DNA of 64,000 bases from Alphaproteobacteria bacterium (GTDB taxonomy: Bacteria > Pseudomonadota > Alphaproteobacteria > UBA9655), in the NCBI GenBank assembly GCA_021731585.1, contig JAKFXB010000124.1:9313-73312 (forward strand). Reading direction: 5' to 3'. How positions within the stretch are numbered: the first letter of the stretch is position 1; every line of letters starts with the position of its first letter. The notes beneath the pieces are model-generated. The model did not search any database and was not told the origin of the DNA. It worked only from the letters and a program-made list of their open reading frames with translations. Positions 1 to 64,000 of this stretch are shown here, piece after piece. Position numbers and translations under genes: made by a program.

Positions 1-962
1 TTGTAGGACGGGCGGCGCTTTTATCGAAGGCGGATTTGACCTCCCAAATGGTGAATGAGTTCCCTGAGGTCCAGGGGATTATGGGCCGCTATTACGCGCA
101 AAACCAAAAAGAAAATCCTGAGGTGGCACAGGCCCTTGAGGAGCAATATTGGCCCAAGGTTTCAGGGGGGGGGATTCCCGATGCGCTTCCCAGCTTAATC
201 CTCGCTATGGCTGATCGTTTGGATACCCTCGTTGGTTTTTTTGCCATTGGGATTACGCCTACTGGGTCAAAGGATCCCTTTGCCTTAAGGCGCGCAGGCC
301 TTGGGCTCATCGCTTTGGCGCTAAATCCTCGTTTTACCCTTTCCATGCTAGAAACCATAGGATGGGCTTATGATTGTTATTCTTGGGATGAGCTCGCTGT
401 TCCTCAATTAAAAAGCAAAAAGGAAACTCTAGCTGATCTTTGGAAATTTTTACTTGAACGCTTTAAATTTTTTCTTAGGGATGTTCAGGGAAGCCCCTAT
501 GACCATGTGGAAGCGGTCTTAAATGTCGCTGATCAGAACCCCAATCTTTTTGATCTGTCCCTACGGGTCAAAGCTCTGGATCAACTCATGGACGGCGAAG
601 ATGGAAAAAATTTGTTGGTAGCCTACAAGCGGGCCTCTAATATTTTAAAAATTGAGGAAGAAAAAGATAACTGCACTTATGAAGGTCAGGTAAAGGAAGA
701 GCTCTTCGATCTTGGCGAAGAAACCGAGCTTTTCAAAAACTTGTCACAAAAATTGCCAGAAATTGAAGGTTTTGTAAAAAAGGGCGAATTTGTGAAAGCG
801 GTACAAGACTTGGCGACCTTGAGACCTGTTGTTGACCGGTTCTTTGATAAGGTTGTGGTAAATACGGATGATAAAAACAAGCGCATCAATCGCTTGCATT
901 TATTGGCTTATTTTAGAAAGACCCTCCACCAGGTTGCGGACTTTTCTAAGATAGAAGGTTAA
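1..962 (+). CDS. glyS: glycine--tRNA ligase beta subunit, C-terminal part (5' end lies outside the window)
   Basis: The frame is open from the window start (GRAALLSKADLTSQMVNEFPEVQGIMGRYYA...). The sequence and the C-terminal anticodon-binding-like region are typical of GlyS. Stop at 960-962. Confidence 0.9.
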   Translation, partial: VGRAALLSKADLTSQMVNEFPEVQGIMGRYYAQNQKENPEVAQALEEQYWPKVSGGGIPDALPSLILAMADRLDTLVGFFAIGITPTGSKDPFALRRAGLGLIALALNPRFTLSMLETIGWAYDCYSWDELAVPQLKSKKETLADLWKFLLERFKFFLRDVQGSPYDHVEAVLNVADQNPNLFDLSLRVKALDQLMDGEDGKNLLVAYKRASNILKIEEEKDNCTYEGQVKEELFDLGEETELFKNLSQKLPEIEGFVKKGEFVKAVQDLATLRPVVDRFFDKVVVNTDDKNKRINRLHLLAYFRKTLHQVADFSKIEG

Positions 963-983
963 TTCATTAAAGGAGTACATACG

Positions 984-1427
984 ATGCAAGACATACAAAC
1001 CAAGCTGATTGACCTTGCAAAACAGGCCCAAGAAAAATCCTATTCCCCCTATTCAAAGTTTGCTGTGGGAGCTGCATTGATGACCCAAGATGGGTCTATT
1101 TTTACAGGCTGCAATGTGGAAAATATTTCCTATGGGCTCTCCTGTTGCGGAGAAAGAAATGCTATTTTCAAGATGATTTCGGAAAAGGGGCCACATGAAA
1201 AAATCAAGGCGTTAGCGATTTCTACAAAAGCCGATATTCCTTGCTCTCCTTGCGGAGCATGCCGTCAGGTCATTCAGGAATTTAGTACGTCTGAGACCCT
1301 TGTATTTTTTAAGGGTAAAAGCGGTTATGTATCTTACGCCGTGAAAGATCTTTTACCTGGCGCCTTTACGGAATTCGAATCTATGAATCAGGACGGCTCT
1401 TCAACAACCATCCAATCGGGGATGTAG
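984..1427 (+). CDS. cdd: cytidine deaminase
   Basis: 147-aa ORF with the zinc-ligand motifs CGERNAI and PCGACRQV. An aaaggag RBS lies about 8 nt upstream. Confidence 0.9.
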   Translation: MQDIQTKLIDLAKQAQEKSYSPYSKFAVGAALMTQDGSIFTGCNVENISYGLSCCGERNAIFKMISEKGPHEKIKALAISTKADIPCSPCGACRQVIQEFSTSETLVFFKGKSGYVSYAVKDLLPGAFTEFESMNQDGSSTTIQSGM

Positions 1428-1428
1428 G
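1406..1428. repeat. 23-bp direct repeat, left copy (last seven codons plus TAG of cdd)
   Basis: aaccatccaatcggggatgtagg is identical to 2655-2677. Confidence 0.95.
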
Positions 1429-1432
1429 CAGT

Positions 1433-2605
1433 CTATGACTCAGTAACGGCATTTACCTCATGCATTATATCTCTCAAGCCTATAACTTCAACGTCCTTTG
1501 CAATGGGAAATCGTTCATCTCCCGCATAAACAATAAATTTCTTTGTTGGTTTTAAATCCTCACAGGCCATGTAGAATCCTTTTGATACTGTGGGTGCCAG
1601 GCTCCTTTTAATTTCAATGGCCCAAAGTTCTTGATTCCCTAAATCAATGACTAAATCTATTTCTGCTCCCCCTGCTGTTCTATAATACCCATAGGAGGCA
1701 TATTTAGATAAGGAGGAAATAAGATTTTCAATCACAAATCCTTCCCAGCTTCCTCCCACAACGGGATGCCCTAGCAATTCATCAAGTGTCTTGATTCCCA
1801 AAAGAGCATGACAAATTCCACTATCTCGAACATAAGTTTTAGGCGCTTTAATAAGTCGTTTTCTAGAGTTGTTGGTCCATGAAGCAAGACGTCTAACCAA
1901 AAGTAAATCGACCATTAAATCAAGGTAACGACTTGTTGTTATACCTTTCACCTCAAGCCCTTTCCCAAAACTTGCAGCATTAAAGGTCTGACCTTGGTTA
2001 TGGGCTAACATCGTCCAAAAACGACGTAACGTTTCTGCAGGGATTTTAGGTCCCAACTGCGGAATATCCCGCTCCAGGTAAGTTTTAATAAAATCGAGAC
2101 GCCACCTCAGACTCTCTTCGTCGTTCTCTGCTAGAAAACTCTCTGGAAATCCGCCGCGATACCAAAGTTTATAAAGATCATTCGAAGGAATTTCATCTAC
2201 TGTTAAAGGAAAAAGCTCGCAATACGCAATGCGCCCCGTTAGTGTTTCGCTAGTTTGTTTCAGAAGATCCATAGAGGCTGATCCTAGAAACAGAAATTGC
2301 CCTGTTTTTTTACCTTGCCGTCTTCGTTCGTCAATAATTCCTCGAAGGGGAGCAAAAAGATTAGGGATGTGTTGGATTTCATCAAATATTAGTAAATGAT
2401 CCGAATTTAAACGACAGTACTCTTCAATATCTGTAACTTTAGCTAAGTGACTAGGTAATTCTAAATCTAAATATATTCCTTTTCGAGGCTGAGCGATATT
2501 CAAAGCGAGGGTTGTTTTGCCTACCTGACGCGGGCCAGTTAAGACAACCGCTGGGCTCTTGTCTAAAAGATAATCTAATTTTTTTTTAACCTTCTTATCT
2601 ATCAT
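1433..2605 (-). CDS. AAA+ P-loop ATPase with C-terminal DUF4143 / PD-(D/E)xK-like module (AAA_14-DUF4143, COG1373-like)
   Basis: 390-aa ORF with Walker A GPRQVGKTT and Walker B LLIFDEIQ. The C-terminal EIDLV...AIEIK has D...ExK nuclease-like spacing. Confidence 0.85.
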   Translation of the reverse strand: MIDKKVKKKLDYLLDKSPAVVLTGPRQVGKTTLALNIAQPRKGIYLDLELPSHLAKVTDIEEYCRLNSDHLLIFDEIQHIPNLFAPLRGIIDERRRQGKKTGQFLFLGSASMDLLKQTSETLTGRIAYCELFPLTVDEIPSNDLYKLWYRGGFPESFLAENDEESLRWRLDFIKTYLERDIPQLGPKIPAETLRRFWTMLAHNQGQTFNAASFGKGLEVKGITTSRYLDLMVDLLLVRRLASWTNNSRKRLIKAPKTYVRDSGICHALLGIKTLDELLGHPVVGGSWEGFVIENLISSLSKYASYGYYRTAGGAEIDLVIDLGNQELWAIEIKRSLAPTVSKGFYMACEDLKPTKKFIVYAGDERFPIAKDVEVIGLRDIMHEVNAVTES

Positions 2606-2606
2606 G

Positions 2607-2641
2607 TATGCAAATATAACATCAGATGTTATATTTGCATA
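2607..2641. repeat. perfect 35-bp palindrome (17+1+17), candidate operator or recombination site
   Basis: tatgcaaatataacatc a gatgttatatttgcata starts 1 nt upstream of the ATPase start codon (2603-2605, minus strand). Confidence 0.9.
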
Positions 2642-2654
2642 GTTGTTTTTAAAT

Positions 2655-2677
2655 AACCATCCAATCGGGGATGTAGG
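2655..2677. repeat. 23-bp direct repeat, right copy
   Basis: Identical to 1406-1428. Flanking bases differ on both sides. Confidence 0.95.
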
Positions 2678-2726
2678 GTTAAACAGAGTTGGTTTAAGAA
2701 AAGATCGAAAAATTTTATAAGATGAC

Positions 2727-3011
2727 TCATCCAGAACTCTGTTGTTTTTCCTTCATCTTGAGCTCCTGCTGTCGGAGAGTTTCTCTCTCAAGAAAGTTAA
2801 GGTTATCCGCCCTATTCACCCGTGTGTGAAGAGAGCGCTGATGATGCCAACTTTCTTGCCTTGCCAAACACTTATCAAATTCCTGTGTGCCCTGGGCGTA
2901 CCCATAGTCTACACAGCGAGAGTGAAAAAGAGCTAATTGTTCCTCACGACTTAGCGGTGTGCACGCTGAAAGAAAACTCATCAAAGGCATTAAAACAATA
3001 AGCTTTTTCAT
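2727..3011 (-). CDS. small lipoprotein, unknown function
   Basis: Signal peptide with lipobox (MKKLIVLMPLMSFLSAC). The ATG at 3011, with GGAG upstream, is preferred over the GTG at 3026. Confidence 0.6.
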   Translation of the reverse strand: MKKLIVLMPLMSFLSACTPLSREEQLALFHSRCVDYGYAQGTQEFDKCLARQESWHHQRSLHTRVNRADNLNFLERETLRQQELKMKEKQQSSG

Positions 3012-3031
3012 ACTAAAAAACTCCACAAGAC

Positions 3032-3105
3032 TGGAGCGGGTGAAGGGAATCGAACCCTCGTCTGGAGCTTGGGAAGCTTCTGCTCTACCATTGAGCTACA
3101 CCCGC
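3032..3105 (-). tRNA. tRNA-Gly (anticodon CCC)
   Basis: The reverse complement reads gcgggtg ta gctc aatggta gagc a gaagc ttCCCaa gctcc agac gaggg ttcgatt ccctt cacccgc t cca. This folds as a cloverleaf, has an encoded CCA, and is close to the E. coli tRNA-Gly(CCC) I remember. Confidence 0.9.
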
Positions 3106-3215
3106 CATAGACAGATTTATACGAAAGATTTCGTAGCGCTGCAAGCCCCCCCTTTACAGGGGGAACGCTATTCGATAGGCTTTAAACATATTAAACAACA
3201 CTATTGAGTAAAATC

Positions 3216-4481
3216 ATGACTCCTTCCTTGGCCCGCAGTTGGATTGTTTGGGCGTGTGCGGCACTATTTTATTGCTATCAATTTCTTCTTCGTGTCTCTC
3301 CAAACGTGATGACAACAGAGTTGATGACTGACTTTCATGTAAATGCCTGCACTCTTGGCTTGCTTACCTCCTTTTATGCTTATGGTTACGCGGGTTTTCA
3401 AGTTCCTATAGGAAGCCTTTTGGATAAATTCGGCCCTCGGCGTCTTTTGGTGTGTGCTGCTATTACTTGCACAGGAGGAAGTTTTCTATTTGCATCTGCT
3501 GATACGGTCCTCGTTGCTTCAATCAGCCGCTTTCTTATTGGTGTTGGCTCTGCCTTTGGTTTTTTAAGTTGCATGAAGCTGGGTACTCTCTGGTTCCCTC
3601 CCAAACACATCTCTGTTGTGGTAGGCTTAACTCTCTTCTTGGGAACCGCTGGCGCTTCAGGAAGCTATCCCATGTCCTTCTTGGTGGATGCTTTTGGTTG
3701 GCGGGAGGCAGTTTGGTTGACGGCTCTTGGAGGCGTTTTTATTGCTGTCCTTATGGCTCTTGTCGTTCGAGATCACCCTCCTAAGGCTTTAGAAAGTTAT
3801 ATTAATCAACATCACGCCATTGGAAACCCCAACTTGGGTCTTTGGGAGGGCTTAATTGTGATTGTGCAAAAACGACAAACCTGGCTTTTAGGCTTTTATG
3901 GCTTAATGATGTTTATTCCCTTGGCGGGATTTGCCGACTTGTGGGGAATCCCTTTTTTAACGAACGTTCATCATATGGATAAACAATATGCGTCTCTTGC
4001 AAACACCTTTCTTTATATAGGTGTTGGCATAGGAACGCCTCTTTTTGCTCTTGTTGCCGATAAGATAAAGCGATTTAAAACAGTATTGCTCATCTCGTCC
4101 CTTGGCACCCTTTTTGCTTTTACCTTTGTTTTCTATGTAACTCCTCTCTCCCCCTTTATAATCATCTTTATGTTGATGATGGCAGGAATTCTGCTTGGGG
4201 GACAGTTTATGGCTTTTTCCATTGTTTGTGAAATTAATCCCCTCTCCGTTAGCGGTATGGCTACAGGTTTCCAGAATATGATTTGCATGATAAGTGCCAT
4301 CGCTATCCCTCCTCTTATCGGTCAACTTTTGGATTTTTTCTGGGAAGGAACCCTGGAAAATGGCATTCGCCTTTATTCACCTACAACTTATCAAATAGCG
4401 TTGACGAGCGTCATCGTCGCTTTGTTTTTGGCTACTTTAGCCGCCATTTTCATTAAAGAAGCCTATCCAGAGCGAGAGTGA
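3216..4481 (+). CDS. MFS transporter (paralog of 6333-7649)
   Basis: Multi-TM hydrophobic ORF that shares long identical runs with 6333-7649 (AALFYCYQF, LRVSP, GSAF.FLSC.KLGTLWFP). The ATG at 3216 is preferred over the TTG at 3204. Confidence 0.85.
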   Translation: MTPSLARSWIVWACAALFYCYQFLLRVSPNVMTTELMTDFHVNACTLGLLTSFYAYGYAGFQVPIGSLLDKFGPRRLLVCAAITCTGGSFLFASADTVLVASISRFLIGVGSAFGFLSCMKLGTLWFPPKHISVVVGLTLFLGTAGASGSYPMSFLVDAFGWREAVWLTALGGVFIAVLMALVVRDHPPKALESYINQHHAIGNPNLGLWEGLIVIVQKRQTWLLGFYGLMMFIPLAGFADLWGIPFLTNVHHMDKQYASLANTFLYIGVGIGTPLFALVADKIKRFKTVLLISSLGTLFAFTFVFYVTPLSPFIIIFMLMMAGILLGGQFMAFSIVCEINPLSVSGMATGFQNMICMISAIAIPPLIGQLLDFFWEGTLENGIRLYSPTTYQIALTSVIVALFLATLAAIFIKEAYPERE

Positions 4482-4507
4482 TATAATGCAGAAGAAGGTA
4501 GGGAGCC

Positions 4508-6199
4508 TTAATCACTGCCCCCCCATTTCAGCAACTCTTCATCAAAATCGCGTTGACAGCTTGGCGCTTTACACTTACGAAGGGCACCCGTCAGCACCTC
4601 TTCTTTACCCGTTTTGCGTAATGATTGACTCCGGCAAGCTTCTTGTTCGAGATACTCGGTAAAGGGCTTATCACCTCCACGCTTAGAGGCTTTGCGAAAA
4701 GCACCTGTATAAGCTTCCTCACTCCGGAACACAGGTCGAGGTAAATTTTTTTGTTTTAACAGTCCTAGCGCAAAAGCACGCGATGTACGTCCATTGGCAT
4801 CCGGACAGACATGAGTTTTCACAATGGTTTGGTGAAGTGCACCCGCAGCATCAAAAGTTTTTCCCTCTCGTAAGAGAGATACCACATTTGTATAGCCTGA
4901 CCTCATTTTTTCTCGAAGACCTTCTTGAGGAGAGTTGTCAAAGTCATAATATTCCGCGCAAAGAGAATAGCGGTCTGGAGTATAAAGCTTCGGATCTTTT
5001 TTAAAAATTGCAGTTACTACCTCCTCCCAAATAGCTTTTTTCCCTTGATCATCCATTTGAATGAGCCCTCGATTTACAAAATCTTGAATGAGTTTATTTA
5101 CTGCTGGTGTTAAAGAATTGTAAGTAGAAAGATGTAAGGGATGATCCGCTAACAAGTCTTTCATCCTTTCGGTGTGTTCGAATCTAGGATCACTTATTGG
5201 AAGTTTTGCAATGAGCATAGGATGGGATCTATAGGTATTTTCTCCAGGATTACCTGTTAATATAGAGTTTAATTTAAAAAGATGTTTCTCAAAAACTTCA
5301 AAAGAAGTTCCTTCTATAGGAGTAGGCATTATTTCTTCATCAACATACTTAAGACCTTCGCGCCACCTTGTAGCATCTGCAGCAGCCTGTAAGATCGGTG
5401 TGGGCGAAAGTTCCCCATCTACAACTCCAACACGGAAACGTTCTTGAAAAAGTGACACAAGACTTGAATAGTCGCCTGCCTCTATCTCTTCCTGCATTTG
5501 AGGTGTACTTCCTTCTAGGATTTCTGAAGCAGCTTGGTTAATTTCGTCCTCGTTCGTGTAGGTCGTCGGCAGCGCACAAACTCCTGGATGAACAAAACAC
5601 TGTTCTGCCTCTGACCATGGGTGACTAGTAGCTTCAATTCTACAGCTGCTGGAAGGATCCCGAGGTGACGCAGCTGGGCTAATCGCTTTCCTCATGTTAC
5701 TCACTTTACAAACTTCTGGTGGAAAAAAACACACTTCTGCTAAGCATGGTTCAGGAATCCTAGTCATGAAACTGTTGGAAGACTGAGAAGTTAAGGTACC
5801 ATTAGACAAAGAGGTAGAATTTGGGGCGCGAAAATTGGTCCTTAGAGACGTGTTTCCTAATTGAATAGCTTGGCAGGTACCTATCATTCCCGTTGAAACC
5901 ATGAGCCCCAAGAAAATATATGTGTTGGGATTTTCCCAATTTAAATGTGGTCCCCCAAACACAATTTCTGCTGGCAAAGGTTTTTTGCTTTGATGACTTG
6001 GTCGATTTCCTTTTATCATCTGATGACAGGACTTCTTGGAACGTAATTTTGATGACCCCTTTGCTCCCAAAACCTCTGCGTAGGGAGCAAAAGTCCAAAA
6101 AATTGTGACTAACACCAAAAATGCACTCTTAAATCGAATCATAATATCTCTTCTCATAATAATTAAAAAAAAGTTTCGAAGAAAATACTTATGTAACAT
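4508..6199 (-). CDS. secreted Fic (Fido) domain protein with atypical core motif
   Basis: 563-aa ORF with an N-terminal signal-like hydrophobic segment (MIRFKSAFLVLVTIFWTFAPYA; an alternative start is at 6142). The C-terminal Fic motif HVCPDANGRTSR is encoded at about 4781-4816. Confidence 0.8.
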   Translation of the reverse strand: MLHKYFLRNFFLIIMRRDIMIRFKSAFLVLVTIFWTFAPYAEVLGAKGSSKLRSKKSCHQMIKGNRPSHQSKKPLPAEIVFGGPHLNWENPNTYIFLGLMVSTGMIGTCQAIQLGNTSLRTNFRAPNSTSLSNGTLTSQSSNSFMTRIPEPCLAEVCFFPPEVCKVSNMRKAISPAASPRDPSSSCRIEATSHPWSEAEQCFVHPGVCALPTTYTNEDEINQAASEILEGSTPQMQEEIEAGDYSSLVSLFQERFRVGVVDGELSPTPILQAAADATRWREGLKYVDEEIMPTPIEGTSFEVFEKHLFKLNSILTGNPGENTYRSHPMLIAKLPISDPRFEHTERMKDLLADHPLHLSTYNSLTPAVNKLIQDFVNRGLIQMDDQGKKAIWEEVVTAIFKKDPKLYTPDRYSLCAEYYDFDNSPQEGLREKMRSGYTNVVSLLREGKTFDAAGALHQTIVKTHVCPDANGRTSRAFALGLLKQKNLPRPVFRSEEAYTGAFRKASKRGGDKPFTEYLEQEACRSQSLRKTGKEEVLTGALRKCKAPSCQRDFDEELLKWGGSD

Positions 6200-6332
6200 A
6201 TAATTATTTATTTCAAGTATTTTTTATTGCATAAATAAAAAAACAAACAATAATACTATGAATTACATTTTCCCGATTGACCCCTGAAAAAAGGATCGAT
6301 ACTCTTAAGCTTCTTTTTTAAATAGGAAATCA

Positions 6333-7649
6333 ATGGGTGTCATGACAAATTCCTCTTCAATCACAGCAAAGCCTGCTTCTTTTTTTCTTTCAAAAAGTTG
6401 GGTTATTTGGGGGTGTGCCGCTCTTTTTTATTGCTATCAATTTATGCTGCGCGTCTCTCCAGGTGTCATGGCTGAAGACCTGATGGCATCTTTTCAAGTG
6501 GATGGCTGCGCTTTAGGAACCTTAAGTGGATTTTATTATTATACCTATTCGGCACTTCAAATCCCTGTAGGGACCCTCATGGATCGCTTTAAGCCGCGAC
6601 GTCTTCTGACTTTTGCTGCCATTTTGTGCAGCGTGGGTGCCCTTGTTTTTTCTTCCGCCGATACTCTTTATGTAGCTGCATTTGGACGCGGCATGATTGG
6701 GGCCGGCTCTGCCTTTGCCTTTTTAAGCTGCCTTAAACTCGGCACCCTGTGGTTTCCCTCTCATAAGCTTCCCTTTGTCGTAGGGCTCACTCTCCTTTTA
6801 GGAAGCGTAGGAGGCGCCTCGGCAGGGTATCCTATGGGGTGGCTTGTGCAGGTTTCTGGATGGCGAGAGGCCATGTGGTTTGTCGCATTTGCGGGATTTG
6901 GCCTTTCCTTTGCGGCCTGGAGCATCGTTCGAGATAAAGCTCCCGATCATTTAGAAGAAATTATCTTAAAAAGTCACGGAGACAAGGAACACCACCTTCC
7001 TTCTGCAAGCATTTTGAAAAGTGTTGCTGTAGTGATAAGCAACCCTCAAAGCTGGCTTATTGCTTTGTATGGTGGATTTATGTACCTCCCTCTTTCCGGA
7101 TTTGCTGACCTTTGGGGCCCTCCTTTCCTGATGTCTACTTACCAGTTAGATAAATCAACAGCAGGCGGCATTGTTTCCACCGCCATGTATGTTGGCGTTG
7201 GGCTCGGCGCTCCACTCTTCCCCTTTCTCTGTCAACGCTTAAACGCTTATAAAGCTCCTGTTTTTATTTCATCTTTTGGTGCGTTAATTTGTCTGGCGAC
7301 TGTCTTTTATGTTCCTAACTTGCCCTTGTGGCTTTTAACATCCTTCTTATTTTTGGGAGGTTTTTTCTTAGGAGGACAGTTTCTTGGTTTCTCCATGACC
7401 TGCGCTCTTAACCCCTTATCTGCCAGCGGAACTGCCGGGGGATTCCATAATATGATGTGCATGTTAAGTGGAGTTATTTTTCAACCTTTCATTGGATGGC
7501 TTTTAGATTATAGTTGGGGCGGCAAAATGCTCAATGGTATTCGAGCCTATGATTCTATGGATTATGCTTTTGCTCTCAGCTCTATCAGCATTTCTTTACT
7601 TTTGGCTTGTTTTGTGGTCTTTCTTATAAAAGAACAATACACAAAATAA
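6333..7649 (+). CDS. MFS transporter (paralog of 3216-4481)
   Basis: 438-aa multi-TM ORF, collinear similarity to 3216-4481 along its whole length. Confidence 0.85.
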   Translation: MGVMTNSSSITAKPASFFLSKSWVIWGCAALFYCYQFMLRVSPGVMAEDLMASFQVDGCALGTLSGFYYYTYSALQIPVGTLMDRFKPRRLLTFAAILCSVGALVFSSADTLYVAAFGRGMIGAGSAFAFLSCLKLGTLWFPSHKLPFVVGLTLLLGSVGGASAGYPMGWLVQVSGWREAMWFVAFAGFGLSFAAWSIVRDKAPDHLEEIILKSHGDKEHHLPSASILKSVAVVISNPQSWLIALYGGFMYLPLSGFADLWGPPFLMSTYQLDKSTAGGIVSTAMYVGVGLGAPLFPFLCQRLNAYKAPVFISSFGALICLATVFYVPNLPLWLLTSFLFLGGFFLGGQFLGFSMTCALNPLSASGTAGGFHNMMCMLSGVIFQPFIGWLLDYSWGGKMLNGIRAYDSMDYAFALSSISISLLLACFVVFLIKEQYTK

Positions 7650-7658
7650 GGTAAAAAA

Positions 7659-8075
7659 ATGAAAAAATATTTCACCTTTCTTCTTGCTACCAGCCTGGTA
7701 AGTACGGCAGCTCTTGCTGGAATTCAAGTCCAAGACCATTGGGTTCGGGCTTCAACCGGCTCCAACACTGCCGCTTATATGAAACTTGTCAATATTTCCA
7801 ATAAAGATATCTCCCTCACAGGAGTATATTCACCTGTTTCGGCAAGTGGTGAATTGCATGAAGTTGTTGATATGGGTCAGGGAATGCAAATGCAAGAAAT
7901 TTCCGCCATAAGGATCCCTTCAAACGGAGAGATTGTTTTAATGCCTGGAAAAACGCATGTCATGCTTATGAATATTAAAGACGGCCCCCTTACGGAAGGA
8001 AAAACTGTTCCTCTCACCCTTGTGTTTAGCGATGGAGAAGAACTTCAATTAATGGCTCCTGTAAAGGCGCAATAA
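7659..8075 (+). CDS. periplasmic copper chaperone PCu(A)C (DUF461)
   Basis: Signal peptide, then H/M-rich motifs (HWVRAS, ELHEVVDMGQGMQMQ, PGKTHVMLM) typical of the PCu(A)C family. Confidence 0.8.
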   Translation: MKKYFTFLLATSLVSTAALAGIQVQDHWVRASTGSNTAAYMKLVNISNKDISLTGVYSPVSASGELHEVVDMGQGMQMQEISAIRIPSNGEIVLMPGKTHVMLMNIKDGPLTEGKTVPLTLVFSDGEELQLMAPVKAQ

Positions 8076-8103
8076 AGCACGATTCACTTAGAAAAGGTTT
8101 ACA

Positions 8104-9852
8104 TTGCCAGTTCGCGGAAAATTTTTAGACACATTGCGCTCACGTCTTTCCCTTTCGGAAATTGTTGGCGAAAAAGTCAAGTTGACGCGTAAAGGGCGTG
8201 AGTATCATGGACTCTGTCCCTTTCACCATGAAAAAACACCTTCCTTTACGGTAAATAATGAAAAGGAATTCTACCACTGCTTTGGTTGCGGCGCCCATGG
8301 AGATGCCATTCGCTTTCTCACTGAAATCCACAAGCTCACCTTTATGGAAGCAGTCAAAGAGCTGGCCGCCCGCGCAGGGTTGACAGTGCCTACTGAGATG
8401 ATAATTCGTGATGAAGGACCAAAAGAAAATCTCACTCCTCTTTTAGACGCTCTTCAAGAAGCTAGCCTTTGGTATCAAAAAAATTTAGCTCAAGGAAAAT
8501 TCAATGAGGCTTTACGGTATACCGAATCCCGAGGGATACGACCAGAAACGCTTCAAAAATTTGAGCTGGGTTATGCCCCTGAGGGGTATCATACCCTGGA
8601 AGGGCACTTAAAAGAAAAAGGCTTTGCTGAAAGCGTACTTTTAGAGACGGGACTTTCTGCTCAAGGGGAAGAGAAAAAGGCTCCCTATGACCGTTTCCGT
8701 GGACGCCTTATGTTTCCTATCCACAATACAAAAAAACAAGTCGTTGCTTTTGGTGGCCGCCTTTTAGATAAAGGAGAGCCTAAATATCTCAACTCTCCTG
8801 AAACATCGTTGTTTTCTAAAGGAAAGCTTCTCTATGGGTATGGTTTTGCTAAAGAAAAAGCGGCCTCCGATCCCCTTCTCATCGTGGAAGGGTATATGGA
8901 TGTTATTTCTCTTTATCAAGCCGGATACAAAGGCGCTGTGGCTCCCTTAGGAACAGCCCTTACAGAAGATCAAATCCTTTTGGCTTGGCGCTTAGACCCT
9001 GAACCCATTCTTTGCTTTGACGGTGATCCAGCAGGCTTAAAAGCTGCTGCACGAGCTGCTGAAAGGGTCTTGCCTCTTTTAAAACCAGGATACTCCTTAA
9101 GATTTGTTTTTCTCCCCCAAGGGGAAGACCCCGATAGCTTGATTCGTAAAAGCACTGAATTTCAAAAGCTTCTTTTAGGTGCACAGTCTCTTCTCGATAC
9201 TCTATGGATGTTTTTAACTCAAGGTAAAACTTTTGACACACCTGAAAAGAAAACAGCTCTGCAGCAGCAATATACATTTTGGACCCAGGCCATAAAGCAT
9301 ATAGACGTTGGCAAAAATTATCTTTTTGCTTTTAAGGATCTTTTTTATAAAAAAATTGTTAGAAAAAATGAGGGAAACACGCACTTTTCTCCCTTAAAAC
9401 GAAAAAATGTGAATTTATTATCCATTCATGAACATCTTCTTCTTGCAATTCTTATAAATCATCCCAATTTATTAGATGAGGCTAGTGATGATTTAGCCTT
9501 TTTAGAATTTAAAGAGGCTCGGCTTCATGAAATGCGAGAAGCTATTTTGCAGTTTTATGCAAACAACACCTCTCCAGAAGAGTCCTTAAAGGATTTTCTT
9601 CTTAAAGGTGGCTTTGAAAACGAGATAAAGAGGCTCCTCTCTCCTCAAATTCTCCTTCATGGAGCTTTTGCGAAAGCCTCTGCTTCTTTTGAAGAAGCGC
9701 GGGAAGGATGGAAGGAGATTTTTAGTCGACTTGAAAGACACTCAGCAAAGGATGATCTTCGCTCAGCGCAAGATTTCTTGGCGGATGAAATGTCTTCTGA
9801 GGCATGGCAACGCTTTAAAATGTTGAAAAAAAGCACTATGTTACACGATTAG
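8104..9852 (+). CDS. dnaG: DNA primase
   Basis: Zinc-ribbon motif CPFHHEKTPSF..CFGCGAHGD, a TOPRIM region (EGYMDVIS, FDGDPAG), and the conserved position upstream of rpoD. Apparent TTG start. Confidence 0.92.
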   Translation: MPVRGKFLDTLRSRLSLSEIVGEKVKLTRKGREYHGLCPFHHEKTPSFTVNNEKEFYHCFGCGAHGDAIRFLTEIHKLTFMEAVKELAARAGLTVPTEMIIRDEGPKENLTPLLDALQEASLWYQKNLAQGKFNEALRYTESRGIRPETLQKFELGYAPEGYHTLEGHLKEKGFAESVLLETGLSAQGEEKKAPYDRFRGRLMFPIHNTKKQVVAFGGRLLDKGEPKYLNSPETSLFSKGKLLYGYGFAKEKAASDPLLIVEGYMDVISLYQAGYKGAVAPLGTALTEDQILLAWRLDPEPILCFDGDPAGLKAAARAAERVLPLLKPGYSLRFVFLPQGEDPDSLIRKSTEFQKLLLGAQSLLDTLWMFLTQGKTFDTPEKKTALQQQYTFWTQAIKHIDVGKNYLFAFKDLFYKKIVRKNEGNTHFSPLKRKNVNLLSIHEHLLLAILINHPNLLDEASDDLAFLEFKEARLHEMREAILQFYANNTSPEESLKDFLLKGGFENEIKRLLSPQILLHGAFAKASASFEEAREGWKEIFSRLERHSAKDDLRSAQDFLADEMSSEAWQRFKMLKKSTMLHD

Positions 9853-9910
9853 GTTGTATATAGAGCGCAATTTATGATTTAGTATTGAGTAAATTTAAAG
9901 GATGGATTGA

Positions 9911-11857
9911 ATGGCAAATATGGCAAGTTCAACTGCAGAGACCACAAATCATGATGACAAAAGCCCCAAGGATATCGCTTTAGGAGAGAAAGCGATTAAG
10001 CAACTTCTCGCCCAAGGGAAACTGCGTGGGTATGTCACTTATGAAGAACTTAATGAAATTCTGCCAGAGGACAAACTAAGTTCTGAACAAATTGAAGATA
10101 TTATGTCCATGATTTCCGATATGGGCATCAATATTATTGAAGACGACGAAGCCGACCAAGAAGAAAAGCCCAAAAGCGCCCTGCAAGGGGACGAGGATGA
10201 GACTGAAGCCGCAGCTGAAGTCAGTGAAGCAGGAAGAACGGATGATCCGGTTCGTCTTTATCTCCGCGAGATGGGAACAGTTGAGCTTCTCTCCCGCGAA
10301 GGGGAAATTGAAATTGCAAAACGCATTGAGTCTGGCCGTGAAATGATGATTGGGGCTATTTGTGAAAGCCCCTTAACCATCCGTGCCATCGTCACCTGGC
10401 GCGATGCTCTTAATAAAGATCAAATGCTTTTAAGGGATATTATCGACATTGAATCAACATATACCAATGGTCCTTCCGATGAGGACCCCGATGGGGAAAA
10501 TTTTGTAGAAGGAGCTCTTCTAACAGATTCTGCCATTGAAGAGGAATCCTTAGAAGATGAAAATAGCTTTAGCGATGAGGATGCTGCCAGCCTCTCCATT
10601 TCTGCTATGGAAGATTCTCTGCGTCCCAAGGTTGTGGAAACCTTTGATCAAATCGCTAAAACCTATACACAACTTCGGAAACTTCAAGAACAACGCTTAA
10701 AGACCCTTCAGGAAGGGAAGAAAGCTTCTTCCCCCATTGAAAAAAAGTACGAAGATCTCCGCAATAAGCTTATCGATTTGATGGAGGGTATTCATCTTAA
10801 CTCCCCTCGTATTGAGCAACTTGTAGAGCAACTCTACACCTTTAACCGCAAACTTGTCGGTCTTGAGGGCCGTCTATTACGACTTGCTGAATCTTCGGGT
10901 GTAAGAAGAGAAGTCTTCCTCGAAAACTATTACGGAAGTGAGCTTGCCCCCGAGTGGTTTGAGAAAATTGAAGGCCTTTCTGGAAAAGGCTGGCAAAAGT
11001 TTTTGGAAAAACATAAGGATGAAGCCATCGAAATTCGCAAGACTATTGGTGAAGTTGCTGATGAAGCCGGTCTTCCTATTTCCGAATTAAGACGCATCGT
11101 AAGTACGGTCCAAAAGGGCGAACGTGACTCAAGCCGCGCGAAAAAAGAAATGATTGAAGCCAACCTTCGTCTTGTGATTTCTATCGCAAAGAAATACACC
11201 AACCGCGGTCTTCAATTTTTGGACCTCATCCAAGAGGGAAATATTGGCCTTATGAAAGCCGTTGATAAGTTTGAATATCGGCGCGGCTATAAGTTTTCAA
11301 CTTATGCCACTTGGTGGATTCGTCAAGCCATTACCCGCTCCATTGCGGACCAAGCACGCACTATCCGTATTCCGGTTCATATGATTGAAACTATCAATAA
11401 GCTAGTACGGACCTCTCGCCAAATGCTCCATGAAATTGGACGAGAGCCCACGCCTGAAGAACTCGCTAATAAGTTAAAGATGCCCCTTGATAAGGTGCGT
11501 AAAGTGATGAAAATTGCGAAAGAGCCTATCAGCCTTGAAACTCCTATTGGAGACGAGGAAGACGGTCATTTAGGCGACTTTATTGAGGATAAAAATGCTG
11601 TCGTGCCTGTGGATGCAGCCGTGCTTTCTAATTTGCGAGAGACAACAACGCGTGTCCTTGCGAGCCTTACTCCCCGTGAAGAGCGCGTTTTACGCATGCG
11701 ATTTGGTATCGGCATGAATACGGACCACACCTTAGAAGAGGTGGGACAACAGTTCGCTGTCACCCGTGAACGCATCCGACAAATCGAGGCCAAAGCCCTG
11801 CGCAAACTTAAGCATCCCAGCCGCTCTCGCAAGCTTCGCAGTTTTTTGGATACTTAA
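9911..11857 (+). CDS. rpoD: RNA polymerase sigma-70 factor RpoD
   Basis: Acidic region 1, then regions 2-4 ([66 protein letters not shown]). Confidence 0.96.
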
Positions 11858-11875
11858 AAAATCATTTGTAAGTCC

Positions 11876-12610
11876 ATGCATGTTAAGGCTATTAAAACTC
11901 ATCTCATTCAACCAGGTGAGCTACTAGAGACCATCCTTGATCGTTACATTCCTTCAATTTCGGAACAAGCTATCCTCGTTATCACGTCAAAAATTATCAG
12001 TATCTGCCAGGGGCATGTTCTTCCAAAGACAAGTATCTCTAAAGAGGCGTTAATTAAACAGGAAGCAGATGCCGTCGCTGAGACAAGAGAAAATCCTTAT
12101 GGTATTTATTTAACTCTTAAGAACAACATTCTGATTCCCTCAGCGGGCATTGATGAATCAAATGGAGATGACGTCTATATTTTGTATCCCAAGGATATCC
12201 AAAATACTGCCATAGCTCTTTGGAATTATGTTCGTCAAAAGCATTCCCTCGAGCATTTAGGGATTATAATTACAGATAGCCACACCACACCTCTGCGGCG
12301 CGGTGTTACAGGAATTGCTCTTGGCTGGTGTGGATTTGAGCCTCTTTATTCCTACGTAGGAAAGTCTGATCTTTATGACAAGTCCATGCGTGTGACCCAA
12401 ATCAATCTCCTTGATGCACTGGCAACGTCTGCTGTATTGGTTATGGGAGAAGGAAAGGAGCAAACGCCTCTTGCTGTTATCAGTGATGCACCCAAGATTT
12501 CCTTCGTCTCACGCCCCCCTATCCCTGTAGAAGAACAAAGCATTCTTATTTCCATGGAAGAAGATCTTTACGCCCCCCTTCTTATGGGCACGACATGGCT
12601 GAAACCTTGA
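11876..12610 (+). CDS. CofE-like gamma-glutamyl ligase (COG1478 family; possible folate polyglutamylation enzyme)
   Basis: Motifs ITSKIISICQG, PSAGIDESN and IIITDSHTTPLRRGVTGIALG are typical of the F420-0:gamma-glutamyl ligase superfamily. Confidence 0.75.
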   Translation: MHVKAIKTHLIQPGELLETILDRYIPSISEQAILVITSKIISICQGHVLPKTSISKEALIKQEADAVAETRENPYGIYLTLKNNILIPSAGIDESNGDDVYILYPKDIQNTAIALWNYVRQKHSLEHLGIIITDSHTTPLRRGVTGIALGWCGFEPLYSYVGKSDLYDKSMRVTQINLLDALATSAVLVMGEGKEQTPLAVISDAPKISFVSRPPIPVEEQSILISMEEDLYAPLLMGTTWLKP

Positions 12611-12647
12611 ACGTCATTTAGCATAAGCGCCGTAAAGCTAAAAGATT

Positions 12648-13457
12648 TTACCCCCTTAAAATAACAGTTTCTATTAACTTTCTGGAAATACTTGAGCTGG
12701 GGGGAAGTGGGGGTAATTTATTTAAATGAAACCAACGGGCATCCTCTATCTCGTTACCATCAATTTTAATTTCACCTCGTAAATATTCTGCCTTAAAAGC
12801 AATCATAAAACTGTTTGGGAAGGGCCAACTCTGGCTCCCAAAATATTTCAATTCTGTTATTTCCACTCCGACTTCTTCTTTGACTTCTCGATGCACCGCT
12901 TGTTCAGCTGTTTCACCAATATCAATAAAACCTGCAAGAGCGCTATATATTCCAGGTTTAAAATGCGCTGATCTGCCTAATAAGAGTTCATTTTCTCGTT
13001 GAATTAATACCATTACAGCTGGAAAAGGATTAGGAAAAAATGAAAGCTCGCATAAACTACATTTCTTTTCAGTGGTCTCCAAAACTTTTTGAATTTTTCC
13101 GCCACACTTGCTGCAGTATTGAAACTGTGCATCCCAAGTTAACCAATGCACGGCTCGCAAAATGCGCTGCCCTAGGACTGTGTCATTTGTTGCAGCTAAG
13201 AAAGACTTTACATTGTTTATATAGAATTTCTCTGTAAGTATTTGATCAGGATTTAAAGTACTATGACAGTTGATGATGAGAATTGAATCATCTAAATAAG
13301 CCTCGTTTACGACAAGCTTTAACTGTTTTAGAGTTTCTGCAAATCGTAGGATGGGGGAAGATGTTTGAGAGTTAACGATAATTCCATCGTCCGTAAAAAA
13401 CAGAGCAAAATGTTCTGCATAGTTTTTGCTTAAAATATCTTTTGTTAGGAGTTTCAT
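12648..13457 (-). CDS. nudC: NADH pyrophosphatase (Nudix, zinc ribbon)
   Basis: Zinc ribbon CSKCGG...CSLC, followed by the Nudix box GFIDIGETAEQAVHREVKEEVGV. Confidence 0.8.
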   Translation of the reverse strand: MKLLTKDILSKNYAEHFALFFTDDGIIVNSQTSSPILRFAETLKQLKLVVNEAYLDDSILIINCHSTLNPDQILTEKFYINNVKSFLAATNDTVLGQRILRAVHWLTWDAQFQYCSKCGGKIQKVLETTEKKCSLCELSFFPNPFPAVMVLIQRENELLLGRSAHFKPGIYSALAGFIDIGETAEQAVHREVKEEVGVEITELKYFGSQSWPFPNSFMIAFKAEYLRGEIKIDGNEIEDARWFHLNKLPPLPPSSSISRKLIETVILRG

Positions 13458-14059
13458 TAAGCCCTTGTTTCTTTTTGCTTAAAGCTTTGAGGGTTTGGAT
13501 TTTCGTCGATAAACTTTAGAATCGCTTTCCCACAATCAAAAGCAGAGGTACAGGTTGTATCAATGATCATATCATAAGATCTTTCTGGCACGTGAACACG
13601 CCCAATTTGATCGCGACCCAGGCCGAGGGCGCGATCTCCCCGAAGAATCTCTCGCTCTTGAAGCGTTTTCAAATCACACATAACACCAATAAAATAGACC
13701 GTATGATCTTTGAGAGCCCCTACATAACGATTCAAACTCTCATCCCCAAAGAGAACTTCATCGAGGATGATATCATGTCCGTCATCCGCAAGGGTTTGAA
13801 TGACCTTAGGAATTGTTTTGCCAAGGGCTTGTCCATAGGGTCCGTTTTCAATCCGCATCAAAGGTCCTAAATCATCATGCTCAGGGATAAAGTGGAATCC
13901 TTGATCTGCCTTATCTCCAAAGCCTACATAAGCAGAAGGCATCATGTGAAAGAAGGTATCGATACCAATCAAAAGATACGGTTTTTCGGAAAGAAATTGA
14001 AGGGCTCGTGCAAGGGTTGATTTCCCCGCAGAGGAACAACCGTTCAGAAAAATGATCAT
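13457..14059 (-). CDS. P-loop kinase of the chloramphenicol phosphotransferase-like (CPT) family
   Basis: N-terminal P-loop NGCSSAGKST in a protein of about 200 aa. Its stop overlaps the nudC start by 1 nt (TAATG), suggesting an operon. Confidence 0.7.
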   Translation of the reverse strand: MIIFLNGCSSAGKSTLARALQFLSEKPYLLIGIDTFFHMMPSAYVGFGDKADQGFHFIPEHDDLGPLMRIENGPYGQALGKTIPKVIQTLADDGHDIILDEVLFGDESLNRYVGALKDHTVYFIGVMCDLKTLQEREILRGDRALGLGRDQIGRVHVPERSYDMIIDTTCTSAFDCGKAILKFIDENPNPQSFKQKETRA

Positions 14060-14191
14060 TAATGAGCCTCTTAACTTTTGGTGAAAATTTGAATTTGATA
14101 CAACTCTTTCAAGATATATTTATAGTTTGCCACATGAATGAAAGATGTCAAATTTTTTGTGTAGGGTTGATAGGCCATTTTAAAAATGGGC

Positions 14192-14219
14192 TTGACTATA
14201 TAGTAAACTTACATATTAT
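14192..14219 (+). promoter_or_regulatory. putative sigma-70 promoter of the SRPBCC-MarR operon
   Basis: TTGACT (14192-14197), a 16-nt spacer, then TATTAT (14214-19). It lies about 30 nt upstream of the RBS-preceded ATG at 14248. Confidence 0.35.
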
Positions 14220-14247
14220 ATAAATGATTATAATCAAGGAGTCTATT

Positions 14248-14664
14248 ATGTGGATACGAACCTACAGCAAGATTTTTAAAAACATCAAAAAGGAAAATAT
14301 TTGGCAGATTTGGACCGATGTTAATAGTTGGCCGAAATGGCATGGAGATTTAGAGTATTGTCAAATGGAGGGCCCCTTTACTGTCGGCAATTATTTCATG
14401 CTAAAGCCCAAAGGCGTCAAAGCCTTTAAAATTGCGTTGACGCACATTGAGGAAGGTCGAAAATTCACCGATTGTACCTCCTTTTTTGGGGCAAAGATGT
14501 ATGATACCCATGAGCTGGAAGAAACTCCGAATGGCTTACGTCTCATTAATACTTTAGTAGTGACTGGGCCCCTTAATTTTTTATGGGTTAAGCTTGTCGC
14601 CCAAGATGTTGCAGATAGCGTTCCAAAAGAAATGGAAGCCCTCGTTGACCTCGCAAGAGCCTAA
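14248..14664 (+). CDS. SRPBCC (polyketide cyclase/dehydrase-like) family protein
   Basis: Size of about 140 aa with a W..WPKWH motif. AAGGAG lies 7 nt before the ATG at 14248, which is preferred over 14224. Confidence 0.7.
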   Translation: MWIRTYSKIFKNIKKENIWQIWTDVNSWPKWHGDLEYCQMEGPFTVGNYFMLKPKGVKAFKIALTHIEEGRKFTDCTSFFGAKMYDTHELEETPNGLRLINTLVVTGPLNFLWVKLVAQDVADSVPKEMEALVDLARA

Positions 14665-15118
14665 AAAATCCGCCTTTGGATTTAAAGCACCTGAAGATAG
14701 CCCCGGGTTTCTGCTCTGGCAGACAACGGTCACATGGCAACGGCTGATTAAAAAGGCCCTTGATAGCTTTGACATTTCCCATCCCCAATTTGTTATTATG
14801 GCTGTCAGCTTATGGCTTGAAGAACATCATCAAGATCCCACACAAGTGGCCATTGCACGCCTTTCCAAGCTTGATAAAATGACCGTCTCAAAATCCCTAA
14901 AAAAGCTTATTCTCCAGGGCTATGTTAGCCGCAAAGAAAGCCAAAAAGACACACGAGCCAAATGGGTGCATTTAACGCCTCAGGGGAAGAGTCTTGTCTC
15001 AAAGCTAATCCCTGTGGTTGAGGGAATTGATGCTGAATTCTTCGGGAAAATTCCCCAAAGAGATCAACAAAATTTTATTCAAATTTTAGGAAACTTAATG
15101 GCAGAGCTTCATCATTAG
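14594..15118 (+). CDS. MarR family transcriptional regulator
   Basis: Winged-helix region (PGFLLWQTTVTWQRL...ISHPQFVIMAVSL...LSKLDKMTVSKSLKKLILQGYVSR). The true start is uncertain; the in-frame TTG at 14645 is plausible. Confidence 0.75.
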   Translation: MSPKMLQIAFQKKWKPSLTSQEPKKSAFGFKAPEDSPGFLLWQTTVTWQRLIKKALDSFDISHPQFVIMAVSLWLEEHHQDPTQVAIARLSKLDKMTVSKSLKKLILQGYVSRKESQKDTRAKWVHLTPQGKSLVSKLIPVVEGIDAEFFGKIPQRDQQNFIQILGNLMAELHH

Positions 15119-15201
15119 AGGATTAAGAGGGCCCCCCTTGACCTCATTCGCAAGACACAGCAAACTATCAGAAATAAAATTAGATAAAATAGAGATTTCC
15201 T

Positions 15202-15963
15202 ATGCCCCATATTGCCATTCTTGCTTCACCGGCCCCTGAAGCAATGCAAGCCAAGCGCACCCTCGAGACCCTCTATCCGACGGTTCGGCCGGAGGAGGCC
15301 GACATCCTAATCGCCCTTGGTGGGGACGGTTTTATGCTAGAAACCATGCATGACTCCCTCTCCTCAAAGACGCCCATTTATGGAATTCATTGTGGCAGCG
15401 TGGGGTTTTTGATGAATGAACTTGCCCCCCATGACCTGATGCTACGCCTTGAAAAGGCAAAGCCAAGCGTTCTCCATCCCCTTGAAATGCAGACACAACA
15501 AAAGGATGGCGTCTTAGCTACAGCTCTCGCTTTTAATGAAGTCTCCTTGCTCCGTGAGTCTCGCCAAGCCGCCAAGCTCCAGATTTCCATTGACGGAGTT
15601 GTGCGCCTTGAAGAATTGGTGTGTGATGGTATTTTACTCTCAACCCCTGCAGGGAGCACAGCCTACAATCTTTCTGCCCATGGGCCCATCATTCCTCTTG
15701 GCGCCCCTCTCTTGGCCCTCACTCCCATCAGTGCCTTCCGGCCACGGCGCTGGAAGGGAGCTCTGCTGCCAGAGACAGCTCAAGTTCAATTCACCCTTCT
15801 TGAGCCGGAAAAACGCCCCGTAAGCGCAGTTGCTGACTTTACGGAGGTGCGAAACGTCACGTCGGTGACCGTGCGTCAATCCAAGGAGCACGCCGTCACC
15901 CTGCTCTTTGATCACGAACATAATCTGGATGAGCGCATTCTGCGGGAGCAATTTTGGGGATAA
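15202..15963 (+). CDS. nadK: NAD kinase
   Basis: GGDGFML motif, NEVSL, and [22 protein letters not shown]. Confidence 0.9.
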
Positions 15964-15990
15964 GAGAAGGGTTTATGTTTAAAAAACTTT

Positions 15991-16019
15991 TTGACCTGTA
16001 ATGACAATGTCATTACAAT
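15991..16019 (+). promoter_or_regulatory. promoter with embedded 21-bp perfect palindrome (operator) of the toxin-antitoxin operon
   Basis: TTGACC (15991-96), a 17-nt spacer, then TACAAT (16014-19). The palindrome tgtaatgaca a tgtcattaca (15997-16017) fills the spacer and overlaps the -10 element. Confidence 0.55.
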
Positions 16020-16038
16020 TAGATAAAAGGAGTTTACC

Positions 16039-16332
16039 ATGCATACTGAAACAACTAAATCAACCTACTTAAACATTCGTGTTTCTAAGCTTTCTAAGAA
16101 TATTCTTCAAAAGGCTGCTGAGATTGAAGGTGACACCTTAAGTCACTTTGTGGTGTCCCAAGCTTTAGAAAGTGCTTACAAGCTCTTATCAAAACCTGAA
16201 ACTTTGCTTCTTTCTTCTGAAGAGCAACATCAGTTTTATCACCTTTTAGAAGACCCTAAGGAGTTAAATCCTTATCTCTCTAAAGCGATACAACGCTATA
16301 AAAAAATAAAAAAAGATGTCTCTGAAGTTTGA
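16039..16332 (+). CDS. DUF1778 (TacA-like, RHH) antitoxin
   Basis: 97-aa ORF with AAGGAG RBS. It overlaps the downstream GNAT gene by 17 nt, and its size and position are typical of TacA-type antitoxins. Confidence 0.75.
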   Translation: MHTETTKSTYLNIRVSKLSKNILQKAAEIEGDTLSHFVVSQALESAYKLLSKPETLLLSSEEQHQFYHLLEDPKELNPYLSKAIQRYKKIKKDVSEV

Positions 16333-16819
16333 GTTGCTCTCAGAAGAACATAATCGTACCGATTTCGATTGTGGAGAAGAGGCGCTGAATCTTTACCTGA
16401 CTCATTTTGCTCGACAAGATATTATCCGTGAACTTGCGCGAACATTTATTATTCGAAAAGCGACCGTACCTAAAATTTTGGGATACTATAGTCTTTGCTC
16501 AGCTTCGATTGATGTGGCAGCACTTCCAGAAAATCTTCTGAAAAAGTTTCCGAAACGTCCTGTCCCTGTAGCTCGCTTGGCTCGCCTTGCTGTTGATGAG
16601 GTATACCAGGGAAATGGATATGGAGAACTTCTTCTTGTTGATGCTTTATACCGAACCTCAACTGCAGGAGAACAAATAGGTATTCACGGCATGATCATTG
16701 ATGCCAAGCATGAAAAAGCGAGCCAATTCTATAGAAAGTATGGCTTTCAGCCCTTCTCTAACAATTCTCTTACACTTTTTTCTTCTTTAAAAGATCTCAG
16801 GGGAAATTTTACGTCCTGA
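16316..16819 (+). CDS. GNAT acetyltransferase toxin (TacT-like)
   Basis: 167 aa with the acetyl-CoA motif VYQGNGYGELLL. It forms a two-gene module with the DUF1778 partner. Confidence 0.8.
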   Translation: MSLKFELLSEEHNRTDFDCGEEALNLYLTHFARQDIIRELARTFIIRKATVPKILGYYSLCSASIDVAALPENLLKKFPKRPVPVARLARLAVDEVYQGNGYGELLLVDALYRTSTAGEQIGIHGMIIDAKHEKASQFYRKYGFQPFSNNSLTLFSSLKDLRGNFTS

Positions 16820-16904
16820 AAAGGTACGCAATATTCTTCGCTTTCTAACTTCTGAACGTTCCGTGTATGGGAATGCAGCAAGTAGATAAAAAAATTATCC
16901 GAGC

Positions 16905-17120
16905 CTAATCAACAGGTTTCTCAAGATCTCTCTTACACGCCTCAAAGACATTAAGACAGTTATTTATACATGACATATCAACGAAGTGTTCTCTTTTTGT
17001 TTTACAAGAATTAGCACAGTTGGTATATTGTTCTTGGCAAGTGAGATCCTTTGCATTTACTTGTGAAAGAGTCAAACCCACCCCAACAAAAACTAATCCT
17101 TGAAGAAATTTTTTTGACAT
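16905..17120 (-). CDS. small secreted cysteine-rich protein
   Basis: 71 aa. Signal peptide (MSKKFLQGLVFVGVGLTLSQVNA), then 8 Cys in 45 residues. Confidence 0.55.
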   Translation of the reverse strand: MSKKFLQGLVFVGVGLTLSQVNAKDLTCQEQYTNCANSCKTKREHFVDMSCINNCLNVFEACKRDLEKPVD

Positions 17121-17371
17121 GTTTAAATCCTTTTTTACTCAATTGTTATCTGTTGATGCTTGATTTATTGAAATCAAGACTTATTTTCTTTCAATATTAT
17201 CAGACCTCTTTATTAATATACCGTTAAAATAAGAAAAAATATCAGAACGGCATTTAGACTTTAACAGGACAAATTTCCAAAAAACATAAATTAAAGATCA
17301 ACCCTTGAAATAAAAGTATAAGTTTCTTAAGTTAAGAATATGAGTTGTGTTGTGAATAAAGGAAATTTATC

Positions 17372-17752
17372 GTGAAAAAATGGGGTGATGTATTCAGTGG
17401 AACGGGAACAGTAGTGGTCTCTCTTCTCTCCTGTGCGGCTTGTCCTCTTTGTTTGCCGCTTTATGCGGGACTGCTCAGCCTTATTGGCATTGAACTGGCT
17501 GAAGTGCATGAATTCTTCTTCCCGATTATGATGGTTTTTGCTTTGGTAACAATTGGCTTTATGGCTTATCAAATTTATCATCACCATGGGAAATGGCCTC
17601 CTTTAGCATTGGCGACAGCAGCTGCTATTGGCATGGCAAGCGCTGCTTTCATGGGCTATGAATACCTTCTCTATGCCTGTCTTGCCCTCTTTATGGGAAG
17701 TGTCTTTTGGAATAAAAGAACTCTTGTTCATGAAGGTCATGGGTGTTGTTAA
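17372..17752 (+). CDS. MerC-family membrane protein (orphan)
   Basis: 126 aa with about 4 TM segments. The N-terminal SLLSCAACPLCLP resembles the MerC CAAC metal-binding helix. The C-terminus is HEGHGCC. Confidence 0.5.
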   Translation: MKKWGDVFSGTGTVVVSLLSCAACPLCLPLYAGLLSLIGIELAEVHEFFFPIMMVFALVTIGFMAYQIYHHHGKWPPLALATAAAIGMASAAFMGYEYLLYACLALFMGSVFWNKRTLVHEGHGCC

Positions 17753-18714
17753 CCTCTTCCTCCCCGCGTCCCCTTGTTCTGGATTTAGATGGAACCTTAC
17801 TGCGCACCGACACCTTTCATGAAATGATGGCTCAAGTGCTGCGAAAAAAGCCGTGGGTACTTTTTTTACTGCCCTTTTGGCTTTGGAAAAGCCGGGCTTA
17901 CGCTAAAGTTCGCCTTGCTGAGCATGCAGAACTCGACCCATCTATCCTTCCCTATAATCCTGTCCTTCTTGCCTTTGCTGAAAAGGAAGCTCAATCAGGG
18001 CGCTCTCTCCTCCTTGCCACAGGAACCAATCAAACGGTTGCTGAAAGCATCGCGAGCCATTTTGGCTTTTTCCAAGAGGTGATTGGAAGTGATCTTCAAA
18101 CCAATATGACCGGCCTCAAAAAACAACAAGCCCTTCTCGTGCGATTTGGCGCTCAAGGCTTTGATTATGCTGGAGATTCTTCTATTGATACCCACATTTG
18201 GCAAGTGTGCGCAAAGGCGCTGGTTGTTCATCCCAAGCGGGGCGTTTTAAAGGCGGCAGCCAACTTAAAAGATCCCTCCGATCTTGATTATTTTCCGCGG
18301 GAAAAAAAACGTTCCTGGGCCCTTCTTCAAGCCCTGCGCCCCTTCTTTTGGAGCTTGAATTTATGGCTCTTACCCTCTTGGCCTCTCATTATTTTGTGGA
18401 GTGCTTTTACCTCAGGCCTTCTCATCACCGGCGATCTTTTAAACCTTTACCGAGCACGGGTCAGCAAATCCCATTCCTCTCAATTCGCAGAAGGTCATCT
18501 GCATTTGATTACAGCTTTTTTTCTCTCAGCCCTTCTCCTGAGTTTCCCCCTCCTTGTTTTTATGTTGAGAGCCCCTTGGGAAGGATTTATAGCCCTCGTT
18601 TATACTCCCCTTTTCATGGTCATAGATCGCTTGACCCGGCCCCTTCATCCCGGAGTCCGGTGGACTATTTTAGGGGTAAGTCAACTTTTAGCTTTAAGTA
18701 TATTTGCAAGCTAA
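17743..18714 (+). CDS. HAD-type hydrolase domain fused to a short, degenerate UbiA-like membrane domain
   Basis: HAD motif I LVLDLDGTLL at the N-terminus. The C-terminal ~130 aa is hydrophobic and carries GDLLNLYRAR where UbiA enzymes have NDxxDxxxD. The protein is shorter than the fusions I know. Confidence 0.6.
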   Translation: MLLTSSSPRPLVLDLDGTLLRTDTFHEMMAQVLRKKPWVLFLLPFWLWKSRAYAKVRLAEHAELDPSILPYNPVLLAFAEKEAQSGRSLLLATGTNQTVAESIASHFGFFQEVIGSDLQTNMTGLKKQQALLVRFGAQGFDYAGDSSIDTHIWQVCAKALVVHPKRGVLKAAANLKDPSDLDYFPREKKRSWALLQALRPFFWSLNLWLLPSWPLIILWSAFTSGLLITGDLLNLYRARVSKSHSSQFAEGHLHLITAFFLSALLLSFPLLVFMLRAPWEGFIALVYTPLFMVIDRLTRPLHPGVRWTILGVSQLLALSIFAS

Positions 18715-19359
18715 TTCAACCACATCCTCATAAATCGCCACAGGCTGAAGACTGTTTTCCAAACGAAGCCGATTCACATGCATCAAAATTTGGGCCTTTG
18801 AAAAATAATGCCCCTCTTTCCAGTAATATAATCCTCGTTTGATTAAATTTCCTCCCACAAGGCAGAAACCTTCAGAAACCGCCCAGGTTTCAATATGTTG
18901 AGCCGTAATGTAACAGGGATCGGCATCTACCTTTTCTTTTCTTACCTTGTCAGGAATTTTGCCCTTAATCAGAATATACGTCGGCGACGATTGAAGAGAA
19001 TACCCCTCATTTCCCTTTAATGATGAAGGCGTTGCCGTCACCCAAGTCCCTTTTTCGAGGGCATGTTGTGCTTTCTTTAAGTTTTCATTAGGGGCATAAA
19101 GGGAAAGAATTTGTCGCATTCTTTCAATTTCAGTAAAAGTGCTTGCTTTTAAGCTGGGTGACGCCCGCTTTCCCTTTCTCCGTCCCGGTCTTGATGAGAT
19201 TTTTCTTAAGCCCAAGTGGGTAATTTTCTTACTCACCGCATTCAGAGTTTTTCCTAAAGCTAACGCTATAATTTTAAGCTGTATTTTCTCTTCTATTGAT
19301 TTTTTAATACAAAGGTTTTCCCAGACCTCCCACCGTGGCTTTATTTTTACCTCAGCCAT
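18694..19359 (-). CDS. hypothetical protein with GcrA-like N-terminal HTH
   Basis: 221 aa. The N-terminal IIALALGKTLNAVSKKITHLGLRK resembles the GcrA motif (IA..LG.tRNAViGKvHRLGL). The C-terminal part is unrelated to GcrA. Confidence 0.5.
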   Translation of the reverse strand: MAEVKIKPRWEVWENLCIKKSIEEKIQLKIIALALGKTLNAVSKKITHLGLRKISSRPGRRKGKRASPSLKASTFTEIERMRQILSLYAPNENLKKAQHALEKGTWVTATPSSLKGNEGYSLQSSPTYILIKGKIPDKVRKEKVDADPCYITAQHIETWAVSEGFCLVGGNLIKRGLYYWKEGHYFSKAQILMHVNRLRLENSLQPVAIYEDVVELACKYT

Positions 19360-19535
19360 AAACTTTTCTCCCTTATGTTTATGAAAGATATTTTTTACAT
19401 ATTAGACATGCAAAAACCAATAAATTATAATTGCCAATATTTTCAGCAATTGTCAAGAATTTTTGAAATTCTTAATTAGCCATATCATCAATCAATTTTG
19501 CAGGAGAGTTAGAAATGTAATATAAAACTCATGAA

Positions 19536-19558
19536 ACAGCCCCCTGCATGGGGGCTGT
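19536..19558. terminator. GC-rich hairpin downstream of 19600-20049 (minus)
   Basis: acagccccc tgcat gggggctgt forms a 9-bp stem. The U-tract is weak. Confidence 0.4.
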
Positions 19559-19599
19559 TCACCATCCTCTAATTAGACTTAGCTCACAAACTTATTTGC

Positions 19600-20049
19600 C
19601 TATTCGCCGTATCTCCAAAATTCATACCAAGCAGGAGGGGTCCGCGTAATATCTTCGATTTGGAAGTCTACAGTAGAGCCTGAAAAGTTAGGATGTAGAC
19701 TCCACATAACATTGTTTCCTTCATCATAAGTCGTTGGAACACCATAGTGAAATTGCCATCCTACTCCATTAGGCCCCATAGTCTGCTGAATTTTACCGCT
19801 AATGCTCTCACCATCGTGAGCCATTTCCCGAAGAAGACCTGCTGGAATATGCTCATTCAAGATTTTATAAGTACGTCCATCCGCTTTAAAAGTCTTGTCC
19901 GGACTCTCTAAAGCTTTTTCAATTTGTATAGCCTTTATACTTCCGCTTCTTCCTTCACTAAGAAAATCATCTGAGTCATCTGCAAGCGCAAGACTGTTAA
20001 TTGCTATGACGCTAACAACCGTCAAATATATGATATTTACTTTAAACAT
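19600..20049 (-). CDS. hypothetical secreted protein
   Basis: 149-aa ORF with an N-terminal signal peptide (MFKVNIIYLTVVSVIAINSLALA). No recognisable domain. Confidence 0.6.
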   Translation of the reverse strand: MFKVNIIYLTVVSVIAINSLALADDSDDFLSEGRSGSIKAIQIEKALESPDKTFKADGRTYKILNEHIPAGLLREMAHDGESISGKIQQTMGPNGVGWQFHYGVPTTYDEGNNVMWSLHPNFSGSTVDFQIEDITRTPPAWYEFWRYGE

Positions 20050-20204
20050 AACAACACCTTAACATACTATTACCATTACTTAATAATAACATTAAAATGA
20101 TTAAAAAAAAGTAAAAGCCTCTCATCTCAAGATCTTCATGCGTAACCACTGATTATACCTTGAATCTCACCTCAAACTAACTTAGCTTTACTTCAATATA
20201 GAAA

Positions 20205-20681
20205 ATGAAAAGGGTGAGTTTGATGTTCAATGTTAAGACAATAATGTCAATAATGTTAGTTACAGGCCTTGCAAGCCTGACCTGTCAATCTCAGGCTTGG
20301 GCTATAGCAGGCAAGGATGATTTTGACACTCCTGACATTGCATATCTCCCAATTTCACCAGAACATGAATTGGAGCCCCCACAAGAAGAACCCCCTAGTG
20401 TCGCAACTCAGTTCCAAATGGAACAGGTAGAAAATAAAAGACTGAAAGCCTTAAAAACCGCACTTCAGGCGAAAAACAAAAAACTGAAAGCCAAATTAGC
20501 CGCCTTACAGGCTCCACAAAGTGCGCTGGCTCCTGAGCCTGAACCTGGATTAAAAAGCTCAGACAAGAAAACTAAGAAAAAAGCAAGAAAAGCAGTTAGA
20601 TTGAAAAAGAAAAAAAGAAGTCATGGGCCCTATTCACATAAAAGCGATGACCTTTCATTACGAAGCGTGCTTAAGAGTTGA
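20205..20681 (+). CDS. hypothetical secreted protein with coiled-coil and poly-lysine C-terminus
   Basis: Signal peptide, then an acidic/Pro-rich stretch, a K/A/L heptad-like region, and KKTKKKARKAVRLKKKKR. The 3' end overlaps the nnr 3' end by 52 nt. Confidence 0.5.
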   Translation: MKRVSLMFNVKTIMSIMLVTGLASLTCQSQAWAIAGKDDFDTPDIAYLPISPEHELEPPQEEPPSVATQFQMEQVENKRLKALKTALQAKNKKLKAKLAALQAPQSALAPEPEPGLKSSDKKTKKKARKAVRLKKKKRSHGPYSHKSDDLSLRSVLKS

Positions 20682-22072
20682 AGAATCCCGGGGATTTCTC
20701 CTAATAAATCTTCTGCAATGAGACCAAGCCCAATGCGGTTTGCAGCTTCCCCATGGATCCAAACGGCAGCTGCTGCTGCTTGGAAAGGATCAATATCCTG
20801 CGCTAAAAGGCCGGCCATAAGCCCTGCGAGTACGTCCCCTGTCCCCGCCGTTGAAAGGGTAGCTGGCGCATTGCCATTGATGATAATCTCCCCCTTCGGA
20901 GACGCAATAATGGTATAATAACCCTTCAACACAATGATGGCTCCCGCCTCAGCCGCTGCTTTATGGGCTTTTTCAACTTTGTTTTTGAGAAAGGAAAGGT
21001 GGGGAAAGAGGCGTTGAAATTCTCCCTCATGGGGAGTCAAAATAACATTTTCATGAAGATGGCGGGTCAGCTCAAGGGTGCGGCCTTCAAAACTGGACAG
21101 AGCGCCCCCATCCAACACACAGGGTTTTTTTGACTCCAGCAACAAAATTGCTTGCTGACGTGTTGACTCCTGCGGCAAAGCGCCTGTCCCCCACAGCAAG
21201 GAATGGGAGTGACCATCGAGGATCCAATTAAGAAATTCCTGAGCTGATCCCAAAGGCGTCACAATATCACCCCAGGCAACCCCAGCAAAAATGGGATATT
21301 CTTCCACCTTACACATCAAGCGCACAAGACCTGCCCCAATGCGACGTGCAGCGAGAGAGGCCAATCTTACGGCTCCTGGCATACTGCCTGCCCCCACAAT
21401 CAAACAGCTTCCTCGAGAATATTTATGATCCAAGGGTTGAGGTTCCTTAAGGGAATTCACCCAAAGGAAGGGGGCGTTTAAAAAAATATTTGTCTGAGGC
21501 AATAAAGGTTCTATAATCCCAATATCTTCCACAAAGAGCTTGCCACAAAGAAGGCGGCCCGGCACAAGGTAATGTCCTGGCCTTGCTCTGAAAAAAGTTA
21601 CCGTAAGGGTAGCCTTGACAGCCGCCCCATAACATTGACCCGAATTGGTTTCAATACCTGTGGGAATATCAATCGCTATCACGGGTTTACTCGAATTATT
21701 AATAAGATGAACAAGGCTTAAAATATCCCCTTGAAGAGGTTGGGATAGACCTGTTCCAAAGATTCCATCCACTACCAGATCGGTTTCTTGAAGCGCGTCT
21801 TCAAGATCAGAAATTTGAGGAAGATTATTGGTGACTATAACTTTTACAGGCCAGCCTTCAATTTTTAAAAGGCGCGCCACCACCTGACCATCGCCACCAT
21901 TTTTGCCAGGACCGCAAAAAACAAGGACCTGCCTTGGAGGAAATTGACTTAAGATCACCTCAACGACAGCCTTCCCAGCCCGCTCCATCAGGTCTTTTTC
22001 CGTAACCCCTGTTTCTATAGCCTTTGCTTCAGCCATTTTCATTAATTCGACTGTTAAAAGTTCTTGGCTCAC
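20630..22072 (-). CDS. nnr: bifunctional NAD(P)H-hydrate repair enzyme (epimerase/dehydratase)
   Basis: YjeF_N motif CGPGKNGGDG and the C-terminal carbohydrate-kinase motif GTGDVLAG, in 480 aa. Confidence 0.9.
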   Translation of the reverse strand: MSQELLTVELMKMAEAKAIETGVTEKDLMERAGKAVVEVILSQFPPRQVLVFCGPGKNGGDGQVVARLLKIEGWPVKVIVTNNLPQISDLEDALQETDLVVDGIFGTGLSQPLQGDILSLVHLINNSSKPVIAIDIPTGIETNSGQCYGAAVKATLTVTFFRARPGHYLVPGRLLCGKLFVEDIGIIEPLLPQTNIFLNAPFLWVNSLKEPQPLDHKYSRGSCLIVGAGSMPGAVRLASLAARRIGAGLVRLMCKVEEYPIFAGVAWGDIVTPLGSAQEFLNWILDGHSHSLLWGTGALPQESTRQQAILLLESKKPCVLDGGALSSFEGRTLELTRHLHENVILTPHEGEFQRLFPHLSFLKNKVEKAHKAAAEAGAIIVLKGYYTIIASPKGEIIINGNAPATLSTAGTGDVLAGLMAGLLAQDIDPFQAAAAAVWIHGEAANRIGLGLIAEDLLGEIPGILQLLSTLRNERSSLLCE

Positions 22073-22329
22073 AAACCTCTCCTTACAGATTTTTTTATTT
22101 CATTATAAACTATCTCATGAAAACCATAAGGAAATATTAAAAAGAGCGTGTCAAAAACAGACAAACCTGTCTTAAATTTGTACTCACCAACAAATGAACA
22201 TTTGACGAAAGATGAAAAAGATGATAGTGCAGTGCTGTTTTAGGTAAGTTGTTCCTAAAATTAGTGAATATTTGTTTTTAACTAGGAAAATGTTGACCCT
22301 ATTCGGCAACACAAAAGGAAGATAAATTC

Positions 22330-23880
22330 ATGTCAGTAAAACCACTCCCGCAGAAAGGGCCTGAGTTCTCAAAGCTCCGTGCTGCGATTTGGCCTATCCA
22401 AGGTTCAGAAATGAAAAAGTTTCTACCGATGGGCCTTATGATGTTCTTTATTCTCTTCAACTACACCATTTTAAGAGACACCAAGGATACGCTTGTTGTT
22501 GGTGCCTCTGGTGCAGAGGCTATTAACTTCCTCAAGTTCTGGGGAGTGACGCCAACGTCTATTCTCTTCGTGATCTTGTATGCAAAGCTCAGCAACGTCC
22601 TTTCAAAGGAAAATCTTTTCTATACATGTATTGTTCCTTTCATTGCTTTCTTTGGTGCTTTTGCGTTCATCATCTATCCCAACAAAGATCTCCTCCATCC
22701 TTCTGTTGAGACAGTTGAAGCCTTACAGCAGTCCATTCCAGCCTTAAGATTTATTTTTGCCCTTTGGGGAGCTTGGTCTTACTCCATCTTCTATATTATG
22801 GCAGAAATGTGGGGCAGTGTTGTTGTTTCTCTTTTGTTCTGGCAGTTTGCTAACGAAATTACTCGAACAAATGAAGCCAAGCGATTTTATGCTCTTTTCC
22901 CGCTTCTTGGAAACATTGCCCTTATCCTTTCTGGTCAAACCGTAACCTATTTCTCCACGATTCGTGATGTAAATAGTGCGGATGCTTGGGGAACCAGCTT
23001 AAACTATATGATGGGAACTGTTGTCCTTGCCGGCCTTGCTACCGCAGCCATTTATTGGTGGATGAACCGCGCAGTTTTGACTGATCCTTTCTATTATGAT
23101 GCGGCATCAGAAACACCGAAGGAAAAGAAGAAGGATAAGCCAAAACTTTCCATTGTTGAAAGCTTTAAGTATCTCTTTACCTCCCGGTATTTAGGTTTCA
23201 TTGCTTTGCTCGTCTTGGGTTACGGCATGGCTATTAACCTTGTAGAAGTCACATGGAAGAGCCAATTAAAGCTTCTCTATACCGTTGACGGTGTTTTCAG
23301 TGAAAATAGCTACAGTGCTTTCATGGGCAACTTCTCTACCTTCACAGGTATTGCAACCATTGCTTTGATCATTATGTGTAAGGGCATTGTGGGCCGTTTT
23401 GGATGGTTCACTGGTGCGATTCTCACGCCAATCATTCTCCTGATCACAGGTGGACTCTTTTACATATTTGTGATTTTCCGTGATAGTCTCGACTGGATAA
23501 CAGTTGCCATGGGAATGACCCCTGTCTTCTTGGCTGTCATGATTGGAGCGGCTCAAAACATTTTGAGCAAGGGAACAAAGTACTCCCTCTTCGACCCAAC
23601 TAAAGAAATGTCTTATATTCCTCTTGACCAAGAGCTCAAGGTGAAAGGTAAGGCTGCGGTTGACGTTATTGGTGGTCGTTTGGGTAAATCCGGTGGTGCT
23701 GTTGTTCAACAGTTCCTCCTGCTAACCGTTTCAACGACAGCGACACAAATTACGATTGCACCTTACTCTTGCGCTATTATGGTTGTAGTCATCCTCGCAT
23801 GGATGTATGCAGCCGGTGGCTTGAGCACAATGTACAATCAAAAAGTCGCGGAAAAAGAACGCGAACTTCAAACCGCTTAA
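22330..23880 (+). CDS. tlc: ATP/ADP translocase (nucleotide transporter, NTT/Tlc family)
   Basis: 516 aa with about 12 TM segments. The N-terminal signature KFLPMGLMMFFILFNYTILRDTKDTLVV is characteristic of Rickettsia/Chlamydia Tlc/Npt proteins. Confidence 0.92.
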   Translation: MSVKPLPQKGPEFSKLRAAIWPIQGSEMKKFLPMGLMMFFILFNYTILRDTKDTLVVGASGAEAINFLKFWGVTPTSILFVILYAKLSNVLSKENLFYTCIVPFIAFFGAFAFIIYPNKDLLHPSVETVEALQQSIPALRFIFALWGAWSYSIFYIMAEMWGSVVVSLLFWQFANEITRTNEAKRFYALFPLLGNIALILSGQTVTYFSTIRDVNSADAWGTSLNYMMGTVVLAGLATAAIYWWMNRAVLTDPFYYDAASETPKEKKKDKPKLSIVESFKYLFTSRYLGFIALLVLGYGMAINLVEVTWKSQLKLLYTVDGVFSENSYSAFMGNFSTFTGIATIALIIMCKGIVGRFGWFTGAILTPIILLITGGLFYIFVIFRDSLDWITVAMGMTPVFLAVMIGAAQNILSKGTKYSLFDPTKEMSYIPLDQELKVKGKAAVDVIGGRLGKSGGAVVQQFLLLTVSTTATQITIAPYSCAIMVVVILAWMYAAGGLSTMYNQKVAEKERELQTA

Positions 23881-23899
23881 CTTTTTAAAGTCTCCCTGT

Positions 23900-23933
23900 A
23901 ACCCCTCCCTCAGCCGTCGCTTTGGGAGGGGTT
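23900..23933 (+). terminator. hairpin terminator after tlc
   Basis: aacccctccc, a 14-nt loop, then gggaggggtt, followed by a T-rich tail. Confidence 0.45.
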
Positions 23934-24105
23934 ATCTTGTTGATTTGTAACTATTTAACACATCCTGCAGTAACGTCAGGGCCATTTCACCAATCTCTCA
24001 AAAAAAAGCCCTCAGTATTTAGTTAACTCATTGATTTTTATCGATACTTTCCATTTGAACTTCCTCCCTCTTCCTGTCTAAACTTAGCTTCGTTTAGCAC
24101 TTTAT

Positions 24106-25467
24106 ATGGATGGTTTCATGGCAACAGTGAGCAAAGCAATTTCCCGAAATATCCAAGGTACTTTTGGAAAAGTTTTTTCTGCAGAAAAGGGTAGTTATAC
24201 CTATTGGCGCATGCGCACCTTATACGCAGCCATCATAGGATACGCCGCTTTTTATTTAGTTCGACAAAATTTTTCCATGTGCATCCCAGGCATTATGGAA
24301 GAATTTTCTTACACAAAAGTTGATCTGGGCTGGATTGCCACGATTTTTTCCATTGTTTATGGCATTGGAAAGTTTGTTAACGGCTATTTAAGCGACCGTT
24401 CGGATGCCCGCTATTTCATGGCAACAGGACTATTTCTTTCAGCTCTTGTTAGTTTTTTTATGGGCTTTGGGTCAGGCCTTTTTTTCTTTGCAGTGCTTTG
24501 GGGATTAAATGCTTGTTTTCAATCCATGGGATGGCCTCCTTGTGGCCGTCTTATTACCCATTGGTTTAGCCCCACCGAACTAGGTTCAAAATGGGCTTTT
24601 GCGGCGTCTGCCCATCAACTTGGCGCGATGGCCATTTTTGCTATCGGAGGTTTTCTGATTGAACACTATGGATGGCGCTCTGCCTTTATCGTTCCTGCCT
24701 TTTTTTCCATAGGCATTTCCTTATTTTTAATTAATCGCCTTCGCGATACTCCCAGAGAAGTTGGTCTCCCCCCCGTTGAAGAATATAAAGGAGACGTCAC
24801 TCATGTGGCCAAAATTTATCAAGAGCGCATTACCATTAAAGAAGTTTTTACAGTTGTTCTTGCCAATAAACTTGTATGGTTTATGGCCCTTGCCAATATG
24901 TGTGTTTATATCCCTCGCGCGGGTTTTTTCTTTTGGGCACCAACCTTCTTAAAGGAATTTAAAGGCGTTACCCTTATAGCTGCAGGCATGCTCCTGGTCG
25001 GTTTTGAAATTGCGGCCCTTATTGGTGGTGTTGCGGCTGGATGGATTTCCGATAAATTTTTCCGCGGCCGTCGTGGCCCTGTAGGAACCTTCTTCCTCAT
25101 TGCTCTTGCCATTAATTTATTCATTTTTTGGAAAATTCCCCCCGGCTATCCCTTTTTTGATGCCTTGTGCCTTATACTTGTTGGTTTTCTTAGTAATGGC
25201 CCTCAGGTCCTCAATGGTGTTGCCACAGCTGACTTTGCCTCAAAACGGGCTGTAGGTGTGGGCACAGGCATAACAGGTACTTTCGGGTATGCGGGATCAG
25301 CCATTGCAGGCGTGGGCTTGGGCTATATTGTTGAACAGTATGGGTGGGAAGGTGGTTTTATGCTCTTTATCATGGCTGCCCTCCTTGGCGCGTTCTTCTT
25401 TGCTCTGACCTGGAACAACCGAGCCAAAATCTTGGATGAACAAGAAGCTATTGATACGCCCTACTAA
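24106..25467 (+). CDS. MFS organophosphate:phosphate antiporter (GlpT/UhpC family)
   Basis: 453 aa. YAAFYLVRQNFS, GYLSDR and the 12-TM layout are typical of glycerol-3-P/hexose-P transporters. Confidence 0.85.
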   Translation: MDGFMATVSKAISRNIQGTFGKVFSAEKGSYTYWRMRTLYAAIIGYAAFYLVRQNFSMCIPGIMEEFSYTKVDLGWIATIFSIVYGIGKFVNGYLSDRSDARYFMATGLFLSALVSFFMGFGSGLFFFAVLWGLNACFQSMGWPPCGRLITHWFSPTELGSKWAFAASAHQLGAMAIFAIGGFLIEHYGWRSAFIVPAFFSIGISLFLINRLRDTPREVGLPPVEEYKGDVTHVAKIYQERITIKEVFTVVLANKLVWFMALANMCVYIPRAGFFFWAPTFLKEFKGVTLIAAGMLLVGFEIAALIGGVAAGWISDKFFRGRRGPVGTFFLIALAINLFIFWKIPPGYPFFDALCLILVGFLSNGPQVLNGVATADFASKRAVGVGTGITGTFGYAGSAIAGVGLGYIVEQYGWEGGFMLFIMAALLGAFFFALTWNNRAKILDEQEAIDTPY

Positions 25468-25493
25468 CCTTTTGTTTTTTCTATTTTCCTTTT

Positions 25494-25544
25494 AAAAATA
25501 CCTTGTAAATTCGAAATCCAGGTTCGAGATTGCAAGGTATTTTT
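25494..25544. terminator. bidirectional hairpin between convergent genes
   Basis: aaaaataccttg ... caaggtattttt gives a 12-bp stem with an inner tcgaa/ttcga hairpin. A/T tracts lie on both sides. Confidence 0.45.
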
Positions 25545-25560
25545 GTTTAAATTTTATCCT

Positions 25561-25890
25561 CTAAACAGAGAAGGAACTTCCACACCCACAGGAGGAGGAA
25601 GCTAGGGGGTTTTTGACCTGAAATGAAGCGCCAATGAGCTCTTCAACAAAATCAATCTCCGCCTCTTCTACAAAGGGAAGGGAGGCCTCATCTATGACAA
25701 TCTTCACGCCCTTGTTTTCAAAGGTGTGGTCATCTTCATGCAGTTCATGATCCAAAGAGAAATTGTATTGAAAGCCTGCACAGCCACCACCATTCACCAT
25801 AACCCGGAAAAAAGCCGCACTTGGATTCGGCTCCTTTTCAATCAAGTTTGAAATCTTTTTAGCTGCACTTTCAGTTAATTTTAATGACAT
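25561..25890 (-). CDS. erpA: iron-sulfur cluster insertion protein (A-type carrier)
   Basis: 109 aa, HesB/IscA fold motifs GGGCAGFQY and the C-terminal CGCGSSF. Confidence 0.88.
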   Translation of the reverse strand: MSLKLTESAAKKISNLIEKEPNPSAAFFRVMVNGGGCAGFQYNFSLDHELHEDDHTFENKGVKIVIDEASLPFVEEAEIDFVEELIGASFQVKNPLASSSCGCGSSFSV

Positions 25891-25998
25891 TAAAAATCCT
25901 TGGTATATACCTTTTCACTATAATCCAACCCTTTTCCTAAAGATAGCCTGTTGGAGGATATCTCCACATATGGTAAAAGCATTTAGAACAGTTTACAT

Positions 25999-27756
25999 AT
26001 GGTGAGTAAGATGAATTTTTTCCATAGCTTTCGGAATGAAATTTTAAACAGCATTGAAAAGCTTGCTAAGGAAGGCCGGCTGCCCGAAGGCCTTACCCTC
26101 GATAAAATTACAACCGAACCTCCCCGAGATGCCACCCATGGAGATATCTCTACCAATGCGGCCATGATTTTATCAAAGCCTGCTCACATGAATCCTCGAG
26201 AGCTGGGCGAACTTATTGCCAAAGAGCTTGAATCCCTTCCCTATGTGACTGAGGTATCCGTAGCAGGACCCGGGTTTATCAATCTGCGTCTCACCCCTAA
26301 TTTTTGGTATAAAGAATTAGAAACTATCTTAAAGGAAAAGGAAGAGTACGGCTCCTCTTCCATTGGCCTTGGAGAGAAAATTAACCTTGAGTATGTCTCG
26401 ACAAATCCAACGGGCCCTATGCACGCAGGTCATGGACGTGTGGCTGTTGTGGCAGACGTTCTTGCCAACCTCCTCGAAAAAGTGGGCTATCGGGTCTTGC
26501 GTGAATTTTATGTCAATGATGCGGGCGGTCAAGCTGAAAAGCTAGCGCAGTCGACCTACCTTCGCTACAAGGAGGCCCTTGGTCATGAAATTGGAATCAT
26601 TCCTGAAGGCTATTACCCAGGAGACTATTTGAAAGAGGTAGGAGAGGCCCTCGCTACACGCGACGGAGACAAATGGCTCTCTCTCCCTGAATCAGAATGG
26701 CTCGAACCCTTACGCGAATTTTCTATTAACGCCATGATGACCATGATTCGAAAAGATCTGGCGTTGTTGGGCATCAACCACGAAGTCTTTACCTCCGAGA
26801 CGGAACTCCATCGCATGGGAGCTGTTGAGGCGGCTATCCAAACCCTGAAAGAGAGAGGGCTTATCTATGAAGGAATTTTAGAGCCTCCTAAGGGGAAAGT
26901 CATTGAAAACTGGAAGCCTCGCAAGCAAATGCTCTTCCGCTCGACCGAATTTGGAGATGATGCGGATCGTCCTCTTCAAAAGGTGGATGGCTCCTGGGCC
27001 TATTTTGCCGGCGATATTGCTTATCATTACGATAAATTCCGTAGAGGCTATCCCAACATGATCAATGTATGGGGTGCTGATCATGTGGGAACGGTCAAGC
27101 GGGTCACCTCTGCTGTTAAAGCCATTACGGAAGGCAAAGGTCACCTGGATGTGATTCTTTGCCAAATTGTGAACTTTATGGAGGGAGGAAAACCCATCAA
27201 AATGTCAAAACGGGCGGGCACCTTTATTGAAATCAAAGAAGTGATTGATAAGGTTGGACGAGATGCTTTTCGTTTTATGATGATCACCCGCAAAAGTGAC
27301 GCCCATTTGGATTTTGATTTTAAGAAAGTTTTGGAACAAACCCGGGACAATCCCGTTTTCTACATTCAATATGCCCATGCCCGATGCCATTCGGTAATGC
27401 GCATGGCAGAAGACGTCTTCCCCAAATGGAGCGAAACTTCTGCTGAAGTCTATGCAGGACTTGATGATCCCGATGAACTCCACCTTCTAAAGCTTTTGGC
27501 CGCTTGGCCCCGCCATGTGGAAATTGCCGCCACCGCCCGCGAGCCACACCGTTTGTGTTATGCCCTCTATGAAATTGCGGCACAATTTCATATGCTGTGG
27601 AATAAGGGAAAGGAGAACACCCTCTTGCGTTTTATCATAGCTGACAACAAAGAACTGACCCGAACCCGCCTTGCCATGATTCAAGGAGTGGCAACTATTA
27701 TTGCATCGGGTTTTCAAATCATTGGCGTCACGCCCGTTAAGGAGATGAGAGAATGA
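25999..27756 (+). CDS. argS: arginine--tRNA ligase
   Basis: HIGH-type motif (NPTGPMHAGHGR), KMSKR motif, and a DALR anticodon-binding C-terminus. Confidence 0.95.
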   Translation: MVSKMNFFHSFRNEILNSIEKLAKEGRLPEGLTLDKITTEPPRDATHGDISTNAAMILSKPAHMNPRELGELIAKELESLPYVTEVSVAGPGFINLRLTPNFWYKELETILKEKEEYGSSSIGLGEKINLEYVSTNPTGPMHAGHGRVAVVADVLANLLEKVGYRVLREFYVNDAGGQAEKLAQSTYLRYKEALGHEIGIIPEGYYPGDYLKEVGEALATRDGDKWLSLPESEWLEPLREFSINAMMTMIRKDLALLGINHEVFTSETELHRMGAVEAAIQTLKERGLIYEGILEPPKGKVIENWKPRKQMLFRSTEFGDDADRPLQKVDGSWAYFAGDIAYHYDKFRRGYPNMINVWGADHVGTVKRVTSAVKAITEGKGHLDVILCQIVNFMEGGKPIKMSKRAGTFIEIKEVIDKVGRDAFRFMMITRKSDAHLDFDFKKVLEQTRDNPVFYIQYAHARCHSVMRMAEDVFPKWSETSAEVYAGLDDPDELHLLKLLAAWPRHVEIAATAREPHRLCYALYEIAAQFHMLWNKGKENTLLRFIIADNKELTRTRLAMIQGVATIIASGFQIIGVTPVKEMRE

Positions 27757-28562
27757 CTTTTTCTCCCAATGACGATGATCGCCTCTGGCAAGACCCTAAA
27801 TCTGAGGGATGGTTTCGTTTTTCCTCTCCCTTCCATTATATCATTCTTTTACTGATCCTTATTGCTCTCGTTGTTGGCGCCTGGTATCTTCTCACGCCAG
27901 CACGTCAGAGCTATAATGAGAAAAATCTAGCTCTTATTCGTGCCGATGATACCCCCTATAAGATCAAGGCAGAAAATCAAGCTCTTCCAGGAATTAAGCA
28001 TCAAGACAAGCTTATTTACAGCCGTATTCGCAACGATGAAAATGCGCCCCCCGTTGAGCACATTTTGCCCGATCCTGAACCTATTCTTATTGATACCCAA
28101 ACGGATCCTTCTCCCATAAAAATGGAGAATCTCTATTCTCCTGAAGATGTCCAATTAGAAAAAGTAGAGGAAGAAGCTCCCAAAGCCAAAGAAAATGCCC
28201 TTCTTTCTATAGCTTCCATTGAAGAACTTATTGAGGGAGATTCTGAAGAAATCTCTAAAGGGGCTTCTAAAAAAACATCTGAAGAAGCCCCTCCTCCCCA
28301 AAGTAAAACCCGCCAATCGAATGTTTTGATTCAGCTGGGCTCTCTTAAAAGTCATGATCTGGCTCAAGAGGAATGGAGACGCATTTCAGGAAAAAATAAG
28401 GATGCTTTAGGCGGTTTAGAGCCCTTAATTCAAAAAGTGGACCTTGGGGCTGAAAAAGGCATTTTTTACCGCTTGCGTACCGGCGTTGAAAGCCAAGAAC
28501 AGGCAAAAAAAGTTTGTGCAACTCTCATTGAAAGAAAGGTAGAGTGTCTTGTTATCCATTAA
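27753..28562 (+). CDS. SPOR domain-containing membrane protein
   Basis: N-terminal TM segment, a low-complexity linker, and a C-terminal SPOR-like domain (VLIQLGSLKSHDLAQEEWRRI...GIFYRLRTG). This is the usual alphaproteobacterial neighbour of argS. Confidence 0.75.
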   Translation: MTFSPNDDDRLWQDPKSEGWFRFSSPFHYIILLLILIALVVGAWYLLTPARQSYNEKNLALIRADDTPYKIKAENQALPGIKHQDKLIYSRIRNDENAPPVEHILPDPEPILIDTQTDPSPIKMENLYSPEDVQLEKVEEEAPKAKENALLSIASIEELIEGDSEEISKGASKKTSEEAPPPQSKTRQSNVLIQLGSLKSHDLAQEEWRRISGKNKDALGGLEPLIQKVDLGAEKGIFYRLRTGVESQEQAKKVCATLIERKVECLVIH

Positions 28563-29478
28563 CGCCGCTTCTCCTGTTATTTTTGGCTGTTCAGGCCCAA
28601 CTCTAACTCTTGAGGAGCGTGTTTTTTTTGAGAAAAATCAGCCTCTTGGCTTTATTCTTTTTCAACGCAACATTGAAAATAAAATTCAACTCAAAGCCCT
28701 TATTGAAGATTTAAAATCAACGGCTTCCCATCCTAATGTCCCCATTCTAATCGACCAAGAAGGCGGCCGTGTTGTTCGTTTAAAAAGCCCAGAGTGGTTT
28801 GAAGCTCCTTCAAGTGCCATACTGGCGGAAGGTAACCTTGAGACTGCAAAGAAAAAGGTTTACGAATGCTATGCACGGATGGCGCAAGACCTAGTGGAGG
28901 TTGGCATTACGGTTGATTGCGCCCCCGTTCTAGACCTCCGCGTTAAAGGAGCGGATCCCATTATGGGCGATCGTACTTTTAGTTCTAACCCTGAAATTGT
29001 GGCAGAGTTGGGGAAAGTTGCGATTCAAGCTCTTCTCGAGGGAGGGATTACTCCCATCATGAAGCACATACCAGGCCATGGGGCAGCCACCTGCGATAGC
29101 CATGAAGAGGTCCCCGTCATTTCTCTTTCCTTAAAGCAACTTCTCCCTCATTTTGAACCTTTTAAGGCCAATCATCATTGCCCTGCAGCCATGACAGCTC
29201 ACATCATTTATTCGGCAATTGATCGTTTTCATACGGCCACCCAATCTTCCATTATAATTAAAGAAGTCATCCGCCGTGAAATTGGTTTTCATGGCTTTCT
29301 TATCAGTGATGATTTAGGCATGAAGGCTCTTTCTGGCTCCTTCTCCTTAAGAGCTCAGACCTCTTTAAAAGCTGGATGTGATGCAGTTTTACACTGCTCT
29401 GGAAAAATGGACGAAATGATTGATGTGATGAAAGGGGTTGCCCCGTTTTCCATCATCTTAAAAGAAAAGGCAGGCTAA
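28549..29478 (+). CDS. nagZ: beta-N-acetylhexosaminidase (GH3)
   Basis: Motifs LIDQEGGRVVRL, KHIPGHG and ISDDLGM. Confidence 0.88.
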   Translation: MLSINAASPVIFGCSGPTLTLEERVFFEKNQPLGFILFQRNIENKIQLKALIEDLKSTASHPNVPILIDQEGGRVVRLKSPEWFEAPSSAILAEGNLETAKKKVYECYARMAQDLVEVGITVDCAPVLDLRVKGADPIMGDRTFSSNPEIVAELGKVAIQALLEGGITPIMKHIPGHGAATCDSHEEVPVISLSLKQLLPHFEPFKANHHCPAAMTAHIIYSAIDRFHTATQSSIIIKEVIRREIGFHGFLISDDLGMKALSGSFSLRAQTSLKAGCDAVLHCSGKMDEMIDVMKGVAPFSIILKEKAG

Positions 29479-30137
29479 TGGAACTTTTCCTTAAAATTCT
29501 GATTATCGGCATCCCCCTCCTTTTAGCCATCACGCTGCACGAGGCCGCCCACGGTTATGCAGCCCTACGTTACGGCGATGATACGGCAAAGGTGATGGGA
29601 CGGGTTTCCATGAACCCGCTTCGTCACATTGATCCGCTTGGAACAATTATTTTGCCCGGCCTTTTACTGCTTAGCGGCTCTCCCGTTCTTTTCGGCTATG
29701 CAAAGCCGGTTCCTGTGAACTTTAATCGCCTGAACAACCCGCGCCGCGATAGCGTGATTGTTGCTGCCGCGGGGCCTGCAACTAACCTTATTCTTGCCTA
29801 TATCTCGGCCCTTTTATTTCATGTCCTTGTTTTCTTTCCTCTTAATGTTCAGCTTTTACTGCAAGAAATGCTTTCCTTTTCGGTTCTTATTAATGCGATG
29901 TTAGCCATTTTTAACATGATTCCCATTCCTCCCCTTGATGGCGGCCGCGTTGCTGTGGGTCTTTTGCCCGATGGCTTAGCGCGCCCCCTTGCTCGCTTAG
30001 AGCCCTATGGCATCTTTATTATTTTTGGCCTTATTTTGATTCCTTATTTATTAGGCCTTAATTTCCTTGGATGGCTTGTTTTACATCCTGTAAAACTTAT
30101 TGTTGAAATTATTTCACTTTTAGCTGGATTATCTTAA
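29478..30137 (+). CDS. site-2 protease family (M50) membrane metalloprotease
   Basis: HEAAHG zinc motif in TM1, multi-TM, and a NMIPIPPLDGG motif. Confidence 0.8.
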   Translation: MELFLKILIIGIPLLLAITLHEAAHGYAALRYGDDTAKVMGRVSMNPLRHIDPLGTIILPGLLLLSGSPVLFGYAKPVPVNFNRLNNPRRDSVIVAAAGPATNLILAYISALLFHVLVFFPLNVQLLLQEMLSFSVLINAMLAIFNMIPIPPLDGGRVAVGLLPDGLARPLARLEPYGIFIIFGLILIPYLLGLNFLGWLVLHPVKLIVEIISLLAGLS

Positions 30138-30181
30138 AAATCTGATTATATTAATGTAATTAATGAAAAGGAGACCCTACT

Positions 30182-30328
30182 ATGGGATTAAGTTTAAGCC
30201 ATATTCTTCTGGTTCTCGTTGCTGTTGTCCTGGTCTTTGGGGCGAAAAGACTTCCGTCTATTATGCAAGACTTAGCAAAAGGGCTCAGAGCTTTTAAAGA
30301 CGGCCTTAGAGACGGAGAAGAGAAGTAA
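30182..30328 (+). CDS. tatA: twin-arginine translocase subunit TatA
   Basis: 48-aa ORF absent from the supplied track (under 60 aa): MGLSLSHILLVLVAVVLVFGAKRLPSIMQDLAKGLRAFKDGLRDGEEK. AAGGAG RBS. The stop overlaps the tatB ATG. Confidence 0.85.
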   Translation: MGLSLSHILLVLVAVVLVFGAKRLPSIMQDLAKGLRAFKDGLRDGEEK

Positions 30329-30546
30329 TGAACCTCGCCGGTTGGAGTGAGTTTCTTTTTATAGGTCTTTTGGCCTTCATTATTATTGGCCCCAAGGATT
30401 TGCCAAAGGTTCTCTATACTTGCGGCCGTTTTTTCCAAAACCTGCGCCGCCTTTCAGGCGAATTCATGGCTGAATTTGAAGCCATCCACCACCTCAAGGA
30501 ACTTGAGGACTCAAAACCCCTTAAACGAAAGGATAACAACAAATGA
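30328..30546 (+). CDS. tatB: twin-arginine translocase subunit TatB (short)
   Basis: 72 aa. N-terminal TM plus amphipathic helix FIGLLAFIIIGPKDLPKV, located between tatA and tatC. Confidence 0.75.
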   Translation: MNLAGWSEFLFIGLLAFIIIGPKDLPKVLYTCGRFFQNLRRLSGEFMAEFEAIHHLKELEDSKPLKRKDNNK

Positions 30547-31688
30547 TTAAAAAATTTTTCCTTCTTACCTCAGTACTTATGTTTTCAGCAGCTTCCGTCT
30601 CTGCAGAAAAACTTATTCTTCTTTCAAATTATGATAATGCCGGTGATCACAATCAAGTTCTGGGAATTGCAAGAGCCTTTAAAGGACTTTCCCCCGATGT
30701 TATTATTGAAGACATCAATACAAAAACGACATCAGCAAGCGCTATTAAGGAGATGGTCACCCCTGATGACAAGACTATTGTCATTGGCTCCGGCGAAGGA
30801 GGCATTCTTGGAATTCAAGACTTAACCCCTCGGGAAAACCTTGTGATTTGCCTTACCTCTCATATGATTTTAGGCGGATATAGTGATCCTAATCTTATAC
30901 AGAAAGTCAATTTTCTTGCCCTTCCCGTCCATGCAAGCGATACTCTTTCTGCAGAGTGGAAAGATAAACTTATTAATACAACGGGTGTTGCCCACAACCG
31001 GTCTTCAGAAGATCCCCTCAAAGCTTATGAGCTTGGGAAAGGGACATTTCCCTCCTCATGCCCTTCTTACTTGGCTGTTTACTTAGGAGGCGATGCCCCC
31101 ACGCCTCAAAAGGTTACTAAACTTTTTACAGAAGCTGAGGCAAAAGAACTTGCTGATTATGTAGCAAAAAACGCTGGTGAATCTTGTATTCTTGTTCTTA
31201 ATGGCCCACGCACAGGCAAACATGATGCCAGTCTGCAAGAAATAGCAACCGCTCACCGCGATGGACAACTTGATCACGTCACAGCTGCTTTCAAAGAAAA
31301 ACTTGAAAGTCAGATAGCCCCTGAAAAAGTGAAAATTTACAACTTTCAGTTTGGCCAAGATTTAGGCTATAACACCTTTGACCTCGTCTTAGGCGCCTTA
31401 CTTGAAAATGAGGGAAAAATTCTTGTCCCTGGCGAGTCAACTTCTGTGATCTCAGAGGCTATTGATGTCCTCCCTGCAGGGAAGGTGACCATTTATAATA
31501 ACGGCGCCATGAATGAGATTCATGAAAAGCACGTCATGAGTGAAGCGAACGCTGGCAGAGCTTCTCTTCTTCTGGGCTATCAGGATTTTCAAGCTCTTAA
31601 GACTGGAGAGTTTGGAGAGATGCAAGCTTCTTCAAAAAGCGCTGCGCAAACCATTGCGGAGAGGTTATGGGAAGCTGCTCAACCTTAA
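30543..31688 (+). CDS. secreted protein, possibly ELM1/DUF1022 family
   Basis: 381 aa with a signal peptide. The motifs NAGDHNQVLGIARAF, AVYLGGD and LNGPRTG resemble bacterial ELM1-family proteins, from memory. It is inserted between tatB and tatC. Confidence 0.55.
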   Translation: MIKKFFLLTSVLMFSAASVSAEKLILLSNYDNAGDHNQVLGIARAFKGLSPDVIIEDINTKTTSASAIKEMVTPDDKTIVIGSGEGGILGIQDLTPRENLVICLTSHMILGGYSDPNLIQKVNFLALPVHASDTLSAEWKDKLINTTGVAHNRSSEDPLKAYELGKGTFPSSCPSYLAVYLGGDAPTPQKVTKLFTEAEAKELADYVAKNAGESCILVLNGPRTGKHDASLQEIATAHRDGQLDHVTAAFKEKLESQIAPEKVKIYNFQFGQDLGYNTFDLVLGALLENEGKILVPGESTSVISEAIDVLPAGKVTIYNNGAMNEIHEKHVMSEANAGRASLLLGYQDFQALKTGEFGEMQASSKSAAQTIAERLWEAAQP

Positions 31689-31709
31689 TGTTTTCTAAAC
31701 TAAAAAATA

Positions 31710-31798
31710 TCGTCATTGCGAGGAGGGCAAAAGCCCGACGAAGCAATCCACTAAAACCTATAGATTGCCACGGCCCCTATGGGGCCTCGCAATGACGA
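31710..31798. repeat. 89-bp highly structured palindromic element (MITE/REP-like)
   Basis: Perfect 14-bp terminal inverted repeat tcgtcattgcgagg / cctcgcaatgacga. Inner hairpins are gggc aaaa gccc, gcaatc..gattgc and ggcccc tat ggggcc. Confidence 0.6.
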
Positions 31799-31811
31799 CG
31801 AGTTGTAAACC

Positions 31812-32600
31812 ATGACCCAAAAACCTCTTCTTGAACATTTACTCGAACTCAGAAAGCGTTTGGTTTACAGCTTGCTCGCCCTTGGTTTAGCGATTGGCCT
31901 CTGCTATCCTTTTGCGCCAACGCTGTTCCAGTTTTTAACTGATCCTCTGTGGCAGGCCATGGGGGCGGAAGAAGGGCGGCGCCTTATTTACACAGGCCTG
32001 ACGGAAGCTTTCCTCACCTACCTAAAACTCGCCTTTTTTGCCGGTTTTATTGTGGTTTTTCCTTATCTTCTTTGGCAAGCTTGGCTATTTGTGGGCCCAG
32101 GTCTATATGACCATGAAAAGCGAGCCATCTGGCCGGCCCTGATCGCAAGCCCCCTTCTTTTTTTAGCAGGCACAAGCCTTGCCTATTACGTAGTATGCCC
32201 CTGGGCGTGGAAATTTTTCTTAAGCTTTGAAATGCCCCCCTCTCCCGACGGCCTTTCCCTCCAATTGGAAGCCCGCATGAGCGAGTATCTTTCCCTTATT
32301 ATGAAACTCATTATAGCTTTTGGGGTGTGTTTTCAGTTGCCCTTAATTTTGATTGGCCTTGCAAAATTGGGAGTTGTTAGCCTTCAAAGCCTTCAGCGCA
32401 ATCGCAAATATGCCTTTCTTATTATTGTGGTGGTGGCTGCTGTGATTACGCCTCCGGACATCATCAGCCCTTTAAGTTTGATAATTCCTCTTTATACCCT
32501 CTATGAAATTTCTATAATTTTGGTAAAACTATCCTTGAAAGAGAAAGGATTGGATTGTGCTCGACACCAAATGGATCCGGGAAAATCCGGAAGACTTTGA
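31812..32600 (+). CDS. tatC: twin-arginine translocase subunit TatC
   Basis: 262 aa with 6 TM segments. N-terminal [12 protein letters not shown], and PPD near the C-terminus. Confidence 0.92.
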
Positions 32601-33840
32601 TAACGCCTTAACAAACCGGGGACTTGCACCAGCTTCCGCTGAGATTATCACCCTCGATGAAGAGCGTCGCTTAGCCATTCAATCTGCGCAAGAAATGCAA
32701 AACCGTCGTAATGGGCTCGCCAAGCAAATTGGAGAAGCTAAATCCAAGGGCGGGAATGCGGAAGAGCTTTTGCAAGAAGCGGGACAACTGCGCGATAAAC
32801 TCCCCTTAGAGGAAGAGAAAGTTCGCCTTTTAGAAGAAAAGCTCAAAGCCATCATGGATGTTTTACCTAATATCCCTTCAAAGGACGTTCCTGTTGGTAA
32901 AAGCGAGGAAGATAACAAAGAAGTTCATCACTGGGGAGAAAAACCCTCCTTTTCTTTCACGCCAAAACAACACTATGAAATCGGTGAAGCGCTAGGCTTT
33001 ATGGATTTTGAAGCCTCCGCCAAGATTTCTGGCTCCCGTTTTGTGGTGCTTAAATCTGACCTCGCCCGCCTTGAGCGCGCGTTGGGGGCGTTTATGTTGG
33101 ATACTCACACCCAAGAGTATGGCTACACGGAAGTCTCCCCGCCCTATATAGTGCGCAGCCAAGCGATGTATGGGGCCGGCCAGCTTCCTAAATTTGCGGA
33201 AGATGCCTTTGTCACAACAAATGACTATTGGCTGATTCCTACAGCAGAAGTCCCCCTGACGAATTTGGTGGCTGGGGATATTCTAGAGCAAGAAACCCTT
33301 CCCCAGCGCTTTGTGGCCTACACCCCTTGTTTCCGCTCTGAAGCCGGGTCAGCAGGAAAAGACACCCGCGGTATGTTCCGAGTCCACCAATTTCACAAAG
33401 TTGAACTCGTCAGCATTACCCATCCAGAAACCTCGGAGACGGAGCACCAGCGCATGCTCAAGGCCGCCCAGTCCATCCTTGAACACCTAAAAATCCATTA
33501 CCGTACGGTCATTTTATGCACAGGCGATATGGGCACTTGTCCTCAAAAAACCTATGATATTGAAGTTTGGCTTCCTGGCCAAAACGCTTATCGTGAAATC
33601 TCTAGTTGTTCCAATTTTGGAGACTATCAAGCCCGCCGCATGAATACTCGTTATCGTGATAGAGACAAAAAAACCCGTTTCGTCCATACATTAAATGGCT
33701 CGGGGCTGGCTGTAGGCCGTACGCTCATTGCTATTTTAGAAAACTATCAACAAGAGGATGGATCTGTTATCATCCCTGATGTATTAAGATCGTATATGAG
33801 AGGAGAAGCTCTCATCAAAGCGCAAAAGGTGGAAAGATGA
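32557..33840 (+). CDS. serS: serine--tRNA ligase
   Basis: N-terminal coiled coil ([12 protein letters not shown]...) and class II motifs ([16 protein letters not shown]). Confidence 0.95.
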
Positions 33841-35024
33841 AGTTTAAATATTTAATGTTGTTTGTTAGCTGTTCTCTGATTTTAGGAGGAGAAGCTTTTT
33901 CTGCAGCTCCTGAAAAGAAAATTGTCACAGGACCGGATGATACGGTTTATGGTATTGCTTATAATAATGGCATCCCCACACGCTCCTTAATTGCTGCAAA
34001 TAACTTAAAGCCACCTTATGCTCTCAAAGCGGGGCAAGTTTTAATTGTCCCTCTCCCCAACCAACATATTGTGGGACAAGGAGAAACAGTGGAAAGCATT
34101 GCTGAAATTTATGCAGTCAATGTTGATATTTTAGCTCACGAAAACAATATAACAACACCTTCCTATATTGCACCAGGAACCGTTCTTTCCATTCCTGCTC
34201 GAAATACGGAAACCTTAGCGACCGCTTTAAAGGCCCCTGAAGAAATTAACGCTTCTTCATTGGCCCCCCTTCCGCTCGTAAGGTCAGAGCCTGGACCATC
34301 CTCTTTAGAACCTTTACCAACAGCTAAAGCTACAGCTTCAAATATGGCACTTCCTGACGATTTGGCCCAGGAATTGGCTGCAGAGAAAGGAACGGCGGCG
34401 GCTGCTGCTTCTGCTCCCGCGCCTCTTATGAATAACCTCGCTGAGAAGAAGGAAAAAGAAGTCGCAGTCGCTTCAAAGAAAAAGGAAGACAACGAAAAAT
34501 CCTCTAGGGAGGCTATGAAGGAAAAACCAAAGAAAGAGGAAAAATTCGCTAAAAAAGAAGAACCTAAAGAAGAGAAAGTAGCCTCAAAGAAAGACGAACC
34601 TGAACAAAATACAAAATCTGCAAAAGAAGATAAGGCAGAATCTGCTTCAAAGGATGTGGCTTTTACTTGGCCAGTCCAAGGAGAAATTTTGAAAAAATTT
34701 GCCTCTGGCGGTAAGAACGATGGTATAAATATTAAAGTTGCCAAGGGAACACCCGTGAAAGCGGCTGCTACAGGCACGGTCATGTACGCAGGAAGCGAAC
34801 TGAAAGGATTCGGCAATCTGCTGCTCCTTAAACATCAGGATGGCTGGGTCACTGCCTATGCGCACAATTCTGAGCTTCTTGTCAAGAAAGGAGACAAAGT
34901 AAAACAAGGTCAAGAAATTGCCAAATCGGGTACGCCCGAGGGTGATGCACAACAACCACAGTTGCACTTTGAAATCAGAAAAGTGAAACAACCCATTGAT
35001 CCTTTGACCAAACTTGAGTCATAA
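33837..35024 (+). CDS. LysM domain / M23 peptidase (NlpD-like)
   Basis: Signal peptide, two LysM repeats, a K/E/A-rich linker, and a C-terminal M23 domain ([24 protein letters not shown]...AYAH). Confidence 0.85.
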
Positions 35025-35049
35025 AGTAAAGTAAACATAACATTAAGAA

Positions 35050-35502
35050 ATGAGGAAAACTATGAACGCACTATTTGACTTACTTATCTCCCCTGCCAAT
35101 GCTCAAGCGGCCCCAGGACCTTTTGGATTTGACATTATGTCTCTTCTTCCCCTTGTGCTAATCTTTGCGGTTTTCTATTTCTTTCTCATTCGCCCGCAAC
35201 AAAAAAAGGCGCAACAACAAAAAACTCTTCTCTCTTCCCTCAAGCGGGGAGATCGGGTTCTCACGAACGGTGGTTTGATTGGGACCATCTCAAAAGTCAT
35301 TAATGAGCAAGAACTTGAGGTAGAAATTGCAGACGGCGTTAAGGTCCGTATTGCTCGTCCAATGGTGGCTGATTTGCTTTTAAGCACAGAGCCTGCGCGG
35401 GAAGCTGAGCCGCGCAAAGAAAAAGAAACCATGACAAAATTGTCTTCCCGCAAGACAGTTGCACCTAAGACAACTGCACCTAAGAAAAAGTCATCTAAGT
35501 AA
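35050..35502 (+). CDS. yajC: preprotein translocase subunit YajC
   Basis: FYFFLIRPQQKKAQQQK...LKRGDRVLTNGGLIGTI is the YajC signature. The gene lies upstream of secDF. Confidence 0.88.
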   Translation: MRKTMNALFDLLISPANAQAAPGPFGFDIMSLLPLVLIFAVFYFFLIRPQQKKAQQQKTLLSSLKRGDRVLTNGGLIGTISKVINEQELEVEIADGVKVRIARPMVADLLLSTEPAREAEPRKEKETMTKLSSRKTVAPKTTAPKKKSSK

Positions 35503-35523
35503 AAGAAAAGTTTGAGCTAAGCA

Positions 35524-37083
35524 ATGTTATACATTCCTTTATGGAAAAAAATTCTGATCATTGGCATTTGTCTTCTTGGATTGCTCTTTGCTAGCCCTAA
35601 TTTTTTTACTCGTGAACAGCTTGCAAGCTTCCCTAGTTGGTATCCTAAAAGCCAAATCACTCTTGGACTTGACCTGCAGGGGGGGGCGCATCTTCTTTTA
35701 GAGGTTGATTTTGATGCTGTTCAAAAGGAGCAAATGGCCTCACTGGCTGATATGGCGCGAACCACCCTTCGCAAAGAGCGGATTGGTTATACGGGGCTCG
35801 CCGCCAAAAAGGATTTTGTTACCCTTATCCTGCGTAACCCTGCCGATCTCGAAAAAGCCAAATCTCTCATCCACAACACAGACACAGATGTTGAGATTAC
35901 GTCTGCGGCAGAAGGTCAATTAACTCTCCGGTTTGATGAAACTTCTCTGCGAGCCCGACGAAAATCGGTTTTGGCCCAATCCATTGAAATTGTCCGCCGC
36001 CGCGTCGACGAAATGGGAACAGCTGAGCCTTTCATTCAACAGCAGGGCGATGACCGAATTTTGGTTCAACTTCCTGGCGTGCAAGATCCTGCCCGCATTA
36101 AGGCAATGTTGGGGAAAACGGCAAAGCTGCAATTTCGTTTTGTTGACATGTCCATTAATGCCGAGCCGGGCAAACCTGTTCCCGGCGTTGATATTCTCCC
36201 TGAAGAGCGAGATGGAAAAACCATTTATTTAGCTGTGAAAAAACAAGTCATCCTCAGTGGCGAGAATTTAGTCGATGCCCAGCCTGGATTTGATGAGTAT
36301 AATCGCCCCATCATAAACTTTAAATTTGATTCTTTGGGGGCTAAAAAATTTGGAGACGCAACAAAAAATAACATCGGACAAGTTTTTGCCATCGTTTTGG
36401 ATGATAAGATTATCATGGCTCCTCATATTCAAACTCCTATCCTAGATGGTCGTGGTATGATTACGGGTGGTTTTTCCGTACAGCAAGCTCAAGATCTTGC
36501 TCTTTTGATGCGCGCAGGCGCCCTTCCAGCACCTCTTAACGTTATTGAAGAACGCACGGTTGGACCTGGACTTGGTGCCGACTCTATTGCCTCAGGTGAA
36601 TATGCGACGATCATTGCCATTTTAATGGTGGCTGCCTTTATGTTTATTGCCTATTCCTTCTTTGGCGCCATTGCGAATATTGCGGTTGTCTTTAACCTAA
36701 TTCTTTTATTTGCCGCTCTCTCAGTGACCCATGCGACCCTCACTTTACCTGGTATTGCGGGCATTGCCCTTACGGTCGGTATGGCTGTGGATGCCAACGT
36801 TTTAATTAACGAGCGGATTAAGGAAGAGCTACGCAATGGGCGTAAAATGCTCAGCGCCATCGATGCGGGTTATAACCGGGCTATGACCACCATTATTGAC
36901 TCCAACCTCACAACATTGATTGGTGTGGCGCTTTTGTATTATTTTGGTGCTGGCCCCACCCGTGGCTTTGCTGTGACAACCTCTTTGGGAATTATTATTT
37001 CCATGTTTACGGCCATCTCCCTTACGAAACTCATTTTGGCATGGTGGATTGGGTGGAGACGCCCTACCCATCTTCCCATTTAA
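35524..37083 (+). CDS. secD: protein translocase subunit SecD
   Basis: 519 aa with a large periplasmic loop and C-terminal 5 TM segments (GIAGIALTVGMAVDANVLINERI). Confidence 0.93.
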   Translation: MLYIPLWKKILIIGICLLGLLFASPNFFTREQLASFPSWYPKSQITLGLDLQGGAHLLLEVDFDAVQKEQMASLADMARTTLRKERIGYTGLAAKKDFVTLILRNPADLEKAKSLIHNTDTDVEITSAAEGQLTLRFDETSLRARRKSVLAQSIEIVRRRVDEMGTAEPFIQQQGDDRILVQLPGVQDPARIKAMLGKTAKLQFRFVDMSINAEPGKPVPGVDILPEERDGKTIYLAVKKQVILSGENLVDAQPGFDEYNRPIINFKFDSLGAKKFGDATKNNIGQVFAIVLDDKIIMAPHIQTPILDGRGMITGGFSVQQAQDLALLMRAGALPAPLNVIEERTVGPGLGADSIASGEYATIIAILMVAAFMFIAYSFFGAIANIAVVFNLILLFAALSVTHATLTLPGIAGIALTVGMAVDANVLINERIKEELRNGRKMLSAIDAGYNRAMTTIIDSNLTTLIGVALLYYFGAGPTRGFAVTTSLGIIISMFTAISLTKLILAWWIGWRRPTHLPI

Positions 37084-37093
37084 GGAGCCCCCC

Positions 37094-38011
37094 ATGGGAT
37101 TACATTTGATACCCTATGACACGAAAATTAATTTTGTATCAAAGAAGAATATCATTTTTGCTATTTTGATTGCCGTTGCTGTGATCTGTTTGGGGTCGAT
37201 TTTCACCAAGGGTTTTACTTATGGAATCGACTTTAAGGGAGGATTGCTCCTTGAAATCCGCACATCCGGTCCTGCAGATATAGGAAAACTTCGTTCAGAA
37301 CTGAGTGATCTTGTTCAAGGAGAAGTCACTCTTCAAGAATTTGGTTCCCCCAATGATGTTCTTATTCGCGTGGAACAACAGCCCGGGGGTGATGCGGGTC
37401 AACTTGTTGCTTTAAACAAAATTAAGGCAAAACTGGGGATGGGAGTTGAGTACCGAAAAGTTGAAAGCGTGGGACCAAAGGTTAGTGAAGACCTTATCCG
37501 CAATGGTATCTATGCAATTATTGGGGCGCTGGTGGCCATGTTGATTTATATTTGGTTTCGCTTTGAATGGCAATTTGGTGTTTGCTCTCTGATTACCCTT
37601 GCCCATGATGCCCTGATTGTCTTGGGATTGTTTTCCATTTTTGGGCTAGAATTTAATGAAAATGCCATTATCGCCGTCTTGATTACGGTGACCTATTCTA
37701 TCAATGACACGGTTGTAATTTATGACCGCATTCGTGAAAACTTGCGTAAATTTAAGAAAATGCCTTTAGCTGATCTTATTAACCGTAGTATTAACGAAAC
37801 CCTCTCGCGCACCATTTTAACGTCCACCACAACCTTGCTCTCCCTCCTTGGTCTTTATTTCTTTGGCGGCCCGGTTATTGCGGCCTTCAGCCTTCCCATC
37901 ATCGTAGGTATTTTGGCCGGAACCGTTTCTTCTATTACGGTTTCAGCTCCCCTTCTTCTTCATATGCATCTTCGTGAGGACAACGAACTTGGGGAATTGA
38001 GCAAGAGTTAA
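37094..38011 (+). CDS. secF: protein translocase subunit SecF
   Basis: GIDFKGG motif and YSINDTVVIYDRIRE. The ATG at 37094 follows the secD stop; the track ORF start at 37049 overlaps secD. Confidence 0.92.
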   Translation: MGLHLIPYDTKINFVSKKNIIFAILIAVAVICLGSIFTKGFTYGIDFKGGLLLEIRTSGPADIGKLRSELSDLVQGEVTLQEFGSPNDVLIRVEQQPGGDAGQLVALNKIKAKLGMGVEYRKVESVGPKVSEDLIRNGIYAIIGALVAMLIYIWFRFEWQFGVCSLITLAHDALIVLGLFSIFGLEFNENAIIAVLITVTYSINDTVVIYDRIRENLRKFKKMPLADLINRSINETLSRTILTSTTTLLSLLGLYFFGGPVIAAFSLPIIVGILAGTVSSITVSAPLLLHMHLREDNELGELSKS

Positions 38012-38032
38012 ATTATTTAATGAGGACTTTAA

Positions 38033-38866
38033 ATGAAGCATATTTTATTCCCCTTGATGGGATTCTTAATATTGGCAAATTATGCATTTGCAGATTCATA
38101 TAAAAAATACGTCCCTGATTCTGCTAAACAGTATATTCCTGATCTTAACAAAGATGAGACTTCCTCAAGCTCGCAAAAGGAAAATAATGATTTTAAGAAA
38201 TATATTCCTGAGCCATACCAAAAATATATTCCAGAATTTACAAATGGACAAGAAGCGATGGAAGATTCGTTTTGGAGTGATCATTGGGACGAAGAGGCTC
38301 CTTCTTCATCGACAAAGTCCTCCTTAAAAGATAAAGTTCTCTATGGTCCTTCCTCTTTATCAAATACCTCTTACCATAATTTGACAGGGAATGGTCCCCT
38401 TAAATTAACTCATATAACTGTTGAGCACAATTTGGAGGTAAACGGTCCCTTAACAGGGTCTAAAATTCAGACTGCATTTTTGAAAGTTAATGGTCCTGTT
38501 AAAGTCTTGAGTCTGAATGTTGAAAAGGCTGTTATTAGGGGGGCTGCCAACCTTAAGGATGCCAATGTCAAAAATGGATTCACTATCTATGGTTTTCTTT
38601 CTGCGCAAGGATCTGCTTTCAAAAAACCTATCCACGCATTCTCTTCAGAAATTCGTCTTAAAGATAGCCAAGTTCAATCTATTGTTTTAGAAAAAGACAA
38701 CGCCTCTTCTAACGAATCTCCTAGAATTCATTTGCTGGGTACCACACACGTATTTGGGGATATTGAATTTAAAGGTAAAAAAGGAATTGTTGAGGCTGGA
38801 CCTAATGCGAAAGTAAATGGAAAAATCATCAATGGCATTCTTCAGGATACGGAAAATAAAAGATAA
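38033..38866 (+). CDS. hypothetical secreted protein with bactofilin-like beta-helical repeats
   Basis: Signal peptide, then short KKY(I/V)P..(K/Q)YIP(D/E) repeats. The C-terminal half has repeated NGP(L/V)... and G.I..G strands. Confidence 0.55.
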   Translation: MKHILFPLMGFLILANYAFADSYKKYVPDSAKQYIPDLNKDETSSSSQKENNDFKKYIPEPYQKYIPEFTNGQEAMEDSFWSDHWDEEAPSSSTKSSLKDKVLYGPSSLSNTSYHNLTGNGPLKLTHITVEHNLEVNGPLTGSKIQTAFLKVNGPVKVLSLNVEKAVIRGAANLKDANVKNGFTIYGFLSAQGSAFKKPIHAFSSEIRLKDSQVQSIVLEKDNASSNESPRIHLLGTTHVFGDIEFKGKKGIVEAGPNAKVNGKIINGILQDTENKR

Positions 38867-38898
38867 TAACGCTCTTATTCTAGGATTTGCAAAGAGGA

Positions 38899-39387
38899 TT
38901 AACGCGAATTTGTACGTTCTTCAGATATTCCGGTAAAAGTAGCCCCTTCCCGATTTGCATGTCTAAAATTGACACCCTTAAGAGTACTTCCATCGAAAGC
39001 GACATTTTTTAAATTTGCGTTTTCAAAATTTGTGGATGTAATCGTTGCATCGATAAAACTAGCACCTTCTAAATTGGCTTTAGAGAAAGAAGAATTTTCA
39101 ATTGTTGTCCCTGAAAAATCAGCGCCTCTTAAGTCGGCCTTTTCAAATCCAATATCGCGTATATCCATCCCCAAAAAAACACACCCCTGAAGATTCGCTC
39201 CCTCTAAGTTTATATCTTTCAGGTCATAAGCACGTAAATCAGTATAAGAAAGATCCAAAGGTTTTCTTTGGTCATTTTTTTGTAGAGATTGAAGCTGTGC
39301 AAGATCTTCAGGAGAAGCCGCAGACAAAGGGTGACAAAAAATTGTCAAAGGAGAGAGAAAAACAAGAACGCTTATAAGAAAATTCAT
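38899..39387 (-). CDS. secreted pentapeptide-repeat protein
   Basis: Signal peptide, then consecutive A(D/N)LxG-type pentapeptides (ANLEGANLQGCVF, ADLRGADFSGT, ANLEGASFIDA, ANLKNVAFDGS). Confidence 0.8.
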   Translation of the reverse strand: MNFLISVLVFLSPLTIFCHPLSAASPEDLAQLQSLQKNDQRKPLDLSYTDLRAYDLKDINLEGANLQGCVFLGMDIRDIGFEKADLRGADFSGTTIENSSFSKANLEGASFIDATITSTNFENANLKNVAFDGSTLKGVNFRHANREGATFTGISEERTNSR

Positions 39388-39591
39388 CTAAAAATCCTTA
39401 TGTTTAAATTATCATAATTAAATATTTTAATTAATTTTAGTTAATTTATAGTTAATTTGCCTTCACTCCACGTTTGCATCATCATCCCGCTGTTTAACAT
39501 TGGAATTCAGCAATCATTTGAAAATACTATTTGTATTTCTTTCTAGGATTTGCTTACCTCCAAAAGCAATTTAGAAAGAGAGAAAATATCC

Positions 39592-40320
39592 ATGTCCCCT
39601 CATCTCCTCATGATGTGGCTCCAACAATTTTCTGCTGAAGGTTTGACCCTTGCCTTGTTTTTGTGTTGTGGGATTCTTATCCTGTTCATGATGCGAGTTT
39701 TTGGTGCCGTCGGCTTGATGGTTTATAACTCTCTTGCCGTTGTTGTCGCCAATATTCAGGTGCACAAAGCGTCAACTTTTAAGTTTTTCCATGAGCCCAT
39801 TGCTCTTGGAACAGTTGTGTTTGCCTCAATTTTCTATGTCAGCAGCATTTTGACTGAATATTATGGAAAGGCGGAGGCAAAAAAGGCCGTGTGGCTCAGC
39901 TTTGCAGGCATGGTTCTAATCACCGTATTCATGTTTTTCACCCTGGGATTTAAGCCAGCTGTGGGCTATCAAGAAAGTCACGATGCAATGTGTGTCTTGT
40001 TTCTGCCCGCACCTGCCCTATTGATCTCTAGTTTAGTCGCCTATGTTATTGGACAGCAAAATGATATCTGGCTTTTCTCGCTCCTTTCAAAACTCACAGC
40101 TGGAAAGGCCTTATGGCTTCGCACCTTTGTTTCGACCTTAATTGCTACATTTCTTGATAATGTGGTTTTCAGTGTGCTCGCTTGGATGATTTTTTCCTCT
40201 CACCCCTTGCCATGGGAGACGGTCTTCTTTACCTATATCTTAGGAACCTATATTATCAGGCTCTTTATGGCCTTTATGGGGATCCCTTTTCTTTATGTTG
40301 CAAGGTTTATGGTTCGCTGA
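39592..40320 (+). CDS. yhhQ: queuosine-precursor transporter (YhhQ/DUF165, VUT family)
   Basis: Multi-TM protein with the motif SSILTEYYGKAEAKKAVW. Its stop overlaps the tgt start (TGATG). The ATG at 39592 is preferred over the TTG at 39550. Confidence 0.8.
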   Translation: MSPHLLMMWLQQFSAEGLTLALFLCCGILILFMMRVFGAVGLMVYNSLAVVVANIQVHKASTFKFFHEPIALGTVVFASIFYVSSILTEYYGKAEAKKAVWLSFAGMVLITVFMFFTLGFKPAVGYQESHDAMCVLFLPAPALLISSLVAYVIGQQNDIWLFSLLSKLTAGKALWLRTFVSTLIATFLDNVVFSVLAWMIFSSHPLPWETVFFTYILGTYIIRLFMAFMGIPFLYVARFMVR

Positions 40321-41525
40321 TGGAATATTCTAAATTTAATTTTGAGGTAACCTTTCAGGCGCCTTCTTCTAAGGCCCGTCTGGGAAAGCTTTCCACTCCC
40401 CACGGCGTTATAGAAACGCCCGCCTTTATTTTTTGTGCCACAAAAGCAGCCATCAAAGGCGCAACCCCTGAGGAAATGTGGCGTGAGAAGACCCAAATTA
40501 TTCTCTCCAACACCTATCACCTGATGCTTCAACCGGGAGCTGAGTTGGTGGCAAAAATGGGAGGCCTTCATAAATTTATGGGCTGGAGTGGGCCTATGCT
40601 GACGGATTCAGGCGGCTTTCAAATTTTTAGCCTGGGGCATGGATCCGTTGCCGAAGAAGTCAAAGGCAGACGCCAGTCAACTCGTCCCAAAAGCCTTTTG
40701 ACCATTACTGAAGAAGGCGCCACCTTTAAATCCTACTTGGATGGGAAAACTCATGTACTGAGCCCTGAAAAATCCATTCAGGTTCAGCGTAATTTAGGGG
40801 CCGATCTCATCGTTGTGCTCGATGAGTGCACGCCTTTTCATGTGGACAAAGCCTATACGGAAAAATCCATGCATATGAGTCACCGCTGGGCTGAACGCAG
40901 TTTAAAAGAATTTCAGCGTGGAGACACAGGCGTCCAAGCCCTTTACGGCATCACTCAAGGGGGGGTTTACCCTGACTTAAGGCGGATGAGCGCTGATTTC
41001 GTCAACAGTCAACCCTTCTTTGGCCATGCGGTGGGAGGCTCCCTCGGCGCCGATAAAACCCAAATGGCGGAAGTTGTAGAGATGGCCATGGAGCCATTAG
41101 ATCCCAGCCGTCCCGTCCATTTGCTAGGCATTGGCGGCATAAGCGATATCTTCTATGGCGTGACCCAAGGCATTGATACCTTTGATTGTGTGCACCCAAC
41201 TCGCCTCGCTCGCCATGGCGGCGCCCTAACTCCCCCTTCCGTGTGGGAGCAGTTAGAAGAAAATCCCAAGGGCCGAGAACATATGAATTTGCGCAATGCC
41301 CGCTTCCATGATGATCCCCACCCCATTGATGAAACTTGTGGCTGTCACACCTGTCAAACCCTCTCCAGAGGCTATCTCCATCATCTTTTAAAAGCCGGAG
41401 AACTTCTCGCCATGAAAGCCCTCACCACCCACAATGTGCATTTCATGAATCGGCTTTTAACCAGCATTAGAAAGGCTATTGCTACCGATTCCCTCAAGGA
41501 AGAGAAAATAAAGTGGATCGCTTAA
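40320..41525 (+). CDS. tgt: tRNA-guanine transglycosylase
   Basis: Motifs TPAFIF, LTDSGGFQ, VLDECTP and FDCVHPTR, plus the zinc motif CGCHTCQ...HHL. The track ORF start at 40182 is a spurious extension over yhhQ. Confidence 0.92.
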   Translation: MEYSKFNFEVTFQAPSSKARLGKLSTPHGVIETPAFIFCATKAAIKGATPEEMWREKTQIILSNTYHLMLQPGAELVAKMGGLHKFMGWSGPMLTDSGGFQIFSLGHGSVAEEVKGRRQSTRPKSLLTITEEGATFKSYLDGKTHVLSPEKSIQVQRNLGADLIVVLDECTPFHVDKAYTEKSMHMSHRWAERSLKEFQRGDTGVQALYGITQGGVYPDLRRMSADFVNSQPFFGHAVGGSLGADKTQMAEVVEMAMEPLDPSRPVHLLGIGGISDIFYGVTQGIDTFDCVHPTRLARHGGALTPPSVWEQLEENPKGREHMNLRNARFHDDPHPIDETCGCHTCQTLSRGYLHHLLKAGELLAMKALTTHNVHFMNRLLTSIRKAIATDSLKEEKIKWIA

Positions 41526-41584
41526 GAATTTATTAACCTGTAAATTAGAAAATAGAAAAAATAAATGAGACAGGAGAAAACCTC

Positions 41585-41923
41585 ATGGAAAGATTTTTAA
41601 GCAGTGTCATCATCGTTTGTGCCTTAGGGCTCACAGAGGTTCAGGCTCAAGAGGCAACCTCATCATCAAACACCGTCTCTTCATCATCCTGTGGGTCTCT
41701 TACAGACAATTGTCGCAGCCTTTCTCTCGGCGCTGACGATAATCCAGACCTATGTTCCTGCAAAACCATCTGTGCTTCTGCACAAAAAGCCTGTCTCCAA
41801 GAAAATGATAAAACCAATTTGGACACGGCATCACTCTATGCTCTCTATTGCAAAAAGGCCTGTAAAAAGTACAAAAAGCAGGAAGAGCAGAAAAAAGGGT
41901 CTTCTTCATCAAAGAGCCAATAG
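41585..41923 (+). CDS. small secreted cysteine-rich, Ser/Lys-rich protein
   Basis: 112 aa. Signal peptide (…ALGLTEVQA), then 8 Cys and a basic tail. Confidence 0.55.
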   Translation: MERFLSSVIIVCALGLTEVQAQEATSSSNTVSSSSCGSLTDNCRSLSLGADDNPDLCSCKTICASAQKACLQENDKTNLDTASLYALYCKKACKKYKKQEEQKKGSSSSKSQ

Positions 41924-41952
41924 TGACATCTTTTAATGCTTTGTCAAAAAAC

Positions 41953-42558
41953 TCAAACTAACAGACTCTCATAAAAACTACCAAAAGGATGAGTTGGATG
42001 ACAGATTTGAATTTCTAAAATCCAATGGCCGGGACTTATTGTTTCAGGAAAGGTATTAATACCCTTTCTCCATCCTCTATGAGGATAGGCCCCTATGAGG
42101 TGCCCGGCAGGCTCTAAGTTAAAATGATAGCCCTTAGCTTCCGTTAACTTAATAATATGGCCATAGAGCTCAATTCCAGTCGGATTATGTTGCTGCCAGT
42201 ACTCACGGCCTTCGTGAAAGATTTTTTCCGCTGCTTTTTGAATAGCATTGTAGTCAGGATTCTCTCCAAAGGTAAGCGTATGCCCCGCATCCCCTTCAAC
42301 CCCATCCTTTACAATACCAATATCTATAAAAGCGATGTCCTCCTGCTGAAGAATTAAATCTTCCTGTGCTCCCTGATGGAATTGGAGTAGGGTATGCTTT
42401 CCAAAACGGACATAAGGAGGATGCCAAAGTCGGTCAATTTCATAGTCTTCAAAGAGAGAGCGAATCTGAGAAATAACCTCGCTCTCCCTCATTCCGGGTT
42501 GAATTTTGTCAATGGCTCTTTTGAGAATATGCCACGTAAGTTCTGAAGAGGTTTTCAC
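41953..42558 (-). CDS. M24-family (aminopeptidase/creatinase-fold) protein, catalytic domain only
   Basis: 201 aa. FIDIGIVKDGVEGDAGHT and GHLIG resemble the M24 metal-ligand motifs. The protein is short for the family. Confidence 0.6.
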   Translation of the reverse strand: MKTSSELTWHILKRAIDKIQPGMRESEVISQIRSLFEDYEIDRLWHPPYVRFGKHTLLQFHQGAQEDLILQQEDIAFIDIGIVKDGVEGDAGHTLTFGENPDYNAIQKAAEKIFHEGREYWQQHNPTGIELYGHIIKLTEAKGYHFNLEPAGHLIGAYPHRGWRKGINTFPETISPGHWILEIQICHPTHPFGSFYESLLV

Positions 42559-42623
42559 CTTCTCCAGAATTTGCGCTTCGATATATTGCTTAGTATTCTC
42601 CAGCCGTGATTGGATTTTAGGAT

Positions 42624-43895
42624 CTATGCTCCGCTTCCTTCTGCATTCTTTGAGCCCTTCTTGCCATAGATGAAGAGAGGTTCCGCATTATTGAGAATAA
42701 CTTCCTCGTTAATGACAACCTCTTCCGCATTTTCAATGGTTGGCAACTCGAACATAGTATTCAAAAGAGTTGCCTCTAAGATAGATCTCAGACCACGAGC
42801 GCCGGTTTTTCTCTCAACCGCCTTCTGGGCAATGGCTTTCAAAGCGCCTTCCGTAAAGTTTAACTCAACACCTTCCATATTAAAAAGGCGCTTGTATTGC
42901 TTTGTCAGCGCGTTCTTTGGCTCAGTTAGAATTTGAATAAGCGCCTCTTCATCAAGGTCATTGAGGGTCGCAATCACAGGAAGACGACCAATAAACTCTG
43001 GGATAAGGCCAAATTTCAAAAGATCTTCTGTTTCAAGATTTTTTAAAAGTTCTCCTGTTTTACGATCTTCAGGACCTCTTACATCCGCACCAAAACCAAT
43101 GGAAGTTCCCCTCCCTCGCGTTGCAATAAGCCTTTCAATGCCCGCAAAAGCACCTCCGCAGATAAAGAGAATGTTCGTGGTGTCCACTTGCAAAAATTCC
43201 TGTTGAGGGTGCTTACGCCCTCCTTGAGGCGGAACCGACGCTACTGTACCTTCCATAATCTTAAGAAGAGCTTGTTGCACACCTTCGCCTGAGACATCAC
43301 GCGTAATAGAAGGGTTATCGGACTTACGGGAAATCTTATCGACTTCATCAATATAAACAATGCCTCGTTGGGCTTTTTCCACGTTGTAATCAGCCGCTTG
43401 CAGCAACTTGAGGATAATATTTTCCACATCCTCACCCACATAGCCAGCCTCCGTTAATGTGGTAGCGTCCGCCATGGTAAAGGGCACATCAATAATGCGC
43501 GCCAGGGTTTGTGCTAGGAGTGTTTTACCGCAACCCGTTGGACCCACAAGAAGAATGTTGGATTTAGAAAGTTCAACATCATCTGAATGGCTGCCATGCT
43601 CAAGGCGCTTGTAGTGGTTATGAACAGCAACCGACAGCACCTTTTTTGCGCTCTCTTGACCGATCACATAGTCATTCAGAACATCATAAATTTGCTTTGG
43701 TGCAGGCACACCCTCAGGTGAGCGAAGCAGCGGCCCTTTGTTTTCTTCCTTGATAATATCAGTGCAAAGATCAACGCACTCATCGCAAATAAAGACGGAA
43801 GGTCCCGCAATAAGTTTGCGCACTTCATGTTGACTTTTGCCACAAAACGAGCAGTAGAGAGGGTTCTTTGTATCGTCGTCTTTTGATTTTGTCAT
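42624..43895 (-). CDS. clpX: ATP-dependent Clp protease ATP-binding subunit ClpX
   Basis: Zinc finger CSFCGK..CDEC, Walker A GPTGCGKT, and an IGF-type loop. Confidence 0.96.
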
Positions 43896-44027
43896 AGCAC
43901 CCTCCTTTAAATGATTCCAAACTGATAAGAGGCTCTCTTAAGATATGTTTCCTCTCTTATCTCAGGATCGCATGGAACTACCAATAAATGGTTAACAAAC
44001 AAAATTATTTGCGCTGATTTTTCTTCT

Positions 44028-44660
44028 TTATGCACTTTTTTTCACTTCGGGGGAAAAGGGGCGATTGGTGATAACTTCATCCACAAGACCAAACTTTTTT
44101 GCTACTTCTGCTGGCATAAAATTATCCCGATCCATAGCTTTTTCTATCACGTCCAAAGGTTGGCCTGTGCAATCTGCATAAAGCTTGTTCATACGAGCAC
44201 GAATTTCCAAAATCTCTCGCGCATGAATTTCAATATCAGAAGCTTGCCCCTGAAAACCACCCAAAGGTTGGTGAAGCATAACTCGAGCATTTGGCAAACA
44301 ATAGCGCTTTCCTTTAGTTCCTGCGGTAAGCAGGAAAGAGCCCATGGAGGCTGCTTGTCCAAAACAGAGAGTAGAAATATCACAGCGGATGTAATTCATC
44401 GTATCATAAATGGCAAACCCTGACGTTACGACCCCCCCAGGAGAGTTAATATATATAGAAATGTCTTTATTTGGATTTTCTGATTCCAAGAAAAGAAGTT
44501 GGGCACAAACAAGGCTTGAGACCACATCATCAATAGGACCATTTAAGAAAATGATTCTTTCCTTGAGAAGACGGGAAAAAATATCGAAAGAGCGCTCACC
44601 ACGTGCCGTCTGTTCTACAACAACGGGAACTAAATTATTCATGCTGATATCCATATTCAT
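44028..44660 (-). CDS. clpP: ATP-dependent Clp protease proteolytic subunit
   Basis: Catalytic-site motifs GQAASMG and MLHQP. Located in the tig-clpP-clpX order. Confidence 0.95.
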
Positions 44661-44675
44661 TTCTCCTTACTTTCC

Positions 44676-54071: not shown

Positions 54072-54136
54072 ACTTATCCGGAGCATACTCCCTAAAAGTT
54101 GTCTTTTCTAGGAGTATGATCCCTAAAAGTTTGAAA
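54072..54136. repeat. repeat B' (copy of 53910-53974, no ORF attached)
   Basis: 65 nt with 5 mismatches to B. It is separated from A' by only 15 nt. Confidence 0.9.
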
Positions 54137-54212
54137 ATTGATAATCATAGAATTAGGTAGGGCACAGTCATCCAGCTTATATAAAGAGAAACAGAGGCTG
54201 GATGAACATAGC

Positions 54213-55145
54213 CTATTTAAAATGCTTCCTCAGCCAGTTTTTAGCTGTAGGACTAATTTTATCATCTGCCAGAACAGCTTCATAAACGGCGTCTTTGTGG
54301 GCCTGGTCATCGCCACATATTTCAGTAAGAATATCATTCCACAACTTCAATACGGCATCGGATGGTTGGGTCTCCACTTGATCCAAAATTGCGTAAATCC
54401 AACTTTTGTGGTATTCACTCGTTGCCTTATCCAGCCAAGCGACAACTTTAGGAGGCACATCTGTATAGCCGCCTTTAAAGCCCTTTTCCCAAAGAGTTGT
54501 CCGTAAGGTTGCATGCTCTTTGGAAAACACAGTATTCACCCAGTCCATGCAGCGTTTACCCATCTCAATACCCAAATCACTGACGGGGTCCTGATCTAAA
54601 TTGGCCTCAACCTCTTTGATCAACTCAAACCATTTCTTCCGAGAAGCTTCTGCTTCTTGTTTTGTAAATCGGGTTGCTAAACCTTGTTCAAAGCTTGCAT
54701 ATTCTTTGAGCTCAGCTGGGTTAAGGGCCTTCTCGACCCATGCGTATTTTATTTCTTTTGTCATTTGATAATCCTCTATCAATTTAAGTATGGTTTTCCA
54801 CGGAACGGGTTTACGGTGGCTACTCTCACAGAGAATGGTCTCAAGGGTTTGACTCGCCGTTTGCAAAGTTTTCACCTGTTGCTCAAGGAATTTTTGCTGT
54901 GCGCGGAAATGATCAAAAATATTAATCTCTTCCTGCATCAAGGTTTTGATGCGCCCTAACTCAAAGCCAAAGAACTTTAAAGCCAGAATCTGTTGTAACT
55001 TCAATAAATCCGCTTCAGAGTACACACGATAGTTATTCTCCAGCCTTATAGACGGCTTCAGCAGGCCGATTTTGTCGTAATGATGCAAGGTTCGCACCGA
55101 AACTTTCGTCAACTTGCTGAGTTCTTTCACATACCACTGGGTCAT
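54213..55145 (-). CDS. MerR family transcriptional regulator with large C-terminal (TipAS-like) effector domain
   Basis: N-terminal HTH YVKELSKLTKVSVRTLHHYDKIGLLKPS, a coiled-coil dimerisation helix, and a C-terminal domain of about 190 aa. Confidence 0.85.
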   Translation of the reverse strand: MTQWYVKELSKLTKVSVRTLHHYDKIGLLKPSIRLENNYRVYSEADLLKLQQILALKFFGFELGRIKTLMQEEINIFDHFRAQQKFLEQQVKTLQTASQTLETILCESSHRKPVPWKTILKLIEDYQMTKEIKYAWVEKALNPAELKEYASFEQGLATRFTKQEAEASRKKWFELIKEVEANLDQDPVSDLGIEMGKRCMDWVNTVFSKEHATLRTTLWEKGFKGGYTDVPPKVVAWLDKATSEYHKSWIYAILDQVETQPSDAVLKLWNDILTEICGDDQAHKDAVYEAVLADDKISPTAKNWLRKHFK

Positions 55146-55166
55146 CGTTTTTTCTCCTTGTTTCCT

Positions 55167-55197
55167 AAACTAGGGGATGACGTAAGGTCAGGGTCAA
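55167..55197 (-). promoter_or_regulatory. MerR-type promoter with 19-nt spacer
   Basis: On the minus strand: TTGACC (55197-55192), the 19-nt spacer ctgaccttacgtcatcccc, then TAGTTT (55172-55167). AAGGAG RBS and the ATG lie about 20 nt downstream. Confidence 0.4.
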
Positions 55198-55278
55198 GAG
55201 GTTTTTTTAATTGAAATTAAAAGAGAGTCGCGCCCATTGATTTGAGCCCAACCCGTAAGGCCTAGAGTTAGAAGGTGC

Positions 55279-56283
55279 CTAAAGCTCACTCATCGCAACT
55301 GCGGTATCAGCCATACGGTTGGAAAAACCCCATTCGTTATCGTACCAGGACAAGATGCGACAGAAAGTGCCATCCACAACATGGGTTTCCGTGAGGTCAA
55401 AGATAGAGCTGGCGGGGTTATGATTAAAATCAACGGATACTAAGGGTTCATCATTCACCGCTAAAATGCCTTGAAGTTCTCCTTCGGCCGCCTGTGCCAT
55501 CAAACCATTAATTTCTTCCTTGGTTGTAGGCCGTGAAGCTGTAAATTTTAAATCCACGAGGGAGACATTTGGCGTTGGAACACGAACGGCGGTGCCGTCT
55601 AATTTTCCCTTAAGTTCCGGCAAAACAAGTCCCACGGCCTTTGCAGCCCCCGTGGAGGCAGGGATAAGAGAAACCGCCGCTGCGCGGGCGCGGCGAAGGT
55701 CTTGGTGAATTGTATCCACCAGCCGTTGATCACCTGTATAAGAATGAATGGTTGTCATGAAGCCGTGTTTGATACCTATGGCCTTGTGAAGAACATAGGC
55801 GACTGGCGCTAAACAATTGGTGGTACAGGACGCATTGGAGACAACTTTATGCTCCGGCTTTAATTCCTTATTATTGACACCCCAAACAACGGTTAAATCG
55901 GCGCCTTCAGCCGGGGCTGAAATCAAAACTTTCTTAGCGCCGGCAGAGAGGTGTTTTGCCGCGTCTTCACGCTTTGTAAAGCGTCCAGAGCATTCCATGG
56001 CCACATCAATGTTTAAGTCCTTCCAAGGCAGTTGCGCGGGGTAGGGAATAGCAAAAACCTTAATGGGGTGCCCATTGATTTTGAGACCATCCTCAACAAC
56101 TTCCACCGTTCCGGGAAAAGCACCATGGACGGAATCGTACTTAAAAAGATGGGCATTATCCGCAATAGACCCCAAATCATTGATGGCCACAACTTCAACG
56201 TCAGAGCGACGATTTTCCATAATAGCTCTAAGAACAAGGCGGCCAATGCGGCCAAATCCATTAATAGCAACTTTATATGTCAT
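55279..56283 (-). CDS. gap: glyceraldehyde-3-phosphate dehydrogenase
   Basis: INGFGRIGR and the active site [12 protein letters not shown]. The start overlaps the tkt stop by 4 nt. Confidence 0.95.
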
Positions 56284-58265
56284 CGTTTCTTCCCTTCAAT
56301 AATATTAACAATATGCTCAGCAGTCAGGCCAAATTTTTCATATAAGATTTCCTGAGGTGCTGACGCTCCAAAATGATCGAGTCCCACGATGGCGCCATTT
56401 TCTCCCACGTACCTTTCCCACCCAAAGGAAGAGGCCGCTTCAATAGCCAGACGGAATGTGTTGATGCCTAAGACCTCATTTTTATAGGCTTGATCCTGTT
56501 TGTCAAACAGCTCCCAACAGGGCATGGAAACTACGGCCGTTGGCGTTCCTTTTTCTTCTAAAAGACCTTGGGCTTTAAGGGCGATCTCTACTTCAGAGCC
56601 GGTAGCCAAAAGGGTGACTTTTCGGGGCCCCGTGGATGGTTTTAAAACATATGCACCCCGGGCAGAAAAATTCTCTGAAACATCTTCCCGCAGAAGAGGA
56701 AGCTTTTGGCGGGTTAAAGCCAAAATGGAAGGAGAGGTTTTTGATTCAAGGGAAAGTTGCCAACATTCAGCAACCTCTACCGCATCACAAGGCCTAAAGA
56801 CTTGAAGGTTTGGAATCGCTCTTAGGGAAGCCAGATGTTCAATAGGTTGATGGGTAGGCCCATCTTCGCCAAGGCCAATGGAATCATGGGTCATCACATA
56901 AATAACGCGAATTCCCATTAATGCAGACAGACGAATGGATGGACGACAATAGTCGGTGAAGGTTAAGAAGGTACCGCCATAGGGGATAAATCCGCCATGA
57001 AGAGCGATTCCATTCATAGCAGCAGCCATGCCGTGCTCGCGCACACCGTAATAGAGATAACGGCCCCCAAAATTATGAGTTTCAACTCCTATCATATCCT
57101 TGGCTTTTGTATTGTTTGAGCCTGTCAGATCCGCTGATCCGCCCACCAACTCAGGAAGCCCAGGAGAAATTATATCCAAAACCATTTGGGAGGATTGACG
57201 CGTCGCGACAGCTGTTTTTTCAGCCACAAATTTTTCACAAAGCTCTTTAAGGGGAACTGTCCATTCTTGGGGCAAAGTGCCTTGGAGGCGCCGCTCAAAT
57301 TCGGCCTTCTTTTCATTCTTGGCAAGACATTCTGCCCAGGCGCTGACGGTTGATTGATGACGTTTTCCTGCTTGCCGCCAGGCCTCAAGAAGGGGGGCGG
57401 GAATCTCAAAGGGAGGATAAGGCCATCCAATATTTTCCCGTGTGGCTTTTATTTCTTCTTCTCCTAAGGGAGAGCCATGGGCAGCAGACGTTCCGGCTTT
57501 GTGAGGAGCGCCCTGAGCAATTTTTGTTTTGCAAGCAATGAGGAATGGTTTTGTAGCCAATTGGGCTTTCGCAAGGGCCGCATCAATTTCCTTGAAATTA
57601 TGTCCATCAATAGTTATTGCATCCCACCCAGAGGCTTTAAAACGCGCCAGTTGATCATCGGAGACAGAAAGATCTGTTGAACCGTCAATCGTGATACGAT
57701 TGTCATCAAATAAAACCACAAGATTATCCAATTGCAAATGGCCGGCCATTGAAATGGCTTCATGGGAGATGCCCTCCATCAGGCAACCATCCCCTACAAT
57801 CACATAGGTTTTATGGTCAACGAGCTCTTTTCCAAACTGAGCTTTCAGCATTTTCTCGGCCATTGCCATGCCAACAGCGTTCCCTAGACCTTGGCCCAAG
57901 GGGCCAGTGGTGGTCTCAATGCCAGCAGCAAAGCCATATTCAGGATGTCCTGCCGTTCGGCTGTCCCATTGGCGAAAGTTTTTAAGCTCTTCAAGAGTCA
58001 TGTCTTGATAGCCCGTTAAATAAAGGAGGGAGTAAAGCAACATAGACCCATGCCCTGCAGAAAGGACAAAGCGATCCCGATCAGGCCAATGAGGAGCGGC
58101 GGCATCAAATTTTAAATATTTTGTGAAGAGAACGGTGGCCACATCCGCCATTCCCATAGGCATGCCTGGGTGACCTGATTTCGCACGTTCTACACCATCC
58201 ATTGAAAGGGCACGGATGGCACCAGCCATCATCTCTAAAGACACGGCAGAGGAATTTTCGCTCAT
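56280..58265 (-). CDS. tkt: transketolase
   Basis: [26 protein letters not shown] and the pyrimidine-binding domain. The start at 58265 (MSENSS...) is preferred over the ORF-track start at 58361. Confidence 0.93.
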
Positions 58266-58403
58266 ATGAACTCTATTTATTTGTTGATTCATTCTTGCAA
58301 GATGCCTTTCTCTGAAACCCACGTCAACAGGGAAGCGTAAAGAAAAAGAGAACCTTTTCATTTAATAGTTTTCACAAGCTCTTTTTTCCCTTAAAACAAG
58401 GGC

Positions 58404-58928
58404 ATGAATATTACGGATGATCAGTTTCGCAAAACACTCGGCCTTTTCCCCACAGGGGTTACGGTGGTAACGGCCTGTAGCGAATCCAAAGGACACATTG
58501 GGATTACCATTAGCTCTTTCACCTCTGTTTCCTTAACACCGCCACAAATTCTGTTTTGCCTGTCACGCAAATCCAGAACCCATCCGATTTTTAAGGATTC
58601 CGTTTACTTTGTCGTGAATATCCTTAATAAAGATCAAGTTCATCTTTCTGAAGGGTTTGCCAATCACACCGCCTTAAGATTGGAGGAGATTGCAACCTCG
58701 CACCATGAAAAATCTGGTTGTCTTCTTATTGGTGAGGCTATGGGCCATATTGTATGTAAAAAAAGCGCCATCTATGATGGAGGCGACCACGACATCATCG
58801 TGGGTAAAGTGATTGATCTAACCGCTGATCCCGATCACTTTCCCCTTATTCGTCAAAGGGGAAAGTATCATACAACGGGAGACCTAACCCCTTCTTCAAA
58901 ATTAATTAAGTGTCCCGGGACAACTTAA
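58404..58928 (+). CDS. flavin reductase family protein (HpaC/RutF-like)
   Basis: FRKTLGLFPTGVTVVT N-terminal signature in 174 aa. Confidence 0.85.
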   Translation: MNITDDQFRKTLGLFPTGVTVVTACSESKGHIGITISSFTSVSLTPPQILFCLSRKSRTHPIFKDSVYFVVNILNKDQVHLSEGFANHTALRLEEIATSHHEKSGCLLIGEAMGHIVCKKSAIYDGGDHDIIVGKVIDLTADPDHFPLIRQRGKYHTTGDLTPSSKLIKCPGTT

Positions 58929-59431
58929 CCTTATGGGCGGCAGTTTTACTTATAGATAAAGATCAGAAGGATTCCTCGAAGATTCTAGCTAGTTTCAAAT
59001 CTTCTCATTCGACTTCACCTTCCTCAGGCTCTACCTCTAAGGGAGTCCGTGACCACTCTTCTCCTGCCCATGAGGGCGCCCCTTCTGAGAGCCCCCTAGG
59101 GGAAAAGTGTTCACTTTCTCCACTTCCAATAATCTCATCCTGAAAAGAAAAAGTCAAAGAAATGACATCATATGGCTAATTAAGATTTTCCAGGAAATGA
59201 TGAGAAATATAATCGGAGAGGTATATGTGATTAATTTTTCAACATTTTCATTAGTAGCCCCTGATATAATTTTTCCTTCCTTTTTTTATTTAAAATGAAT
59301 ACGCTTAAATATCCCTTTCATACTGAAAGGGGTCAACTCAATCAATGGAGACTGATTATGCATCACCATCATCATAAAAACTTTTTATTTACTGAAATAA
59401 TACAACAACTTAAACGAATGAGGGCCTTAAA

Positions 59432-60349
59432 ATGTTATACTATAAAAATTTATTTCAACTTATAAAACTGACTTTTATATTTTTATTACTCTCCCTTTCT
59501 TCCGCTCAAAGTTCTCCCACAAAAATTTCCATCCTCCAACTTGTTGAACACCCTGCCTTAGATGCAACGCGAGAAGGTTTTCTCGAAGAGCTAAATAAAT
59601 TAGGGTATCGAGAAGGGGAAAATCTTATTTTAGAGTTTCAATCGGCTCAAGGAAATCCTACTTTAGCAGCTCAAATCGCTCAAAAATTCATGTCAGATCA
59701 GCCAGATGTGATTGTGGCCATCCCCACAACTGCAGCTCAAGCCGCTATGGCTGCAACGAAAGACACAGATATTCCTGTGGTCTTTAGTTCGGTGACCGAC
59801 CCCCTTGCTGCAAAGCTCGTCACTAGTTTGAAGACCCCAGGAAGACATGTCACAGGCGTGTCAAACTTTGTGTCTGTTGAACCTCAATTCAAGCTCTTTA
59901 AGCGTGTTCTCCCCACCTTAAAAACCTTGGGGGTGATCTATAACCCCGGGGAAGCGAACTCGACAGCGTTGAATGCCATGATGGAAAAAGCGGCGCCTTC
60001 CTTTGATTTGACTTTGGTGATGGCGGTGGCTTCCAAAACAAGTGACGTGATGGCAGCAACACGCAGCCTTTGCGGGAAGGTGGATGCTGTATTCATTAAC
60101 AATGATAACACGGCACTGAGCGCTTTTAAAAGTGTGGTGAAAGCGGCGCAAGCCTGCGGCATTCCTGCTTTTGTCAGTGATATCGATATTGCTGATCAAG
60201 GGGCTCTTGCGGCCCTTGGTCCTGATCAACGTGAGATAGGACGGCAAACGGCACGGATGGTGGATTTTATTTTAAAAAATCCTGACAAGCCACTGCCTTC
60301 TGTCGAATTTCCCCAGAAAACAGAGGAGTACATTAATAAAGAGAACTGA
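59432..60349 (+). CDS. ABC transporter substrate-binding protein (ABC_sub_bind/DUF534 type), orphan
   Basis: Signal peptide, then ISILQLVEHPALDATREGF, VIYNPGEANS and FINNDNT motifs. No permease or ATPase genes are adjacent. Confidence 0.8.
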   Translation: MLYYKNLFQLIKLTFIFLLLSLSSAQSSPTKISILQLVEHPALDATREGFLEELNKLGYREGENLILEFQSAQGNPTLAAQIAQKFMSDQPDVIVAIPTTAAQAAMAATKDTDIPVVFSSVTDPLAAKLVTSLKTPGRHVTGVSNFVSVEPQFKLFKRVLPTLKTLGVIYNPGEANSTALNAMMEKAAPSFDLTLVMAVASKTSDVMAATRSLCGKVDAVFINNDNTALSAFKSVVKAAQACGIPAFVSDIDIADQGALAALGPDQREIGRQTARMVDFILKNPDKPLPSVEFPQKTEEYINKEN

Positions 60350-60474
60350 GGATACTTAATATCTCGTCGGTTTACCGGCGAGGTATTTTATAAATACAGA
60401 TGAATTATAAAGCGGTTGACAAAATATAAAATGTAAAAGTAATGTAAAAATGTAAACTTTTTAAGGAGCTTATT

Positions 60475-61008
60475 ATGAAAAAACTATTGTTATCTCTTAT
60501 CCTTTCTTCATCAATGCTGCATTGTTCTGTTGCGTTCGCAGATACCACTAACGATGAACCCAATGACGACGAACAACCATCTATGGTAATGGCACACCCG
60601 CCTGCTGCGGCATTCGAAGCTGCATTTGCGGCGCATTCTCAAGACGAGGAACAACCATGTCTAATGGCACAGCCGCCTGCAGTATTTGAAGCTGCAGCTG
60701 CATTGTATCCATCTGCAAAATTATTTCAACGTCATACCGCCTCTGGTTTAATTCCGGTAGGACCTGAAGAGGGTATTGTATTAGGAAAGACGTATTATGG
60801 CATAAGCTCTTCTGAAGAAGTTCCATTTGAGCCGATTTCTGCAGAGACCTGCCAACTTTTAAGAAATTACTATATAGATGCAGTTGTATTTTTTGAACAA
60901 ATCCCAGGATCCCCTGACAAACGAAAGGCTACTTTAACCGTACGTGAAGGTACAGAACATGAACGTTCAATTAATTTGTTTCTGAGTGTCATTACGCCCC
61001 AGTCATAA
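60475..61008 (+). CDS. hypothetical secreted protein with internal tandem duplication
   Basis: Signal peptide. The unit DEQPSMVMAHPPAAAFEAAFAA is repeated as EEQPCLMAQPPAVFEAAAAL. Confidence 0.55.
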   Translation: MKKLLLSLILSSSMLHCSVAFADTTNDEPNDDEQPSMVMAHPPAAAFEAAFAAHSQDEEQPCLMAQPPAVFEAAAALYPSAKLFQRHTASGLIPVGPEEGIVLGKTYYGISSSEEVPFEPISAETCQLLRNYYIDAVVFFEQIPGSPDKRKATLTVREGTEHERSINLFLSVITPQS

Positions 61009-61224
61009 GTGGAAAGAATATCTCCTGGAGCGAAAACTCCGAATTTTTAATTTAACAGCGATCGAGAGGGGGCTTATGCCCCCTACTCTCACATCACCAC
61101 ACCAGTGAACCGTATACGGAGCTGGGATAGTCTCTAGACAGTTATCTCTTTCATTTTAATAAACCTATACTCTTTGAAATTCCTTATTGCTTCATCTCCC
61201 CAGTCTGTTTATAGTCTGCCTGTT

Positions 61225-61301
61225 CGGAGCGTAGCGCAGGCCGGTAGCGCACCACGCTGGGGGTGTGGGGGTCGTGGGTTCAAATCCCGCCGCTCCGACC
61301 A
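61225..61301 (+). tRNA. tRNA-Pro (anticodon GGG)
   Basis: cggagcg ta gcgc aggccggta gcgc a ccacg ctGGGgg tgtgg gggtc gtggg ttcaaat cccgc cgctccg a cca. The acceptor stem is perfect. Confidence 0.9.
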
Positions 61302-61426
61302 GTCAATGCCTCATTTTTCCATGGGGTAGTATAATACCACATCTGTTTTTCATTAAATTCCCTTGACATTTTGATGGTTGCCGATTATTAACTCTCCATT
61401 GGACTTTAAATTAGAGGTGAAGGAAA

Positions 61427-61891
61427 ATGAAAACCTACTCAATGAAAGCCAGTGAGATTGATAAGAAGTGGTACGTTATTGATGCCACGGATCTTGTGTT
61501 AGGACGCTTAGCTTCTGTCGTTGCAAACTATTTGCGCGGCAAGCACAAGCCAACTTTCACCCCTCACATGGATTGCGGTGATAACATTATTATTGTGAAT
61601 GCAGAAAAAGTACGCCTTACGGGCAATAAGCTTAAGGATAAAAAGTTTTATTGGCACACAGGCCATCCCGGTGGAATCAAAGAAAGAACAATGAGTCAGC
61701 TTTTGGAAGGAAAATATCCAGAGCGCGTTGTTTTCAAAGCCGTTGAACGTATGATCACCCGCGGTCCTTTAGGACGCAGGCAAATGGGTGCTTTAAAGAT
61801 TTATGCTGGCGCCGCCCATCCCCATGAGGCACAAACCCCTCAGCCCTTGGACGTAGCTTCAATGAACCCTAAAAATAAAAGGAGCGACTGA
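61427..61891 (+). CDS. rplM: 50S ribosomal protein L13
   Basis: [18 protein letters not shown]..., in the conserved rplM-rpsI pair. Confidence 0.96.
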
Positions 61892-61893
61892 TC

Positions 61894-62394
61894 ATGGATA
61901 AAGTCAGCCTTGAAACACTAAAGTCTGCTGTGTCCGAAAAAGCAGCAGTTATAACAGGAGTCACGCCTTCAAAAGACGCTCCTCTTCCTGAGCCCAAAAT
62001 TGATGCTCAAGGAAGATCTTATGCTACCGGTAAAAGAAAAGATGCCGTTGCCCGCGTATGGATTAAACCTGGCAAAGGAAAAATCAAAGTAAACAATCGT
62101 GAAGATACAGTTTATTTTGCGCGTCCCGTTTTGCGTATGTTGATCAATCAACCCTTTGTGACTGCAAATCGCCAGGAACAGTACGATGTCATTTGTACCG
62201 TTTCCGGAGGAGGCCTTTCCGGCCAAGCCGGTGCTGTGCGTCATGGCATCAGCAAAGCTTTGACACTTTATGAGCCTGCATTAAGAACTATCTTGAAAAA
62301 AGAAGGATTCTTGACAAGAGATGCGCGTGTTGTTGAACGTAAAAAGTACGGTCACAAAAAAGCCCGTCGAAGCTTCCAATTCTCCAAACGTTAA
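61894..62394 (+). CDS. rpsI: 30S ribosomal protein S9
   Basis: [19 protein letters not shown], and a C-terminal [17 protein letters not shown]. Confidence 0.96.
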
Positions 62395-62411
62395 ACTTTA
62401 CGTCTTTGAAA

Positions 62412-62437
62412 AAGGGGGCTTCGGCCTCCTTTTTTTT
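62412..62437 (+). terminator. Rho-independent terminator after rpsI
   Basis: aagggggc ttcg gcctcctt followed by TTTTTTT. Confidence 0.7.
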
Positions 62438-62607
62438 GAAAAAAACTCTTTATACCAATCAAATTCGTAGCTAGACTACGAATGTGAGTATTGAAAAAAA
62501 ATCTTGCGAATAAAGCATCCTAAAAACACAGACTAAGCTGAAATACAAAACATTCCCCTAGAAATCCCACCCTTCCTATTATATGCTTCATAACCTTAAT
62601 AAAAAAA

Positions 62608-63813
62608 ATGGATCCTCGTTTCATGAGTTCAGCACAATCCTCACGGCTTCTTTTACCTATTTTATGCCTGCTCATGGCCATAGGCTTTTTTTCAACGGCA
62701 ATCTATCTTCCCTCTTTTCCAGCCATTGGAGACGCGCTACATGCACGTCCCGAACAGGTTCAAAAAACTCTTGCTCTTTTCTTTTTAGGATCGGCTATAG
62801 GAAGTTTAATTCTCGGCCCCCTTGCTGATCGATTGGGACGACTTGTTGTTGCCAAGGGGGGAATCATTCTCTTTATCCTTACGAGTTTTTGGTGTGCCGA
62901 ATCACATGATATTTTTAGTCTTCAAATCGCTCGTTTTCTTCAAGGATTTGCCGCCGGAGCCGGCCCACTGGTCGTGCGCGCCATGGGCCGTGATCTTTAT
63001 GAAGGGGCTGATTTAACGCGTTTTTCAGCCACGACAATGATGGTGGCCTCCTTTTCCCCCGCCATTGCTCCTACTTTGGGAGGATTTCTTCAATCGGCCT
63101 TTGGCTGGAAATATAATTTTTATTTTTTGATGGGGTTTGGGATAATTATTGCTCTAATGGTTTGGAGGTGGCTTCCTGAAACAAAACCTTTGTCAGAAGA
63201 GAAAATATCCCTTTCTTCCATTCTTAAAAATTACGTTACCTTATTTAAGGATCCTTCTTATACCCTTTTTTGTCTTGTGATTGGCCTGCAGATGGGAGCA
63301 ATTTTTTGCTACGTTACTTTTTCGCCCTATCTTTTCATCACACACTTTAACTTTAGCCCTGAAGAGTATGGCGCCTTAGGGATTATCGGTGCTATTGGCA
63401 ATATTTCAGGATTTAACTTTGCGCGATACCTGGCGCACCGCATTCAGTTTCATCAAGGAATCCTTATAGGGAGCTTCCTAAGTTTGTGTTTAAGTGTCAT
63501 CTTTCTAAGCATTTGTCTTTTATTTTCCCCAACAGCATTGATCGTAATTCTTTTTACCATTGGGTTTTATGCGGCCTCTGCTCTAGCCGTCGTTAATGCC
63601 TCAACAGCTTCTATGAATTTATTTCCTAAAATTGCAGGCGTCGCCTCCGCCATGGTGGGATCTATTCAAATTGGATCAGGATTTATAGGAAGTATTCTTG
63701 CAAGTTTCCTTCCAACAACACCTCTTATCCTCGCCATTGTTTTAACAAGCATGATGTTTTTAAGTTTTATAGTAAGTTTTATCATTGCTAGGAAAAGGTG
63801 GCTGGGGCGGTAG
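62608..63813 (+). CDS. MFS drug/metabolite transporter (Bcr/CflA-like)
   Basis: 401 aa with 12 TM segments. LPSFPAIGDAL and GPLADRLGR motifs. Confidence 0.85.
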   Translation: MDPRFMSSAQSSRLLLPILCLLMAIGFFSTAIYLPSFPAIGDALHARPEQVQKTLALFFLGSAIGSLILGPLADRLGRLVVAKGGIILFILTSFWCAESHDIFSLQIARFLQGFAAGAGPLVVRAMGRDLYEGADLTRFSATTMMVASFSPAIAPTLGGFLQSAFGWKYNFYFLMGFGIIIALMVWRWLPETKPLSEEKISLSSILKNYVTLFKDPSYTLFCLVIGLQMGAIFCYVTFSPYLFITHFNFSPEEYGALGIIGAIGNISGFNFARYLAHRIQFHQGILIGSFLSLCLSVIFLSICLLFSPTALIVILFTIGFYAASALAVVNASTASMNLFPKIAGVASAMVGSIQIGSGFIGSILASFLPTTPLILAIVLTSMMFLSFIVSFIIARKRWLGR

Positions 63814-63873
63814 GAATCGAACCTACGAATGGCGGTACCAAAAACCGCTGCCTTACCGCTTGGCTACGCCCCA
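63799..63873 (-). tRNA. tRNA-Gln (anticodon TTG)
   Basis: The reverse complement tggggcgtagccaagcggtaaggcagcggtttTTGgtaccgccattcgtaggttcgattcctaccgccccagcca is very close to the E. coli tRNA-Gln I remember. CCA is encoded. Confidence 0.9.

Positions 63874-64000: not shown

What the first reader, a model, noticed from the sequence alone, without database searches (positions are those of the whole stretch)
1406..2677. A lone ATPase-nuclease gene sits between perfect 23-bp direct repeats that duplicate the 3' end of cdd
Seen: aaccatccaatcggggatgtagg occurs at 1406-1428 (last seven codons plus TAG of cdd) and again at 2655-2677. The bases on both sides of each copy differ. The 1,226 bp in between contain exactly one gene (minus strand, stop 4 nt from the left repeat) and a 35-bp perfect palindrome next to the right repeat. 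A perfect 23-mer repeated 1.25 kb apart is not a chance event. The geometry, with a host gene end duplicated so the host ORF stays intact, is what attL/attR sites of site-specific integrative elements look like. A 23-bp repeat is far longer than normal transposase target-site duplications. Yet the segment holds no integrase, transposase or terminal inverted repeat, and none is present anywhere in the 64 kb. Inference: the gene arrived as a discrete cassette by an unknown mechanism. It may be mobilised in trans or by its own PD-(D/E)xK module.
Basis: partly seen in the sequence, partly recalled or inferred. Interest (0 to 1): 0.8.

Follow-up and report, generated by a model that had tools for sequence, protein, structure and literature searches.

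The report
Inserted ATPase gene splits overlapping genes
The 23-base repeat is real, but it is the shared tail of two overlapping host genes (ygfZ and cdd), duplicated when a horizontally acquired ATPase-nuclease gene landed between them in an ancestor, and nothing shows that the gene moves itself.

Summary
A perfect 23-mer (27 of 29 when extended) flanks one AAA_14/DUF4143 gene that has a 35-bp palindrome at its start.

The right-hand copy is the relic 3' end of ygfZ (antisense: YIPDWMVI*). In the closest relatives ygfZ sits directly upstream of the same ATPase. In an outgroup, ygfZ and cdd are convergent and overlap on that very stretch. So the repeat is a duplicated host-gene overlap, and each copy keeps one gene intact.

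The insertion is ancestral and inherited vertically. In relatives the repeat has decayed to about 73-82% identity. In this genome 49 kb of core genes later separated ygfZ from the ATPase.

The same junction holds other cargo in relatives: a kinase-like gene, and a Schlafen/AlbA_2 gene flanked by a 130-nt duplication. Only 3 of about 80 loci outside this clade show border repeats, of 23 to more than 160 nt. No recombinase is present. I therefore read the ATPase as cargo (PADLOC candidate PDC-S01), not as the mobilising agent.

The palindrome proved to be conserved in most of about 80 homologues from many phyla. It includes the start codon and looks like a portable promoter/operator.

The parts
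984..1427 (+). cdd (cytidine deaminase). Its last 7-8 codons are read from the duplicated overlap.
   Evidence: Pfam dCMP_cyt_deam_1 and _2. The tail DGSSTTIQSGM* read antisense gives YIPDWMVVEEPS*, the ancestral ygfZ end.
1400..1428 (+). Left repeat copy. It is the cdd C-terminal tail plus stop codon, and in antisense a copy of the ygfZ 3' end.
   Evidence: Two substitutions relative to the right copy (TTAAAT to TTCAAC) remove an in-frame TAA, so cdd reads through; this is read directly from the sequence.
1433..2605 (-). ATPase1: AAA+ ATPase, winged helix and PD-(D/E)xK nuclease (AAA_14 + DUF4143; PADLOC PDC-S01). Walker A is GPRQVGKTT, Walker B is LLIFDEIQ, and the nuclease motif is EIDLV...IEIK.
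   Evidence: Pfam. PADLOC 9e-86. AlphaFold2 model with pLDDT 89 whose best PDB matches are 2qen, 2fna and Orc1/Cdc6. GC3 0.31 against 0.41-0.45 for neighbours.
2603..2644 (-). Conserved dyad-symmetric upstream element (palindrome 2607-2641, the preceding AAC, and the ATG). I infer a portable promoter/operator for a leaderless or very short-leader mRNA.
   Evidence: A recognisable form is present in most of about 80 homologues from many phyla (64 of 84 loci passed my palindrome filter). Over 52 aligned sequences, 83% of cells pair against 30-45% for slid controls, and 110 cells show double changes. RNA fold -17.6 kcal/mol, z -6.6. TGnTATATT ends at -8, read.
2649..2677 (-). Right repeat copy. 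It is the non-coding relic of the last 8 codons plus stop of ygfZ (YIPDWMVI*). It contains the hairpin CATCC-N6-GGATG followed by a T-rich run.
   Evidence: 28 of 29 identical to the real ygfZ end of L007 and L092. No ygfZ homology beyond 2678. Terminator-like call at 2673-2658.
2678..51907 (.). 49-kb block of core genes now separating the relic and ATPase1 from ygfZ. It is a lineage-specific rearrangement, not a mobile island.
   Evidence: The block holds dnaG, rpoD, argS, serS, secDF, tgt, clpXP, tig, rpsB, tsf, pyrH and a TLC ATP/ADP translocase. All relatives have ygfZ next to the ATPase or to cdd.
51908..51923 (-). Remnant of the ATPase1 palindrome's left arm (AACTATGCAAATtTAA), left directly after the ygfZ stop codon.
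   Evidence: It shows that ygfZ and the ATPase1 cassette were once contiguous in this lineage too.
51924..52721 (-). ygfZ (CAF17/YgfZ folate-binding Fe-S protein). It is the gene whose 3' end and 5' end are both duplicated.
   Evidence: NCBIfam TIGR03317. 85% DNA identity to ygfZ of L007.
52678..52741 (-). D2L: the ribosome-binding region plus first 14 codons of ygfZ. It is the left copy of the 64-nt duplication flanking ATPase2.
52736..53908 (-). ATPase2: second AAA_14/DUF4143 paralogue, 390 aa, 25% identical to ATPase1.
   Evidence: tblastn. PADLOC PDC-S01 3e-46.
53905..53981 (-). D1a: the cognate upstream region of ATPase2, with two 31-nt units containing AGGGAGTATACTCC palindromes.
   Evidence: The same element precedes 82-84% identical homologues in three unrelated contexts.
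53993..54056 (-). D2R: pseudo-copy of the ygfZ 5' end, 92% identical to D2L.
54067..54143 (-). D1b: a second copy of the ATPase2 upstream region (87%). It is joined to D2R with no ORF between them, so it is a cassette remnant.
   Evidence: The same D1-to-ygfZ junction is found in L092 and L007, which lack ATPase2.

Best explanation
The repeat is the duplicated overlap of two convergent host genes.

Shown:
- In the outgroup L095, ygfZ and cdd converge and share their 3' ends on opposite strands.
- In this clade that stretch exists twice, with DNA inserted in between. The copy next to cdd encodes the cdd tail. The copy next to the ATPase promoter encodes, or here once encoded, the ygfZ tail.
- The ATPase1 insertion predates the split of this genome from L007 and L011 and has been inherited vertically.
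- In this genome a later rearrangement placed 49 kb of core genes between ygfZ and the cassette. It left a 29-nt ygfZ relic by the ATPase and 16 nt of the ATPase palindrome by ygfZ.

Inferred:
- The ATPase is cargo. It is a self-contained, horizontally transferred single-gene unit of the PDC-S01 defence-candidate family. It brings its own dyad-symmetric promoter/operator, which includes the start codon. That would let it be expressed, and probably insulated from read-through, wherever it lands.
- The DNA entered by a host-level, recombinase-independent event: illegitimate or duplicative insertion, or a small tandem duplication followed by insertion.
- Only events that duplicated the overlap could survive, because both host genes need that stretch.
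- Deletion bias then trimmed everything except the constrained bases. That would explain why the repeat ends at the two stop codons.
- Later cargo turnover at this junction probably runs through homologous recombination in the flanking core genes.
For: 1. The right copy is the ygfZ end. The reverse complement of 2649-2677 reads YIPDWMVI*. The real ygfZ ends of L007 and L092 differ from it by 1 nt and are followed by the same palindrome and ATPase start.
2. Empty state. In L095, ygfZ (4001-4906, +) and cdd (4825-5292, -) overlap by 82 nt. The cdd tail FIQKDE* is antisense to ygfZ YSSFWMN, at the position homologous to TIQSGM*/YIPDWMV here.
3. The antisense of the cdd tail here reads YIPDWMVVEEPS*, matching the real ygfZ ends of L093 (WMILEEPS*) and L094 (WMCLEDPS*).
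4. The insertion is old and vertical. DNA identity between the window and L007 is 90.7% for the ATPase, 89% for cdd, 85% for ygfZ and 86% for glyS. The repeat has decayed to 82% in L011 and about 73% in L007 (my count).
5. The junction is a hotspot with other cargo. L094 has a kinase-like gene between 49-nt repeats at 76%. L093 has a Schlafen/AlbA_2-HATPase_c_4 gene between 130-nt repeats at 92%, plus an XRE-type gene.
6. No recombinase is found in the window.
7. Border repeats are not a family trait. In the scan of 81 loci, 4 exceed the 99th percentile of the null: L011, which belongs to this clade, plus L086, L016 and L013. Their lengths are 23 to more than 160 nt and their offsets from the gene differ. 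There are none at L172-L173 or L174-L178.
8. The cassette is self-contained. The palindrome is conserved and covaries across phyla.
9. The 49-kb block is core genome. ygfZ keeps 16 nt of the palindrome.
Against: - Only one empty-site genome was found (L095). That state could itself arise by recombination between the repeats.
- The repeat is perfect here (23 of 23) although it is older than the split from L007 and L011. About 3 differences would be expected, which gives roughly 5% probability at about 12% divergence (my estimate). Gene conversion or some function of the 23-mer, such as its hairpin, may be involved.
- The outer edge of the relic at 2677/2678 coincides within a base with the edge of the ancient duplication. 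That needs either trimming down to the hairpin or a shared fragile site.
- Flanking repeats are enriched around these cassettes compared with shifted windows: 3 of 81 loci score 14 or more against 1 of 395 controls, and 2 of 81 exceed every control. Some insertion-linked duplication process is therefore real and remains unexplained.
- I ran no control on other recently acquired genes.
Confidence: 0.6

Rival explanations
1. Att-like integration in trans. A circular form of the cassette carrying one copy of the 23-29-nt core integrates and excises by recombination at that core. The recombination could be RecA-dependent Campbell-type or use an unlinked site-specific recombinase. The two repeat copies would then be attL and attR.
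For: - The geometry fits: direct repeats tightly abut a 1.22-kb unit, with 4 nt beyond the stop codon and 7 nt beyond the palindrome.
- A single-copy state exists in L095.
- The structure around ATPase2 is exactly what a single crossover of a circle at the ygfZ 5' end would give.
- The ATPase is 95.8% identical between L007 and L011 while the flanking genes are about 86%, which suggests the cassette is exchanged between lineages.
Against: - No recombinase gene is in the 64 kb.
- The core is host sequence, coding on both strands, and is present in genomes without the cassette.
- All 6 contigs carrying this exact cdd also carry the ATPase, so no empty variants turned up.
- Homologues at other sites carry no such repeat.
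- 23-29 nt is at the lower limit for homologous recombination (my own knowledge).
Confidence: 0.15
2. Tandem duplication followed by loss. The ATPase cassette originally lay upstream of ygfZ, where ATPase2 lies now. A tandem duplication of the cassette plus ygfZ followed. Loss of the first cassette and of the second ygfZ body, except the part cdd needs, then left ygfZ-cassette-relic/cdd. Under this model no insertion into the overlap ever happened.
For: - Remnants of just this kind exist. D1b is joined to D2R next to an intact D1a-ATPase2-D2L unit.
- L092 and L007 keep the promoter remnant without the ORF.
- The 49-kb block swap with a 45-50-nt duplicated junction fits duplication followed by loss.
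- In L086, at least 160 nt of upstream sequence is repeated downstream of the gene.
Against: - It needs more steps than an insertion.
- No trace of a ygfZ body or 5' end remains between the ATPase1 stop codon and the cdd stop codon; only 4-8 nt lie there.
- It does not explain how unrelated cargo reached the same junction in L093 and L094.
Confidence: 0.12
3. Self-mobilising cassette. The AAA+ ATPase/PD-(D/E)xK protein recognises its own palindrome and inserts the gene at staggered breaks, producing long target duplications of variable length.
For: - The family is enormous, patchily distributed and 55-70% identical across phyla.
- Close homologues sit at different sites between core genes.
- A conserved dyad element sits at the 5' edge of the unit.
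- The fold resembles Orc1/Cdc6-type DNA-binding AAA+ proteins with a winged helix.
- Flanking direct repeats are enriched relative to shifted windows.
Against: - Repeat lengths are 23, 29, 43, 64 and more than 160 nt. Their offsets from the gene range from 0-165 nt upstream to 0-66 nt downstream. That is inconsistent for one enzyme.
- About 95% of loci have no repeats.
- There is no second terminal site or terminal inverted repeat.
- Unrelated cargo at the same junction shows the same signature without this protein.
- The dyad element is adequately explained as a promoter/operator.
Confidence: 0.07

Closest known systems
PADLOC phage-defence candidate PDC-S01 (AAA_14 ATPase fused to the DUF4143 PD-(D/E)xK domain; COG1373)
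   Same: Both window genes hit the PDC-S01 models strongly, at 9e-86 and 3e-46, and have the Pfam architecture. DUF4143 is classed as PD-(D/E)XK in PMC3424549. The PDC candidates were defined from genes found embedded between the genes of BREX, DISARM and type I restriction-modification systems (bioRxiv 10.1101/2024.01.29.577857). That matches the tight insertion between genes seen here.
   Different: Here the genes sit between housekeeping genes of a probable obligate intracellular alphaproteobacterium, not inside a defence system. Defence activity of PDC-S01 is unproven. One representative tested in E. coli was not among the protective systems (bioRxiv 10.1101/2024.09.26.614923). The conserved dyad element at the start codon is not mentioned in any of the few papers I found on this family.
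Integrative islands and prophages whose att sites duplicate the 3' end of a host gene, classically a tRNA or tmRNA gene (my own knowledge)
   Same: Direct repeats flank the inserted DNA. The host gene end is duplicated so the host ORF stays intact. A single-copy state exists in a relative.
   Different: There is no integrase. The repeated core is host sequence coding on both strands, not element-borne. The repeat length differs between events at the same site: 29, 49 and 130 nt. The cargo differs as well.
Horizontal-transfer hotspots between conserved core genes, with cargo turnover by flanking homologous recombination (my own knowledge of the comparative-genomics literature)
   Same: One junction, ygfZ|cdd, holds different single-gene cargo in related genomes. 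The ATPase is more similar between L007 and L011 than the flanking genes are.
   Different: This hotspot was created by prising apart two overlapping genes, and each round leaves a duplicated gene end.
Fold-back protection of IS transposase genes (IS10, IS50 and IS200-type inverted repeats that hide the start site in read-through transcripts; my own knowledge)
   Same: An inverted repeat spans the start codon. The likely promoter lies inside it, so only transcripts coming from outside would contain both arms.
   Different: This was not tested. The wobble-pair bias is weak, with 41 G-T against 26 A-C in the core. A DNA-level operator for a dimeric protein fits equally well. No transposase is involved.
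Archaeal AAA+ ATPases PABY2304 (PDB 2qen) and Sso1545 (2fna), and Orc1/Cdc6
   Same: These are the best structural matches to the AlphaFold2 model: TM 0.45-0.52, an AAA+ core followed by a winged helix.
   Different: Sequence identity is only 13-15%. No PDB entry is detectable by sequence. The C-terminal PD-(D/E)xK domain is extra.

Membership tests
PDC-S01 / AAA_14-DUF4143 ATPase-nuclease | N-terminal AAA_14 P-loop domain followed by the DUF4143 domain | tested here: met
   Pfam AAA_14 4e-26 (residues 17-139) and DUF4143 7e-45 (residues 178-335). PADLOC PDLC04790 9e-86.
PDC-S01 / AAA_14-DUF4143 ATPase-nuclease | Intact Walker A, Walker B and PD-(D/E)xK catalytic motifs | tested here: met
   GPRQVGKTT, LLIFDEIQ and EIDLV...IEIK are read from the translation. 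G29, K30, T32, D75, E76, E315 and D317 are invariant across 30 homologues.
PDC-S01 / AAA_14-DUF4143 ATPase-nuclease | Anti-phage activity | not testable with these tools
   The family is a candidate only. One representative was not protective in E. coli.
Site-specific integrative element (attL/attR) | A tyrosine or serine recombinase encoded in or next to the element | tested here: not met
   No such Pfam domain in any ORF of 200 aa or more in the 64 kb. Only one distant homologue locus (L172) has a neighbouring tyrosine-recombinase-like gene, and it scores below the Pfam cut-off.
Site-specific integrative element (attL/attR) | Direct repeats at both borders and an empty site with one copy in relatives | tested here: met
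   However, the single copy is a host gene overlap.
Site-specific integrative element (attL/attR) | The core sequence travels with the element, so the same att core is seen wherever the element is found | tested here: not met
   Homologues at 76-77% identity in other contexts have no such repeat. The core is ygfZ/cdd coding sequence.
IS or transposon | Transposase gene and terminal inverted repeats | tested here: not met
   No transposase domain. The only strong inverted repeat is the internal palindrome at one end.
IS or transposon | Target-site duplication of fixed length | tested here: not met
   Lengths are 29, 43, 64 and more than 160 nt, and most loci have none.
Integron gene cassette | An attC site downstream of a mostly promoterless ORF, with an integron integrase nearby | tested here: not met
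   The palindrome is upstream, abuts and includes the ATG, and is conserved in sequence across the family. No integrase is present.

The most novel reading that the evidence does not exclude
AAA_14/DUF4143 (PDC-S01) genes are autonomous single-gene mobile elements. The protein binds the conserved dyad at its own start codon through its winged helix. It then uses its ATPase and PD-(D/E)xK nuclease to insert the gene between host genes, producing long target duplications of variable length. This would explain the enrichment of flanking repeats, the family's very wide distribution and its habit of lying embedded inside operons.
Probability: 0.07. Interest if true: 0.85.

Novelty: new member of a known kind. 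Interest (0 to 1): 0.4.

Why it matters
- It removes a false lead. The att-like 23-mer is a duplicated host gene overlap, not the signature of a new integration system.
- It documents how DNA can enter a junction where two essential-looking genes share their ends, how that junction then becomes a recurrent landing site, and how the duplicated ends decay.
- It gives a concrete, testable regulatory element for PDC-S01, reported as the fourth most common defence candidate in prokaryotes. The element is a dyad of about 40 bp that spans the start codon and is conserved across phyla. It could be an autoregulatory operator or an insulator against read-through transcription.
- It leaves one real open point: why several of these cassettes are bordered by long duplications of variable length.

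Tried and rejected
- Chance or dispersed repeat: rejected. There are 2 copies and none expected.
- Empty site in the same population: not found. All 6 contigs with this exact cdd carry the ATPase. One variant (L006) differs only by a 1-bp frameshift in cdd.
- The 49 kb between the relic and ygfZ as a genomic island: rejected. It holds core genes.
- A recombinase next to the hotspot: the 429-aa gene upstream of ygfZ in L007 has no Pfam hit. It is unrelated to the tyrosine-recombinase-like 429-aa gene of L172.
- Known RNA family at the palindrome: none. Rfam finds only the tRNA.
- Solved structure by sequence: none.
- Strict sigma-70 scan: it does not call the palindrome a promoter in this window, because the -35 matches only 3 of 6. 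The promoter reading rests on the extended -10 and on family conservation.
- Deciding between an RNA hairpin and a DNA operator from wobble pairs: inconclusive. Counts were 37 against 31, and 41 against 26.
- Sharp cassette ends inferred from homologues at about 80% identity: rejected as uninformative. Neutral flanks would be saturated at that distance.
- Literature searches on DUF4143, COG1373, AAA_14 and duplication of gene overlaps gave nothing mechanistic.
- L155, where ygfZ lies near glyS in a high-GC genome, is unrelated to this hotspot.
Full report
**Observation.** The 23-mer AACCATCCAATCGGGGATGTAGG occurs exactly twice in the window, at 1406-1428 and 2655-2677. No further copies appear with up to 3 mismatches, and none is expected by chance. 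With two mismatches the repeat extends to 29 nt, at 1400-1428 and 2649-2677. Between the copies lies one gene, 1433-2605 on the minus strand, 390 aa. It matches Pfam AAA_14 and DUF4143. A perfect 17+1+17 palindrome at 2607-2641 lies one base from its ATG. The left copy is the end of cdd. All 46 ORFs of 200 aa or more in the window were scanned, and none has an integrase or transposase domain.

**What the right-hand copy is.** Proteins 90-92% identical to the ATPase are encoded in two related assemblies: L007 (GCA_019748065.1, an alphaproteobacterial MAG) and L011. In both, the gene order is ygfZ, then the ATPase, then cdd, glyS and glyQ on the opposite strand. Read on the minus strand, window 2677-2649 is CCTACATCCCCGATTGGATGGTTATTTAA, which translates as YIPDWMVI*. 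In L007 and L092 the same sequence, with one difference, is the real 3' end of ygfZ. It is followed by the same spacer, palindrome and ATPase start. The right copy is therefore a relic of the ygfZ 3' end. The repeat as a whole is the ygfZ tail on one strand and the cdd tail on the other.

**The empty state.** A metagenome scan with YgfZ found more distant relatives that keep ygfZ, cdd and glyS together. In L095, ygfZ (4001-4906, +) and cdd (4825-5292, -) converge and overlap by 82 nt. The cdd tail FIQKDE* is encoded antisense to ygfZ YSSFWMN, at the position homologous to TIQSGM*/YIPDWMV in the window (alignment A1). The antisense of the window's cdd tail reads YIPDWMVVEEPS*. That matches the real ygfZ ends of L093 (WMILEEPS*) and L094 (WMCLEDPS*). 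One stretch of DNA therefore originally served both genes. In this clade it has been duplicated, with DNA inserted between the copies so that each gene keeps its own. Two substitutions in the cdd-side copy (TTAAAT to TTCAAC) remove an in-frame stop codon, and the ygfZ-side copy ends four to five codons early at a new TAA. Both points are read.

**Age and inheritance.** DNA identity between the window and L007 is 90.7% for the ATPase, 89% for cdd, 85% for ygfZ and 86% for glyS. This is consistent with one ancestral insertion inherited vertically. The repeat is still recognisable in the relatives but has decayed: 28 nt at 82% in L011, and about 73% with a 3-nt indel in L007 (my count). The ATPase of L007 and L011 is 95.8% identical while their flanking genes are about 86% identical. 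That hints at exchange of the cassette by recombination in the flanks.

**A later rearrangement in this genome.**
- Here ygfZ lies 49 kb away (51924-52721, minus strand, same orientation).
- Its stop codon is followed by AACTATGCAAATtTAA, the first 16 nt of the ATPase1 palindrome region.
- The intervening 2678-51907 holds core genes: dnaG, rpoD, argS, serS, secDF, tgt, clpXP, tig, rpsB, tsf, pyrH and a TLC ATP/ADP translocase.
- The block is therefore a chromosomal rearrangement, not an island.
- It duplicated about 45-50 nt, so that ygfZ kept its end and the ATPase kept its complete palindrome.
- No further ygfZ homology lies beyond 2678.
- The relic contains a small hairpin, CATCC-N6-GGATG, followed by a T-rich run and scored as terminator-like. 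This may be why it has been retained; that is inference.

**A hotspot with other cargo.**
- In L094 a kinase-like gene (Pfam Pkinase) sits between ygfZ and cdd, flanked by 49-nt repeats at 76%.
- In L093 a Schlafen/AlbA_2-HATPase_c_4 gene is flanked by 130-nt repeats of the ygfZ 3' end at 92%. An XRE-type gene and the older cdd-tail copy follow.
- Duplication of the ygfZ end therefore accompanies insertions that have nothing to do with the ATPase.

**The second paralogue.** ATPase2 (52736-53908, 25% identical to ATPase1, also PDC-S01) lies directly upstream of ygfZ. It is flanked by a 64-nt duplication of the ygfZ 5' end at 92%. A 77-nt upstream region occurs twice at 87%: once in front of ATPase2, and once joined to the pseudo 5' end with no ORF. 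Homologues 82-84% identical to ATPase2 sit in three other contexts (pth/ychF, EamA/PIN and kdsB/tilS). All carry the same upstream element, made of 31-nt units containing AGGGAGTATACTCC, and none has flanking repeats. That element therefore belongs to the ATPase2 cassette. L092 and L007 keep the element joined to ygfZ without the ORF, at the same junction as the window's ORF-less copy. The simplest reading is a tandem duplication of the cassette plus the ygfZ 5' end, with the ORF lost from one copy, rather than a target-site duplication. L092 also keeps the ATPase1 palindrome and five codons before the sequence diverges at the contig end.

**Is the border repeat a family trait?**
- I compared the 200 nt upstream of the palindrome with the region just downstream of the stop codon in 81 homologue loci from many phyla, using windows shifted along the same loci as controls.
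- Four loci exceed the 99th percentile of the null: L011, which belongs to this clade, plus L086, L016 and L013.
- L086 has at least 160 nt duplicated. L016 has 43 nt at 84%. L013 has 23 nt that form part of a hairpin repeat.
- The repeats start 0-165 nt upstream of the palindrome and 0-66 nt downstream of the stop codon.
- Homologues at 76-77% identity, between atp and sdh genes (L172) and between pnt and lpxB (L173), have none.
- So there is a real enrichment over background: 3 of 81 loci score 14 or more against 1 of 395 controls, and 2 of 81 exceed every control. But there is no fixed length or position, which argues against one dedicated enzyme.

**The palindrome.**
- A recognisable form of the dyad precedes most of the roughly 80 homologues at 54-73% identity, from Gammaproteobacteria to Bacteroidota, Acidobacteriota, Gemmatimonadota, Verrucomicrobiota and Planctomycetota. 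64 of 84 loci passed my palindrome filter.
- The consensus is AAC-TATGCAAAT-N-ATTTGCATA-ATG.
- On 52 aligned sequences, 83% of cells pair against 30-45% for slid controls. 110 cells carry changes on both sides, and the covariation score is 0.31 against at most 0.09.
- In most sequences the dyad includes the start codon. The T of the ATG pairs in 41 of 52, and the G in 39 of 52.
- In the window, TGnTATATT ends at -8. In many homologues TTGCAA lies 16-17 nt upstream of a TATAAT-like hexamer, and the right arm fits the Bacteroidota TAnnTTTG motif (read; the motifs are from my own knowledge).
- I infer a portable promoter for a leaderless or very short-leader mRNA, overlapped by a symmetric operator.
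- Read-through transcripts would contain both arms and fold at -17.6 to -37 kcal/mol, hiding the ATG.
- Wobble-pair counts do not decide between an RNA hairpin and a DNA site. A strict sigma-70 scan does not call the site in this window.

**The protein.**
- The AlphaFold2 model (pLDDT 89, pTM 0.88) shows an AAA+ core, a winged helix and a C-terminal alpha/beta domain.
- The best PDB matches are the archaeal ATPases 2qen and 2fna, then Orc1/Cdc6 bound to origin DNA, STAND proteins and RuvB.
- No PDB entry matches by sequence.
- DUF4143 is listed as a PD-(D/E)XK family of unknown function (PMC3424549).
- PADLOC files the family as PDC-S01. PMC12988326 describes it as the fourth most common defence candidate in prokaryotes. 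The PDC set was defined from genes embedded in BREX, DISARM and type I restriction-modification systems (bioRxiv 10.1101/2024.01.29.577857). One representative was not among the protective systems in an E. coli test.

**Verdict.**
- The inference that the gene arrived as a discrete cassette is supported.
- The repeat is best explained as the duplicated ygfZ/cdd overlap at a recurrent insertion junction, kept because each copy serves a host gene and trimmed to the constrained bases.
- The ATPase is cargo with its own promoter/operator. Self-mobilisation and an att-type mechanism are not excluded, but they lack support.
- The unexplained residue is threefold: the mild enrichment of variable-length duplications around these cassettes, the perfect identity of the two copies here, and the coincidence of the relic edge with the old duplication edge.

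Noticed in passing
window 2603-2644; loci L012-L091, L172, L173 (about 45 nt upstream of each ATPase start): A dyad-symmetric element of about 40 bp (AAC-TATGCAAAT...ATTTGCATA-ATG) that includes the start codon. A recognisable form precedes most of about 80 homologues from many phyla, and it covaries. It looks like a portable promoter/operator for a leaderless mRNA. None of the few papers I found on this family mentions it.
   Followed up: yes
window 52678-54143: The second PDC-S01 paralogue (ATPase2) lies directly upstream of ygfZ. It is flanked by a 64-nt duplication of the ygfZ 5' end. Its own upstream region is present twice, and one of those copies has no ORF.
   Followed up: yes
window 51908-51923 and 2678-51907: 16 nt of the ATPase1 palindrome remain attached to the ygfZ stop codon. 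49 kb of core genes now lie between ygfZ and the ATPase1 cassette, bordered by a diverged duplication of about 45-50 nt.
   Followed up: partly
window 22330-23880, 4508-6199, 49860-50894: A TLC ATP/ADP translocase, a large protein with a weak Fic hit, and a secreted-looking kinase-like protein homologous to the L094 cargo gene. Together they suggest an obligate intracellular alphaproteobacterium with effector proteins.
   Followed up: partly
L172 5179-6468: A 429-aa tyrosine-recombinase-like gene (Phage_integrase, E 3e-5, below the Pfam cut-off; contains an HWLRHTG motif). It starts on the last base of the stop codon of a 77% identical ATPase homologue, between the atp and sdh operons. This is the only such neighbour among the loci examined.
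   Followed up: partly
L093 4663-4792 and 6517-6646; 6400-6441: A Schlafen/AlbA_2-HATPase_c_4 gene is flanked by a 130-nt, 92% identical duplication of the ygfZ 3' end. Four tandem copies of a 10-nt unit (CAAACTCCGG) follow the gene.
   Followed up: partly
L086 1-160 and 1444-1608; L016 3757-3799 and 5227-5269: Two unrelated genomes (MAGs labelled Woeseiaceae and Lysobacterales) have ATPase homologues bordered by direct duplications of at least 160 nt and of 43 nt. The cause is unknown.
   Followed up: partly
L007 versus L011, ATPase gene: The ATPase is 95.8% identical at DNA level between the two relatives, while the adjacent cdd and ygfZ are about 86% identical. This suggests recent exchange of the cassette between lineages.
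   Followed up: no
L173 5142-5179: A 76% identical ATPase homologue overlaps the 3' end of convergent lpxB by 38 nt, with no duplication. This is another example of very tight insertion next to a core gene.
   Followed up: no
window 2658-2673 (and 1409-1424): The 23-mer itself contains the inverted repeat CATCC-N6-GGATG. On the minus strand it is followed by GTTATTTAAA and is scored as terminator-like. It may act as a terminator in the convergent overlap.
   Followed up: no
L174 494-1522: A DDE_3 transposase gene lies about 2.5 kb upstream of an 82% identical ATPase2 homologue in a 1.46-Mb contig. No link to the ATPase was established.
   Followed up: no
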